Assembly (NCBI GenBank): GCA_036268755.1
Contig: DATATO010000122.1
Span: 1 to 53,420 of the forward strand
From: Mycobacteriales bacterium
GTDB taxonomy: Bacteria; Actinomycetota; Actinomycetes; Mycobacteriales; QHCE01
Direction of reading: 5' to 3'
Length of the DNA: 53,420 nt
A program made the translations under genes and the position numbers. Below, one piece after another: positions 1 to 53,420 of this stretch; positions within the stretch are counted from its first letter, which is position 1, and the number at the start of each line of letters is the position of its first letter. The notes beneath the pieces are model-generated. The model worked only from the letters and a program-made list of their open reading frames with translations, had not been told where the DNA came from and did no database searches.

Positions 1-1
1 C

Positions 2-652
2 GCCGATCACTGGGCACGACCGGAGTTGTTGCCGTTCCTGGCCTCGCTGGCCATCGTCGACGGCGGTTTGCGTCGTGGCGGTTTGCGTGGTGGCCAGACG
101 GTCATCATCAACGGCGCCACCGGCGGCCTTGGCGGTGCGGCCGTGCTTGCGGCTTTGGCCCGTGGGGCGGCGCGAGTGATCGCCACCGGTCGTCGACGGG
201 AGGCGTTGAACGCACTGGAAACGGTCGACCCTCGGATTCGAACGGTGGTGCTGTCCGGTGATCGCGCTCGGGACCGCGACGCTATTCGTGCTGAAACCGA
301 TGCGGGGGCCGATCTCTTGCTCGACGTCATCGCTCACACACCGACTACCGATCCCACACTGTCCTGTGTGGACGCGCTGCGCTTGCGGGGTACCGCCGTA
401 CTCGTCGGTGGTGTCCGCCACGAGCTTGCCCTTCCCTACCGACGCATCCAGCGCCAGCAGCTCACAGTGACCGGTTCGTTCATGTTCGACTCCGCCACCG
501 CACTGGAGGTTTGGCAGCTCGTCCGATCTGGGGCCCTTAACTTGGAATCGGTGCACGCCCACACATTCGGGCTGGATCAGTTTGATGCCGCGATGGACAC
601 CGCTGCTTCGTTGAGCGGCCTGGACCATGCGGTGCTGCTGCCCGCGGATTGA
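2..652 (+). CDS. MDR-superfamily oxidoreductase (zinc-type alcohol dehydrogenase / quinone oxidoreductase-like), C-terminal part; 5' end lies outside the window
   Basis: The reading frame is open to the window edge. It has the Rossmann glycine motif INGATGGLGGAAV and an MDR-like C-terminal layout. Confidence 0.6.
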   Translation, partial: ADHWARPELLPFLASLAIVDGGLRRGGLRGGQTVIINGATGGLGGAAVLAALARGAARVIATGRRREALNALETVDPRIRTVVLSGDRARDRDAIRAETDAGADLLLDVIAHTPTTDPTLSCVDALRLRGTAVLVGGVRHELALPYRRIQRQQLTVTGSFMFDSATALEVWQLVRSGALNLESVHAHTFGLDQFDAAMDTAASLSGLDHAVLLPAD

Positions 653-942
653 CAGAGCAAATACCTCGATTCAATGCTTGGCGTCTGCGGGTCGGTCCTC
701 AAACGGACACGTTGCCGACCGAACTAATGTTCGAGCGGAGCACGAAAGTCCAGGTGAGGGTGTGCCCTTCTAAAGTCGACATGACCTGCAATGTCCGTAG
801 CCATGGACGCCAAGCAATCACAGGGCTGGTTTTCCCCCGGAACAGTCGTGTGGTTGCACTCGGCGTAGTAGCTTTGGTGTGAAGCATAAGGACGTAGTGC
901 CGAGCTGGGTAAGGTTCCCGGGTCGAATTCTCGGGAGTAGAT

Positions 943-1197
943 ATGGGATTGATTGACAGAATCGATCAGCTGAGGGCCAAGGCTTCGGAGCGGCTTGCGG
1001 CCCTGCAACAGGTTCGGCAAGCCAATCGGACCGAGCCCGAGCGGGACCCGACCAAACCTATTGGCCGGCCGCCGTCGAAGCCCGGAAAACGCCCCAGCGC
1101 AGTCAGCGGAAAGTTTCCTGACCACCCCAGCAAGAACGGCCCCACCGGCTCTATCAATCCGGGTAATTCGGGCAAACCAGGCCGCCCGCCCCGCTAA
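943..1197 (+). CDS. hypothetical small Pro/Gly/Lys-rich protein (weak call)
   Basis: The ATG is preceded by GGGAG about 6 nt upstream. The C-terminus is low-complexity and I recognise no family. It is the only plausible ORF in a 600-bp gap. Confidence 0.15.
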   Translation: MGLIDRIDQLRAKASERLAALQQVRQANRTEPERDPTKPIGRPPSKPGKRPSAVSGKFPDHPSKNGPTGSINPGNSGKPGRPPR

Positions 1198-1255
1198 CCG
1201 ATATCTTGCCAGCGTACCCCAGGCGGCCAACTTCGGAGACAGTTTCAGGCCGCCA

Positions 1256-2638
<1,383 letters not shown>

Positions 2639-2876
2639 GGTGGTCCTCCAGCGGATTTGAGAGTTCGGCGGGCATCGCGAGCGCGCGGCTATCGGTGCCG
2701 GCATGCACGTCCTGCGGCGAAGCGGCCATGTTACCCAGCGGGCCCGAGTTGCCGGGCGCTCAGGTCCCTAGTTGCCACGTCTTGGCTGTACTCCTTCGCC
2801 ATGTTCCGTACTGCGGCTCGGAGTCAATGCCGCCGAGATGGAGGCCTGCAGGCGGCAGCTCAAAATCTGGCTGTTC

Positions 2877-3563
2877 TCAGCCCAGGGCGTTCAACTTGTT
2901 GGACACCGCCTGGATGATCTGGTCGCTCAGCTCGGCGGGCTGTTCTGAGCCAAGCACGACCTGCGCCACGTGGGCGCCCTTGGCGATCACGACGCTATCC
3001 CCCAAGAAGCGCTGCGGGGGATTACCCTGCACCTGTGCGGTCATCAGCACACGATAGGAGTTGGGCCCCGGTGCAGGCTGGGACTGCAATGTGAACGCCG
3101 TGACGGTGCCATCGTCGGCCTTCTCATTCCACGCCCGACACTGTGCCGTCGCGGCCTGCAGCTGGGCGATGAGCTGAGCGCCGGCCGAGCTGTCCGAGTA
3201 CTCGGACACGATGTCGCCCAGGTTGCCACCGGAGTCATCGTTGAAGGTTCGCACTTCTTCCGCGGCAGGCTTACCCACATTGCCCATGCCCTGACCCGGA
3301 GTGTCGGAGAAGATGTGACTGCATTCCTGATTGCTAGTGGCGACGACTTTGCTGTCCGGCGGGTTGTCGACCTGGTTGTATCCGGCGGGCAGATCCGTGA
3401 GGGTCAGTAGCGCGGCCGACAGCTTCGAGGCGGAGCTCTTGGAGTCACTGGAAGAACTATCCGATTTTTTATCGGAACCGCCGCCACATCCCGAAAGAAC
3501 CAAGACAACGGTGACTGCCACCGCGGCGGCCGCTAGGCCACAGTTTTTTCTACCCCACGGCAT
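2877..3563 (-). CDS. secreted lipoprotein, function unknown
   Basis: Signal peptide with lipobox LVLSGC, then a Ser/Asp-rich linker and a globular domain with two Cys. Confidence 0.6.
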   Translation of the reverse strand: MPWGRKNCGLAAAAVAVTVVLVLSGCGGGSDKKSDSSSSDSKSSASKLSAALLTLTDLPAGYNQVDNPPDSKVVATSNQECSHIFSDTPGQGMGNVGKPAAEEVRTFNDDSGGNLGDIVSEYSDSSAGAQLIAQLQAATAQCRAWNEKADDGTVTAFTLQSQPAPGPNSYRVLMTAQVQGNPPQRFLGDSVVIAKGAHVAQVVLGSEQPAELSDQIIQAVSNKLNALG

Positions 3564-3902
3564 TGTTGCTCCTCTTTCCCGCGCTGCTGCGTTCGCAGCG
3601 ATATGCCGACCGTAGCGAAGGGTTTCCTGTTGGATATGGGGGGTCCGTCAGGCGGGTACTTTCCCCGCCGGTAGCCGCGACAGCAGCTCCATGGCAACCT
3701 CCTCTGCCGCGTCATCGCGTCGATTTACATGGTGACTGTCGGGCCCGGCTGCCCCCTAACCTGGGCGGCTCCGGCGATAAGCTGAGGCCGCAACGGCGAT
3801 TGCGGGAACGATCCGACGCAGCTGCTTGACCTAATTGCGAGGGAATCCGTAACGAGATATTCCTCATAACGGCGACATAAGGGGGAGATTAGATACTTTT
3901 GG

Positions 3903-4094
3903 TCAACTACTGTGCCACATATCCGCCGGTACAGCGCGCGAAATTCTGACGACCCGAGTAGGGGCGCTTCCGCTCTTCGCGTTTAACGGCTCAACGATGA
4001 GATTGGTCGCGCTTATTTTGCCGCTTTCGAATGCTTGTTTTCCTTTCAGGAGCAGGAATTCCGGCCACATCAGGTTGCCCGATTCATCCGTCAT
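3903..4094 (-). CDS. hypothetical 63-aa protein, divergent from the XRE-tRNA_bind gene (weak call)
   Basis: ATG-initiated ORF in the AT-richer left edge of the island. I recognise no family. Confidence 0.2.
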   Translation of the reverse strand: MTDESGNLMWPEFLLLKGKQAFESGKISATNLIVEPLNAKSGSAPTRVVRISRAVPADMWHSS

Positions 4095-4121
4095 CGGATC
4101 GAACTGTTTGCACCTTCTTTC

Positions 4122-4142
4122 AAAGTTCTAAGTTGTAAGTTC
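4122..4142. promoter_or_regulatory. three tandem heptads (AAAGTTC TAAGTTG TAAGTTC) in a divergent promoter region; candidate operator
   Basis: Read directly from the sequence. The heptads lie between the minus-strand start at 4094 and the plus-strand start at 4178/4238. Confidence 0.35.
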
Positions 4143-4177
4143 AGCCGCCAGGAGCTGCTACATGCCGGAACGGCGCG

Positions 4178-5437
4178 ATGAGTTGTGACCCTGCCGCTAA
4201 CACTTGGGGCGGATGGGAAGAAGAGGTAGCGGTCTACGTGGCTCAGGAAATCCTTTTTGCGCGAGTGCTGCGGCAACTGATCGCTGAACGTTATGGTCAC
4301 CCCGCCGAGCTTGCCGAAGCCGCTGATCTCTCAGCTGTAGCCCTATCCCGATATTTGGATGGTGAAATTAGCCTTGGCGTGGATGTGCTTACCCGACTGG
4401 CAACGGCGCTAGGCGTCAGCCTCGACCATCTTGTTTTCGGCCAGGAGGCCGCCCGGCGCGTTCTCGACGGCGATCACTCTGCTCATAAGGCATGGGGCGA
4501 TGCCGGCGGCATACTCAACCCTACCGACGCAGCTCTGGTCGAGCGTCACAGCGTGCACACCACGATCGTGACCGAGGATCTCAGCACGGACGTTCTCGTT
4601 CTAGAGCAAGAGGGTCGTGTCGCCGGGTCACCGAGCATTTTTACCCCGGTGGTGACCGAAAACATCACGGACGGCAGGCGCTACGAGTACTTCGTGCCGC
4701 AGGGACCTAGCTGGGGTTACGAGGCGAACCTGCTACGGAAAGTGGTCACTCGTATGGGGGGCCTCAAGCCTGCCTTTGTGGACCGGCACCTTCAGGTAAT
4801 GCACGTCACCAACACGCGCTTTCCGGGCTTCGTCTTATATCAGATGCCGATCGACAGCCTTCAACAAGGAGTCCCTGGAATCTTCGATCGCGTTCTCCCA
4901 TTCATGCATCGGAGTTCGGCGGCACGGGGCACCGGCTTCATCGCAACGGTGGAGCCGGCCAATTCAACCTATTCGGACTTTGCCCTTGTTTCCAGGGAAA
5001 AGGTTCCTCGTCTCATCGAGGAGCTTCACACCATTCGTGAAAACGTGGGGCAGTATCGACAGGCGAGGGGCGCCGTTGTAGCGAAAGTGATAGAGGTTCA
5101 CCCGCATTCTCGTGCCGAACGCATTCACGTTGCCCTTATCGACCTGGGTGACCACTACCTGCGACAGGTTGTCTTCGGTGGCTCCCGAATGTTGCGTCCC
5201 GGCGATCTCGTACCGGCCGCGCCGCCGGGCACGCTCTTGCCAGGAGGCGTGAAAATGCGCCAACGTCGCTACCGCGGTAGGTCATCGTTTGGGATGTTGT
5301 GCAGTACGGACGAACTGGGGTGGACTTCCGGTGGCCCCAACGAGGTGGCGGTACTAAACCCTGAGCTTGAACCAGGACAGTCGCTAGACGATGTGGACCA
5401 TCGCGCTGCCCTGCAAGAGCCGGCCTCGGATAGCTGA
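4178..5437 (+). CDS. XRE-family HTH protein with an unassigned middle region and a C-terminal tRNA-binding OB domain (PheT N-terminal / CsaA / EMAPII type)
   Basis: HTH: LRQLIAERYGHPAELAEAADLSAVALSRYLDGEISLGVDVLTRLATALGVSLDHLVFG. C-terminal region: VIEVHPHSRAERIHVALIDLG..VVFGGSRMLRPGDLVPAAPPGTLLPGG..RGRSSFGMLCSTDELG. The true start may be the GTG at 4238. Confidence 0.7.
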   Translation: MSCDPAANTWGGWEEEVAVYVAQEILFARVLRQLIAERYGHPAELAEAADLSAVALSRYLDGEISLGVDVLTRLATALGVSLDHLVFGQEAARRVLDGDHSAHKAWGDAGGILNPTDAALVERHSVHTTIVTEDLSTDVLVLEQEGRVAGSPSIFTPVVTENITDGRRYEYFVPQGPSWGYEANLLRKVVTRMGGLKPAFVDRHLQVMHVTNTRFPGFVLYQMPIDSLQQGVPGIFDRVLPFMHRSSAARGTGFIATVEPANSTYSDFALVSREKVPRLIEELHTIRENVGQYRQARGAVVAKVIEVHPHSRAERIHVALIDLGDHYLRQVVFGGSRMLRPGDLVPAAPPGTLLPGGVKMRQRRYRGRSSFGMLCSTDELGWTSGGPNEVAVLNPELEPGQSLDDVDHRAALQEPASDS

Positions 5438-5475
5438 GATCTCACGCGCTCACCGGTCACACTCAATGTCCAATT

Positions 5476-5489
5476 ATGTCACCTGACAT
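5476..5489. promoter_or_regulatory. perfect 6-2-6 palindrome ATGTCA-CC-TGACAT between the two island genes, with an extra AATGTC half-site just upstream
   Basis: Read directly from the sequence, in the 121-nt gap between the stop at 5437 and the start at 5559. Confidence 0.3.
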
Positions 5490-5558
5490 GTGCAGACTGT
5501 TCAGCGTTAGCGGTGGAAGTGTCGTTCGCGAGACGACGTTGGTTGATAACCTTGACTC

Positions 5559-6842
5559 GTGGCTGTAGGTCCGACGAGGCGCGTGGCCGTGATCCCGCCG
5601 TCGAGCTGGGAGTATCCGATAGCGTCGCTCCGTTATCCGGGGGACGACAACGTCGGCCTGCTATGGGAGCGGCCGCCCTCGCGCAAGCACGTTCGGGATG
5701 TGTTGCCGCCCGATCGTCCACCGCTGATCTGTGTGCTGGGTGCGAGTGGTTTTCGAAGCAGCTGGCAGGCTGGGATGTCGGAGGTTCTGGAGCAGCTCGC
5801 CCATCCGGTGCGATGGGATCTTGCCTCCGGCGGCACGATCCCCGGTCTGGCTTGTGCCGCCGGCATCGGACACTACTGGCGACGCATCATGAATGCCGGT
5901 GCCCCGGCCCATAAAGCTCTGCAACCCATCCCCGGGCTGCGCTGGTTCGAGCGGAAGAACCTAGATCTTTCCGGCGTAAACGATCTGAGCGAGCTGGAGG
6001 GCTGGCTGAGCGCCTGGCTGGCCTGGGCCGGGGTTTCCACGTTCCGGGATCTGCGATACCGGCCCCACGAACCGCGGCCGGTCGGAGTGACCCATCGCGC
6101 CGGCATCAGCGTTGTCGTCTGGCGCACCACGCGACCGTACCCGAGCAGGTGTACTCCCGATCAGCTGCGCGACCCCTCTTTTATCCATCGGGCATTCCGT
6201 TGGGCCTTCTTCGGCAGCCAGTTCCCCTTCAAGCAGTTTCGACAAGTCTGGGTGCCCGACACAGTGGGGGAGCATTTGCCATGGCTGGCTGACGAGATCG
6301 ACGATCACAGTCCAGCCTGGTGGGCACGGGTCTCGATGAGTCCATGGCCGGCCTGCCTGCCTACGGTCATGCAAGATCCGAGGACGCTACAGCTCGTTTT
6401 TCTCGTCGACGGTGGGCATATAGATAACCAACCCAGTCTCTTCAACGATGGAAGACCCACCTCGCTGCCGCTTATCAACCCTCGGTTGGCTCAGAACCGG
6501 CGTCAGCTGCGCCGCCCGCAGCAGGTTCGTGACGCACGGCGTATGCCTTTCGGTCGCGTCATTCGATGGGAAACCACGGCGCAGACTCGGTGGCGCCTCT
6601 CCCAGGGGCGCCACATTACGTGGGCCGACCGGGACGCCATGTACCTGTGCGGCGTGCGGCAGGGTCGGGCGCGCCTTGGCGACGAGCTGGAGGAATTACT
6701 GAATAGCTATGTGGGTGCGGAGAACGAGACGACGTTGGGTCTACGCGAACGGGCGGTCGAAATCCCCATGTTCCATGGCTTTCAGGCTATCGCCGCAGCT
6801 ACAAGACCCGGAATGAAAAAGGTCTTCGGTCTCCGCAGCTAG
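5559..6842 (+). CDS. patatin-fold (phospholipase-like) protein with a degenerate nucleophile elbow
   Basis: The blocks occur in patatin order: VLGASGFRS (Gly-rich loop), TFRDL, ARVSMSPWPACLP and FLVDGGHIDNQP (Asp-Gly-Gly). Where GxSxG is expected it reads GTIPG. GTG starts are possible at 5559, 5583 and 5589. Confidence 0.4.
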   Translation: MAVGPTRRVAVIPPSSWEYPIASLRYPGDDNVGLLWERPPSRKHVRDVLPPDRPPLICVLGASGFRSSWQAGMSEVLEQLAHPVRWDLASGGTIPGLACAAGIGHYWRRIMNAGAPAHKALQPIPGLRWFERKNLDLSGVNDLSELEGWLSAWLAWAGVSTFRDLRYRPHEPRPVGVTHRAGISVVVWRTTRPYPSRCTPDQLRDPSFIHRAFRWAFFGSQFPFKQFRQVWVPDTVGEHLPWLADEIDDHSPAWWARVSMSPWPACLPTVMQDPRTLQLVFLVDGGHIDNQPSLFNDGRPTSLPLINPRLAQNRRQLRRPQQVRDARRMPFGRVIRWETTAQTRWRLSQGRHITWADRDAMYLCGVRQGRARLGDELEELLNSYVGAENETTLGLRERAVEIPMFHGFQAIAAATRPGMKKVFGLRS

Positions 6843-7073
6843 GGGGCTGTGCGCGTGGCGGCCATGGCTCCCGCGCACTTCCAGCCCGTTGAGCAGGTCC
6901 TTCGTCGCCGCGGCCACGGCCGCTACCGCGTTGTCGAACACCTCGCGGTTGTGGCCTGCCGGGGCGCGGAACCCCGACACCTTGCGCACATATTGCAGCG
7001 CTGCTGCCCGGATTTCCTCGTCGGCTACGTCGGGCACGATGGGCGGACGCAGGACCTTGATGCTTCGACACAT
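6741..7073 (-). CDS. DUF2277-family protein with a non-conserved-looking C-terminal tail
   Basis: The N-terminus MCRSIKVLRPP..EEIRAAALQYVRKVSGFRAP is typical of the family as I remember it. The last ~35 codons overlap the 3' end of the convergent gene 5559..6842. Confidence 0.55.
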   Translation of the reverse strand: MCRSIKVLRPPIVPDVADEEIRAAALQYVRKVSGFRAPAGHNREVFDNAVAAVAAATKDLLNGLEVRGSHGRHAHSPLAAETEDLFHSGSCSCGDSLKAMEHGDFDRPFA

Positions 7074-7267
7074 GCAAACAACCCTTGCACGAATAAGCCT
7101 ATGAGGCCACAAGCCCGAAGTTAAATGTGTTGGCGGTCGTTACGCCTGCCGCCGCGATGACGATTCCCGCCCGGCGCACGCCGCGCCGAAGCAGCCCCCC
7201 GCCTTCGGCCGCGAAGCCGGGTGTGCCCACTAGGCTCGTGTCCGACTGGTCCGTTCTTGGGGGATGC

Positions 7268-8572
7268 ATGGGGCAGCGTCGCAGGCATGCCGCACGGCGG
7301 CTGATGATCATGGCGGGCATTGTGGCGTTGCTGGCCACGGCCGGCTGTGGCTCCGGCAAGGGCCAGGTCACAAGAGTGAAGGTGCTGGGGACCGATGCCA
7401 ACACCGGGCAGTCGTTCGCACAGGCGTTCCACGATCAGCCGGGTGCGATCGTGGCCATGCGCGGCACGACACCGATGTCCAAACTGTCGGAAGACTTCAT
7501 CAACCGCCTTAAGCAGCGCAATCCCGCGCTCACAGACTTCACTTTCGCCGCCGAGTCCTACGACGCCACCGTCGTCACGGCATTGGCGGCACAGACCGCC
7601 CGCACCGGTCATGCGACCGTGTTCGCTCCCTTCATCGATGCCGTGACCACCGGCGGCCAGAGCTGCAACACGTTTCAACAGTGCGTATCTATCCTCGACG
7701 CCGGCGGGGACATTGACTACGACGGCGTCAGCGGCGGTCTCGACTTCACCGATCCGGGCGAGCCGGCGGTCGGCAGTTACGGCCTGATTGGCTATGACGA
7801 CGCAAGCAAGCCCGTCGCCCCCACCTACCTCATGACGGGGGACCCCAAGAATGCCTCGACCAAGCCGTCGCCGCCCCGCCCCACCACGACGACAGGGGGT
7901 TCCCTCCGATTGGGTGCACTGCTGCCGCAGACCGGTGGCCTATCCGCCTATGGGCCCGGCATGCTCGCGGCGGTGCAGCTCGCAGTGGCCGATATAAACG
8001 CCGCCGGCGGCGTCAACCGCGTAGACGTGACCCTGGCGCAGGGCGACGACGGGACGGATCCCGCGGTTGCGCAGCGCGCGGTGCGTGGGTTGCTCGACGA
8101 TTCGGTGGACGCGATCATCGGGCCGGGCGCCTCGAGCGTCTGCAAGGGCGTCATCGACTCCGTCACCTCGGCCGGCGTGCTGCTGTTCTCGCCCGCGAGC
8201 ACCTCGGACGAGTTCACCAGCTACAACGACCGCGGGCTGTTCTTCCGCACCGCGCCGCCGGACGCCCTGCAGGCCCGGCTGCTGGCCAACGTCATCGTGC
8301 AGGAGGGCGGCCGCGTCGTCGGCCTGATGTATCAGAACACGACCTACGGTCTCGGTCTGGCGACCGCGATAGAGCAGGACCTGGTCGCCAGCGGCGAAGT
8401 AACCAAAGACGACATAATGCCGGTCAGATACGACCCGGCCAGCGTGGATTTTGGCCCATACATTAAGCGGTTGCGGGAAAAACGACCGGACTTCATCGTG
8501 GTGGTGGGATACGACGAATCCCCGCGCATCGTCAAAGCCCTCAACCATGCCGGCCTCGGCCCGAAGCGATAG
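7268..8572 (+). CDS. LivK/Peripla_BP_6-type solute-binding lipoprotein, apparently circularly permuted; no adjacent permease genes
   Basis: Lipobox LLATAGCG. The first half looks like the C-terminal part of the family (FAAESYDATVVTALA..IDYDGVSGGLDFTDPGEP). After a Pro/Thr linker comes the N-terminal part (LRLGALLPQTGGLSAYG..AVADINAAGGV..IIGPGASS). Confidence 0.65.
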   Translation: MGQRRRHAARRLMIMAGIVALLATAGCGSGKGQVTRVKVLGTDANTGQSFAQAFHDQPGAIVAMRGTTPMSKLSEDFINRLKQRNPALTDFTFAAESYDATVVTALAAQTARTGHATVFAPFIDAVTTGGQSCNTFQQCVSILDAGGDIDYDGVSGGLDFTDPGEPAVGSYGLIGYDDASKPVAPTYLMTGDPKNASTKPSPPRPTTTTGGSLRLGALLPQTGGLSAYGPGMLAAVQLAVADINAAGGVNRVDVTLAQGDDGTDPAVAQRAVRGLLDDSVDAIIGPGASSVCKGVIDSVTSAGVLLFSPASTSDEFTSYNDRGLFFRTAPPDALQARLLANVIVQEGGRVVGLMYQNTTYGLGLATAIEQDLVASGEVTKDDIMPVRYDPASVDFGPYIKRLREKRPDFIVVVGYDESPRIVKALNHAGLGPKR

Positions 8573-8613
8573 CGCCTGGTAAATGTGTCGGTGGTGCCGA
8601 CTACGCTTCCCGT

Positions 8614-11322
8614 GTGACCCACTCTCCATTGCAACGCCTGTTGATTCTCGACGGACACTCACTGGCCTACCGTGCCTACTTCGCGCTCCCGGTCGAGAAC
8701 TTCTCCACCACCACCGGTCAGCCCACCAATGCGGTGTATGGCTTCACGTCGATGCTGATCAACGTCGTTCGCGACGAGAAGCCCACCCACATAGCGGTGG
8801 CGTTCGATGTCTCCCGCCACTCGTTCCGGACCGAGCAATATGCGGAGTACAAGGCGGGCAGGGCCGTCACGCCGGACGATTTCCGGGGGCAGGTAGATCT
8901 GATCCGCGAGGTGCTGGGCGTGCTCGGCATTCCCGCCATTGCGGTGGAGGGCTACGAGGCCGACGACATCATCGCCACGCTCGCGGCCGGCGCGGCACGC
9001 CAGGAGCTGCCGGCCCTGATCTGCACGGGAGACCGAGACGCGTTCCAGCTCGTCAACGACGAGTGCACGGTGTTGTATCCCCGCAAGGGGGTCTCCGACC
9101 TTGCCCGCATGACTCCGCCTGAGGTCGAGACCAAATACGGCGTCCCGCCCACCCGTTATCGGGATCTCGCCGCGCTGGTGGGGGAGTCCAGCGACAACCT
9201 TCCCGGCGTCCCCGGGGTTGGGCCCAAGACTGCCGCAAAGTGGCTGACCAGCTTCGGCTCGTTGGACGAGTTGGTCGCGCGGGTTGACGAGGTCCGCGGC
9301 AAGGCGGGTGAGTCACTGCGGGAGCACCTGTCGGGCGTGCTGCGTAACTATGAGCTCAACCGGCTCATCGACGACATGGCGCTGCCCGTCACCGTCGACG
9401 ACCTCACCTGGCATGGCGCTGACCGACAGGCGATGCATCTGCTGTTCGACACACTGCAGTTTAAAGTCCTGCGGGAGCGCATTCAGATCGCGTGGCCGGG
9501 CATGAAGCCGGCCGACGGCGAGCACCGGGAGCCCACCGAGGCCTCGGTGCTGCCGCCGGTTGTCAATACGGTAGCCAAACCGGGCGAATTGGCGGAGTGG
9601 CTGCGCAAGCATGCGGCGCCGGCGGCCCAGGTCGGCGTCGTGTTGGCCGAGGGGCCGTCCGGCAAACCTTCGCTGGAACGGGGGCTTTCGATCGGGGTCG
9701 CCTCGGGGCAGGCCGCCTGGTGCGATCCAGTCGCGTTGGATGAAACCGACGAGGCCGCGCTTGCCGCGCTCTTATCGGACCTCGACACCCCCAAGGTGTG
9801 TCACGACGCCAAGAGTGCGATCGTGGAGTGCGCGCAGCGCGGGTGGCAGCTTCGAGGCCTCGCCGCCGATACCGCCATGCAGGCCTATGTTGTGCGGCCC
9901 GACCAGCGCACCTACGATTTGGCGGACCTGGTGGTGCGGTATCTCTACGCCGAGCTGCCGGACAGTGTTCCCGACGACGGCCAGCTCAGCCTGGACGTGG
10001 TCGACTCCACCGCCAGCGCGGATGCGCTCTCCACCCGCGCGGTGGCCGTCGTGAAGCTGGCGGAGGTGCTCGCCCAGCAGGTCACCCAGGTGGGCGCCGA
10101 TCGCCTGATCGCTGAGGTGGAGCTGCCGCTGGTCGCGCTGTTGGCCAAAATGGAACGTGCCGGAATCTCGGCCGATCAGCCGCACCTGGAGCGGTTACGC
10201 AGTCAGTTCGCCGCCGAGGTTCATACGACGGTGGAGCAGGCCCATAAGGAGGTGGGGCGCGAGTTCAACCTGGGCTCGCCCAAGCAGCTGCAGGCCATCC
10301 TCTTCGACGAGCTGGGCCTGCCCAAGACCAAGCGCATCAAGACCGGTTACACCACCGATGCGGACGCGCTGGCGGGTCTCTACGCCCAGACCGGCAATCC
10401 GCTGCTGGCTCAGTTGCTGCGTCACCGGGACGTGATGAAGCTGAAGACCACGGTGGACGGCCTGCTGAAGACCATCGCCGACGACGGCCGAATCCACACC
10501 ACCTTCAACCAGTTCGGGGCCGCCACCGGCCGACTATCCTCGACCGAGCCCAATCTGCAGAACATCCCGATCCGCACCGAGGAGGGTCGGCAGATCCGGC
10601 ATGCCTTCACCATCGGGGGCGGGTTCGAGTCGCTGCTCACTGCCGATTACAGCCAGATCGAGATGCGAATCATGGCGCACCTGTCCGACGATGCCGGGCT
10701 GATCGACGCCTTCCACGCGGGGGAGGACCTGCACACGACGGTCGCCTCGCGGGTGTTCAACGTCGCGATGAACGCGGTGGAGCCGGAGATGCGCCGCCGG
10801 ATCAAGGCCATGTCCTATGGGCTCGCATACGGTCTGTCGGCGTTCGGCCTTTCGCAGCAGCTGGGTATCAGCGTGGAGGAGGCCCGCGCGTTGGGCGAGG
10901 AGTACTTCCTGCGGTTCGGCGGGGTGCGGGATTACCTGCAGGGCGTGGTGGAGCAGGCGCGTAAGGACGGCTATACCTCCACCCTCATGGGGCGCCGGCG
11001 TTACCTGCCGGACTTGGTCAGTGACAACCGGCAGCGCCGGGAGATGGCCGAGCGCATGGCGTTGAACGCGCCGATTCAGGGCTCGGCGGCTGATGTCATG
11101 AAGGTGGCGATGCTCGCGACCGACGCGGCTATCGAGTCCGCAGGCCTTCGCTCGCGGCTGCTGCTGCAGGTGCACGACGAGCTCATCTTCGAGGTCGCTC
11201 CCGGCGAGGCCGCGCAGGTCGAGGAGCTTGCCCGCGAGCACATGGCCGGTGCGGCGGAGCTGAAGGTCCCACTCGAGGTCTCGGTAGGGATCGGCCCGGA
11301 CTGGGACGCCGCCGGGCATTAG
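8614..11322 (+). CDS. polA: DNA polymerase I
   Basis: 5' nuclease N-terminus (LLILDGHSLAYRAYFAL) and polymerase motifs DYSQIEMRIMAHLS and QVHDELIFE. Confidence 0.95.
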   Translation: MTHSPLQRLLILDGHSLAYRAYFALPVENFSTTTGQPTNAVYGFTSMLINVVRDEKPTHIAVAFDVSRHSFRTEQYAEYKAGRAVTPDDFRGQVDLIREVLGVLGIPAIAVEGYEADDIIATLAAGAARQELPALICTGDRDAFQLVNDECTVLYPRKGVSDLARMTPPEVETKYGVPPTRYRDLAALVGESSDNLPGVPGVGPKTAAKWLTSFGSLDELVARVDEVRGKAGESLREHLSGVLRNYELNRLIDDMALPVTVDDLTWHGADRQAMHLLFDTLQFKVLRERIQIAWPGMKPADGEHREPTEASVLPPVVNTVAKPGELAEWLRKHAAPAAQVGVVLAEGPSGKPSLERGLSIGVASGQAAWCDPVALDETDEAALAALLSDLDTPKVCHDAKSAIVECAQRGWQLRGLAADTAMQAYVVRPDQRTYDLADLVVRYLYAELPDSVPDDGQLSLDVVDSTASADALSTRAVAVVKLAEVLAQQVTQVGADRLIAEVELPLVALLAKMERAGISADQPHLERLRSQFAAEVHTTVEQAHKEVGREFNLGSPKQLQAILFDELGLPKTKRIKTGYTTDADALAGLYAQTGNPLLAQLLRHRDVMKLKTTVDGLLKTIADDGRIHTTFNQFGAATGRLSSTEPNLQNIPIRTEEGRQIRHAFTIGGGFESLLTADYSQIEMRIMAHLSDDAGLIDAFHAGEDLHTTVASRVFNVAMNAVEPEMRRRIKAMSYGLAYGLSAFGLSQQLGISVEEARALGEEYFLRFGGVRDYLQGVVEQARKDGYTSTLMGRRRYLPDLVSDNRQRREMAERMALNAPIQGSAADVMKVAMLATDAAIESAGLRSRLLLQVHDELIFEVAPGEAAQVEELAREHMAGAAELKVPLEVSVGIGPDWDAAGH

Positions 11323-11333
11323 GGAGGTAGGTC

Positions 11334-12026
11334 GTGACGCAGTCCGGCGGCGAAGAGAAGGAACTTGCCGCGCGTTGTCGAGAAATCTGGTTCGACCTGG
11401 TTGAGCTGCGGCAACTCTGGCAAACAGAGGGATGGAAACCTCGAATGCATATGAGCTCCGAACGGGCTAAGCCGCTGCTGCTAAATATGGTGGACGCCAC
11501 GCCCGGCCCCCAGGAGCCCCCACGTGCCTTCATCAAGATGGCCAACACGCTGGTGTTGGCAGACTCGCTATCGCACGTGCACTGCCATTTTGGGGGTAAC
11601 GAAATAACGCCGGCGGGGGCGGTGGAGCTGCTTCGTCGGGCCAGTGTGAACGAAAGTGCCGGCATGGTGTCGATTTACCCGGCCGACCTACCCGGACCGA
11701 AATTTGGCCTAATGATCGGCCTTATCGGACTGCGCCTTCAACTCCCGTCGAAGACAGCGATCTCGGTTAGCAGCGACAAAGCGTTGAGACCAGATTTAAC
11801 GGCCGTGCTGCCGTTGGTGAACAAGTATTGCCAGGAGTTTGGTTTGTCGAGCCTCACCCAAACCGAGCTACCAGCAGCGATACTGAGCCAACGGATTTCC
11901 CCACCTCGGACCGCGCCAGGCCGCGGGACACGGCTCGCAATGCCAGGCGATACCGATTCGAATAACCCGCTGGGGTGGCCAGCCAATTACCCAGGTGAGC
12001 ATGGACGGGGCCGTCACCGACCTTAA
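11334..12026 (+). CDS. hypothetical protein, orphan, translationally close-coupled to polA
   Basis: GTG start 7 nt after GGGAGG and 11 nt after the polA stop. A strong hairpin terminator follows. Codon third positions look less G+C-rich. I recognise no family. Confidence 0.5.
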   Translation: MTQSGGEEKELAARCREIWFDLVELRQLWQTEGWKPRMHMSSERAKPLLLNMVDATPGPQEPPRAFIKMANTLVLADSLSHVHCHFGGNEITPAGAVELLRRASVNESAGMVSIYPADLPGPKFGLMIGLIGLRLQLPSKTAISVSSDKALRPDLTAVLPLVNKYCQEFGLSSLTQTELPAAILSQRISPPRTAPGRGTRLAMPGDTDSNNPLGWPANYPGEHGRGRHRP

Positions 12027-12067
12027 GATTCCTTAGCTTTTGCCCAGTAAGGCTTTACCGGGTGATG

Positions 12068-12098
12068 GGTGAGGCACGGGCACTGCCCGTGCCTCACC
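12068..12098. terminator. perfect 14-bp stem hairpin between convergent genes
   Basis: GGTGAGGCACGGGC-ACT-GCCCGTGCCTCACC, followed by TTTG on the plus strand. Confidence 0.7.
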
Positions 12099-12113
12099 TT
12101 TGCGTACGGGTAA

Positions 12114-12629
12114 TTACTTAGCTTCGGTCAGCTTGGCCAGCGTGGTCTTGGCCCGCTCTGCGTAGCCGGCAGCTACGGTCACGTCATAGATGCGGGCGGC
12201 GATCTCGCTGCGCGAGGCAAAGTCGCGCTTGCCGCGGGTGAGCGCGTGGTTGATCGCGTAGTACAGGGCGCCGCCCACGGCCCCGACCAGGATTGCCACG
12301 CCCAGCACCCCGGTGTCGCCGTCGTTGGCGATGGCGAGGATCAGGCCGAGCAGCAGGCCGAACCAGATGCCGGCCACGCCCCCGGTGAGGGCGGCACGAA
12401 ACACCGTCACCCGCCCCGTTACCCGCTCCACGAGATGCAGGTCGGATCCCACGATCGCGCTGTGCTGCACGGGGAAGCCCTCATCGGAGAGGAAGTCAAC
12501 CGCTTTCTGGGCCGCCGCGTAGTTGTCGTAGCTGCCGATTGTCACCGCGGAGGCTTCGGAGCCCACGGGCGAGGTCTCTGCGGTCGGCGAACTCGGAGAT
12601 TCAGGAGAAGTAGTCATGCCGGACAGCAT
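12114..12629 (-). CDS. membrane protein with an N-terminal soluble domain (general-stress 17M-like) and a Gly-rich two-helix anchor
   Basis: YDNYAAAQKAVDFLSDEGFPV, then hydrophobic segments GGVAGIWFGLLLGLILAI and GVLGVAILVGAVGGALYY. Confidence 0.55.
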   Translation of the reverse strand: MLSGMTTSPESPSSPTAETSPVGSEASAVTIGSYDNYAAAQKAVDFLSDEGFPVQHSAIVGSDLHLVERVTGRVTVFRAALTGGVAGIWFGLLLGLILAIANDGDTGVLGVAILVGAVGGALYYAINHALTRGKRDFASRSEIAARIYDVTVAAGYAERAKTTLAKLTEAK

Positions 12630-12984
12630 TCCATGTTCGGGGTCGAGCTGGAAGGATTTCAGCGGTGTGGTCGTCGCGATACCGCCAACCGTGAGCAGCG
12701 CTAATGCTGGTGAACGGTGTCTAGCTTAGACCCGGGTTGCGCGGGCGTGGAAAATACCCGGTTGGACCACTTCCGTTCAGACACGGTAGGGTGGTAGGAG
12801 CGTAGCGGGTGGTTGTGCCTCGGCAAGGAGTAGGCCCGCCTTCGTCATCGATTCTTCGATCGTGCCAGGCGCTCTGCGGCTGGTGTGGCAGCAGCCGGAA
12901 TATGTCATGTGCTCGGCCGTGCGGCGAGATCCGCGACGCGATCTCACCCAACAATTCCATGTCCCGTTCGGAGCAATTTCCCAT

Positions 12985-14505
12985 ATGACGAGCACAACCG
13001 ACGCCTCGGTTCTCCCCGACTCGCAGACGGCCACCCCACCGCCGTCCGGGCCCAAGCAAGTAGCGATTAACGACATCGGTACCGCCGAAGATTTTCTCGC
13101 CGCGATCGATAAGACCATCAAGTACTTCAACGACGGCGACATCGTCGAGGGAACCATCGTCAAGGTGGACCGCGACGAGGTGTTGCTCGATATCGGTTAC
13201 AAGACCGAGGGCGTTATCCCTTCTCGCGAACTGTCCATCAAGCACGATGTCGATCCTTCCGACGTTGTCAAGGTCGGCGATGACGTCGAGGCTCTGGTCC
13301 TGCAGAAAGAGGACAAAGAGGGTCGGCTGATCCTGTCCAAGAAGCGAGCTCAGTACGAGCGCGCCTGGGGCACCATCGAGAAGCTCAAGGAAGAAGACGG
13401 CGTCGTGGTCGGCTCCGTCATCGAGGTCGTCAAGGGCGGGCTCATTCTGGACATCGGTCTACGCGGCTTCCTCCCGGCGTCGCTGGTCGAGATGCGCCGT
13501 GTCCGCGACCTCCAGCCTTATGTGGGACGTGAGCTCGAGGCCAAGATCATCGAGCTGGACAAGAACCGCAACAATGTGGTCCTGTCCCGCCGGCAATGGT
13601 TGGAGCAGACTCAGTCCGAGGTTCGCAGCGAGTTTCTGCACAAGCTCGCCAAGAGCCAGGTCCGTAAGGGTGTCGTCTCCAGCATCGTCAACTTCGGTGC
13701 ATTCGTCGACCTCGGCGGCGTCGACGGTCTGGTACACGTCTCCGAGCTGTCCTGGAAGCACATCGACCACCCCTCCGAGGTTGTCGAGGTCGGCCAGGAG
13801 GTCGAGGTCGAGGTGCTCGACGTGGACCTGGACCGCGAGCGGGTTTCGCTGTCGCTGAAGGCCACGCAGGAAGACCCATGGCGCCAGTTCGCCCGGGTTC
13901 ACCAGATCGGTCACATCGTGCCCGGCAAGGTCACCAAGCTGGTTCCGTTCGGTGTGTTCGTGCGGGTCGGTGAGGGCATCGAGGGTTTGGTACACATCTC
14001 CGAGCTCGCCGGTCGCCACGTGGAGATCCCCGAGCAGGTCGTACAGGTCGGCGACGACGTCATGGTCAAGGTCATCGACATCGACCTGGAGCGTCGCCGC
14101 ATCTCGCTGTCGCTCAAGCAGGCCAACGAGGGCGGCGAGACCGACGAGGTGAACTTCGACCCGTCGGCCTATGGCATGGATGCCCAGTACGACGAGTCGG
14201 GCAACTACATCTACCCCGAGGGCTTCGATCCGGAGACGGGCGACTGGCAGGAGGGCTACGACTCGCAGCGTGAAGAGTGGGAGCGTCAGTACGCTCAGGC
14301 TCAGGAGCGCTACGAGGCCCACAAGAAGCAGATCGAGCATGCCAAGGTGGCCGACGCCGAGGCCGCGAAGACCGAGGGGGCCGACTCGTCTTACTCCTCC
14401 GCCTCCACCGCCGACGCGCCCGTAGAGCAGGAGAGTGCCGGAACCCTGGCCAGCGACGAGGCTTTGGCCGCGTTGCGCGAGAAGCTCGCCGGTGGACGCG
14501 ACTAG
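12985..14505 (+). CDS. rpsA: 30S ribosomal protein S1
   Basis: Repeated S1 domains (GDIVEGTIVKVD.., GVVSSIVNFGAFVDLGGVDGLVHVSEL.., GKVTKLVPFGVFVRV..). I set the start at the ATG at 12985 (MTSTTD); the ORF track extends upstream. Confidence 0.93.
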   Translation: MTSTTDASVLPDSQTATPPPSGPKQVAINDIGTAEDFLAAIDKTIKYFNDGDIVEGTIVKVDRDEVLLDIGYKTEGVIPSRELSIKHDVDPSDVVKVGDDVEALVLQKEDKEGRLILSKKRAQYERAWGTIEKLKEEDGVVVGSVIEVVKGGLILDIGLRGFLPASLVEMRRVRDLQPYVGRELEAKIIELDKNRNNVVLSRRQWLEQTQSEVRSEFLHKLAKSQVRKGVVSSIVNFGAFVDLGGVDGLVHVSELSWKHIDHPSEVVEVGQEVEVEVLDVDLDRERVSLSLKATQEDPWRQFARVHQIGHIVPGKVTKLVPFGVFVRVGEGIEGLVHISELAGRHVEIPEQVVQVGDDVMVKVIDIDLERRRISLSLKQANEGGETDEVNFDPSAYGMDAQYDESGNYIYPEGFDPETGDWQEGYDSQREEWERQYAQAQERYEAHKKQIEHAKVADAEAAKTEGADSSYSSASTADAPVEQESAGTLASDEALAALREKLAGGRD

Positions 14506-14529
14506 TCGCAGCTACCTAGCTTCAGGCGA

Positions 14530-14562
14530 CAGGGCCCCCGAACTGCCGGTTCGGGGGCCCTG
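14530..14562 (+). terminator. rpsA terminator hairpin
   Basis: CAGGGCCCCCGAAC-loop-GTTCGGGGGCCCTG, a perfect 14-bp stem 25 nt after the stop. Confidence 0.7.
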
Positions 14563-14756
14563 TGCTGTGCTAAAGATGCGGAATGGGGGAGTTTAAAAGG
14601 CGCAAGATTGAACGGCTACCCGCACGCGCCTGGCTCTGCCAAGCGAATCCCGGCTTCGTTCGGCGACTCCCGGCCGGTGAACGCGGTCGTTGCGGTGGCG
14701 GCGCCGCGACGGGACCGGGCGCCGGCGCTGAGTAAATCGCCACGTACGCTGTAGCT

Positions 14757-16208
14757 ATGTCCACGTCCTCACCCCGCGTCGCGCTGCTCACTTTGGGCTG
14801 CGCCCGCAACGAAGTCGATTCCGAAGAGCTCGCCGGACGGCTGGACACCGACGACTGGCAGCTCGTCGACGACGCCGACAACGCAGACGTGGTGGTGGTC
14901 AATACCTGCGGCTTTGTGGAACAGGCCAAGCAGGAGTCGATCGACACCCTGCTCGCCGCGGCGGACTCCGGCGCCAAGGTAGTGGCGGTCGGCTGCCTGG
15001 CCCAGCGATACGGCAAGGACCTGGCCGACTCGCTACCCGAGGCCGACGCCGTTCTCAGCTTCGACGACTACGCCGACATCTCACGGCGCCTGGAATCCGT
15101 GCTGGCCGGTGAGGTACATCCCGCCCACACCCCCGGCGACCGGCGCAAGCTGCTGCCGCTGAGCCCGGCGCAGCGGGACGCCAACGCGGTATCGTTGCCC
15201 GGCCACGGCGCGGCGCAGGCCTCTAGCCCGACAGACCTGCCCGCGGGGGTTGCTCCGGCGTCCGGGCCGCGGGTGCTGCGGCGCCGACTCGGTCAGGGAC
15301 CCTTCGCCCCGCTCAAGCTCGCCAGCGGCTGCGACCGCCGGTGCACCTTCTGCGCTATCCCGTCCTTCCGCGGCGCGTTCATCTCGCGCCCGGCCGCCGA
15401 CGTGCTCTCCGAGGCGGCCTGGCTGACCGATCAGCATGTGCGCGAGCTCGTGCTGGTCAGCGAGAACTCCACCTCCTACGGCAAAGACCTGGGCGACCCG
15501 CGGCTGCTTGAGCAGTTGCTCGGTGAGCTGGCTAAGGTGCCCGGTGCGCTCCGGTCGCGGGTCTCCTACCTGCAGCCGGCCGAGATGCGTCCCTCGCTGG
15601 TCAGCACCATCGCCACGACGCCCGGGATCGCCCCCTACTTCGATCTGTCGTTCCAGCACGCCAGCCCGACGGTGCTACGCCGGATGCGGCGGTTCGGCGG
15701 CACCGAGCCCTTCCTGGAGCTGCTCGGCAGTATCCGGAAACTCGCCCCCACGGCCGGCGCCCGGTCCAACTTCATTGTCGGCTTCCCCGGCGAGACCGAG
15801 GCCGACGTCGCCGAGCTGGAGCGCTTCCTTTCCGAGGCGCGGCTGGACGCGGTCGGCGTCTTCGCTTACTCCGACGAGGACGGCACGGAGGCCGCCGACT
15901 TCGACGACAAGATCCCGGCTGAGGAAGTCGCGGCGCGATACGACCGCGTAAGCCGGCTCGCCGAGGAACTCACCTCCGTCCGGGCGGAGGAACGCGTCGG
16001 GGAGACCGTCGAGGTCATCATCGACCAGGGTGAAGACGACGAGGTCGTGCAGGGTTACGCGGCGCATCAGGCGCCGGAAGTCGACGGAGCCACCATCATC
16101 GACGGCGGCCCCGATCTGGAGCCGGGCGATGTGATCACCGCGACGGTCGTCGACAGCTACGGCGTGGACCTGATCGCCAGGTACTCCCGCCATGTGCGCT
16201 CCAACTGA
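14757..16208 (+). CDS. rimO: ribosomal protein S12 methylthiotransferase
   Basis: N-terminal [11 protein letters not shown], radical-SAM motif [11 protein letters not shown] and a TRAM-like C-terminus. Confidence 0.85.
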
Positions 16209-16825
16209 TGACGGCCGGTGTCGGTGACGCCCTTGAGCCATCGCCCTGGAACCTCGCTAACGCCTTAACCGTGTTTCGGCTGGTCCTGGTGCCATGCTTT
16301 GCTGTCTTTTTGTGGCTGTCGGAGGGAAACGCGGCGAGCTGGCTCGTGGCCGCCGCCGGCGTATTCGTCGCCGGGATCGTTACCGACTATTACGACGGGG
16401 CGTTGGCGCGCTCCCGCGGCACCGTCACCTCCTTCGGAAAACTCGCCGATCCGATAGCCGATAAGGCGCTCACCGGCACCGCCCTGGTGGGGCTGTGCCT
16501 GCTCAACCTCCTGTCCTGGCCGGTCGCGGTGATTATCGTGATTCGCGAAGTCGGGGTCACGGCCTTGCGGTTTGTCGTGATTCGGCGCGGCATCATCGCC
16601 GCCAGCTGGGGCGGCAAGGCCAAAACCGCGTTGCAGATGCTCGCCATTGCGTGGTACCTGTGGCCGTGGCAGGCGATGGCATCCTGGCTGCACGACACCG
16701 TCGGTTTCGGGTCCAGCCTGCACGTGCTATCCGATATTGGTCCGCCCCTCATGGCGCTTGCCGTGGCGGTCACGGTGATCACTGGTCTGGACTATGTTCG
16801 CCAAGCGTGGAAGATGCGGCAATAG
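16208..16825 (+). CDS. pgsA: CDP-diacylglycerol--glycerol-3-phosphate 3-phosphatidyltransferase
   Basis: CDP-alcohol phosphatidyltransferase motif DYYDGALAR..GKLADPIADK. The start overlaps the rimO stop (TGATG). Confidence 0.85.
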   Translation: MTAGVGDALEPSPWNLANALTVFRLVLVPCFAVFLWLSEGNAASWLVAAAGVFVAGIVTDYYDGALARSRGTVTSFGKLADPIADKALTGTALVGLCLLNLLSWPVAVIIVIREVGVTALRFVVIRRGIIAASWGGKAKTALQMLAIAWYLWPWQAMASWLHDTVGFGSSLHVLSDIGPPLMALAVAVTVITGLDYVRQAWKMRQ

Positions 16826-16903
16826 GTATCGCATACCGCTCCTAATACCCTTGCCGTTAGGGTTCACGGGGTACGGTGGGGGTAGACGAAGGGAGTCGAA
16901 GCG

Positions 16904-17212
16904 ATGCTGCTGCGAGAGGTACTCGGTGCCACTTTGCGTGCTCGACGTCTAGACCAGCGCCGTACACTGCGTGAGATATCCGCGGCCTCGACAGTGAGCC
17001 TGGGGTATCTGTCGGAGATAGAACGAGGCCAGAAAGAAGCCTCCTCGGAGCTACTCGCCGCCGTCTGCGATGCACTCGACCTTCCTCTTGCCGACCTCTT
17101 GCGTGATATCAGCGATCAGCTCGACAGTCGCTCGCTCGCCACCGTCACGGCCATGCCCGCGTCTCGCATCGGCGCCGTGCGCGGCATGGCCCCCCGCGCC
17201 CATGCCGCCTAA
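16904..17212 (+). CDS. clgR: ClgR-like XRE-family transcriptional regulator
   Basis: [50 protein letters not shown]. Its position between pgsA and recA matches the layout in other actinobacteria. Confidence 0.65.
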
Positions 17213-18209
17213 GGCGGTTTCTTCTAGGCGAGCGCGACGCGCGGCACCAGGAGCGAGGCAGGACAAAAAGCTCGCCGTGCCGCATGTCCCCGACTCCGCT
17301 CGGCCGGTTGGACATCGCATCGGCGCACACATCGCCTCCCATCGACATCGGTACATCTCCCGGCGGCTCCTCGTGGTTCTGGCCGTCATCGTCCTACTCG
17401 TTCCCGCCGGCGTGCTTGCAGCTCGTTCGCTGGCGATCTCGCTGCTGTCCGACGGCCCCGACAGCGAAAACAACCAATTTTCCGGCGCCGCCGCACACAA
17501 AAAGATCGCGAGCTCCGTCGTAGACGCCAATCCGTTCCAGGGCACGCCGGCCGACAAGTTCGCCTCCGGTGAGGCAGGGATTGTCGTGCCGGCGGTTAAG
17601 CAACAGGGCGGCTGGAGCGCCGACGCCGTCGCCGATGGGTTGAACAAAACCAAAGCCGCGCTCACATCGGCACGACTGGATAACGCCATGCTGTTCCAGG
17701 GGCAGACCCAGCCGTACCTCGACCAACTTTCCGAATCGAGCCGGGACTTCGTGGGCAAACAGCTGACAACCCCCAGTGCGCTCGCCTACGTCACCCGGCT
17801 GGCGCCGGGATACACACTGCGGGCCTCGGTGAGGGTGCGTGGCGCGATGAACGTCACCGTGGGAGATGCCGGTCAGCTCGTCGTGTCCGCCAACTACGTC
17901 TGGGTGTATCCGCTGCGCGCGCCGAATGCCACAAAGGTATTCGGGCTGGCGGGATCTCAGCTCGTAGTGCTGCACACGGTAGAACGATACGAGTTCTACC
18001 CGGAGAAGGGCTATGCGGCCCAAAACCGGGGGTTGCGTCCCGGTGACGGTGAGCAGCGCGCATACAATGCCGACTGCAGTATTGCAACCGATGGCAAGCT
18101 GGCTCTACCGCCGAATCGCAATCGAAAGCCCGATGCGCCCGTCAAGTTGGCATACGATCGCAACGCCTCGAAAAACGCCGCGCCGGGCGGCTGTGGTAAA
18201 CGGGAGTAA
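17202..18209 (+). CDS. single-pass membrane protein, function unknown
   Basis: Basic N-terminus, one TM helix ([19 protein letters not shown]) and a large extracytoplasmic domain. The start is uncertain. Confidence 0.45.
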
Positions 18210-18211
18210 AC

Positions 18212-19168
18212 GTGTTCCGCGGCCGAACGATGCCCAGGGTTCTCGGTGTGGTCGCGTTGGCGCTCGGCATGATGATGTCACTGACTGGCTGCTTCCGCTA
18301 TCACGTAGAAGCCGAGATCCATCGCGACGACACCATAAGCGGTTCGTTCGTGCTCGCGTTCGAGACTTCCTTCATCAGTGCCGTCTATGGCGACGAGGGA
18401 CGCTTTCTCACAGACATCAAGCAGCAGTTCGCGAAGGCTAAAAAGCCCAGTGACTCGGGCTTGCTGATTCCCCCGCGACCCCGGGGAGGAAGGTCCAAAC
18501 TCAACGTCTATCGCGCCAAGGGGCTGCTGGGTTACAAACAGACTTTCAGCAACATCCCGTTCTCCGAACTCGAGCAGCAGTTCTTTCGGATCCGCCATGT
18601 GAATAAGCGGTTCATCGTGGACATTAACGCCGCGGTGCTCGATTCGGGAGTCCTGGAGCGGGCAATCACCGAGCAGGCCCAGCAGGCGACCGCTCAGCTC
18701 GGCAGTCAGCCGACCGGTGATCAACCGGACGGCGACGCGGCCAACAAGGAGTTCGAGGACAAACTGCGGCAGCAGGGTATCGATCCCGACACGGCATTCG
18801 ATCCCGATAACCTCGACGTTCGGATACGGCTCAGCTTTCCCGGTGGCATCATTTCCTCCGACGGCGACTCTCACGGCCGATCCACGCAGTGGCAACTCAA
18901 GCTGGACAGTGGCCGGAGCCTCCACGCTTCGGCGTGGGACGCCCCGAGGCATAAGTCCTGGTTGCTAGAGATTTTCTTTGGACTGTGTGCCGTCGGACTA
19001 GCCGCCATGGTATTCCAGTTCCTCAGATATCTGGTGCGCAAGCGGGGCTCTCACGTGAAACTCGCGCCGGAACCGGAACATCATTCCCTGGGCTTCGCCG
19101 GTCTTCCCACCCTCGGTGGTGACGTCGAGGACGCGCCCAGCCAGCCGGAGGACCCCCCTTCGTCGTAA
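18212..19168 (+). CDS. LppM-like lipoprotein with a C-terminal TM anchor
   Basis: Lipobox MSLTGC followed by FRYHVEAEIHRDDTISGSF. C-terminal helix LLEIFFGLCAVGLAAMVF. GGGAG lies 6 nt before the GTG. Confidence 0.5.
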   Translation: MFRGRTMPRVLGVVALALGMMMSLTGCFRYHVEAEIHRDDTISGSFVLAFETSFISAVYGDEGRFLTDIKQQFAKAKKPSDSGLLIPPRPRGGRSKLNVYRAKGLLGYKQTFSNIPFSELEQQFFRIRHVNKRFIVDINAAVLDSGVLERAITEQAQQATAQLGSQPTGDQPDGDAANKEFEDKLRQQGIDPDTAFDPDNLDVRIRLSFPGGIISSDGDSHGRSTQWQLKLDSGRSLHASAWDAPRHKSWLLEIFFGLCAVGLAAMVFQFLRYLVRKRGSHVKLAPEPEHHSLGFAGLPTLGGDVEDAPSQPEDPPSS

Positions 19169-19197
19169 CAGTCAATCGAACCGGCGTGGTGCAATCA

Positions 19198-19213
19198 TCG
19201 AACTGGCGTTCGA
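19198..19213. promoter_or_regulatory. LexA SOS box upstream of recA
   Basis: TCGAAC-TGGC-GTTCGA, a perfect match to the actinobacterial GAAC-N4-GTTC palindrome, about 160 nt before the recA ATG. Confidence 0.8.
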
Positions 19214-19374
19214 CTATAGTGTGGCCGGTGTGTTCGCGACGGGTATCCAGATGAGGCTTCATTGTGCACAGCGCCGTTGCAGCTGGCCCGTATGTCACAC
19301 CCACGGGCTAGCGTCATCCGGGATAGCTCAACAACTATCCTCCATAACACCTGCGACGTATGAAGGCGGCAATC

Positions 19375-20412
19375 ATGCCCATGCCAGACCGCGATAAGGC
19401 GCTCGAAGTTGCGCTAGCCCAGATCGACAAGCAGTACGGCAAGGGCTCCATCATGCGGTTGGGGGACGACACTCGCCCGCCCGTGGCGGTTATCCCCACC
19501 GGCTCCATCGCGCTGGACGTCGCGCTCGGTATCGGCGGCCTTCCCCGCGGCCGCGTGGTGGAGGTATTCGGTCCGGAGTCGTCCGGTAAGACCACGGTCG
19601 CGCTGCACGCGGCCGCCAGCGCACAGGCGGCGGGCGGCATCGTGGCGTTCATCGATGCCGAGCATGCGCTCGACCCCGAGTACGCCAAGGGGCTGGGTGT
19701 CGACACTGACGCTCTGCTGGTCTCACAGCCGGACACTGGGGAGCAGGCCCTGGAGATCGCCGACATGCTGATTCGGTCCGGTGCGCTGGACCTAGTCGTC
19801 ATCGACTCCGTCGCCGCGCTCGTTCCGCGTGCCGAGATCGAGGGCGAGATGGGCGACAGTCACGTCGGTCTCCAGGCCCGGCTCATGAGCCAGGCGCTGC
19901 GGAAGATCGCCGGAGCCCTCAACAACGCTGGCACCACCGCGATCTTCATCAACCAGCTTCGCGAAAAAATAGGTGTCATGTTTGGAAGCCCTGAAACGAC
20001 CACGGGCGGCCGGGCGCTCAAGTTCTATGCCTCCGTGCGGCTGGACGTTCGCCGTATCGAGACTCTCAAGGACGGCGTCAACGCGGTGGGTAACCGCACC
20101 AGGGTCAAGGTCGTCAAGAACAAGATGGCCCCGCCGTTCAAGCAGGCCGAGTTCGACATCATCTACGGCCAGGGCATCAGCCGCGAGGGATCGCTGATCG
20201 ACGTCGGCGTCGAGCAGGGCTTCATCCGCAAGTCCGGCGCTTGGTACACCTACGAGGGTGACCAGCTCGGGCAGGGCAAGGAGAATGCCCGTAGCTTCCT
20301 TCGGGACAACCCGGATCTTGCCAACGAGGTCGAGAAGAGGATCAAAGAAAAGCTCGGCATAGAGGTCACCGCCGCAGCCGCGGGCGTGCCGGAAACACCG
20401 GCCGAGTTTTAG
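19375..20412 (+). CDS. recA: recombinase A
   Basis: [17 protein letters not shown], Walker [10 protein letters not shown], and no intein. I chose the start at 19375 ([10 protein letters not shown]); the ORF track starts at 19360. Confidence 0.95.
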
Positions 20413-20448
20413 GGCCATGGGCCTGGAAATCTCTAGCGGTGGCTAGCC

Positions 20449-20940
20449 ATGACTGAGAGCTCCGATCCCGAAGCGGTGGCGAGGCTGATCTGCCTACAGC
20501 AGCTGGAACGCAAGTCCCGCACACGGGCCGAGCTGGCGGAAACCCTGCGGCGTCGGGAGGTTCCGGATGCCGCAGCGAAGACGGTGCTGGATCGCTTCAC
20601 CGAGGTGGGTCTCATCGACGACGCGGCCTATGCGCAGCAGTGGGTGGAGCAGCGGCATCGTAGCCACGGCTCCACCCGGCGGGCGCTTGCCGGCGAGTTG
20701 CGCCGCAAAGGCGTGAACCCGGACACGATCGCTGAGGCGACTAGTCAGCTCGACGATCAGGCCGAGGAACGGGCTGCCAGGGGTTTGGTCGCCCGCAAGC
20801 TGCGCAGCCTGCAGCGCTACGACGACGCCACCCGCACCCGCCGGCTGGTCGGCATGCTGGCGCGTAAGGGCTACTCGGCCAGCCTCGCCTACCGCGTGGT
20901 CAGTCAAGAACTAGGGGGCGACGGAGTCGCCGACGGCTGA
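20449..20940 (+). CDS. recX: recombination regulator RecX
   Basis: Lies immediately downstream of recA and has a RecX-type helical repeat sequence. Confidence 0.85.
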   Translation: MTESSDPEAVARLICLQQLERKSRTRAELAETLRRREVPDAAAKTVLDRFTEVGLIDDAAYAQQWVEQRHRSHGSTRRALAGELRRKGVNPDTIAEATSQLDDQAEERAARGLVARKLRSLQRYDDATRTRRLVGMLARKGYSASLAYRVVSQELGGDGVADG

Positions 20941-21059
20941 GCGGTCCGTCGCATCCCAGCGTCAGCTACGCGGCTCGATTGCCTTTGGATCTCGCCTGAA
21001 GGGAAGCTCCTTAAAGCCGGGTGATAGTAGGGCAGACGCGAGAATCTAGACTGGGACCG

Positions 21060-22586
21060 ATGAGTACCGCAGATGTGACCGACCGGCCGCGCACCTATCA
21101 GGTGCGGACATACGGCTGCCAGATGAACGTGCACGATTCACAGCGCCTGTCCGGCCTGCTCGAATCGGTGGGGTATCGGCAGGCCGAGGACGACGAGCCG
21201 GACCTGGTGGTGTTCAACACCTGCGCGGTGCGCGAGAATGCCGACAACAAGCTGTACGGCAACCTGAGCCACCTTGCGCCGTTGAAGAAAAAACGCCCAG
21301 GGATGCAGATCGCCGTGGGTGGCTGTCTGGCGCAGAAGGACCGCGGCGAGATCGTGCGCAAGGCGCCCTACGTCGATGTGGTGTTCGGCACGCACAATAT
21401 CGGTGCGCTACCCGTATTGCTAGAGCGGGCCCGCCATAACGAGCAGGCGCAGGTGGAGATCGCCGAGGCGCTAGAGACCTTCCCCTCCACACTTCCGGGC
21501 CGCCGCGATGCCCATGCCAGCGCGTGGGTCTCCATCTCGGTCGGCTGCAACAACACCTGTACGTTCTGCATCGTCCCGTCGCTGCGCGGAAAGGAAAAGG
21601 ATCGCCGGCCGGGGGATGTGCTCGCTGAGGTTGAGGCGCTAGTCGCCGACGGCGTATCCGAGGTGACGCTGTTGGGACAGAACGTCAACTCCTACGGGGC
21701 CGAGTTCGGCGACCGGACCGCCTTCTCAAGCCTGCTGCGCGCCTGTGGCGCCATCGACGGCGTGGAGCGGGTGCGGTTCACCTCGCCCCACCCGCGCGAC
21801 TTCACCGACGATGTCATCGTGGCCATGGCCGAGACGCCTGCCGTCTGCCCGCAGCTGCACATGCCGCTGCAATCCGGCTCCGACACGATGCTGAAGGCGA
21901 TGCGACGTTCCTACCGCAGCACCAAATACTTGGCGATACTCGACAGTGTCCGCGAGGCCATGCCGCACGCCGCGATCACGACAGACATCATCGTCGGTTT
22001 CCCGGGGGAGACCGAGGAGGACTTCGAGCAGACGCTCGGTGTGGTGCGGCGGGCCCGATTCGCCAGCGCCTTCACCTTCCAGTACTCCCAGCGCCCCGGC
22101 ACGCCGGCGGCGGCCATGCCGAATCAGGTGCCCAAGGCGGTAGTTCAGCAGCGTTACGAGCGGCTGGTTGAGCTGCAGGAACAGATCTCGTGGGATCAGA
22201 ACAAGCAGCTTGTTGGGACAACGGTCGAGGTGCTGGTGTCGGCCGGCGAGGGGCGCAAGGACGACAGCTATGCCGCGCAGGGAAGCCGACGCATTTCCGG
22301 CCGGGCCCGCGACGGCAGGCTGGCGCACATTGCCGAGGTCTCGGAGGAGACCAGCCGGGTGCGCCCGGGGGATGTGGTCGAAGCCGCCGTCTCCTATGCC
22401 GCCCCGTATTACCTGGTTGCCGAGGGTGGGCTGCTCAGCCACCGCCGCACCCGGGCGGGAGACGCCTGGGAAGCCGGTGCGGTGCCGCGTTCGGCGCCCG
22501 GCACCGCACCGGTGATCCTCCCAATGCCCGGCCTCGGCAAGCCCACTACCCGGGCCGCGGAACTCACCGGTTGCCCTAGCTGTTAA
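21060..22586 (+). CDS. miaB: tRNA-i6A37 methylthiotransferase
   Basis: [10 protein letters not shown], radical-SAM motif [11 protein letters not shown] and a TRAM C-terminus. Start at the ATG at 21060 (MSTADV). Confidence 0.9.
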
Positions 22587-22858
22587 GCGGCCCGCTTGCC
22601 CTTGCCGCCCATAATTCTGGCCGTTGCCCATACCGCGATGACGGCCAAGATGACCTGGATCAAATGCCGGATCCAGTCGATTCCGTTGGTATTGCCGACG
22701 CCGAGCCAGTCGGCTATCGCGCCGCCGACGAACGCCGCGATAATGCCGGCACCGATGGTTGCCCACCAGGGGATGTCCTGTTTGCCTTTGAGTAGTAGCC
22801 GCCCGAGAATTCCCAGCACGGTACCGACGATAAGCGCACCGATGATGACACCCAGCAT
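22583..22858 (-). CDS. GlsB/YeaQ/YmgE-family small membrane protein
   Basis: 91 aa with three Gly-rich helices ([22 protein letters not shown]..). Confidence 0.7.
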
Positions 22859-22939
22859 TTGGTCCCTCCCTAAGTGATGGCTTCTAAGCCTGGGAGCGAC
22901 CCTATACCCGTCCTGCGGGCTTTACTCGTTTGTGAGCGG

Positions 22940-24001
22940 TTATGAGGCGGATTTTCCCGCCTGTTCGGCGAGCTGCAACACGCGCTGTTTGCCGGCGAGC
23001 GACCGCTCCGCCTCGGCGAGCGCGGCCTCGTCGCCGCCGGCCCGGGCGCGTTCCATCTGGCGAGTGGCGCGTTCCACTTGCTCCCGCATCTGGTTCAGCA
23101 GCGGATTATTCTGTTTGGCGTGCTCGCGTTGCTGATCGCGCACGACCTGCTGTGCCGCACGCCGGCGCTTACGATCTTCGTCGGCCGTGCTGAATGCTTC
23201 CGAGCGCTGAGTGAAGAAGGCGTCCTGTGCCCCGCGGAACCGAGTCCACAGTCGGTCCTCAGCCTCCTTGGCCAGCCGGGGGAGACCCTTCCATTCGGCC
23301 ATCAGCTGCTTGAGCGTGGCAGCTGTGTCCTGCCATTCGGTGGAGGCGGCGAGCGCCTCGGCCTCGGTGGTGAGCTCTTCCTTACGCTGTGCCGCGGCCT
23401 TACGCGCCGCGTCGAGCCCGGCGAAGTGGGTGCCACGGCGCTTGTTGAACTCGTCTCTCGCGGCCGCAAATCGCTTCCACAGTGCCTTGTCGGTGCCCCG
23501 ATCCGTGGTGGGGGAATCCTTCCAGCGCTGCAAGAGCTGAACGAATTCGTCGCCGGTTGCTTTCCAGCGAGTGCTGTCGGCTAGCCCCTCGGCGTGCGCG
23601 ACGATCTCTTCCTTACGGGCAACGGCCTCCATGCGTGCCGTCTTCTTGGCCGCGGTGGCCGCCTCGGCCGCCTCCCGTGCCCGCTCGATGATGACCGTGA
23701 GCTTGGCGTCCAGGACCGCCAGGTCACCGATCACCGACGCATCGGAAAGCGACTTTTGCAGCCGCAGCGCCTGTTCGAGGGTGTGCTGCGGAGTAGCCGC
23801 CTTGCTCTGCAACCTAGTTGCGAGCAGCGTTACATCCGTTTCGATGTCGTCGTAGCGTCGGACAAAATGCGCCAGCCCTTCTTCGGGGCTGCCGGCCTGC
23901 CACGAGCCGACTACTCGCTCGCCGTCTGGCGTTATCAGATAGACGGTGCCGTCGGGATCGACGCGACCATACCGATTGCTCGCTGCGCCGTGTGGGCTCA
24001 T
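22940..24001 (-). CDS. DUF349 domain protein
   Basis: Repeated helical units of the type W..F..A.D.F..RR (ALWKRFAAARDEFNKRR, RLWTRFRGAQDAFFTQR). Confidence 0.75.
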   Translation of the reverse strand: MSPHGAASNRYGRVDPDGTVYLITPDGERVVGSWQAGSPEEGLAHFVRRYDDIETDVTLLATRLQSKAATPQHTLEQALRLQKSLSDASVIGDLAVLDAKLTVIIERAREAAEAATAAKKTARMEAVARKEEIVAHAEGLADSTRWKATGDEFVQLLQRWKDSPTTDRGTDKALWKRFAAARDEFNKRRGTHFAGLDAARKAAAQRKEELTTEAEALAASTEWQDTAATLKQLMAEWKGLPRLAKEAEDRLWTRFRGAQDAFFTQRSEAFSTADEDRKRRRAAQQVVRDQQREHAKQNNPLLNQMREQVERATRQMERARAGGDEAALAEAERSLAGKQRVLQLAEQAGKSAS

Positions 24002-24026
24002 TACAAGCGTCCTTGATAGGGGTCAT

Positions 24027-24065
24027 GCGGTAGAGGACACCCTGACTGTTGGTGTCCTCTACCGC
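24027..24065 (-). terminator. perfect 15-bp stem hairpin ending the malic-enzyme transcription unit
   Basis: GCGGTAGAGGACACC-9 nt-GGTGTCCTCTACCGC. Confidence 0.6.
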
Positions 24066-24257
24066 ATTGTCTCAGTTACCGTAACCTCTTGAACACTCGC
24101 ACTAACTAGTTACCTAGTGGATGCTAGGTATGGGTTTGGCAACCGGGTCCTCACCCGTCATGTGGTGTTCGGCGCGGGCGGCCGCTAGGTCTGCCATTAC
24201 TGCCGTTGCCCGCCGAGATTTCCGTAGTAGTACCGCGGCGAGGACTCCCGCAGCGAT

Positions 24258-24299
24258 GTACGCGGCGTCGCCTGCGGCCTTGGCAGGAAACAGCTGACA
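24258..24299 (-). repeat. copy 1 of a 42-nt block shared with 29897..29938
   Basis: 36 of 42 identical positions by manual alignment, including the 19-nt run CCTGCGGCCTTGGCAGGAA. It lies about 30 nt after the malic-enzyme stop on the minus strand. Confidence 0.6.
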
Positions 24300-24328
24300 C
24301 CGCCCCACATTTAGAGTATTTAGAACCT

Positions 24329-25744
24329 TCACTCCGGGAGTTGGGAGTCCTTTTCCATGGCGGTCCCGGCCGCGCGGGCGGCGCCCGCCACCGCGGCGGC
24401 CACGGCCGGCGCGACATGGGTGTCGAAGACGCTCGGCACGATCACGCTGGGGTTGAGTCGCTCCAACCCGACCGCGTCCGCGATCGCCACCGCTGCGGCG
24501 AGTCCCATCTCGTCGGAGTAGGCGCTCGCCCCGGCGTCGAGCATCCCGCGGAAGACGCCCGGAAACGCCAAAACGTTGTTGATCTGGTTGGGCTCGTCCG
24601 AGCGGCCGGTGGCTACCACGGCCGCGTGCTGTCGAGCCTGCTGCGGCTCGATCTCCGGATCCGGATTTGCCAGCGCGAACACAATGGGATCCTTCGCCAT
24701 GGCTGCGATATCGTCCCCGACCAGCAGGTTCGGCGCGCTCACCCCGATGAATACGTCCGCCCCGCGCAGCGCACCAACCAAGTTTCCGGAGTACCCATTG
24801 GCATTGGTCTTGGCGGCGAGCTCCTGCATCGCCGGATTGAGCCCGGTGATCTGAGAATGCAGCGCGCCTACGCGGTCGCAGGCGACCACATCGCCGACAC
24901 CCTGCGCGAGCAGCAGATTGATGATCGCGGTCCCGGCGGCGCCGGCACCCGACAGCACGACCCGGACGTCGGGCAGCTTCTTGCCGACTACCCGCAGCGC
25001 GTTGGTCAGCGCCGCGAGCACCACGATCGCCGTGCCGTGTTGGTCGTCGTGGAACACCGGAATGTCCAGCGCCTCACGCAGCCGGCGCTCGATCTCGAAA
25101 CAACGGGGCGCCGCAATGTCCTCAAGGTTGATTCCACCGTAAGCGGGGGCTAAGGCCCGAACGATGGAGACGATCTCGTCGCTGTCCTGCGTGTCGAGCA
25201 CGACCGGCCAGGCGTCGACGCCGGCGAACCGCTTGAACAGCGCGGCCTTGCCCTCCATGACGGGAAGCGCGGCCGCCGGACCGATGTTGCCCAGCCCCAG
25301 CACCGCCGAGCCGTCGCTGACCACGGCGACGGTGTTGCGTTTGATGGTGAGCCGGCGGGCGTCCTCGGGGTTCTCGGCGATCGCCAGGCAGACCCGGGCC
25401 ACGCCGGGGGTATAGGCGCGCGAGAGTTCGTCGCGGGTTCGCAGCGCGACCTTCGACGTCACCTCTATCTTTCCGCCGAGATGCAGGAGGAAGGTGCGGT
25501 CGCTGACCTTGCGAACGCTGACGCCCTCCAGTGCCGCAAGCGTCTCCGTGATGCGGTCGGCGTGTCCCCCGTCTGCGGTGTCGCAGGTGAGATCCACGAC
25601 CACGCGCTCGTGATCGGAGTCCACCACGTCCAGCGCGGTGATGACCGCGCCCGCCTCGCCGACGGCCGTGGTAAGTCGGCCGATCGCGGATGCCTCGGCG
25701 GGAAGCGAGACTCGTACGGTGATGGAGAAACCGGCGCTGGGCAT
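24329..25744 (-). CDS. NAD(P)-dependent malic enzyme with an N-terminal ACT-like domain
   Basis: [21 protein letters not shown] and [10 protein letters not shown] favour the start at 25744 (MPSAGF). The ORF-track start at 25855 would overlap the divergent hflX start. Confidence 0.85.
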
Positions 25745-25847
25745 GCGGCCTGGCACAGTGACGCTACTTTCGTTGTCGGCGACATGATTTGCCGGCGTCC
25801 GCCCGTTGCGGAACGGAACGCCATGCGCTGTGGCACCATAGAGAGGT

Positions 25848-27245
25848 ATGGCCACAACAGATGCACATGACGATACTCCCGCCGCCGCGATACCCTTTCA
25901 GGTAGATGCCGAGCGGGCCGATGTCGCAGATAGGCATGCGCTTCGCCGAGTCATCGGCCTGTCCACGGAACTCGACGATGTCACCGAGGTCGAGTATCGA
26001 CAACTTCGCCTCGAGCGGGTAGTTCTCGTTGGGGTATGGACGTCCGGCAGCGCGGCAGACGCCGAATGCTCGCTGCAGGAGCTGGCTGCGCTGGCGGAGA
26101 CGGCCGGTGCCAAGGTCTGCGAGGGCCTCGTGCAGCGCAGGGACAAACCGGATCCGGCCACCTACATCGGATCGGGCAAGGCCATTGAGCTCAAGGACGT
26201 GGTGCTCGCCTGCGGCGCAGATACGGTCATCTGCGACGGTGAGCTATCTCCCGGACAGTTGATCTCGCTGGAAGACGTGGTCAAGGTCAAGGTCATCGAC
26301 CGCACGGCGGTCATCCTCGACATCTTCGCCCAGCACGCCCGCAGCCGGGCCGGCAAGGCCCAGGTTGAACTCGCGCAGCTGAGGTATTTGCTGCCGCGGC
26401 TGCGGGGCTGGGGTCAGGCGTTGTCCCGCACCGGTGCCGGTATCGGCACCCGAGGCGCCGGCGAGACCAAGCTGGAGACCGACCGGCGCCGAATCCGGGC
26501 CCGCATCTCCAAGCTGCGCCGCGAGGCGGAAGCAATGTCGTCGATCCGCCGGACCCAGCGGCAGTCGCGCAGCCGGTCGTCGATGCCCGCCGTGGCGATA
26601 GCCGGCTACACCAACGCCGGTAAGTCCAGCCTGCTCAATCGCCTCACCGGCGCCGACGTTCTGGTGCAGGATGCGCTGTTTGCCACCCTGGATCCGACCG
26701 TTCGCCGGGCTTCAGCGCAGGGCCGCGAGTACACGCTCGCCGACACGGTTGGGTTCGTCCGCCACCTGCCGCATCAGCTGGTCGACGCCTTTGCCTCCAC
26801 GCTGGAGGAGGTCACCGATTCCGATGTGATCATGCACGTTGTCGACGCCAGCGACCCCGACCCGACGGGTCAGCTCGCAACGGTCCGCGCCGTGCTCGCC
26901 GACGTGGGCGCCGCGCAGGTTTCCGAACTCGTGGTGGTCAACAAGATCGACGCCGCCGACGAGCCGACCCTGACCGCGCTGCGCAGCTCCCTGGCCGCCG
27001 CGATCTATGTGTCGGCCAAAACCGGGGAGGGTATCGATGAGCTGCAACAAGCGATAGCCGCGGCGCTTCCCCATCCCGTGACCGAGGTCGATGTGTGCGT
27101 GCCGTTCGACCGGGGTGATGTCCTCTCGCGTGTCTATCGCGACGGCGAGGTGCTGACCGTCCGCCACGACGAGGCCGGAACCACCCTGCGGGCCCGGGTG
27201 TCGCCGGAACTGGCGGGAGTGCTGCGTTCGGTGGCCGTCGCCTGA
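25848..27245 (+). CDS. hflX: GTPase HflX
   Basis: HflX N-domain (DELSPGQLISLEDVVKVKVIDRTAVILDIFAQHA) and G1 motif GYTNAGKSSLLN. Confidence 0.9.
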   Translation: MATTDAHDDTPAAAIPFQVDAERADVADRHALRRVIGLSTELDDVTEVEYRQLRLERVVLVGVWTSGSAADAECSLQELAALAETAGAKVCEGLVQRRDKPDPATYIGSGKAIELKDVVLACGADTVICDGELSPGQLISLEDVVKVKVIDRTAVILDIFAQHARSRAGKAQVELAQLRYLLPRLRGWGQALSRTGAGIGTRGAGETKLETDRRRIRARISKLRREAEAMSSIRRTQRQSRSRSSMPAVAIAGYTNAGKSSLLNRLTGADVLVQDALFATLDPTVRRASAQGREYTLADTVGFVRHLPHQLVDAFASTLEEVTDSDVIMHVVDASDPDPTGQLATVRAVLADVGAAQVSELVVVNKIDAADEPTLTALRSSLAAAIYVSAKTGEGIDELQQAIAAALPHPVTEVDVCVPFDRGDVLSRVYRDGEVLTVRHDEAGTTLRARVSPELAGVLRSVAVA

Positions 27246-27316
27246 CTTGACTGTCCTCTTTGGTATTAAATCGTCGAAACGGACCTTGACGGCCCAGGCT
27301 GGGTAGCCTCGGGCAC

Positions 27317-28336
27317 ATGCTCAAAAAATCTTCGGTTGCGTTGCTGGTGGTGCTGCTCGTGATCGTCGGCTCCAGGTCCGCGTCGGCGGCCGACAGTACC
27401 AGGGAGCCGCAGCCGCATTGGCGGTGTGTTGTCACGGACAAGCGGATTGATAACGCGAGCGGCCTCGTCACCTTCGGCACCGGCTATGCCGTCATCAACG
27501 ACCGCGGCAGCCACGAATCCGCGATTCGGGCCTATCTGCTCGATGCCAACTGCCAGGTCACGAAGGTGCTCGAATCGCCGGGGAGCCCCAGCGACATCGA
27601 AGACCTCGGTCGAACCTCCGACGGCGCCCTGTGGCTCGCCGATATTGGGGACAATGATTCCAACCGGGCCGATGTCACGATCTGGAAGATGCCACCCGAT
27701 GGTGGAACCGCGAAGCCCTACCGGCTGAGCTATCCGGACGGTCCACACGACGCCGAGGCCCTCATCCTCACCGACAATAAGACCCCGATCATCGTCACGA
27801 AGACAAATACCGGAAAGGCCGGAATCTACCTCGCCGCCGCATCGCTCACCGGTCGACCGCGCGAAGCCATTCCGCTGCGCCATGTCGGAACACTCACTGT
27901 CAAACCCACGGGTACCCAGGGTGGGGCGCCGGGTGGCAACGTAGCCATAGCGAATGTCCTGGTCACCGGGGGCGCAGTCTCCGCCGACGGCCGCCGGGTG
28001 GCGTTGCGTACCTATACGGATGTATACGAGTGGCGGATCCGCCGTGGTGACTCAGCCCGACATATCGCGGCGACCATAAAAAACACATCTCCACAGCGGA
28101 CGGCGGTGCCGGGGGAGCATCAGGGTGAATCCCTCGCCTACGCCGATCACGACAGCCGCATGTCGACGTTGTCGGAGGGGCTGGACAAACCGCTGCAGGA
28201 GTGGACGCTCTTTCGACCTCCGCAGTCCGCTCCCGACCACACCGCCCGCTGGATCGCGGCGAGTGTCGTCGTGGCGTTAGGACTCGCTGCGCTCGCCATT
28301 TTGCTGATACGTCGCTTCCGCCGAAATCACGCTTGA
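27317..28336 (+). CDS. secreted, C-terminally anchored protein (beta-propeller-like?), paralogue A
   Basis: Signal peptide, DIEDLGRTSDGALWLADIGDN and a C-terminal TM helix. Clear paralogy to 28369..29823. Confidence 0.6.
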   Translation: MLKKSSVALLVVLLVIVGSRSASAADSTREPQPHWRCVVTDKRIDNASGLVTFGTGYAVINDRGSHESAIRAYLLDANCQVTKVLESPGSPSDIEDLGRTSDGALWLADIGDNDSNRADVTIWKMPPDGGTAKPYRLSYPDGPHDAEALILTDNKTPIIVTKTNTGKAGIYLAAASLTGRPREAIPLRHVGTLTVKPTGTQGGAPGGNVAIANVLVTGGAVSADGRRVALRTYTDVYEWRIRRGDSARHIAATIKNTSPQRTAVPGEHQGESLAYADHDSRMSTLSEGLDKPLQEWTLFRPPQSAPDHTARWIAASVVVALGLAALAILLIRRFRRNHA

Positions 28337-28368
28337 ACTGGCCTTTTCGAATTACCCCCAGGCGGAAA

Positions 28369-29823
28369 ATGTCCACCGAACCGGCTCTGATCACCCCCGA
28401 TATGACGAGTTCTGTCACACTAGAGCGCGTGCCCGTACCTTCGGTGATAACGCGAGCGGCGCCCCGGCTGCTGGCAGTGCTGTTGAGCGCTCTACTGCTA
28501 CTGGTCCTCGCCCCGGGCGCGGCTACTGCCGCCCCCGCTGAGGCCGCTCAACTGTGCACCGCCTCCGATCCGCGGCTCAAGCAGGTCAGCGGCCTGGTAG
28601 CCACTCCAAACGGCTACGCGGCGATCAACGACGGTGGGGACGAACTCGTCGTCTATCTGCTCGGCCGAGACTGTGCGGTCACTCGAATTCTCACCTCGCC
28701 GCCGGACCCCTTCGACCCGGAGGATCTCTCCCGCACCTCCGACGGAATGCTGTGGGTCGCGGACATTGGGGACAACGAGAAGAAACGTACCTCCGTCGTG
28801 GTGTGGCAGGTTAATCCCGCCACCGGCGCCTCGGTGCGTCATCGGCTGACCTACCCCGACGGCGCCCACGACGCTGAGGCCATGGTGATGCCGGCGAACA
28901 AGACGCCCATCATCGTCACTAAGGAACCCAGCGGCACGTCAAAGGTGTATGTGGCCAAAGGACCCCTCGAGGGCGACGGGACGGTCATTCCGATGCGTTC
29001 CGCGGGCAAGATCACGATCACCTCATCCGGCACAGAAGGGGGACCGGCGAGCACCGGCCCCGCGGCGCAACTCCTGGTCACCGGCGGTGCCCTATCCCCG
29101 GACGGCACCAAGGTGGCGCTGCGCACCTACACTGACGCCTACGAATGGGACGTGCCGAACGGCGACGTGCTGTCCGCCTTCTCCTCCGGCCAGCCTCGGC
29201 GAATTCCGCTGCCGGGTGAACCCCAGGGTGAATCGATCAGTTACGCCAGCGACGGCACCGGTTTCGTGACCCTCTCGGAGGGCGTCGGTCAGCCGCTGCA
29301 GCAATGGGGGACGACGGCCGGAGCAAAGAAACCGTCCGGTTCCGGCAAGGGTGGCGGCAGTATCCTGCCGGATCTCAACCTCGCTAACCTCATGGGCGGC
29401 ATCTATGTCATAGGGTTCGTCGGGTTGGCGCTGTTGATCGCCGGCATCGTGGGCATCAAACGGTTTCGCCGGCAGCAGGCGGCTCGTGCGGCTGCTGACG
29501 ATTTCGCTGATGAGCCGGACGACTACGACGAGGACGACGACTACCTTCCGGAGTACGACGATCGTCACGCCGCCACGGATAGTTCGTTGTCATATCCGCC
29601 GCCGCCCGCTGCGCCGGAGGATTCCGCCAAACGAGGCACAACCTACGGTTCTCCCGCTCCGGCGGCCGCACCGCCGCGCGGGTCCGGCACCGTCTATGGC
29701 GGCACACCGCGGGTCGACGCACCGCGCGGCACCGTATACGGCGGCGGGACTACCTCGGACCCCGACGTACGCGACGATCCGCCCCGCCGCTCCGGGACTG
29801 TCTATGGCGGCGGCCCCAGCTAG
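28369..29823 (+). CDS. secreted, anchored paralogue B with a cytoplasmic acidic and RxGTVYGG-repeat tail
   Basis: DPEDLSRTSDGMLWVADIGDN and TM helix GGIYVIGFVGLALLIAGIVGI. The tail has four GT(V/T)YG(G/S) units. Confidence 0.6.
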   Translation: MSTEPALITPDMTSSVTLERVPVPSVITRAAPRLLAVLLSALLLLVLAPGAATAAPAEAAQLCTASDPRLKQVSGLVATPNGYAAINDGGDELVVYLLGRDCAVTRILTSPPDPFDPEDLSRTSDGMLWVADIGDNEKKRTSVVVWQVNPATGASVRHRLTYPDGAHDAEAMVMPANKTPIIVTKEPSGTSKVYVAKGPLEGDGTVIPMRSAGKITITSSGTEGGPASTGPAAQLLVTGGALSPDGTKVALRTYTDAYEWDVPNGDVLSAFSSGQPRRIPLPGEPQGESISYASDGTGFVTLSEGVGQPLQQWGTTAGAKKPSGSGKGGGSILPDLNLANLMGGIYVIGFVGLALLIAGIVGIKRFRRQQAARAAADDFADEPDDYDEDDDYLPEYDDRHAATDSSLSYPPPPAAPEDSAKRGTTYGSPAPAAAPPRGSGTVYGGTPRVDAPRGTVYGGGTTSDPDVRDDPPRRSGTVYGGGPS

Positions 29824-29826
29824 TAC

Positions 29827-29943
29827 GCGCTTGTGAGTTGGCCCCTGCCGGCGTTCTCGTCGCCTCGTGTACCCATTCCGTTGGCGCTCCATTTTCGTAC
29901 ACGGCGGCTCCTGCGGCCTTGGCAGGAACCAACTCACAAGCGC
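29827..29943. repeat. 117-nt long-stem inverted repeat in the convergent gap before lexA; contains copy 2 of the 42-nt block
   Basis: GCGCTTGTGAGTTGG (29827-41) pairs with CCAACTCACAAGCGC (29929-43). CCTGCC pairs with GGCAGG inside that, and CGTGTAC pairs with GTACACG further in. Confidence 0.6.
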
Positions 29944-29949
29944 TAGTTT

Positions 29950-30648
29950 CTATAGCCGCCGAAGGACGCTGACGACCTTTCCTAGGATCGTTGCCTCGTC
30001 GGCGGGGATGGGCTCGTAACTGCTGTTGCGGGGGAGTAGCCAGGCGTGACCGTCCCTGCGCTGGAACACCTTTACGGTGGCTTCGCCGTCGATCATCCCC
30101 GCCACGATCTCGCCGTTGTTTACTTCCGGCTGCTGCCGGACGACGACCCAGTCGCCGTCGCAGATTGCGGCCTCGACCATAGAATCCCCAACTACCTTGA
30201 GCGAGAACAGCTCGCCCTCGCCGACGAGTTCCTTAGGGAGTGGGAATATCTCCTCGGTGTTTTGCTCGGCCAAGATCGGCCCGCCGGCGGCGATTCGGCC
30301 AACCATCGGCACGTATGTGGGGCGTGGCATGAGTGGTATGACGTTGTCGCCGATGAATTCGGATCGAGCCGGCCCACCCTCCGGCCGAACATCCACGGCG
30401 CGGGGACGATTGGGATCTCGCCGGAGGGCGCCCTTCTTCTGAAGGGCCTGCAGCTGATAGGCCACGCTCGACGGCGAGGTGAGCCCCACTGCCTCCCCGA
30501 TCTCCCGCACGCTCGGTGGGTATCCGCGGCTGTGCACCGACTCGCGGATGACCTCCAGAATGCGCCGTTGGCGGGCACTGAGCCGCACAGCATCGGCGGG
30601 CAGCTCCGTAACGGGGCTCACCGGTGGCGTACTCGAGATGCGGGCCAC
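29950..30648 (-). CDS. lexA: LexA repressor
   Basis: Winged-helix N-terminus ([31 protein letters not shown]) and S24 peptidase domain ([19 protein letters not shown]). Confidence 0.93.
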
Positions 30649-30791
30649 GGAGGGGCTCCTTCCACAGTGGATCGATGGTGTCTACGGCAGTTTAACGCCG
30701 GACACGGACAGTAAAGCAAACATATGTACGAAAAATTTTGGCACACGCCGGGCGTCGGCTGGATTTTGTCATACCCAAGGTGTCTACTCCT

Positions 30792-30822
30792 CGTACGGGT
30801 GTTCGATCGAACACATGTCCTA
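30792..30822. promoter_or_regulatory. two adjacent imperfect SOS boxes in the lexA / LysM divergent region
   Basis: GTAC-GGGT-GTTC and GAAC-ACAT-GTCC, each one mismatch from GAAC-N4-GTTC. A third, weaker AAAC-ATAT-GTAC lies at 30718-30729. Confidence 0.55.
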
Positions 30823-30838
30823 CCCCTTGGGAGTTGAG

Positions 30839-31423
30839 ATGCCAGCCACCTACGCCGCCTCCTCTCGGCCTCGGCTGTACCTAGTTCCACCCCTTGAGCA
30901 ATCCTTGCCTATCCGACAGCGCCGCCGGATCTCGAGCGCGCATCCCGCGGGCCGCGGGATGCCGCAGGTTCGGTTGAGGTCTGCACCTCGAGGTGCCCGG
31001 GAGCTGTCGGATCACGGGCTCATACGCGGCGAAGCGGTATCCGCTACATCTACACGACCTGCCGCGGTAGCGTCGCCTCCGGCGCGAGAAACCTTCCATC
31101 CTGAGCCGCTGCCTATGGCTCCAGCCAACCGGCGGTCACCGGTTCGGCTTACCCGCCGAGGCCGGATCGTGTTCCGGACATTGATCGTGTTGGCGATAGC
31201 CGTCCTCGCACTTGCCGTAGCCGTTCAAACCCAGGCCGCGATTGGGTCAGACGGTTCGGCAGAGCACAGCGTGGTGGTGGCTCCGGGAGAGACCCTGTGG
31301 GAAATCGCAGCCGATCATGCCGGCTCAGACGGGGTAAATGCCACAGTGCGAGACATCATCGCCATGAACCACCTGGATGGCACAAGTATCGATACAGGTC
31401 AGCGCCTACAGCTCCCGGAATAG
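30839..31423 (+). CDS. membrane-anchored LysM-domain protein (ChiZ-like position, divergent from lexA)
   Basis: TM helix IVFRTLIVLAIAVLALAVAV, then LysM VVVAPGETLWEIAADHAG..TGQRLQLP. The start follows GGGAG. Confidence 0.7.
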   Translation: MPATYAASSRPRLYLVPPLEQSLPIRQRRRISSAHPAGRGMPQVRLRSAPRGARELSDHGLIRGEAVSATSTRPAAVASPPARETFHPEPLPMAPANRRSPVRLTRRGRIVFRTLIVLAIAVLALAVAVQTQAAIGSDGSAEHSVVVAPGETLWEIAADHAGSDGVNATVRDIIAMNHLDGTSIDTGQRLQLPE

Positions 31424-31898
31424 CGGACAAAGGCGAAACCCGACGGTATTCAGTGCAACGCCGGCCGGCTTAGCAATCGCTGAACCTAAGGGCCTGACAC
31501 GCCGACATGCACAGGTCAGGTATGGCAGTACTTTGCGAATCTCCTCCTCTGAGGGGGAGCGCCTCACCTAGTCCTAGTAGGGGTCACAACGCTGTCGGTA
31601 ACCCGAAGAACTACCACAGTCGGCGGAATCGCCTGGTCGCGTTCTGGACCTTCAAGGCCCCAGAACGAATTATCACACAGAGCGTTATTCAAACTCCGGA
31701 TGTACCCTGCATCGCTCCAGTCGAGAGGGGTGCAGGTTGGCCGTCATCAAGAGTTTGGAGTAACGCCTGCAGGAGGAGAAGGAGGGCACCATTTAGGAAT
31801 CTCACTTGGATTTGATCCATCAATAGCGTAAGCCGTTTGGGGCACATAGCCGTAATGTTGATGATAGAAGACTCTGCCCTGCGCAATTCCGTCGACCG

Positions 31899-32114
31899 TC
31901 ATCTGGCAATCGATCGTCGCTTTATCATAAACTTGGTGTGATCGATTGGGTCATCGTACGAGTATGGACCGCTGCGAATATCGACATTGCCTTGGGTGAA
32001 GTGTATGAGGTAAGAGGTGGTATCGGAATACGCTGGGGCACTCGCCCCAATCAGTGTGCTCATAGCCACAAGTGCTAAAGCACCTATTTTCAACGAGGCG
32101 AGATTCCAATTCAT
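31899..32114 (-). CDS. small secreted protein, possibly a truncated SH3b-like fragment
   Basis: Signal peptide (ALALVAMSTLIGASAPAYS), then GNVDIRSGPYSY. AT-rich codons. The same frame stays open after the TGA. Confidence 0.3.
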   Translation of the reverse strand: MNWNLASLKIGALALVAMSTLIGASAPAYSDTTSYLIHFTQGNVDIRSGPYSYDDPIDHTKFMIKRRSIAR

Positions 32115-32399
32115 ATTTCTACCTTCTCGCGGCTCGCATTACGGGAGGTAATTCATGTTACTTTAGCATAACAATCGCCCCCTCTTGCTATGCCGCTTGT
32201 GAATAGTTCTTAGGAAACATCCTTAAATATCTTATTCGCCTCGCTGGGCACGACTGGATGGTAGACCGGGGGTCACCCCGCTATACACGATCATGCCGGT
32301 GCATGACCACGGTGCGGTCGTGCGTAGGGCAGTGACGATCCGGAAGACTGTGAATTTTCCTTGCGAAAACCTGGTCCAATACCCGACCTAACAGCGAAG

Positions 32400-32969
32400 A
32401 TACTTTTTCTATCGATATCGACGGTTTCATCGTCGATATCGGCGCGGGGCTGCTTTCATACGGCTACCGGCAGATGTTGGATCTCATCGATGACGCCGGC
32501 CTGACGGATATGGTCGAGCCGGCAGGCGGCCTGCTCGGCATCGTACGCAATGGGCAGGTTCATCGCTTCCAGAACTACCGGGAGCTCCTAGCGGGCGGTC
32601 TGCTGGGCGAGCGGTCCCAGATCGCGTTCCGCGAGATGCGCGACGACGCGCACAACTACCATGACCAACTCGATTGAGGCGATCTCAGCGGTGCGGCACC
32701 TCTGGATAGCGGCGACATACTCAGCTATGCCCGGCAACGTGTGCCGGCGGAATTGATAAAGCATTTTATTGAACGCTGTGCAACGACATGTGGCTCAGCT
32801 CGCCGCGGCACCTGTCTGTTGTGAACCTTCTTTTCTACCTTTCTCGGATGGTCGTAAAAGGGTTCTTCAACTCTCCGGACGGAGTCGATTTCCTGCCAAA
32901 GGGACTGGCAAAGACCGTTCCGCTGCGAACAGCTGCCCTGGTCCAAAGCATCGAGCCACGACACGACGG
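32400..32969 (+). pseudogene. FAD-dependent amine-oxidase-like gene remnant
   Basis: Family-like segments (IDIDGFIVDIGAGLLSYGYRQMLDLIDDAGL.., ..[31 protein letters not shown]). It has no intact N-terminus, an in-frame TGA at 32675 and a frame change near 32790. Confidence 0.6.
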
Positions 32970-33165
32970 CGTAACCGCCGATGCCGTGCAGTGCCTCTGT
33001 GGCGCCGGGTATTTGCGAGAGAACTCCGTGGAGCGGATGATGCGGGATGCCAAGGCGCTACAGATCATGGTCGGGACTAACGAAATCCAGCGATTGGCGA
33101 TCAGCCGTTATTTGGCCACAGCAGAAACGTCGGGCGAGCCGCCACGCTGCGGCGTTTTCGAGTAA
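32970..33165 (+). pseudogene. acyl-CoA dehydrogenase 3'-terminal remnant fused in frame to the upstream remnant
   Basis: [45 protein letters not shown] is a typical ACAD C-terminal helix bundle. Confidence 0.6.
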
Positions 33166-33208
33166 TTGTTGGGCGATAGAGCAGGCCTAACTTGGGTACA
33201 TAGCGAGC

Positions 33209-34453
33209 GTGAGCATAAAGGAGCGTCCGGAGGCGAGGTTGCGCCCGAAAACTGTCCTCCGGTCTATGGGACCGGGTCTAGTTGCGGGTGCTGCGAACGT
33301 CGATCCGACGACGGTGGCAACGATGTCGGTAATAGGAGCTACAACGCTCTACGACCTTTCCTGGCTCACCATCTTGATGGTGCCGGTTCTCGTCATCATC
33401 CAAATCATTAGCTCCCACGTTGGGGTGCAAGGTCGTAGCGACCTGCAACATTTCGTCCGGCGAGCTTACGGGCGCCCCTCGCAGTTCCTGTTGCTCGGGT
33501 TGGTTCTGGTCGTAACGATCATCACTATTGCCGCGGACCTAGAGGCGGGCGCCGCTGCCGTCGGTCTTCTCTTGCATGCTCCATGGCGGTGGTTCGTCGT
33601 ACCGCTGGGTCTATTGACGCTTGCCCTTCTCGTATTCGGAACGTACGACGAGGTGGAGAAAGTATTGAAGTACGTGCTGCTGGTGCTACTCACATATGTC
33701 GTGGCAGCAGTGCTAGCCAATGCCGAGTGGGGCCAGGTTCTCCATCACAGCATCATGCCCACCATAGGGATGGACAAACACCACCTCGATGGTTCACTCG
33801 CCCTGTTGGGCACGACCCTCACGAGCTATGTATACATCTGGCAGACGATTGAGATGGGTGAAGAGGGCCCAAGCCGCGCCCGCCTATGGCTCAAGAAGAT
33901 TGACGCGGCATTCGGAATGTTCTTCGGAGTCGCGATCTTCTGGTTCATCCTCGTGGCGACCGGAGCCACCCTCGGCGTTCATCATGAACATGTAGAAACG
34001 GCTCAAGACGCGGCGCGTGCATTGCGTCCCGTTGCCGGCCGCTTCGCTAGCTACCTGTTCGGGATCGGGCTTCTTGGATCATCGCTTCTCGCGTTGCCCG
34101 TGCTCGTAGGAACAGCGGCGTATGTCGTTGGTGCGCAGTTCGACTGGGAGCGGGGGCTGTCGCATCGATTACATGAGGCATCGAAGTTTTATGCGGTAAT
34201 AGCTGCGTCAATTATCCTCAGCGTTGTCGTTTCCCTGGTGGGTGTCCAACCCATCACCTTGCTCTTCATGGCGTCGATTGCGGCAGGGATCGCGACGCCG
34301 GTCAGTCTCGCCTATCTTGTGATTGTCGCGTCGAACAAACAGCTTATGAAGGGACATCCGATCGGTCCTTGGCTGAGATGGACGGGCGCCCTCATCGCGG
34401 CTGCGGTTGGCCTTGTCGGTCTCATCTACCTTGCCAGTCAATTCTTCGGTTGA
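33209..34453 (+). CDS. NRAMP-related divalent metal cation transporter
   Basis: About 11 hydrophobic segments. The N-terminal GPGLVAGAANVDPTTVATMSVIGATTLYDLSW resembles the NRAMP signature. Confidence 0.6.
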   Translation: MSIKERPEARLRPKTVLRSMGPGLVAGAANVDPTTVATMSVIGATTLYDLSWLTILMVPVLVIIQIISSHVGVQGRSDLQHFVRRAYGRPSQFLLLGLVLVVTIITIAADLEAGAAAVGLLLHAPWRWFVVPLGLLTLALLVFGTYDEVEKVLKYVLLVLLTYVVAAVLANAEWGQVLHHSIMPTIGMDKHHLDGSLALLGTTLTSYVYIWQTIEMGEEGPSRARLWLKKIDAAFGMFFGVAIFWFILVATGATLGVHHEHVETAQDAARALRPVAGRFASYLFGIGLLGSSLLALPVLVGTAAYVVGAQFDWERGLSHRLHEASKFYAVIAASIILSVVVSLVGVQPITLLFMASIAAGIATPVSLAYLVIVASNKQLMKGHPIGPWLRWTGALIAAAVGLVGLIYLASQFFG

Positions 34454-34521
34454 TCGCCATCCCGTGCAGAACCGCAGCCAGCCTGCTGAACCCAACCGCG
34501 GCCCTGCATAGACTTGTCCCT

Positions 34522-35406
34522 ATGGTTTCCCTATCGGCTGCAAGCGCCCTTTCGACGTGGGTGTTCAACCCCACCGCGGTGGTGGTAGCGGGAGGAGCTG
34601 TCGGGGCTTACCTTGTGGGGATTTGTCGGGTACCTGGGTGGTCGTGGTACCGGACGCTGTGTTTTTTACTGGGCGGGGTAGGGAGTTTGCTGTTATTTAC
34701 CTGCTCATGGGTGGGGGTCTACGCCCATCGATTGTTCTGGGTTTACACGCTGCAGGTAACGGTGCTACTGGTAGTCACCCCCATGCTGCTAGCTCTGGGG
34801 CGGCCGGTGACCTTGGCGCGGCAGGCGGTACCGGCTTCTAGCCGATTCTTCGATAGCACAGCGTTCCGGGTGCTCGCGAACCCGTTGATAGGTCCGCTTT
34901 TGTTACCCGTCACGTTGGGTCTGGTCTTCTTCACTTCTGTCCTGCCGGTGACCGCGCAATCAAGCGGAGCTTTGCAAGTGTTGCAGGCGATGCTTCTGTT
35001 CCTGGGTTTTCTGTTTGCGATTCCGTTGGCCGGTGAAAACGAACATTTGGGATCGTTTTCGCTGGCAGTAGCAATGTTCGTGGGGTCCGTCGAATTGCTT
35101 GCCGATGCGGTCCCGGGCATCGTCGTTCGGCTCCGAACCCATCTGCTGGCACCCGGGGTCTTCGATAGCCTCCGCGATCAGCAACACGGCGGTGCGATTT
35201 TGTGGTTCTTAGCCGAGGTGATCGATGTACCTTTTCTCGGCTTATTGTTCATTCGATGGATTCGGGCCGACCGAGCCGAGGCGGTCCGTATCGACGCAGA
35301 GCTGGACGCGCAGGCCACGTTTGCCGCGGTCGACGGCGAACTTTCGGAGCGGCCTTGGTGGGAGAAGGAAAGCGACTCCGTGATCGGACGACGTCTTTCG
35401 GGGTAA
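34522..35406 (+). CDS. cytochrome c oxidase assembly factor CtaG-like membrane protein
   Basis: Polytopic membrane protein resembling the Caa3_CtaG family (WSWYRTLCFLLGG.., LFWVYTLQVTVLLVVTPMLLALGRP). Start at the ATG at 34522. Confidence 0.45.
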   Translation: MVSLSAASALSTWVFNPTAVVVAGGAVGAYLVGICRVPGWSWYRTLCFLLGGVGSLLLFTCSWVGVYAHRLFWVYTLQVTVLLVVTPMLLALGRPVTLARQAVPASSRFFDSTAFRVLANPLIGPLLLPVTLGLVFFTSVLPVTAQSSGALQVLQAMLLFLGFLFAIPLAGENEHLGSFSLAVAMFVGSVELLADAVPGIVVRLRTHLLAPGVFDSLRDQQHGGAILWFLAEVIDVPFLGLLFIRWIRADRAEAVRIDAELDAQATFAAVDGELSERPWWEKESDSVIGRRLSG

Positions 35407-35458
35407 CTGGTTCCGCTGACTAGGCCTCGGCCAGGCCTCGCGCCAACTCGAGTTGGAT

Positions 35459-35779
35459 TCATTGGGTCAAGACGTCGAGGAGGCCCGGGAACCGCTTGTT
35501 GAGGTCGTCGCGGCGCAGTGAGATGCGTCGCAGGGTCCCCTCGGCGCGAGTCCGAGTCACGCCAGCCTCACGGAGTAGGCGCAGGTGATATGAGGTGGTC
35601 GAGCACGGAAGGCCAAGCGCGCTCGAAAGCTCCCCACACCCTAGCGTTCGGCCGTCGCTGAGCATCTGGACGATTTCGAGGCGCACCGGATCACCGACAG
35701 TACGCATGATCGTTGCTAGATCCAGCGCAGAGACCGGAGGGTGAACGATCTTCTCTCGGGCGCTCATGGCATGTGACAT
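35459..35779 (-). CDS. ArsR/SmtB-family transcriptional regulator
   Basis: DPVRLEIVQMLSDGRTLGCGELSSALGLPCSTTSYHLRLLREAGV. Confidence 0.8.
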   Translation of the reverse strand: MSHAMSAREKIVHPPVSALDLATIMRTVGDPVRLEIVQMLSDGRTLGCGELSSALGLPCSTTSYHLRLLREAGVTRTRAEGTLRRISLRRDDLNKRFPGLLDVLTQ

Positions 35780-35795
35780 GTTGATATTTTACCTG

Positions 35796-35820
35796 TTTCC
35801 AAACTTATGGAAATTTGGAA
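35796..35820. promoter_or_regulatory. overlapping inverted repeats in the arsR-MFS divergent region; candidate ArsR operator
   Basis: TTTCCA-AACTTA-TGGAAA, overlapping TTCCAAA-N10-TTTGGAA. Confidence 0.45.
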
Positions 35821-35830
35821 GACTCAGACC

Positions 35831-37056
35831 ATGCCAGTTCTCACCCAATCCACAGCCACCTCCACCAATACCCGCCTCGGACGCCGACTGTCACCGGGCG
35901 TGGCTTACGTACTAATGGCCAGCGTCATAGGTCTGGCGCTGTTCGCTTCCGGGACACCATCACCGCTTTACAGTACGTATCGGGAACTCTGGGGATTCTC
36001 CCCTCTCGTGTTGACGCTCGTATATGCCACATACGCCTTTGGTGTGCTAACCAGCCTCGTCCTCGCAAGTCGGGTTTCCGATGAAGTCGGTCGGCGCCCA
36101 GTGCTGCTCACGGCGCTAGGAACCCTCATGGGTGTGTCAGTCATCTTCATGCTGGCCGACTCGGTCATGTGGCTGTTCATCGCCCGCGCTTTGCAGGGAC
36201 TGGCCACCGGATTAGCGCTTGGCGCGGCTAGTGCAGCACTGCTCGACTTGCACCCACGTCGCGATCCGGCTGGGGTTGGTCTGACCAATGGCGTTGTCAG
36301 CGCCGGCGGAATGGGGTTAGGTGTCCTGGTGTCGGCGGCGTTAGTCGAGCTGCTGCCAATGCCACGGGTATTGCCCTACATCGTCCTGTTCGTACTGTTC
36401 ACGGTTACCTTCGGTGGCACGCTGCTCATGCCTGAACCCGTCACGAATCGCTCCCATTTGAAGCTCACCCCGCAGTGGCCTAATGTGCCTTCAACAACCC
36501 GTCGAGCGTTCATGCTCGCGGCACTTGCGGTCATTTCTTCCTGGTCAATCGGTGGGTTGTTCCTCGCAGTCGGGCCGCAGCTTTTCGGAGCCCTGTTTCA
36601 CACGAACGACCACCTGGTAGCCGGAACCGGCGTCTTTGCCCTGACTGGCGCCGGCGCCGTTGGGCAAATTGTGTTCCGGAGCACGATGCCGTGGGCGGGC
36701 GCCGCCGGGGGATCGTTGGCGCTCGCCGTTGGACTGGTGGCGCTCGTCATCGCCGCGGAAGCGGACTCCGGCGCACTGTTCCTCGCCGGCGCGCTCGTTG
36801 GCGGTACCGGCTTTGGGGTGGCATTTCTCGGCGCACTGCGTGTCTTATCCGCGGCTATCCCCCAGAGCACCGTGGCGCGGTCATGTCCGCCTTCTACATC
36901 GTCGCCTACGCGGCCCTGTCGCTGCCCGTGATCCTCGCCGGTGTGCTGATCACACCGCTGGGCCTGCGTCCGACGTTCGCGATCTTCGGAGCCGCAGCGG
37001 CCGTGCTTGGGCTAGTCGTTGCCTTCGACGCATGGCGTGCCCGACCACGACCGTAG
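35831..37056 (+). pseudogene. MFS transporter interrupted by a frameshift at a C5 run (36859-36863)
   Basis: Frame 1 reads ..FLGALRVLSAAIP and then runs into nonsense. The MFS-like continuation PEHRGAVMSAFYIVAYAALSLPVILAG.. is in another frame. One extra C would restore a single ORF. Confidence 0.6.
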
Positions 37057-37267
37057 TGATTCCTATTAAAGTCGGGGGAAGGCTATGCCGCCAAGCACGG
37101 CTCCAGAAATACGCCTGCTGAGGCGGCGGCGAATTCCCTTCCGTGAGCCTCTTTGCCCCATAAGCGATGAGGCACGGCTGATAAAAGGTCACGGCGGCGT
37201 GATAGGCGATACCAACTGGTCCATTATCAACTCGCCGCATTCATGAACGCGCGGCAGTCGTAAGACG

Positions 37268-38011
37268 TCACAGGGTATGGCCCCCGTTCACGGCGAGCCT
37301 TTGACCGGTGATGAATCCGGCCCGTTCGGAGGCCAGGAACGCCACCGCCTCGGCCACGTCGGTGGGCATGCCGAAGCGCGTCGACGGCACCTGGGCGACG
37401 TACTGGTCCTTGGCGGCCTGCGGAACCCCGGAGTGCCGTCCGGTGGGAATCCACCCGGGCGCGACGAGGTTGACCGTGATGCCGTATGGGGCCAGCTCTC
37501 GCGCCCACGATCTGGTTAGGCCAAGCTGGGCTCCCTTGGCCGCCACGTAGGCGCTCGCGCCTGGGACGCCGAGCTCGAATACCTCCGATCCGATGTTAAT
37601 GATGCAGCCGTACTGGCGGAGCTTCATCGCCGGAATCACCCGCTGAGCAAGCAGGAGCGGGCTTTTGACGAAGAACGTGAGCTGGTCGAGGAGATCCTGC
37701 CAACCGAGGTCCTCCAGCGGAATCCTTGGCTGAGGACCGGTCGCGTTAAGCACCACGGCATCCACGGCGCCAAAAGCCTTGACGACCCGATGATGGAGCG
37801 CGGTGGCCTCGGCTTCGTCGGTGACATCAGCCTGGAACAGCTCGGCCCGTCCGCCGTCGCTCACGATTTGTGCCTGAACCGCAGCTGCAGCCTCATGGGA
37901 GTAAGCAAAGTTTATGGCTACGGCGAACCCATCGCGGGCTAGCGCTCGGGCAATGGCGGCGCCCAGGCCCCGCGACGCACCCGTCACAAGTGCCACCCTG
38001 AGCACGGACAT
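37268..38011 (-). CDS. short-chain dehydrogenase/reductase (FabG-like)
   Basis: TGASRGLGAAIA, NIGS and YVAAKGA (YxxxK). Confidence 0.8.
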   Translation of the reverse strand: MSVLRVALVTGASRGLGAAIARALARDGFAVAINFAYSHEAAAAVQAQIVSDGGRAELFQADVTDEAEATALHHRVVKAFGAVDAVVLNATGPQPRIPLEDLGWQDLLDQLTFFVKSPLLLAQRVIPAMKLRQYGCIINIGSEVFELGVPGASAYVAAKGAQLGLTRSWARELAPYGITVNLVAPGWIPTGRHSGVPQAAKDQYVAQVPSTRFGMPTDVAEAVAFLASERAGFITGQRLAVNGGHTL

Positions 38012-38243
38012 GGCGGCAGTGTAGCCGGAACATCCCTGACCTTGCGCCAACAACGTGCAGAATCGAATGGGCTTTGGCGACTTTTCTCGAAGGTAAGATT
38101 GGCAGCTTCATGCAGGTGAGCTGTGCCGCAGATACCGGTTTGTTAGCCATCTCGCCCCGTCTTTAGCAGGGCTTAGGTACTATGAGGGGCTGGCAATTGG
38201 TTTTATACCATCCCCGATACGCCGCAAGGAGCGACTCGAGCAG

Positions 38244-38714
38244 ATGAAATGCCCCTACTGTCGACACCAAGACTCTCGCGTGGTGGATTCGCGCGAGGCC
38301 GAGGAGGGACAGGTCATCCGTCGCAGGCGGTCGTGCGTGAGCTGCGGTCGCCGCTTCACCACGGTAGAAGAAGCGATGCTGTCGGTGGTGAAACGCAGCG
38401 GCGTTGTCGAGCCGTTCAGCCGCAGCAAGGTGATATCCGGCGTACGCAAGGCCTGCCAGGGCCGGCCCGTCGATGATGACGCCCTGGCCCTGCTGGCGCA
38501 ACAGGTAGAGGAAAACGTCCGGGCCACCGGGGTTGCCGAGCTAGGCTCCCACGAGGTAGGTCTAGCTATCTTGGAGCCGTTGCGCGAGCTGGACGAGGTG
38601 GCCTACCTGCGATTTGCCAGCGTGTATCGCTCATTCAGCTCGTTGAGCGACTTCGAGACCGAGATTTCCTCGCTCCGTACCCTGCACAGCGAACCCGAGC
38701 GGTCACTGTCCTAG
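38244..38714 (+). CDS. nrdR: transcriptional repressor NrdR
   Basis: Zinc ribbon [29 protein letters not shown] plus an ATP-cone domain. Confidence 0.93.
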
Positions 38715-38746
38715 CCCGGCGCCTTCACGGCAACCAGGAGTAATCC

Positions 38747-39382
38747 ATGACGTCTCTCCCCGTGCACAGACATGCTCGTTCCCGGCTGTCCGCCGCCACA
38801 GCCATATCAGCCTGCGTTGTGCTGACATTCGCCATAGCAGGATGTGGGGACGGAAAGAAGACAGCACACGGTTCGGACAATTCGCCAATTTCCACCTCAC
38901 GGCGCGCCGCAACGAGCCCGATTCCCACCTTGTCGCGTGCCGTCGCGCCCGCAGCGACCGCCGGCGGCTTGTGTAAGAAGCTCAGCTACGAAGAGATCAA
39001 GCGACAGCTGGGGCTGGATTTCAGCATCGCGGCACTGAACAGCTCCAAGGCGGGCGATACTGCGATCGAGACCTGTACCGTTCGCGCCACCGATCGGCCC
39101 TTGCCCGACCTCGCGCTCACCTTTGCCCCCGGCAAGCTTGATGCCAAAGCCTTCGACGAACAATTCGAGCCGAAGGGCTCGCAACCCGTCACTGGGCTGG
39201 GTAAAGACGCCTACTCCATCGTCCGGGACGCGCAATCGGGGTCAGGACCGGTCTCGGAAGTCGGATGGTTTGACGACAACGGTAGCTACACGCTGGTCGC
39301 GACCCAGCCGAGCGGCGCCAGCAAGAAGACCGCGGATGCCGCGGCCGGCCGCCTCGTTGCCCTCGGCAAGAAGCTGAAGTAG
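38747..39382 (+). CDS. lipoprotein, function unknown
   Basis: Lipobox FAIAGCG followed by a globular domain with two Cys. Confidence 0.55.
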   Translation: MTSLPVHRHARSRLSAATAISACVVLTFAIAGCGDGKKTAHGSDNSPISTSRRAATSPIPTLSRAVAPAATAGGLCKKLSYEEIKRQLGLDFSIAALNSSKAGDTAIETCTVRATDRPLPDLALTFAPGKLDAKAFDEQFEPKGSQPVTGLGKDAYSIVRDAQSGSGPVSEVGWFDDNGSYTLVATQPSGASKKTADAAAGRLVALGKKLK

Positions 39383-39397
39383 CTCAGCCGCCCCGCG

Positions 39398-40111
39398 CTA
39401 GGACGCGGGCTGTGGGACTCTCGATACGAACACCAGGCTCGTCATGCTGTGCGGCAGCCGAACGGCGCCGGTTATTCCCGAAACCACCACATCGTCGTCG
39501 TCGTCCTCGCCCGACGCGAGGGTCACCTCCGCCCCCGGAGCCACCCCCGCCTCGTGGAGGCTGCGGAGCAAGTCGGGATGTTTCTGCAACTCCTCGGAGA
39601 TTCGCCGGACCAGCAGCGGACCGTCGGTGTGGACCGAGACCAGCGGCACGGCGGTTTCCGTCTGGCCCGACGTCTCATCGCTGGGGGCCGCGGAATCAAG
39701 TTCGGTGAGGCCCGGGATGACATTGCCGTACGGGGAGACGGACGGCCTGCCGAGCAGCTGATACACCTTGAGTTCGACCTCATCGCTCATCACATGCTCC
39801 CAGCGGCACGCCTCGATGTGGGCGATCTCGTATTCCAGACCGATAACGTTTACCAACAGCAGCTCGGCGAGACGGTGTTTACGCATCACCGCCACCGCCC
39901 GATGCCGACCCGTCTCGGTCAACTCGAGGTGCCGGTCGCCCTCGACCCGCACCAACGTGTCGCGTTCCATTCGCGCAACGGTCTGGCTCACGGTGGGACC
40001 GCTTTGGTGCAGCCGCTCGGCTATTCGGGCGCGAAGCGGTACGACTCCTTCTTCCTCCAGCTCGAGGATGGTCCGCAGGTACATCTCGGTGGTGTCAATT
40101 AGGTCGCTCAC
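39398..40111 (-). CDS. ideR: iron-dependent repressor, DtxR/IdeR family
   Basis: [17 protein letters not shown] and an SH3-like C-terminal domain. Start at the GTG at 40111, 5 nt after GGAAGGAG. Confidence 0.88.
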
Positions 40112-40190
40112 GCGCGCTCCTTCCACACGTGATGCTACCTGGCGTTAACGCCGATGACGGCGCGCGGATGGGCCGAGTTCGTTGGCAGAA

Positions 40191-41204
40191 TTAACCCGCA
40201 TACGCCAGGTCGTATAGCTCCTGCCGATCGTCGCTATCCCGCAGCTTGTTCAGCGAGGCCTTCTCGATCTGACGGATGCGTTCCCGGGAGAGACCGAACT
40301 CCCCGCCCACTTCCTCGAGCGTGCGCGGTCGGCCGTCCGCCAGCCCGAACCGCAGCCGGACCACCTCGCGCTCCCGACTGTCCAAACCGGCGAGCAATTC
40401 GTTGAGCTTGGCGCGCATCAGTCCGTACGACACGTTCTCGGTGTCGGCGAAGAGCGCCTCTGGGTTGGACCCGCCGGAGTCAGCCACGAAGTCACCCAGG
40501 GTGCGGACGCCGTCACTGCCCACCACCGCGTCGAGGCTGGCCGGCTCGGAGTCGTATCGCAGCATCTCCGTGACCCGATGCTCCGCAATGTCGGCATGCG
40601 CGCCGATCTCCGAGTTGCTGGGCTCACGCCCCAGTTCCATTACGAGCTCCCGTCGCGCGCGGTGCAGTCGGTTGATCTGTTCGACCAGGTGCACGGGGAG
40701 CCGGATGCTACGGGACTGCTCGGCGATTGCGCGCGTCATGGCCTGCCTAATCCACCAGGTGGCATAGGTCGAGAACTTGAACCCCTTGGCATAGTCGAAC
40801 TTCTCGACGGCCCGCATCAGGCCCAGGTTGCCCTCCTGAATTAGGTCTAGCAGCGCCAGGCCGCGTCCCTGGTGTTTCTTGGCCAGCGACACGACTAGCC
40901 GGAGATTTGCCTCCAAGAGGTGGGCGCGTGCCGCGCGGCCGTTGGCGGCGATGAGACGGAGATCCGCGGCCAGCTCGTCGTCTATTTTGGAGCCCTGCCA
41001 CCGGCCCTGACTCAGGGTGTGGTTCGCGAACAGGCCGGCCTCGATGCGCTTGGCCAAGTCCACCTCGCCGGCGGCGTCCAGCAGCGGGGTGCGGCCGACT
41101 CCGCGGAGATAACTCCGCATGATGTCGACGGTCTCCGACTCGCGCCGGGGCGGTTTCGTTGCGGCGGTGCTGCCCTCGGCCAATCGGCTCGCAGTGGCGG
41201 GCAT
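40191..41204 (-). CDS. group-2 (SigB-like) sigma-70 factor
   Basis: Region 2 GNLGLMRAVEKFDYAKGFKFSTYATWWIRQAMTRAI and region 4 LEEVGGEFGLSRERIRQIE. It sits next to ideR. Confidence 0.85.
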   Translation of the reverse strand: MPATASRLAEGSTAATKPPRRESETVDIMRSYLRGVGRTPLLDAAGEVDLAKRIEAGLFANHTLSQGRWQGSKIDDELAADLRLIAANGRAARAHLLEANLRLVVSLAKKHQGRGLALLDLIQEGNLGLMRAVEKFDYAKGFKFSTYATWWIRQAMTRAIAEQSRSIRLPVHLVEQINRLHRARRELVMELGREPSNSEIGAHADIAEHRVTEMLRYDSEPASLDAVVGSDGVRTLGDFVADSGGSNPEALFADTENVSYGLMRAKLNELLAGLDSREREVVRLRFGLADGRPRTLEEVGGEFGLSRERIRQIEKASLNKLRDSDDRQELYDLAYAG

Positions 41205-41393
41205 AGCTGCCTCCAGAAGTCATGCGGCCGAAACGGCCATGGGGGTGACTACTCGAGAGCTTGCTGTGACGGGCGTTAAGCCACCGTAAATGCCGTGTGA
41301 GGTTCCCGTTAAGTCGCGCAAAAGCGCAGCTCAGTCCTACAACTGCGAGGCAGGACCTGAGAGAACCCTCACACTCCGCGAAGTGGTGCTGCG

Positions 41394-42464
41394 TTAGACG
41401 TCGTCCCACTTGAACAATTTCAGGGCCACGCCGGTGCTCACGACGGCGAACGCCAGCAAAATCGCCAAGTCCGGCAGGATCGTGCTGAAGTTGGCCGAGC
41501 CGCGGACGAAGACATCGCGTATGCCGTCCACCATGTGCTTAAGCGGGAAGATCTGCGAGATCGTGCGTAGCCAGGCCGGGGCATCGTTCAGCGGGAAAAA
41601 CGATCCCGACAGAAACGCCATCGGCAGCACGATGAGGTTGGAGATGCCGCTTGCGCCCTCGGCGGTCTTGGCGAACGAACCGGCCACCATGCCGATGCCC
41701 AAAAACGCGAGCGTGCCGCAGACAATCAGCGGAATGGCAAGCCACCATTGGCCCGACAGCTGCAACCCGAATGGCGCCGTGAGCGCTACCCCGACGAAGA
41801 TCGCGGCTTGCAACAACGAGATGCCGATGCTGACGATCACCCGTGCCGTGACCACCGAGGCGAGAGGGGTCGGTGCCAGCCGCAGCCGACGCAAGATCTT
41901 CCGCCGCCGCCACTCCACCAATGTCAGCGAGGCGCCGAACACGGCGCTCATCGACACGGCCCAGCCCATCAGGCCCGGAGTTTGGTATTGGATCGGCTGA
42001 ATCGACTCATCCTCGACCTGTTGCGGCTTGAGCGTGAACGTGGGTGGCTTGCCGCTGGCATCGATGTTGGCGTTCTGCACGATCGACTGCATGACGCCTC
42101 GCACCGTGGCGGAGCGGACCTGGTCGGCCTGCGAGTAGTACAGGGTGAGCTTGCCATCCTGCTCGGTTACCACGGCGTCGCGGTCGCCGTCGCGCAGCTT
42201 CTTCAGCTGCGAGTCCAGTGAGCCATCGGTCTTGCTGATCTTGAGCGAGTCCTTGATCTGGGACTTGGCCTGCTTCGGCATCTGGTCCAGTACGGCGACC
42301 CTGCCTACCTGCGCCACATCGGACTTGGACGTGCCGGTCGAGGTGAACAGCGCGCCGAACAGGATCAGGAACATCAGTGGGAACAGGATGGTGAAGAACA
42401 CGGCGGTCTTGTCGCGGATGAATCCGACCGCCATGACCCTCGACAGGGTGAGGAAGCTGCTCAT
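41394..42464 (-). CDS. ABC-2 type exporter permease
   Basis: N-terminal TM helix, a large loop, then 5 C-terminal TM helices. Overlaps the ATPase gene by 4 nt. Confidence 0.75.
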   Translation of the reverse strand: MSSFLTLSRVMAVGFIRDKTAVFFTILFPLMFLILFGALFTSTGTSKSDVAQVGRVAVLDQMPKQAKSQIKDSLKISKTDGSLDSQLKKLRDGDRDAVVTEQDGKLTLYYSQADQVRSATVRGVMQSIVQNANIDASGKPPTFTLKPQQVEDESIQPIQYQTPGLMGWAVSMSAVFGASLTLVEWRRRKILRRLRLAPTPLASVVTARVIVSIGISLLQAAIFVGVALTAPFGLQLSGQWWLAIPLIVCGTLAFLGIGMVAGSFAKTAEGASGISNLIVLPMAFLSGSFFPLNDAPAWLRTISQIFPLKHMVDGIRDVFVRGSANFSTILPDLAILLAFAVVSTGVALKLFKWDDV

Positions 42465-43363
42465 GCCCGATACTCCCGTCCGGTCAGTTCCAGGAACACG
42501 TCCTCGAGCGTCGCGCCCCGTACTTGTAGGTCCGCCAGCGACCCCCGCTCCACGAGCGCGGCGAGCAGCGCTGCCGGCTCGGTCGAGGTTATGACGAGTG
42601 AAACCCCGTCATCGTTGACGCTGTCGGCACCCGGCAGCCGGGCCGCCGTTCCCTTGTCCAGTGCGCCGTGCGCGAGACTGACGTGCACGGCGCGGTGCAG
42701 ACCCCGGACCAGGTTCGCGGGCGCCCCCACCTGCAAAATCTTGCCGTGATCCATGATGGCGACCCGGTCACATAGCGTCTCGGCCTCGTCCATGTAGTGC
42801 GTGGTGAGGATGACGGTGCGGCCCTTGGAATTGATCTGCCGCAGCAGATCCCAGAGGTTGCGGCGCGCCTGCGGGTCGAGGGCCGCGGTCGGCTCGTCGA
42901 GAAAGACCAGCTCGGGGTCGTGAACCAGCGCGCAGGCCAGCGACAGTCGCTGCGCCTGGCCGCCGGAGAGCTTCTCGGTGCGGGTGTCGGCCTTCTCGTC
43001 CAGGCCGACGAGCTCCAACATCGCATCGGCCTTGGCAGCCTTGATTCCGTACAGCGAGGCGAAGACGCGGATCTGCTCGCGGGCGGTGAGCCGCTCGAAG
43101 AACGCTGAGGCCTGCAACTGCACGCCGATGCGGGGGAGTAGCTGGGGGTTGCGCGGCCACGGTGAGGTTCCGAAGATCTTTACGCTGCCCCGGTCGGGCT
43201 CGCGCAGACCCTCGAGGATCTCGAGGGTGGTGGTCTTACCGGCACCGTTGGGGCCAAGGATGCCGTAGAACTCACCCTCGTCCACGGTGAGCGACACCCC
43301 GTCGACGGCCTTGAGCTGGCCGTAGTTCTTGGCGACATCGGTGGCAATGATGGTTTCTGCCAT
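42461..43363 (-). CDS. ABC transporter ATP-binding protein
   Basis: Walker A GPNGAGKTT, signature LSGGQAQRL and Walker B LVFLDEPT. Confidence 0.9.
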   Translation of the reverse strand: MAETIIATDVAKNYGQLKAVDGVSLTVDEGEFYGILGPNGAGKTTTLEILEGLREPDRGSVKIFGTSPWPRNPQLLPRIGVQLQASAFFERLTAREQIRVFASLYGIKAAKADAMLELVGLDEKADTRTEKLSGGQAQRLSLACALVHDPELVFLDEPTAALDPQARRNLWDLLRQINSKGRTVILTTHYMDEAETLCDRVAIMDHGKILQVGAPANLVRGLHRAVHVSLAHGALDKGTAARLPGADSVNDDGVSLVITSTEPAALLAALVERGSLADLQVRGATLEDVFLELTGREYRA

Positions 43364-43482
43364 GCCGCACACGGTAGCGCGATGAGCCGTTGAGTTTGGG
43401 GGCGAGGTACTGCCCTCGCTTTAGAGGGCCGTTCTAGGCGAATGATTGCTGAGAAGATTTTCTTCCTGGCATACTTCAACAT

Positions 43483-43680
43483 ATGAGTACAACCAGCCAT
43501 GCCGATGGCAGCATTGTGCTTATCCCTGCCGCTCCATTGGTGCCACATGGCCAGCAGTGGTTTTGGACCTCGGAATGGCAGGCCAAAGAGGCCGACGCCG
43601 ACATCAAAGCTGGCCGAAAGATCGTTTACCACAGCGATGAAGAGTTCCTCGCCGCTCTAAGGCAGGGCCATTGGACGTAG
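43483..43680 (+). CDS. AbrB/SpoVT-type antitoxin-like remnant (N-terminal DNA-binding hairpin missing)
   Basis: ..DGSIVLIP..WFWTSEWQAKEADADIKAGR..SDEEFLAAL resembles the C-terminal two thirds of actinobacterial AbrB-type antitoxins. An in-frame TGA lies 11 codons upstream of the ATG. Confidence 0.35.
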   Translation: MSTTSHADGSIVLIPAAPLVPHGQQWFWTSEWQAKEADADIKAGRKIVYHSDEEFLAALRQGHWT

Positions 43681-43687
43681 GTCGTCG

Positions 43688-44104
43688 TCAGAGGGCCTCG
43701 TTGACTGGTCGCCACGGTGTTTCCGTGATTCCCCTAGTGGTCACGGTGAGGCTCCAGGGTCCCGGACCGAGACGGTCTATTAGGTTTTCCAGCTGCACCC
43801 ATAAGCGCAACATGAGTTCGCACTGGTCGCGCGAGCTCATGTCTTTCTTTCCGCCCAACATGATTGTCCGTAAACCGTAGTCCTGAAAAACTTTGAGCTC
43901 GGCCGGTCGAGTACGGATCCGTTTATCGCGGTGGATCGCAGCCCATCCTTGTGCCGCAACATAGGGCATCCAATCGGTGTCGGGTGTCCCAAGCTGCAGC
44001 ACTGGGCAGCCATGATGGCCCGGGTAGGTGATGTCTTCTCGTGTCCGGGAGAGCAGTTTTCCCAAACCCAGCACGCTTTCATCTGCGTACCAGCGGTAGG
44101 CCAT
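43688..44104 (-). CDS. PIN-like (DUF5615/COG4634-type) putative toxin
   Basis: N-terminal YADESVLGLGKLL. Its size and its position directly downstream of a DUF433 gene fit the family. Confidence 0.45.
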   Translation of the reverse strand: MAYRWYADESVLGLGKLLSRTREDITYPGHHGCPVLQLGTPDTDWMPYVAAQGWAAIHRDKRIRTRPAELKVFQDYGLRTIMLGGKKDMSSRDQCELMLRLWVQLENLIDRLGPGPWSLTVTTRGITETPWRPVNEAL

Positions 44105-44113
44105 ATGCTCGCC

Positions 44114-44821
44114 CTAAGCAGCTGTCGCAAGGCCGAGCTCGAAACGCAGAGCAGACTCCACCTGTGAGGTGTTTAGGTCAAAGGCGTCCGCGATCTCGTT
44201 GGTCGACTCGCCGGCCCGGAATTGTTCTGCGATTACATCGGTGGGCACAGCGCGTACGACGGGTCTGCCGGTTTGGTAGACCGGATCTATTCGCACTGGG
44301 TTATCACGACCGCATGGGGTCAGCCTGCTCACCGAGCCATCCGAAAATTCCACTTGTTTTAGGAACTCGTTCACGGGAGCGGTAGTTAGCAGCTGTTGGC
44401 CAGTGCGGACGATGACTAAGAATTCTTCCTGCTGAAGTCCAACCCGGTCCTGAATCCTGCGTACTAGCTCTTTCCCAGCTACGTCCAAAAAAGGATGTGC
44501 GTGAGCAAGTGGATATGGACCAATTTCCTCACGCAATAGCTGGATAGCGGGCCGGAGGCGCTGCAGCGATGCATACTTTCGATATTCCGCCAACAGGCGA
44601 GTCTCAACGAATTCTCCCCAGGTCACCGTTTCATCGCCAGTCGACTCGGCTCGGAGCACAGGAGGGTATATACGTTCTTGTCGCCGATGTCCGTCTATCC
44701 AGCGCCGAACGGTACCGGTTTGCAAGCCAAGCAAGCGACCGACGTCGGCCATGGAGTAGAGGCGACGATCGAGCAGTGACACGGTCATGGCTCGTATCTT
44801 GCCATCGACGACGTTGGGCAA
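44114..44821 (-). CDS. MerR-like HTH + DUF433 domain protein (putative antitoxin)
   Basis: N-terminal YSMADVGRLLGLQTGTVRRWI. The C-terminal GRPVVRAVPTDVIAEQFRAGESTNEIADAFDLNTSQVESALRFE is typical of DUF433. Confidence 0.6.
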   Translation of the reverse strand: MPNVVDGKIRAMTVSLLDRRLYSMADVGRLLGLQTGTVRRWIDGHRRQERIYPPVLRAESTGDETVTWGEFVETRLLAEYRKYASLQRLRPAIQLLREEIGPYPLAHAHPFLDVAGKELVRRIQDRVGLQQEEFLVIVRTGQQLLTTAPVNEFLKQVEFSDGSVSRLTPCGRDNPVRIDPVYQTGRPVVRAVPTDVIAEQFRAGESTNEIADAFDLNTSQVESALRFELGLATAA

Positions 44822-44915
44822 GCTCCTATATCCCCAGGTCTACTTAGTGCAATTTACGTGAGAATTGGCAAGATGCCCCCGGTTGAACTCAGCTGCCGGG
44901 CGGGTAAGCCGCTAA

Positions 44916-45506
44916 CTAGCCGTGCCACACCCTGTGGGCTAAGCCCTCATAGTCGATGACCACGCCGTTTCGATCCACGGTGAGCAGATGCGGCCCGTAG
45001 ACGTCGTCGGAGTAGACGTAGCGCTCGCGCCCGTCCGCCGGCTCCAGCCGCTCGTAGCGCTGCCGGGACAGCCGCACCTCTAGCGACGGCACATCGATCC
45101 ACGCCACCCGCAGGTCGGCTGCCTGCCCCACCTCGAGCCCGAGTCGCCGGATTGGCAGCGTGTTCGTCACCGGTGTCGCCGCCACGTCGACATCCACACA
45201 TCCTTGCAGGTCCGAGAGGTCATGGTCCTGACTATGCCAAGCGCCGCCCGGGGATCTAGTGAGGTCGAGTTTCCGGCTTCCCGCTGAGTCGGTCGCCTCG
45301 ACATACACCGCCGCCGTTGCCCACTCGGCGTCCGTCTCGATCGCGAATGCGACGGAGTAGGCCAGGTCGCCGTCGTGAACAATTTCGCTCGCCTGCAGCC
45401 GGAATCCGTCGGCGCCACCGCGGATATGGCCGTACCCCAGGCTGTGAGCCACATCGACTCGCTGCCACACTGCCGCGGATGGTTCGACTGGAGAGCGATC
45501 TGCCAC
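44916..45506 (-). CDS. putative glycolipid-binding domain protein (PF06475-like)
   Basis: CVDVDVAATPVTNTLPIRRLGLEVGQ..LRVAWIDVPSLEV..RQRYERL..VDRNGVVIDYEGLAHRV. Confidence 0.65.
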   Translation of the reverse strand: MADRSPVEPSAAVWQRVDVAHSLGYGHIRGGADGFRLQASEIVHDGDLAYSVAFAIETDAEWATAAVYVEATDSAGSRKLDLTRSPGGAWHSQDHDLSDLQGCVDVDVAATPVTNTLPIRRLGLEVGQAADLRVAWIDVPSLEVRLSRQRYERLEPADGRERYVYSDDVYGPHLLTVDRNGVVIDYEGLAHRVWHG

Positions 45507-45521
45507 ACCGATCTCCCTCGG

Positions 45522-48500
45522 CTACAGGGCGGAGAAGTCCAACATGCGGTCGCCAAATTCACCGATGCGAGCCAGCAGGCCCATGCGGGCGGCCCGCAGC
45601 TCCCTGTTCTGGTCCATCACGAGCACCTCGTTAAAGAAGGTCTCGATGGGGCCCACCAACGATCCGGCTATGCCGACGAATTCGGCCAAATCCTGCCCGC
45701 TATCGTCGGTCAACTTCCCGCTCACTGTTACGACGGCCTCGTGTAGCGCGCGCTCGGCGGGATAACGCAGCGTTGAGGCGTCGTAAATCGCTGGTGTGCT
45801 TGCCGGCACGATCCGTCGCACCCGCTGCATGGCCGCGACTAAGGCGGTGAACCCAGCGGTGCCCTGCTGTTTGGACAGCGCAGAGAGCACCGTGACTGCC
45901 ACGGCGGGCGCGTCCGCTCGAGTGGCAACGGCCGCAACGGCGCGGTGACTGTTTCCGGCGTCGAGCAGGTGCTGATTCAGTCGTCTGTGCACGAATTCGG
46001 CTGCCTCGGCCAGGGCCGCGCCGCTCACGGCCACCGGCTGTGCCGTCGCCGCGAGCCGCAGCCCCGAACTCACCGTGATGGCTCGGAGTGCCGGATGCGC
46101 GATCAGGATGTTCACCACGCCGAGCGCGGCGCGGCGCATTCCGAACGGGTCGGAACTACCGGTCGAGCTTGTGCCCACCGCGAACAGACCCGCAAGCAGA
46201 TCCAGCCGGTCCGCCAGCGCGAGCAGCGCGCCGGGCAGGGTCACCGGCAGGGCGCCGCCGCCCGAGCGGGGCAGCTCCATCTCGGCCAGGGCCATAGCCA
46301 CCGCCGGGGTTTCGCCCGCCTGCAGCGCATATTCCCTGGCCATGACCCCGGCAAGGTTTGGCAGCTCGGTCACCATCTGCGAGCTCAGGTCGAACTTAGC
46401 GAGCTCGCCGGCCCGCCGCAGCGTGGCCCGGCCAGCCTCGTCCAGTGAGCCGCCCACGAGCCGGGCGAGTTCGCCGGACAGCACCCTGATCCGGCCGGCG
46501 CGATCCGCCAACGAACCGAGATGCTCGGCGAAGGTGAGCTTCGACAGGTTGGCGGCCATGTCGTCGAGTGAACGCTTGAGGTCGGCGGTGAAGAAGAACG
46601 CCGCGTCTTCATATCGGGCGCGCAGTACGGCCTCGTTGCCGGCACGGACCACGTCGTCGTTGCGCCGACCGTTCCCGACGGCAATGAACTGCGGCAACAA
46701 CTCGCCTTTTGCGTCGAGCACCGGCAGATAGCGCTGATGTTTACGCATAACGGTGGTCAACACGTCCCGGGGAAGGTCTAGGTATTTCTCATCGAACACC
46801 CCCAGCAAGGGAACGGGCTGCTCGACCAGCTGCGTGATCTCGCCGACGAGACCCGCCTCCGCCTCGAGGTCGATCCTCCCGCCGACCTCGCTCGCAAGTG
46901 CGACCGAGGCCTGTTCGATCTGGGCGCGGCGCGCGGCGGCGTCGACCAGAATGTCTTTGCTCTCGAGCAGCTCCAGATATCCGTCGGCGCGCTCTACGGT
47001 CAAACCGGTGACGGCGCTCTGCCTATGCAGCTGTGTGACGCGGCCCGAGCTGAGCGAAGACACGGTGAATGGAACCACGGCTGTATCCAACAGCGCGACG
47101 ATCCACCGGATCGGCCGGCAAAACGACATCCCGGGCGCGTTCCATCGCATGTTCTTCTCGCCCCGAAGGCCGGAAACCACCGTGGGTAGGACCCGACCGA
47201 GTACGGTCGCCGCGTCGGAACCGACGATCTGTTTGCGCGTCCCGACGAACGTGGCTGTTGGCGCATTCGGCTCGATCGGTTCGCCCTCCGGCCCGAGTGC
47301 GATGAGGTCGTCGAGTTCCACGCCCTGGCCACGTGCGAAACCCAGGACAGCCTTGGTCGGGGCACCGTCGACGTCGTACGCCGCGGCGATCCGCGGTCCG
47401 CGCACGAGGAGGGTGTGGTCGGCCTCGCGCGGCGCGACATCCTCCACCAGCGCCACGATCCGCCGCGGCGACCCATAGGTCCGAACGCCGCCGTGGGGGA
47501 GCCGGGTCTCGGCGAGCAGACGGTGCAGCGACTCTGCCACGGCGAGTCGGGCTCGTTCCACCTCCGCCGCCGGTAGTTCCTCCGTCCCGATCTCGAACAG
47601 CAAGGGGGCGGGTTCCGTCGGCGGCCGGTCCGCCGTTTCGGGTTCCGGCGCGGCGACCGGCGCGCTGACACCCAGCGGATAGCCTTGTTCCTTCCGCCGG
47701 CTGTTCCACAGCACGGCCACCCCGTGGGCGAGTTCCCGCATCCGGCCGAACGCCCGCGCCCGCTCGGTGGGGCTGACGGCGCCCCTCGAGTCGAGCACGT
47801 TGAAGGCGTGCGAACACTTGAGCACGTAGGAGTGGGCCGGGATCGGCAATCGCGCCTCGAGAAGCCGCCGGGCCTCCGCCTCGTAGCTGTCGAACAGGGC
47901 GGAGTTGACGCCGACGTCGGCGTCGTCGAGGTAGTAGTGGCTCCACTCGTACTCGGACTGGCCGTGCACATCCCCGTAGCTCAGCCGCTCGCTGTAGGCG
48001 ATTTTGCTGAAGTGATCCACGCCCTGCAGCGCCATCATGATGCGCTCCATGCCATAGGTGATCTCTACGCTCACCGGGTCCAGCGTGAGCCCGCCGGACT
48101 GCTGAAAATAGGTGAACTGTGTGATCTCCATGCCGTCCAGCCATACCTCCCAACCCATGCCCCAGGCACCGAGCGCCGGCGACGCCCAGTTGTCCTCGAC
48201 AAAGCGGACATCGTGCGCGTCGGTGTCGATGCCCAGCGCTCGCAGGCTGCCGAGATATAGCTCCTGAGCGTCGCCCGGCTCGGGCTTGAGAATGACCTGG
48301 TACTGGGTGTGTGTGGCGATGCGATTGGGGTTGTGGCCGTAACGCGAATCGTCCGGACGCACCGACGGCTCTGCGTAGGCCACCCGCCACGGCTCCGGGC
48401 CCAGCACGCGAAGCGCGGTCGCCGGGTTCAGGGTGCCCGCACCGACCTCGACATTCGACGGCTGCATGATGGCACAACCGTAGTTTTGCCAGTACTGGTT

Positions 48501-48533
48501 GAGCATGCTGAGCGCGTCCTGCATGATGAGCAT
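45522..48533 (-). CDS. fused alpha-beta glycine--tRNA ligase (GlyQ-GlyS in one polypeptide)
   Basis: Alpha part: YWQNYGCAIMQPSNVEVGAGTLNP..LGPEPW..RYGHNPNRI..QYQVILKP..VRFVEDNWASPALGAWGMGWEVWLDGMEITQFTYFQQSGG. A ~700-aa GlyS-like beta part follows (LLFEIGTEELPA..). Confidence 0.8.
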   Translation of the reverse strand: MLIMQDALSMLNQYWQNYGCAIMQPSNVEVGAGTLNPATALRVLGPEPWRVAYAEPSVRPDDSRYGHNPNRIATHTQYQVILKPEPGDAQELYLGSLRALGIDTDAHDVRFVEDNWASPALGAWGMGWEVWLDGMEITQFTYFQQSGGLTLDPVSVEITYGMERIMMALQGVDHFSKIAYSERLSYGDVHGQSEYEWSHYYLDDADVGVNSALFDSYEAEARRLLEARLPIPAHSYVLKCSHAFNVLDSRGAVSPTERARAFGRMRELAHGVAVLWNSRRKEQGYPLGVSAPVAAPEPETADRPPTEPAPLLFEIGTEELPAAEVERARLAVAESLHRLLAETRLPHGGVRTYGSPRRIVALVEDVAPREADHTLLVRGPRIAAAYDVDGAPTKAVLGFARGQGVELDDLIALGPEGEPIEPNAPTATFVGTRKQIVGSDAATVLGRVLPTVVSGLRGEKNMRWNAPGMSFCRPIRWIVALLDTAVVPFTVSSLSSGRVTQLHRQSAVTGLTVERADGYLELLESKDILVDAAARRAQIEQASVALASEVGGRIDLEAEAGLVGEITQLVEQPVPLLGVFDEKYLDLPRDVLTTVMRKHQRYLPVLDAKGELLPQFIAVGNGRRNDDVVRAGNEAVLRARYEDAAFFFTADLKRSLDDMAANLSKLTFAEHLGSLADRAGRIRVLSGELARLVGGSLDEAGRATLRRAGELAKFDLSSQMVTELPNLAGVMAREYALQAGETPAVAMALAEMELPRSGGGALPVTLPGALLALADRLDLLAGLFAVGTSSTGSSDPFGMRRAALGVVNILIAHPALRAITVSSGLRLAATAQPVAVSGAALAEAAEFVHRRLNQHLLDAGNSHRAVAAVATRADAPAVAVTVLSALSKQQGTAGFTALVAAMQRVRRIVPASTPAIYDASTLRYPAERALHEAVVTVSGKLTDDSGQDLAEFVGIAGSLVGPIETFFNEVLVMDQNRELRAARMGLLARIGEFGDRMLDFSAL

Positions 48534-48631
48534 GTGCCGACTCTTCCATACCCGCTGGTGAGACGGTTAGCTGCCCGCGCCGAGATCACTACATATCGGA
48601 CACGAGTCATTCGCCGCGGCTCTCGATTGCC

Positions 48632-49537
48632 CTAGTTCGGCGAACCAAACCTCGACATGCTGTTCTGGAGCTTGCCGATGTCGAATACCTCCGACTCCGG
48701 CGGCGCCTTCACCTCCACCTTTACCCCGAAATCACTATAATTGCCGATGAACTTCAGGTCCCCGCCGTCAGCGTGGGAGGTGATCTCCACCCGCACCGGT
48801 AGATCATCGGAGTTCAGCCAGACGTCCATATCCTGGTATTTCACGCCGAGGGCCTCCTGTTCAGAGCGAAAATCCCGAATTTCGGAGTCCGTCAGCCCGA
48901 CCCGATGGTCGGCGACGAGCTTGGAAATCTCCACTCGGCCGTGGAAATGTCGGGTGTCGACGCCGTTTTTCTTTTCCATGCCGACCTGTGTGATGTCGCC
49001 GGCCTGTCGCAGGAACGCGATGGATCGTGACGGATTGTTGTATCGCAGCTCGTTGCGGATTACCTTGCCGGTGGCATTGCGATTACCGAGGTCGGTAAGC
49101 GACAGCTTCATCCATTTCGCGTTCCCCATGGACGGAAGCATCGGCATGCCGGGCAGCGATGGAAAGGACGGAAGTTGGAAGTCTCCGCCCATCGACACAT
49201 AGGTAGCGTCGTCGGTAATCAACGCGGTAGTCGCACCCTTGCCCTGGCCGGTCGAGATGGAAATCGTTCCGGTTGCCTGTTTCTCCCATGAGATGATGCC
49301 GTCGGCGTGCATCGCCTGTGCCCCGGTCGCGGGAGTGATCTCGCCGTCGACCCGCGCCGACTTTTTCGTCAACACCCTCTGTTGAGCCGTATTGACCATT
49401 GCGAGCGCTCCCCCGGCGGGTGGCGCAGTGCTGTCCTTGGAGTCGGAGCCGCAGGCCGCAAGCCCGCCCGCCAGCAACGCGAAGGCGGCGAGCGCTATGA
49501 CGGCTCGGCGGAGGGCGGTGGCGGACCGATGCGGCAT
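48632..49537 (-). CDS. lipoprotein (LolA/LppX-like fold suspected)
   Basis: Lipobox GGLAACG. Start at the ATG at 49537 (MPHRSATAL). Confidence 0.5.
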   Translation of the reverse strand: MPHRSATALRRAVIALAAFALLAGGLAACGSDSKDSTAPPAGGALAMVNTAQQRVLTKKSARVDGEITPATGAQAMHADGIISWEKQATGTISISTGQGKGATTALITDDATYVSMGGDFQLPSFPSLPGMPMLPSMGNAKWMKLSLTDLGNRNATGKVIRNELRYNNPSRSIAFLRQAGDITQVGMEKKNGVDTRHFHGRVEISKLVADHRVGLTDSEIRDFRSEQEALGVKYQDMDVWLNSDDLPVRVEITSHADGGDLKFIGNYSDFGVKVEVKAPPESEVFDIGKLQNSMSRFGSPN

Positions 49538-49749
49538 GTCGATTTCCCTCGTCGATGGCGGGAGCCCGGGCACTTTCATCTGACACAATAGGACGATTCC
49601 TAACTGTCACCCAGCGAAGTCACAAAAAGCGGCCACAGTATTGCTGCCACATAACTGACAGTCTGCTGCGGCACGGTTGACTCCGACCCGATACACACCG
49701 TTAACTAGCCATCGGGACGTTCGGAGTATTCGGTCGCGAGGGGGCGCAC

Positions 49750-49965
49750 ATGAACGATCGGGGTCTGGTGTCGGTGGCACGATTCTGCGGGAAGTGCGAT
49801 TGCGGCTGCCCGGAGCTGTTTCTCGACCACGACGCGTCGCCGGAGCGGCGGATCGTCATCACCGACGACTTCGGCCAGCGCATCCAGATGAGTCTGACGC
49901 AGCTCGACGACCTGGTCGCCGACGTGAAGGACGGCAGGCTCGACGCGTTGGTGGGCACGCCGTAA
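49750..49965 (+). CDS. small Cys-rich protein, DUF397-like
   Basis: CGKCDCGCPELFL..RIVITDDFGQRIQMSLTQLDDLVADVKDGRLD follows the DUF397 pattern (C.E.., ..D..G..L.., VK.G..D). Confidence 0.4.
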   Translation: MNDRGLVSVARFCGKCDCGCPELFLDHDASPERRIVITDDFGQRIQMSLTQLDDLVADVKDGRLDALVGTP

Positions 49966-50039
49966 TCCCGGCCCCCCGTCCGTCATAGGATGGTCTCGGC
50001 TGCCAGCGGCCGAGAGCTTCTGACGAACGGGGACTAAGC

Positions 50040-50579
50040 GTGGCGATACGACCGGTGCGGCTCTACGGCGATCCGGTGTTGCGCACACCGGCAGCACCCG
50101 TGGTCGACTTCGACGGCGAGCTCCATCAGCTCGTCACCGACCTCATCGACACCATGCACGATGAGGGGGGTGTGGGCATGGCTGCCCCGCAGATCGGCGT
50201 TAGCACGCGGGTTTTCGCGTACGACATTGACGACGTTATCGGGCATGTTGTCAACCCGCGGATCGAGTTCGTGGACGACGAGGAGCAGCTCGGCCCCGAG
50301 GGCTGCCTGTCGATTCCGGACCTGCACTACGACACCCGGCGTCGCCTGAACGCCGTTGCCCACGGCTTCGACATGTTCGGTCAGCCGCTGCGGCTGACCG
50401 GCAGCGGGCTGCTCGCCCGCTGTTTCCAGCACGAGACCGATCACCTGGACGGCATCCTGTTCATCGATCGGCTCGACCCCGACGCCCGCGCCAAGGCGGT
50501 CCGCGAGATCGCGGCCGCCGGTTGGAACAGCATCAGCGCGTCGCAGCTCGAACTCGGTTTCCAGCGGAGCCTCGTCTGA
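50040..50579 (+). CDS. def: peptide deformylase
   Basis: [15 protein letters not shown] and QHETDHLDG. Confidence 0.92.
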
Positions 50580-50593
50580 CCGCTCCCGGCGGC

Positions 50594-51553
50594 CTGCGGC
50601 TGGTGTTCGCCGGCACCCCCGAACCCGCGCTACCCGCCCTCGACGTCCTGCTCGACTCGCCGCACGAGGTTGTCGCGGTCGTGACCCGCCCCGACGCCCC
50701 CACCGGCCGGGGCCGAAAGCTCGAACCGTCGCCCGTGGCCCGACACGCCGCCGAACGCGGCATCGAGGTGCTGACGCCCCGCACCCCCCGCGACCTGGAG
50801 TTCCTCGCCCGGCTGCGCGAGCTACGGCCCGACTGCTGTCCCGTGGTGGCCTACGGCGCTCTGCTGCCGGTGCAGGCGCTGGAGATTCCCCGGTTCGGTT
50901 GGGTGAACCTGCACTTTTCGCTGCTGCCGGCCTGGCGGGGGGCCGCCCCCGTGCAACACGCTATCTGGCGCGGGGATGAGATCACCGGCGCCAGCGTGTT
51001 CGTGATCGAGGAAAGCCTGGACTCCGGACCGATGTATGGTCAGCTCACCGAGCCGATTGCGCCCACTGACACGGCCGGCGACCTGCTGGACCGGCTCGCC
51101 CGCTCCGGTGCGCAGCTGTTGCGGACCTGCCTGGACGGCATCGCCGCCGGGGGCCTCACCCCGGTGCCGCAATCCGTTGACGGCATCAGCCTCGCGCCCA
51201 AGATCACTGCCGCCGACGCGCGTGTGATCTGGGAAAATCCTGCGCATGCGGTCGATCGACAGATTCGCGCGGTCACGCCCGCTCCGGGTGCGTGGAGTTT
51301 GTTCCGGGAGCAGCGGGTCAAGCTCGGTCCGGTGCTATCGGCCAAGAACATAGAACGGATCGAGTCCGGTCGGCTTCTCGCTACTCACGACGCCGTGTTG
51401 GTGGGCACTGCTACGGCTCCCGTGCAACTTAACCAGGTGCAGCCCGCCGGTAAACGGCCGATGCCGGCAATGGACTGGCTGCGCGGGCTGCACCCGCCGC
51501 TTGCCGCCAATGACCGTGCCGCTAAAGACACAGATGGGGAGTACCTGACATGA
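50594..51553 (+). CDS. fmt: methionyl-tRNA formyltransferase
   Basis: LVFAGTPE and [18 protein letters not shown]. The start codon is uncertain: CTG at 50594 or GTG at 50603. The ORF track begins at 50522, inside def. Confidence 0.85.
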
Positions 51554-53091
51554 GCGACCGCGGACAAAGGCCTGGCGGCAGCAAGCGGGACCATTCGGGC
51601 AAGCACAGCGGTCACGTGGCGCGCGGCGGTGGCGGCAACGATCGCCGCTTCGACGGTCAGCGCCGTGGCGGTCGCAGCGACTCGGGACCGGGGCGGAGCC
51701 GTTTCGCGGTGGATCCGGTGCGCCGCGCCGTCTTCGACGTGCTCGTCGCCGTGAGCTCCCGGGACGCTTACGCCAATCTGCTGCTGCCCGGGCTGCTGCG
51801 CGACCGCCGGATCAGCGGCCGCGACGCGGCCTTCGCTACCGAGCTCACCTACGGCACCCTGCGTGCCCGGCGTCTGCTGGACGCCGTAATCGTTTCCGCC
51901 AGCAGCCGGCCGCTCCCGGAGATCGATCCGCGGGTGCTGGAGGTGCTGCGACTCGGCGCCTACCAGCTGCTGTATACCCGGGTGCCGCACCACGCTGCCG
52001 TCGACGCGACGGTGGGGGTGGCGAAGGTTGCGCTCACGGACGGGCCGTCGCGGTTCGTCAACGCAGTGCTGCGTCGGGTCGCCGAGCACGATAAGGATGC
52101 CTGGCTTGAGGTGGTGCTGCCGGATCGCGAGGCCGACCCAGCTCTGTATTTGGCCATCAAATACTCACACCCGGAGTGGATTGTTCGAGCCCTTAGTGAG
52201 GCGCTCGGCGAAGATGCCGGTGAACTGTCGGAGACTGAGCGGGCACTCGTCGCGAACAACGAGCGGCCCAGTGTGCAGCTGGCTGCCCGGCCGGGCCGAA
52301 TCGACCGCGCGGAGCTCGTCACCCAGGCCCACGGTGAGGCCGGGACGTTGTCGCCGTACGCGGTGCGCCTGACCAGCGGCGGTGATCCCGGTAATCTGCC
52401 CGCCGTTCGCAACGGCGACGCCCGGGTGCAGGACGAGGGAAGTCAGCTCACTGCGCTGGCGCTCGCCGCTGCGTCGCTGACCGGCCCGGATGCCCGTTGG
52501 GTGGATCTATGCGCCGGACCTGGCGGCAAGGCCGCGCTGCTGACAGACCTGGCCGCCGATCGAGGCGCCAGCCTGACCGCCGTCGAGGTCGCCGGACACC
52601 GGGCTGAACTGGTACGGCAGGCGCTGGAGGGCACTTCGGCGACGGTGATCACGGCCGACGCCAGAACTGTGGGAGAGAACCCGGAGCTGCCCGAGGGCGG
52701 CTTCGACCGGGTGCTGGTCGATGCGCCCTGCACCGGGCTCGGCGCGCTGCGCCGTCGCCCGGAGGCGAGATGGCGCAAGCAGCCGTCCGACATTCCGGAG
52801 CTGACAAGGCTGCAGCGTGAGCTGCTCGCTGCCGCAGTCCGAGCGACGCGGCCGGGCGGTGTGATCTGTTACGCGACCTGCTCGCCACACATGGCGGAGA
52901 CCAAGGTGGTAGTGGCGGACGCCGTCCGCCGGTTCGGGCTGCAGGCGCTGGACACGCCGGCCGTGCTGCGGGAGGTCACCGGCGATCCTGAGCTTGCTGT
53001 GGGCGGCGGATCGACAGCCCAGCTGTGGCCGCACCGGCACGGCACGGACGCGATGTTCATCGCACTGCTGCAGAAGCCAGGAAATGACTGA
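51550..53091 (+). CDS. rsmB: 16S rRNA m5C methyltransferase RsmB/Sun with an Arg/Gly-rich N-terminal extension
   Basis: NusB-like domain, [25 protein letters not shown] and YATCS. The start overlaps the fmt stop. Confidence 0.85.
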
Positions 53092-53131
53092 TCCGGGCGA
53101 TCGCCTGAGTCTGTGAGCGTCGCCGGCGTTG

Positions 53132-53170
53132 CATGTAACACTTACCGAGATACAGTGTTTCATGTAACAC
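53132..53170. promoter_or_regulatory. direct repeat CATGTAACAC x2 with an internal inverted element (AACACT / AGTGTT), upstream of the antitoxin gene
   Basis: Read directly from the sequence. The copies are at 53132-41 and 53161-70, 14 nt before the ATG. Confidence 0.45.
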
Positions 53171-53183
53171 CTATGGAGGCGCA

Positions 53184-53396
53184 ATGAAGGCAAGTGTTGC
53201 CGAGCGAGTGCGCAAGCGTCGAGCTGCGCTGCGGGCGGCCGGGCTGCGGCCGGTGCAGATTTGGGTGCCGGACTCGCGCAGAAGCGGATTTGCCGAAGAG
53301 TGCAGGCGGCAGTCGCAGATGCTTCGAGACGACCCGCATGAGGTGGAAACGCTGGATTGGCTCGCCGCTGCCTCCGATCGAGAGGGTTGGACGTGA
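53184..53396 (+). CDS. MazE-family antitoxin (DUF3018 type)
   Basis: ERVRKRRAALRAAGLRPVQIWVPDSRRSGFAEECRRQS. Confidence 0.7.
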   Translation: MKASVAERVRKRRAALRAAGLRPVQIWVPDSRRSGFAEECRRQSQMLRDDPHEVETLDWLAAASDREGWT

Positions 53397-53420
53397 GACG
53401 TGGCGATCTTGTCACGATCG
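53393..53420 (+). CDS. MazF/PemK-family toxin, first 9 codons only (runs off the window)
   Basis: The GTG overlaps the antitoxin stop (GTGA). The N-terminus VRRGDLVTI is typical of MazF/PemK. Confidence 0.5.

What the first reader, a model, noticed from the sequence alone, without database searches (positions are those of the whole stretch)
45522..48533. Second, fused alpha-beta GlyRS in a genome that also carries the canonical dimeric GlyRS
Seen: 1256..2638 encodes an intact alpha2-type GlyRS. 45522..48533 encodes a ~1000-aa single polypeptide with a recognisable GlyQ alpha part followed by a GlyS beta part. Several normally invariant-looking alpha positions differ, for example SVRPDDSRYGHNPNRI where I would expect ..RRP.DGRYGENPNRL. 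A glycolipid-binding-domain gene (44916..45506) follows 16 nt downstream on the same strand. A toxin-antitoxin islet lies just beyond it. Established: bacteria normally have one of the two unrelated GlyRS architectures, and actinobacteria typically have the dimeric one. Fused alpha-beta forms are rare, with Chlamydia and plant organelles as known cases. Duplicate aminoacyl-tRNA synthetases often mark inhibitor self-resistance, stress-specific isoforms or non-canonical functions. Inference: this is a horizontally acquired or neofunctionalised GlyRS paralogue.
Basis: partly seen in the sequence, partly recalled or inferred. Interest (0 to 1): 0.58.

Follow-up and report, generated by a model that had tools for sequence, protein, structure and literature searches.

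The report
Two kinds of glycyl-tRNA synthetase together
An uncultured soil actinobacterium carries both unrelated forms of the enzyme that loads glycine onto tRNA; the fused form is an intact working gene inherited within its family, so this looks like one essential enzyme replacing another rather than a new function.

Summary
Window 45522..48533 (-) encodes an intact 1003-aa fused alpha-beta GlyRS. Window 1256..2638 (-) encodes an intact dimeric (alpha2) GlyRS on the same contig.

- The fused gene is not a decayed or neofunctionalised paralogue. Every glycine- and ATP-binding residue is kept.
- The "odd" residues are shared by the whole actinobacterial fused clade, by the active rice plastid enzyme and by genomes where the fused enzyme is the only GlyRS.
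- The gene sits beside fmt-rsmB in four related genomes of the same Mycobacteriales family. In the sister genus it is the sole GlyRS, and the alpha2 gene is missing from its usual Zur/ZnuA locus there.

Having both types is not rare. In a stratified sample of the class, 25 of 34 fused-bearing genomes also had an alpha2 GlyRS. A preprint reports 1 of 542.

The discordant gene is the window's alpha2 copy. It groups with Micromonosporaceae and Jiangellales and lies in a non-syntenic stretch. A third, partial alpha2 gene at the family's native locus lies on another contig (C256).

Most likely this is a redundant, transitional multi-GlyRS state.

First readers of this scan had already noted fused GlyQS genes in other actinobacterial genomes.

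The parts
45522..48533 (-). Fused (alpha-beta)2-type glycine--tRNA ligase, 1003 aa (P0001)
   Evidence: Open frame. NF011499 scores 1324 bits against a cut-off of 1244. Closest solved structures are the rice plastid enzyme 7xjy (893 bits) and the bacterial fused enzyme 7lu4 (872 bits).
47694..48524 (-). Alpha (GlyQ) catalytic part, residues 4-280
   Evidence: PF02091 matches positions 1-277 of 278. Residues equivalent to Aquifex T33, R58, Q76, Q78, W115, T140, E156, T158 and R163 are all present (residue list from PMC4938167).
47604..47693 (-). Pro/Ala-rich linker, about residues 281-310
   Evidence: This is the stretch between the two Pfam matches. The sequence is seen.
45525..47603 (-). Beta (GlyS) tRNA-binding part, residues 311-1003
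   Evidence: PF02092 matches 1-535 of 536, and TIGR00211 matches 2-684 of 684.
1256..2638 (-). Alpha2-type glycine--tRNA ligase, 460 aa. It is phylogenetically discordant with the family's native copy.
   Evidence: - NF003211 scores 666 bits.
- It is 78-80% identical to Micromonosporaceae GlyRS but 70% to the same-family genome G001.
- The tree and AU test place it outside the family's clade.
- Its flanks are not syntenic with the sister genus.
- GC3 is 0.896.
44916..45506 (-). PF06475 putative glycolipid-binding protein, 15 nt downstream of the fused gene
   Evidence: Pfam score 169 bits. No homologue lies next to the fused gene in G002-G005, G013 or G019, so the adjacency is local.
43688..44821 (-). 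Toxin-antitoxin-like pair: PIN_10 (43688..44104) and HTH/DUF433 (44114..44821)
   Evidence: Pfam. GC is low at 0.57-0.58, against 0.64 for the contig. The pair is not found at this locus in relatives.
41394..43372 (-). ABC-2 exporter pair (permease and ATPase), conserved downstream neighbours
   Evidence: Pfam. They are 70-79% identical and in the same relative position in G003 and G004.
48632..49588 (-). Conserved hypothetical protein, 318 aa, upstream of the fused gene on the same strand
   Evidence: No Pfam match. A 57% homologue lies between def and the fused gene in G005.
50040..53091 (+). def - fmt - rsmB, divergent core translation genes that anchor the locus
   Evidence: Pfam. fmt and rsmB are adjacent to the fused gene in G002, G003, G004 and G005.

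Best explanation

How the enzyme works (from the characterised homologues):
- The alpha part activates glycine to Gly-AMP with the bacterial-type pocket (Thr, Gln, Gln, Trp, Glu).
- The beta part binds tRNA-Gly.
- Two chains dimerise through the alpha parts, as in the solved rice plastid and Thermoanaerothrix enzymes.

It belongs to a large Actinomycetota clade of fused GlyRS. Within this Mycobacteriales family it is inherited vertically at a fixed locus next to def-fmt-rsmB.

The family shows every stage of a non-orthologous displacement of the alpha2 GlyRS:
- alpha2 only (G001);
- both, with a fast-evolving alpha2 (G002);
- fused only, with glyS missing from the Zur/ZnuA-dgt locus (genus g4).

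The window's organism is in a redundant state. It has the fused enzyme and an additional alpha2 gene of foreign-looking ancestry on the same contig. It probably also keeps the native alpha2 gene on contig C256.

Shown: intactness, synteny, phylogeny and distribution. Inferred: that all copies are active on the same three standard tRNA-Gly species, and that the state is transitional rather than specialised.
For: - Intact domains and an equivalog-level score.
- Catalytic residues are all conserved. The variant residues (R57V with D26N, and Y74H) are clade-wide, including genomes where the fused enzyme is the only GlyRS. The R57I / D26N-or-T covariation is described in PMC4938167.
- The rice plastid enzyme, whose structures with tRNA are solved, has the same RPDDSRYG...HTQFQ signature.
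- Synteny with fmt-rsmB in G002-G005. The f1 copies form a clade with 99-100 local support.
- No alpha2 GlyRS was found in G003, G004 or G005, which are 93-96% complete. Their Zur/ZnuA locus runs straight from the Pro-rich gene to dgt.
- Nakamurella aerolata, Branchiibius cervicis and Microlunatus kandeliicorticis are also fused-only.
- 25 of 34 fused-bearing Actinomycetia genomes also carry alpha2. Some of those copies have much reduced scores of 361-527 bits, against about 620-690.
- The three tRNA-Gly genes in the MAG all have G1-C2-G3 and U73, so there is no dedicated tRNA.
- GC3 of the fused gene (0.828) lies within the range of the genome's other aaRS genes, 0.82-0.88.
Against: - No activity, expression or essentiality data exist for this organism.
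- The MAG is only 64% complete in 338 contigs.
- Long-term retention of both types in whole families (f28 11 of 11, f54 10 of 10) argues that the dual state can be stable. That fits specialisation better than a brief transition.
- The alpha2 gene on the same contig has the strongest codon bias (GC3 0.896, 99.6th percentile). It may be the main enzyme here, with the fused one secondary.
- The window's fused protein has a somewhat longer terminal branch than its nearest relatives: 0.27, against about 0.19.
Confidence: 0.72

Rival explanations
1. The GlyRS genes are kept because they are specialised isozymes. They might differ by stress, growth phase, metal supply, or supply of Gly-tRNA to a non-ribosomal use. 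One concrete form: the fused enzyme, which has no Cys4 motif, would spare zinc when the zinc-motif alpha2 enzymes are limited.
For: - Both types are retained across entire sampled families.
- The window's alpha2 protein has a CxxC...CxxC insertion, of the kind shown to bind zinc in M. thermoresistibile GlyRS (PMC12208437).
- The native alpha2 gene sits beside zur and znuA.
- Stress-specific second GlyRS genes are known in yeasts (PMC9437257).
Against: - No riboswitch, T-box or other Rfam element is present in the window.
- A Zur-box consensus recalled from memory matched nothing in the window or on C256, so that test is inconclusive.
- The sister genus lives with the fused enzyme alone, and G001 with alpha2 alone, so neither is needed for a special task.
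- All tRNA-Gly genes are standard.
Confidence: 0.18
2. The fused gene is a self-resistance or inhibitor-insensitive copy linked to production of, or exposure to, a GlyRS-targeting natural product.
For: Duplicate aaRS genes often play this role (PMC9437257). An ABC-2 exporter pair lies downstream.
Against: - The window shows no biosynthetic genes around it. Its neighbours are def, fmt, rsmB, a TA pair and a sigma factor.
- The locus is conserved in relatives where the fused enzyme is the only GlyRS.
- The active-site residues are unchanged.
- The two enzymes have unrelated folds, so either would be cross-resistant by default.
Confidence: 0.03
3. The fused gene is a decaying or neofunctionalised paralogue that no longer charges tRNA-Gly.
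For: Several alpha-part positions differ from the E. coli-type consensus. Truly degenerate fused copies do exist elsewhere: the Catellatospora protein P0260 has G124A, T140L, F142L and T158S.
Against: - The differing positions are clade-typical and are shared with sole-copy and experimentally studied enzymes.
- There are no frameshifts or stops.
- HMM coverage is full length and above the equivalog cut-off.
Confidence: 0.03
4. The apparent multiplicity is partly an assembly or binning artefact. Contig C256, with the third partial alpha2 gene, would come from a co-binned close relative, so the organism would have two GlyRS genes, not three.
For: - The MAG is fragmented, with 338 contigs.
- C256 is 3.8 kb and ends inside the gene.
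- The GC3 of the fragment (0.750) is below that of the genome's other aaRS genes.
Against: - The ZnuA gene on C256 has the same ranking of relatedness as the C122 genes: g4, then G001, then G002.
- ZnuA is single-copy in the MAG.
- Estimated contamination is 1.6%.
- This rival does not touch the main observation, because the fused gene and the alpha2 gene share one contig whose two ends both match family f1.
Confidence: 0.25

Closest known systems
Plastid (alpha-beta)2 GlyRS of rice (PDB 7xjy and related entries; PMC10164559)
   Same: - Single chain of about 1000 aa with GlyQ and GlyS parts.
- 893-bit end-to-end match.
- Same motif-2 signature: S[IV]RPDDSRYG...HTQ[FY]QV.
- Red-algal homologues fall in the clade next to the Actinomycetota clade.
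   Different: - The plant enzyme has an organellar targeting extension and works in plastids and mitochondria.
- The window's protein is bacterial and has H67, I72 and A73 where rice has D, L and Q.
Naturally fused bacterial GlyRS of Thermoanaerothrix daxensis (PDB 7lu4; bioRxiv 10.1101/2023.05.29.542759)
   Same: Fused architecture, an 872-bit full-length match, and the same domain order.
   Different: It comes from Chloroflexota. Its motif 2 reads RPDDGRYGENPNRLQQHYQ, closer to the split-type consensus.
Split alpha2beta2 GlyRS (E. coli GlyQ/GlyS 7eiv; Aquifex alpha subunit 5f5w)
   Same: Same catalytic and tRNA-binding domains, and the same glycine-recognition residues.
   Different: - It has two genes and two chains.
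- It has an Arg57-Asp26-Asp234 salt bridge at the alpha dimer interface. The window has Val, Asn and Ser at those positions.
Haloactinopolyspora alba, the one bacterium reported with both GlyRS types (bioRxiv 10.1101/2023.05.29.542759)
   Same: An actinobacterium that carries both a bacterial-type and an archaeal/eukaryal-type (alpha2) GlyRS.
   Different: It is reported there as a single exception, 1 of 542 proteomes. Here the dual state is recurrent: 25 of 34 fused-bearing genomes in a class sample, plus G002, G013, G019, an Actinomadura and a Streptomyces.
Non-orthologous gene displacement of essential enzymes (Koonin, Mushegian and Bork 1996; listed in the references of PMC4427996)
   Same: Unrelated enzymes perform one essential reaction and have a patchy distribution. 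Intermediate genomes hold both.
   Different: Here the stages are all visible inside one family, with the vacated locus identified.

Membership tests
Bacterial-type fused (alpha-beta)2 GlyRS (NCBIfam NF011499; Pfam PF02091 + PF02092) | Full-length GlyQ catalytic domain | tested here: met
   PF02091 matches 1-277 of 278 at 423 bits. TIGR00388 scores 396 bits against a cut-off of 361.
Bacterial-type fused (alpha-beta)2 GlyRS (NCBIfam NF011499; Pfam PF02091 + PF02092) | Full-length GlyS tRNA-binding part in the same reading frame, joined by a linker | tested here: met
   PF02092 matches 1-535 of 536, and TIGR00211 matches 2-684 of 684. It is one open frame of 1003 aa. NF011499 scores 1324 bits against a cut-off of 1244.
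Bacterial-type fused (alpha-beta)2 GlyRS (NCBIfam NF011499; Pfam PF02091 + PF02092) | Glycine-recognition residues (Aquifex Thr33, Gln76, Gln78, Trp115, Glu156) and the alanine-excluding Thr140 and Thr158 | tested here: met
   All are present at window residues 34, 77, 79, 116, 157, 141 and 159. The residue list comes from PMC4938167.
Bacterial-type fused (alpha-beta)2 GlyRS (NCBIfam NF011499; Pfam PF02091 + PF02092) | Class II ATP-binding arginines of motif 2 (Arg58) and motif 3 (Arg163) | tested here: met
   R59 and R164 are present.
Bacterial-type fused (alpha-beta)2 GlyRS (NCBIfam NF011499; Pfam PF02091 + PF02092) | Charges tRNA-Gly with glycine | not testable with these tools
   Indirect support only. 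Orthologues at 71-79% identity are the only GlyRS found in G003-G005. The cognate tRNA-Gly genes are standard.
Alpha2 (dimeric) GlyRS, NCBIfam NF003211, for window 1256..2638 | Class IIa catalytic core plus HGTP anticodon-binding domain, at equivalog-level score | tested here: met
   NF003211 scores 666 bits against a cut-off of 312. PF00587 and PF03129 both match.
Alpha2 (dimeric) GlyRS, NCBIfam NF003211, for window 1256..2638 | Orthology with the native glyS of its own family (same clade, same locus) | tested here: not met
   - It lies outside the clade that holds G001, G002 and the C256 fragment, with 100/99 support.
- The AU test gives p 0.0005.
- Its flanks are unlike the Zur/ZnuA glyS locus.
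Self-resistance aaRS paralogue | Located in or next to a biosynthetic gene cluster for an aaRS inhibitor | tested here: not met
   Its neighbours are def, fmt, rsmB, an ABC-2 pair, a TA pair, PF06475 and a sigma factor.
Self-resistance aaRS paralogue | Substitutions in the substrate or inhibitor pocket relative to the sensitive housekeeping enzyme | tested here: not met
   The pocket residues are identical to those of sole-copy enzymes.
Degenerate or neofunctionalised aaRS-like paralogue | Loss of catalytic motifs, truncation, or an accelerated long branch | tested here: not met
   No motif is lost. The terminal branch is 0.27, against 0.19 for its sisters and 1.2 for the degenerate Catellatospora copy.

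The most novel reading that the evidence does not exclude
This organism would maintain three GlyRS genes as a functional set, not as leftovers:
- a native zinc-motif alpha2 gene in the zur-znuA locus;
- a second, strongly codon-biased alpha2 gene of foreign ancestry;
- a Cys4-free fused enzyme.

Across Actinomycetia, the fused enzyme would then serve as a metal- or stress-independent backup. That would explain why whole families keep both types.
Probability: 0.07. Interest if true: 0.7.

Novelty: new member of a known kind. Interest (0 to 1): 0.4.

Why it matters
GlyRS is the only aminoacyl-tRNA synthetase with two unrelated, widespread forms, and textbooks and recent surveys treat them as mutually exclusive in bacteria.

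This window, together with the survey it prompted, shows that the dual state is recurrent in Actinomycetia. One small family displays every stage of replacement, including the vacated locus.

That gives a natural system for studying how an essential translation enzyme is swapped for an unrelated one. It also cautions against reading a second aaRS as evidence of antibiotic resistance or a new function.

The gene itself is an ordinary, correctly annotatable glycine--tRNA ligase.

Tried and rejected
- **GC3 as a sign of foreign origin.** The window's alpha2 gene is at the 99.6th percentile. The other top-GC3 genes are GAPDH, IlvC, SdhA, MraY, SufB/D and MetRS. High GC3 here therefore marks expression-type codon bias, so this argument for HGT was dropped.
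- **Operon link between the fused gene and the PF06475 gene or TA islet.** Neither is present at the locus in relatives, so the link was rejected as a functional association.
- **Rfam and tRNA scans of the window.** Neither found anything.
- **Zur-box search.** A consensus recalled from memory gave no hits, even at the zur-znuA locus. The test is uninformative.
- **Chimeric contig.** Rejected: polA at the left end (76-78% identical) and fmt/rsmB at the right end (64-75%) both match genus g4 best.
- **Naming the near-sister representatives of the fused clade.** This gave few names. Chlamydial sequences were not located in the tree.
- **Structure prediction.** No structure was predicted, because solved homologues match at about 890 bits.
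Full report
**1. What is in the sequence**

Window 45522..48533 (-) is a single open frame of 1003 codons.
- Pfam places a complete GlyQ domain at residues 4-280 and a complete GlyS domain at 311-870.
- NCBIfam's equivalog model for fused glycine--tRNA ligase (NF011499) matches end to end at 1324 bits, against a cut-off of 1244. The glyS model matches 2-684 of 684.

Window 1256..2704 (-) encodes an alpha2-type GlyRS, and its real start is probably 2638. It scores 666 bits on NF003211 against a cut-off of 312.

The window is contig C122 of a 2.06-Mb MAG in 338 contigs, 64% complete and 1.6% contaminated. Both genes lie on this one contig.

**2. The "odd" residues are clade traits, not decay**

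Valencia-Sanchez et al. (PMC4938167) give these residues for the Aquifex alpha subunit:
- Glycine is recognised by Thr33, Gln76, Gln78, Trp115 and Glu156.
- Alanine is excluded by Thr140 and Thr158.
- ATP is held by the motif 2 and motif 3 arginines.

Window numbering is Aquifex plus one. All of these residues are present.

- Arg57 to Val together with Asp26 to Asn. The same paper describes Ile at position 57 as a correlated variant of the dimer-interface salt bridge.
- Tyr74 to His, and the RPDDSRYG...HTQ signature.

These are shared by three sets of enzymes:
- every actinobacterial fused enzyme examined, including those from genomes where it is the only GlyRS;
- the rice plastid enzyme, whose structures with tRNA are solved (7xjy);
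- homologues in the clade that includes red-algal sequences.

Only H67, I72 and A73 are particular to this protein or its nearest relatives. Those positions vary widely across the family.

A truly degenerate fused copy does exist, in Catellatospora (P0260), so the method can detect decay. This gene does not show it.

**3. Who carries it, and where**

Homologues at 55-63% identity are annotated as glycine--tRNA ligase in many actinomycete genera. These include Actinomadura, Streptomyces, Saccharothrix, Lentzea, Kribbella and Nakamurella.

One hit, P0021, is the G002 protein. It is labelled as coming from a Corynebacteriales/Mycobacteriales MAG, which places the window's family (f1) in that order.

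Among 60 relatives:
- The alpha-beta type was found in four of five other f1 genomes and in two other families.
- The alpha2 type was found in nearly all genomes. It was not found in G003, G004 or G005 of genus g4, which are 93-96% complete.

In the window and in G002-G005, the fused gene lies next to fmt-rsmB. G005 also has def and the 318-aa hypothetical. G003 and G004 also have the ABC-2 pair.

In a 96-sequence tree, the f1 copies form one well-supported clade inside an Actinomycetota clade.

The fused gene is therefore old and vertically inherited in this family. It is sufficient on its own in the sister genus.

**4. The vacated locus**

Contig C256 of the same MAG carries Zur, ZnuA, a Pro-rich membrane protein and then the first 113 codons of another alpha2 GlyRS. 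The contig end cuts that gene short.
- This arrangement matches the glyS locus of G001, G002 and G019.
- In G003 and G005, the same Zur-ZnuA-Pro-rich block is followed directly by dgt, and glyS is gone.
- C256's ZnuA ranks relatives in the same order as the C122 genes (g4, then G001, then G002). It is single-copy in the MAG. C256 most likely belongs to the same organism, but a co-binned close relative cannot be excluded.

**5. The discordant gene is the alpha2 copy in the window**
- It is 78-80% identical to Micromonosporaceae enzymes, but 70% to G001 and 55% to G002.
- In a 41-sequence maximum-likelihood tree it falls with Micromonosporaceae and a Jiangellales sequence (100/99 support).
- The C256 fragment falls in the clade that holds the f1 copies (95/96).
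- Forcing the window's copy together with the f1 copies costs 124 log-likelihood units (AU p 0.0005). The group was named after the tree had been seen.
- The first 7 kb of the window, upstream of polA, has no counterpart upstream of polA in genus g4.
- Its very high GC3 (0.896) is not evidence of transfer. The genome's other top-GC3 genes are highly expressed housekeeping genes. If anything, the bias suggests that this copy is well expressed.
- For comparison, the fused gene has GC3 0.828, other aaRS genes 0.82-0.88, and the C256 fragment 0.750.

**6. How common is the dual state**

A preprint surveying 542 proteomes calls co-occurrence extremely rare and names one case, Haloactinopolyspora alba.

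In a stratified sample of 301 genomes of the class:
- 35 genomes had the alpha-beta type. The frame is about 1000 aa or longer in all but one, which is cut by a contig end.
- Of the 34 other than this MAG, 25 also had an alpha2 GlyRS and 9 did not.

Named examples:
- Both types: Actinomadura xylanilytica and a Streptomyces.
- Fused only: Nakamurella aerolata, Branchiibius cervicis and Microlunatus kandeliicorticis.

In several dual lineages the alpha2 copy scores far below normal. G002 scores 527 bits and has a terminal branch of 0.68. Three genera of family f54 score 361-502 bits. This suggests that alpha2 is often the copy under relaxed constraint.

One relative in the tallies, G011, is unpublished. 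No specific claim here rests on it.

**7. Mechanism and alternatives**

All three tRNA-Gly genes in the MAG (anticodons TCC, GCC and CCC) carry the standard G1-C2-G3 and U73. No Rfam element lies in the window.

The simplest reading is redundancy: two or three enzymes charge the same tRNAs. On this view the genome has been caught between the alpha2-only and fused-only states seen in its relatives.

Stable retention of both types in whole families keeps a specialisation hypothesis alive. A zinc-sparing version is worth testing, for three reasons:
- The alpha2 enzymes here carry a Cys4 motif of the kind that binds zinc in M. thermoresistibile GlyRS.
- The native gene sits in the zur-znuA locus.
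- The only test I could make, a recalled Zur-box consensus, was uninformative.

Self-resistance and neofunctionalisation are poorly supported. There is no biosynthetic context, the pocket is unchanged, and the enzyme is the sole copy in relatives.

**8. Verdict**

This is a real feature with an ordinary function. The fused gene is a new member of a known kind.

The value lies in the distribution and in the within-family series of replacement stages. The window's "canonical" gene turns out to be the outlier.

First readers of this scan had already flagged fused GlyQS genes in other actinobacterial genomes. Those notes were unchecked and served only as leads.

Noticed in passing
G000 contig C256 (locus L124) 3480-3819, + strand: The N-terminal 113 codons of a further alpha2 GlyRS, cut by the contig end. 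It lies at the family's native glyS locus, after Zur, ZnuA and a Pro-rich membrane protein. It is 64% identical to the window's alpha2 copy and 74% to G001's.
   Followed up: yes
window 4178-5437 (+): A 419-aa protein that combines an XRE-type HTH domain (residues 27-85) with a C-terminal PF01588 tRNA-binding domain (300-401). It lies 1.5 kb from the alpha2 GlyRS. Relatives match only its middle part. The architecture is unusual.
   Followed up: partly
protein P0260 (Catellatospora methionotrophica): A fused GlyRS-like protein on a long branch (1.2). It has changes at pocket positions (G124A, T140L, F142L, T158S) and SPDV in place of NPNR. It is a candidate for a truly degenerate or repurposed fused GlyRS paralogue in a Micromonosporaceae genome.
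   Followed up: partly
proteins P0264 (Pyropia yezoensis) and P0265 (Galdieria partita) in the tree: Red-algal organellar-type fused GlyRS falls in the clade next to the Actinomycetota fused clade (FastTree, local support 99). Representatives of that clade (P0251, P0255) and the rice plastid enzyme share the Val/Ile57, Asn26 and His74-Thr75 signature. The plastid enzyme may share ancestry with the actinobacterial-type fused gene rather than with cyanobacterial split genes.
   Followed up: partly
G002:C88:2808-4130 (L095), and family f54 genomes G125, G179, G196, G212, G241: Alpha2 GlyRS genes that coexist with a fused GlyRS but score only 361-527 bits on NF003211, against about 620-690 normally. 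G002's copy has a terminal branch of 0.68. These may be relaxed or repurposed alpha2 copies.
   Followed up: partly
window 43688-44821 (-): The PIN_10 plus HTH/DUF433 pair has clearly lower GC (0.57-0.58) and GC3 (0.58-0.65) than its surroundings. It is absent from the same locus in relatives, so it is likely a recent insertion between the fused GlyRS and the ABC-2 pair.
   Followed up: partly
G000:C334:8-1111 (+): A class IIa aaRS-like gene (PF00587 match) with GC3 of only 0.595, far below the genome's other aaRS genes at 0.82-0.88. It may lie on a foreign or contaminant contig.
   Followed up: no
locus L047 (Branchiibius cervicis), match 6001-8989: The fused GlyRS match spans 2989 nt, which is not a multiple of three. 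It splits after about residue 504 in my extraction, which suggests a frameshift or sequencing error in a genome where no alpha2 GlyRS was found.
   Followed up: no
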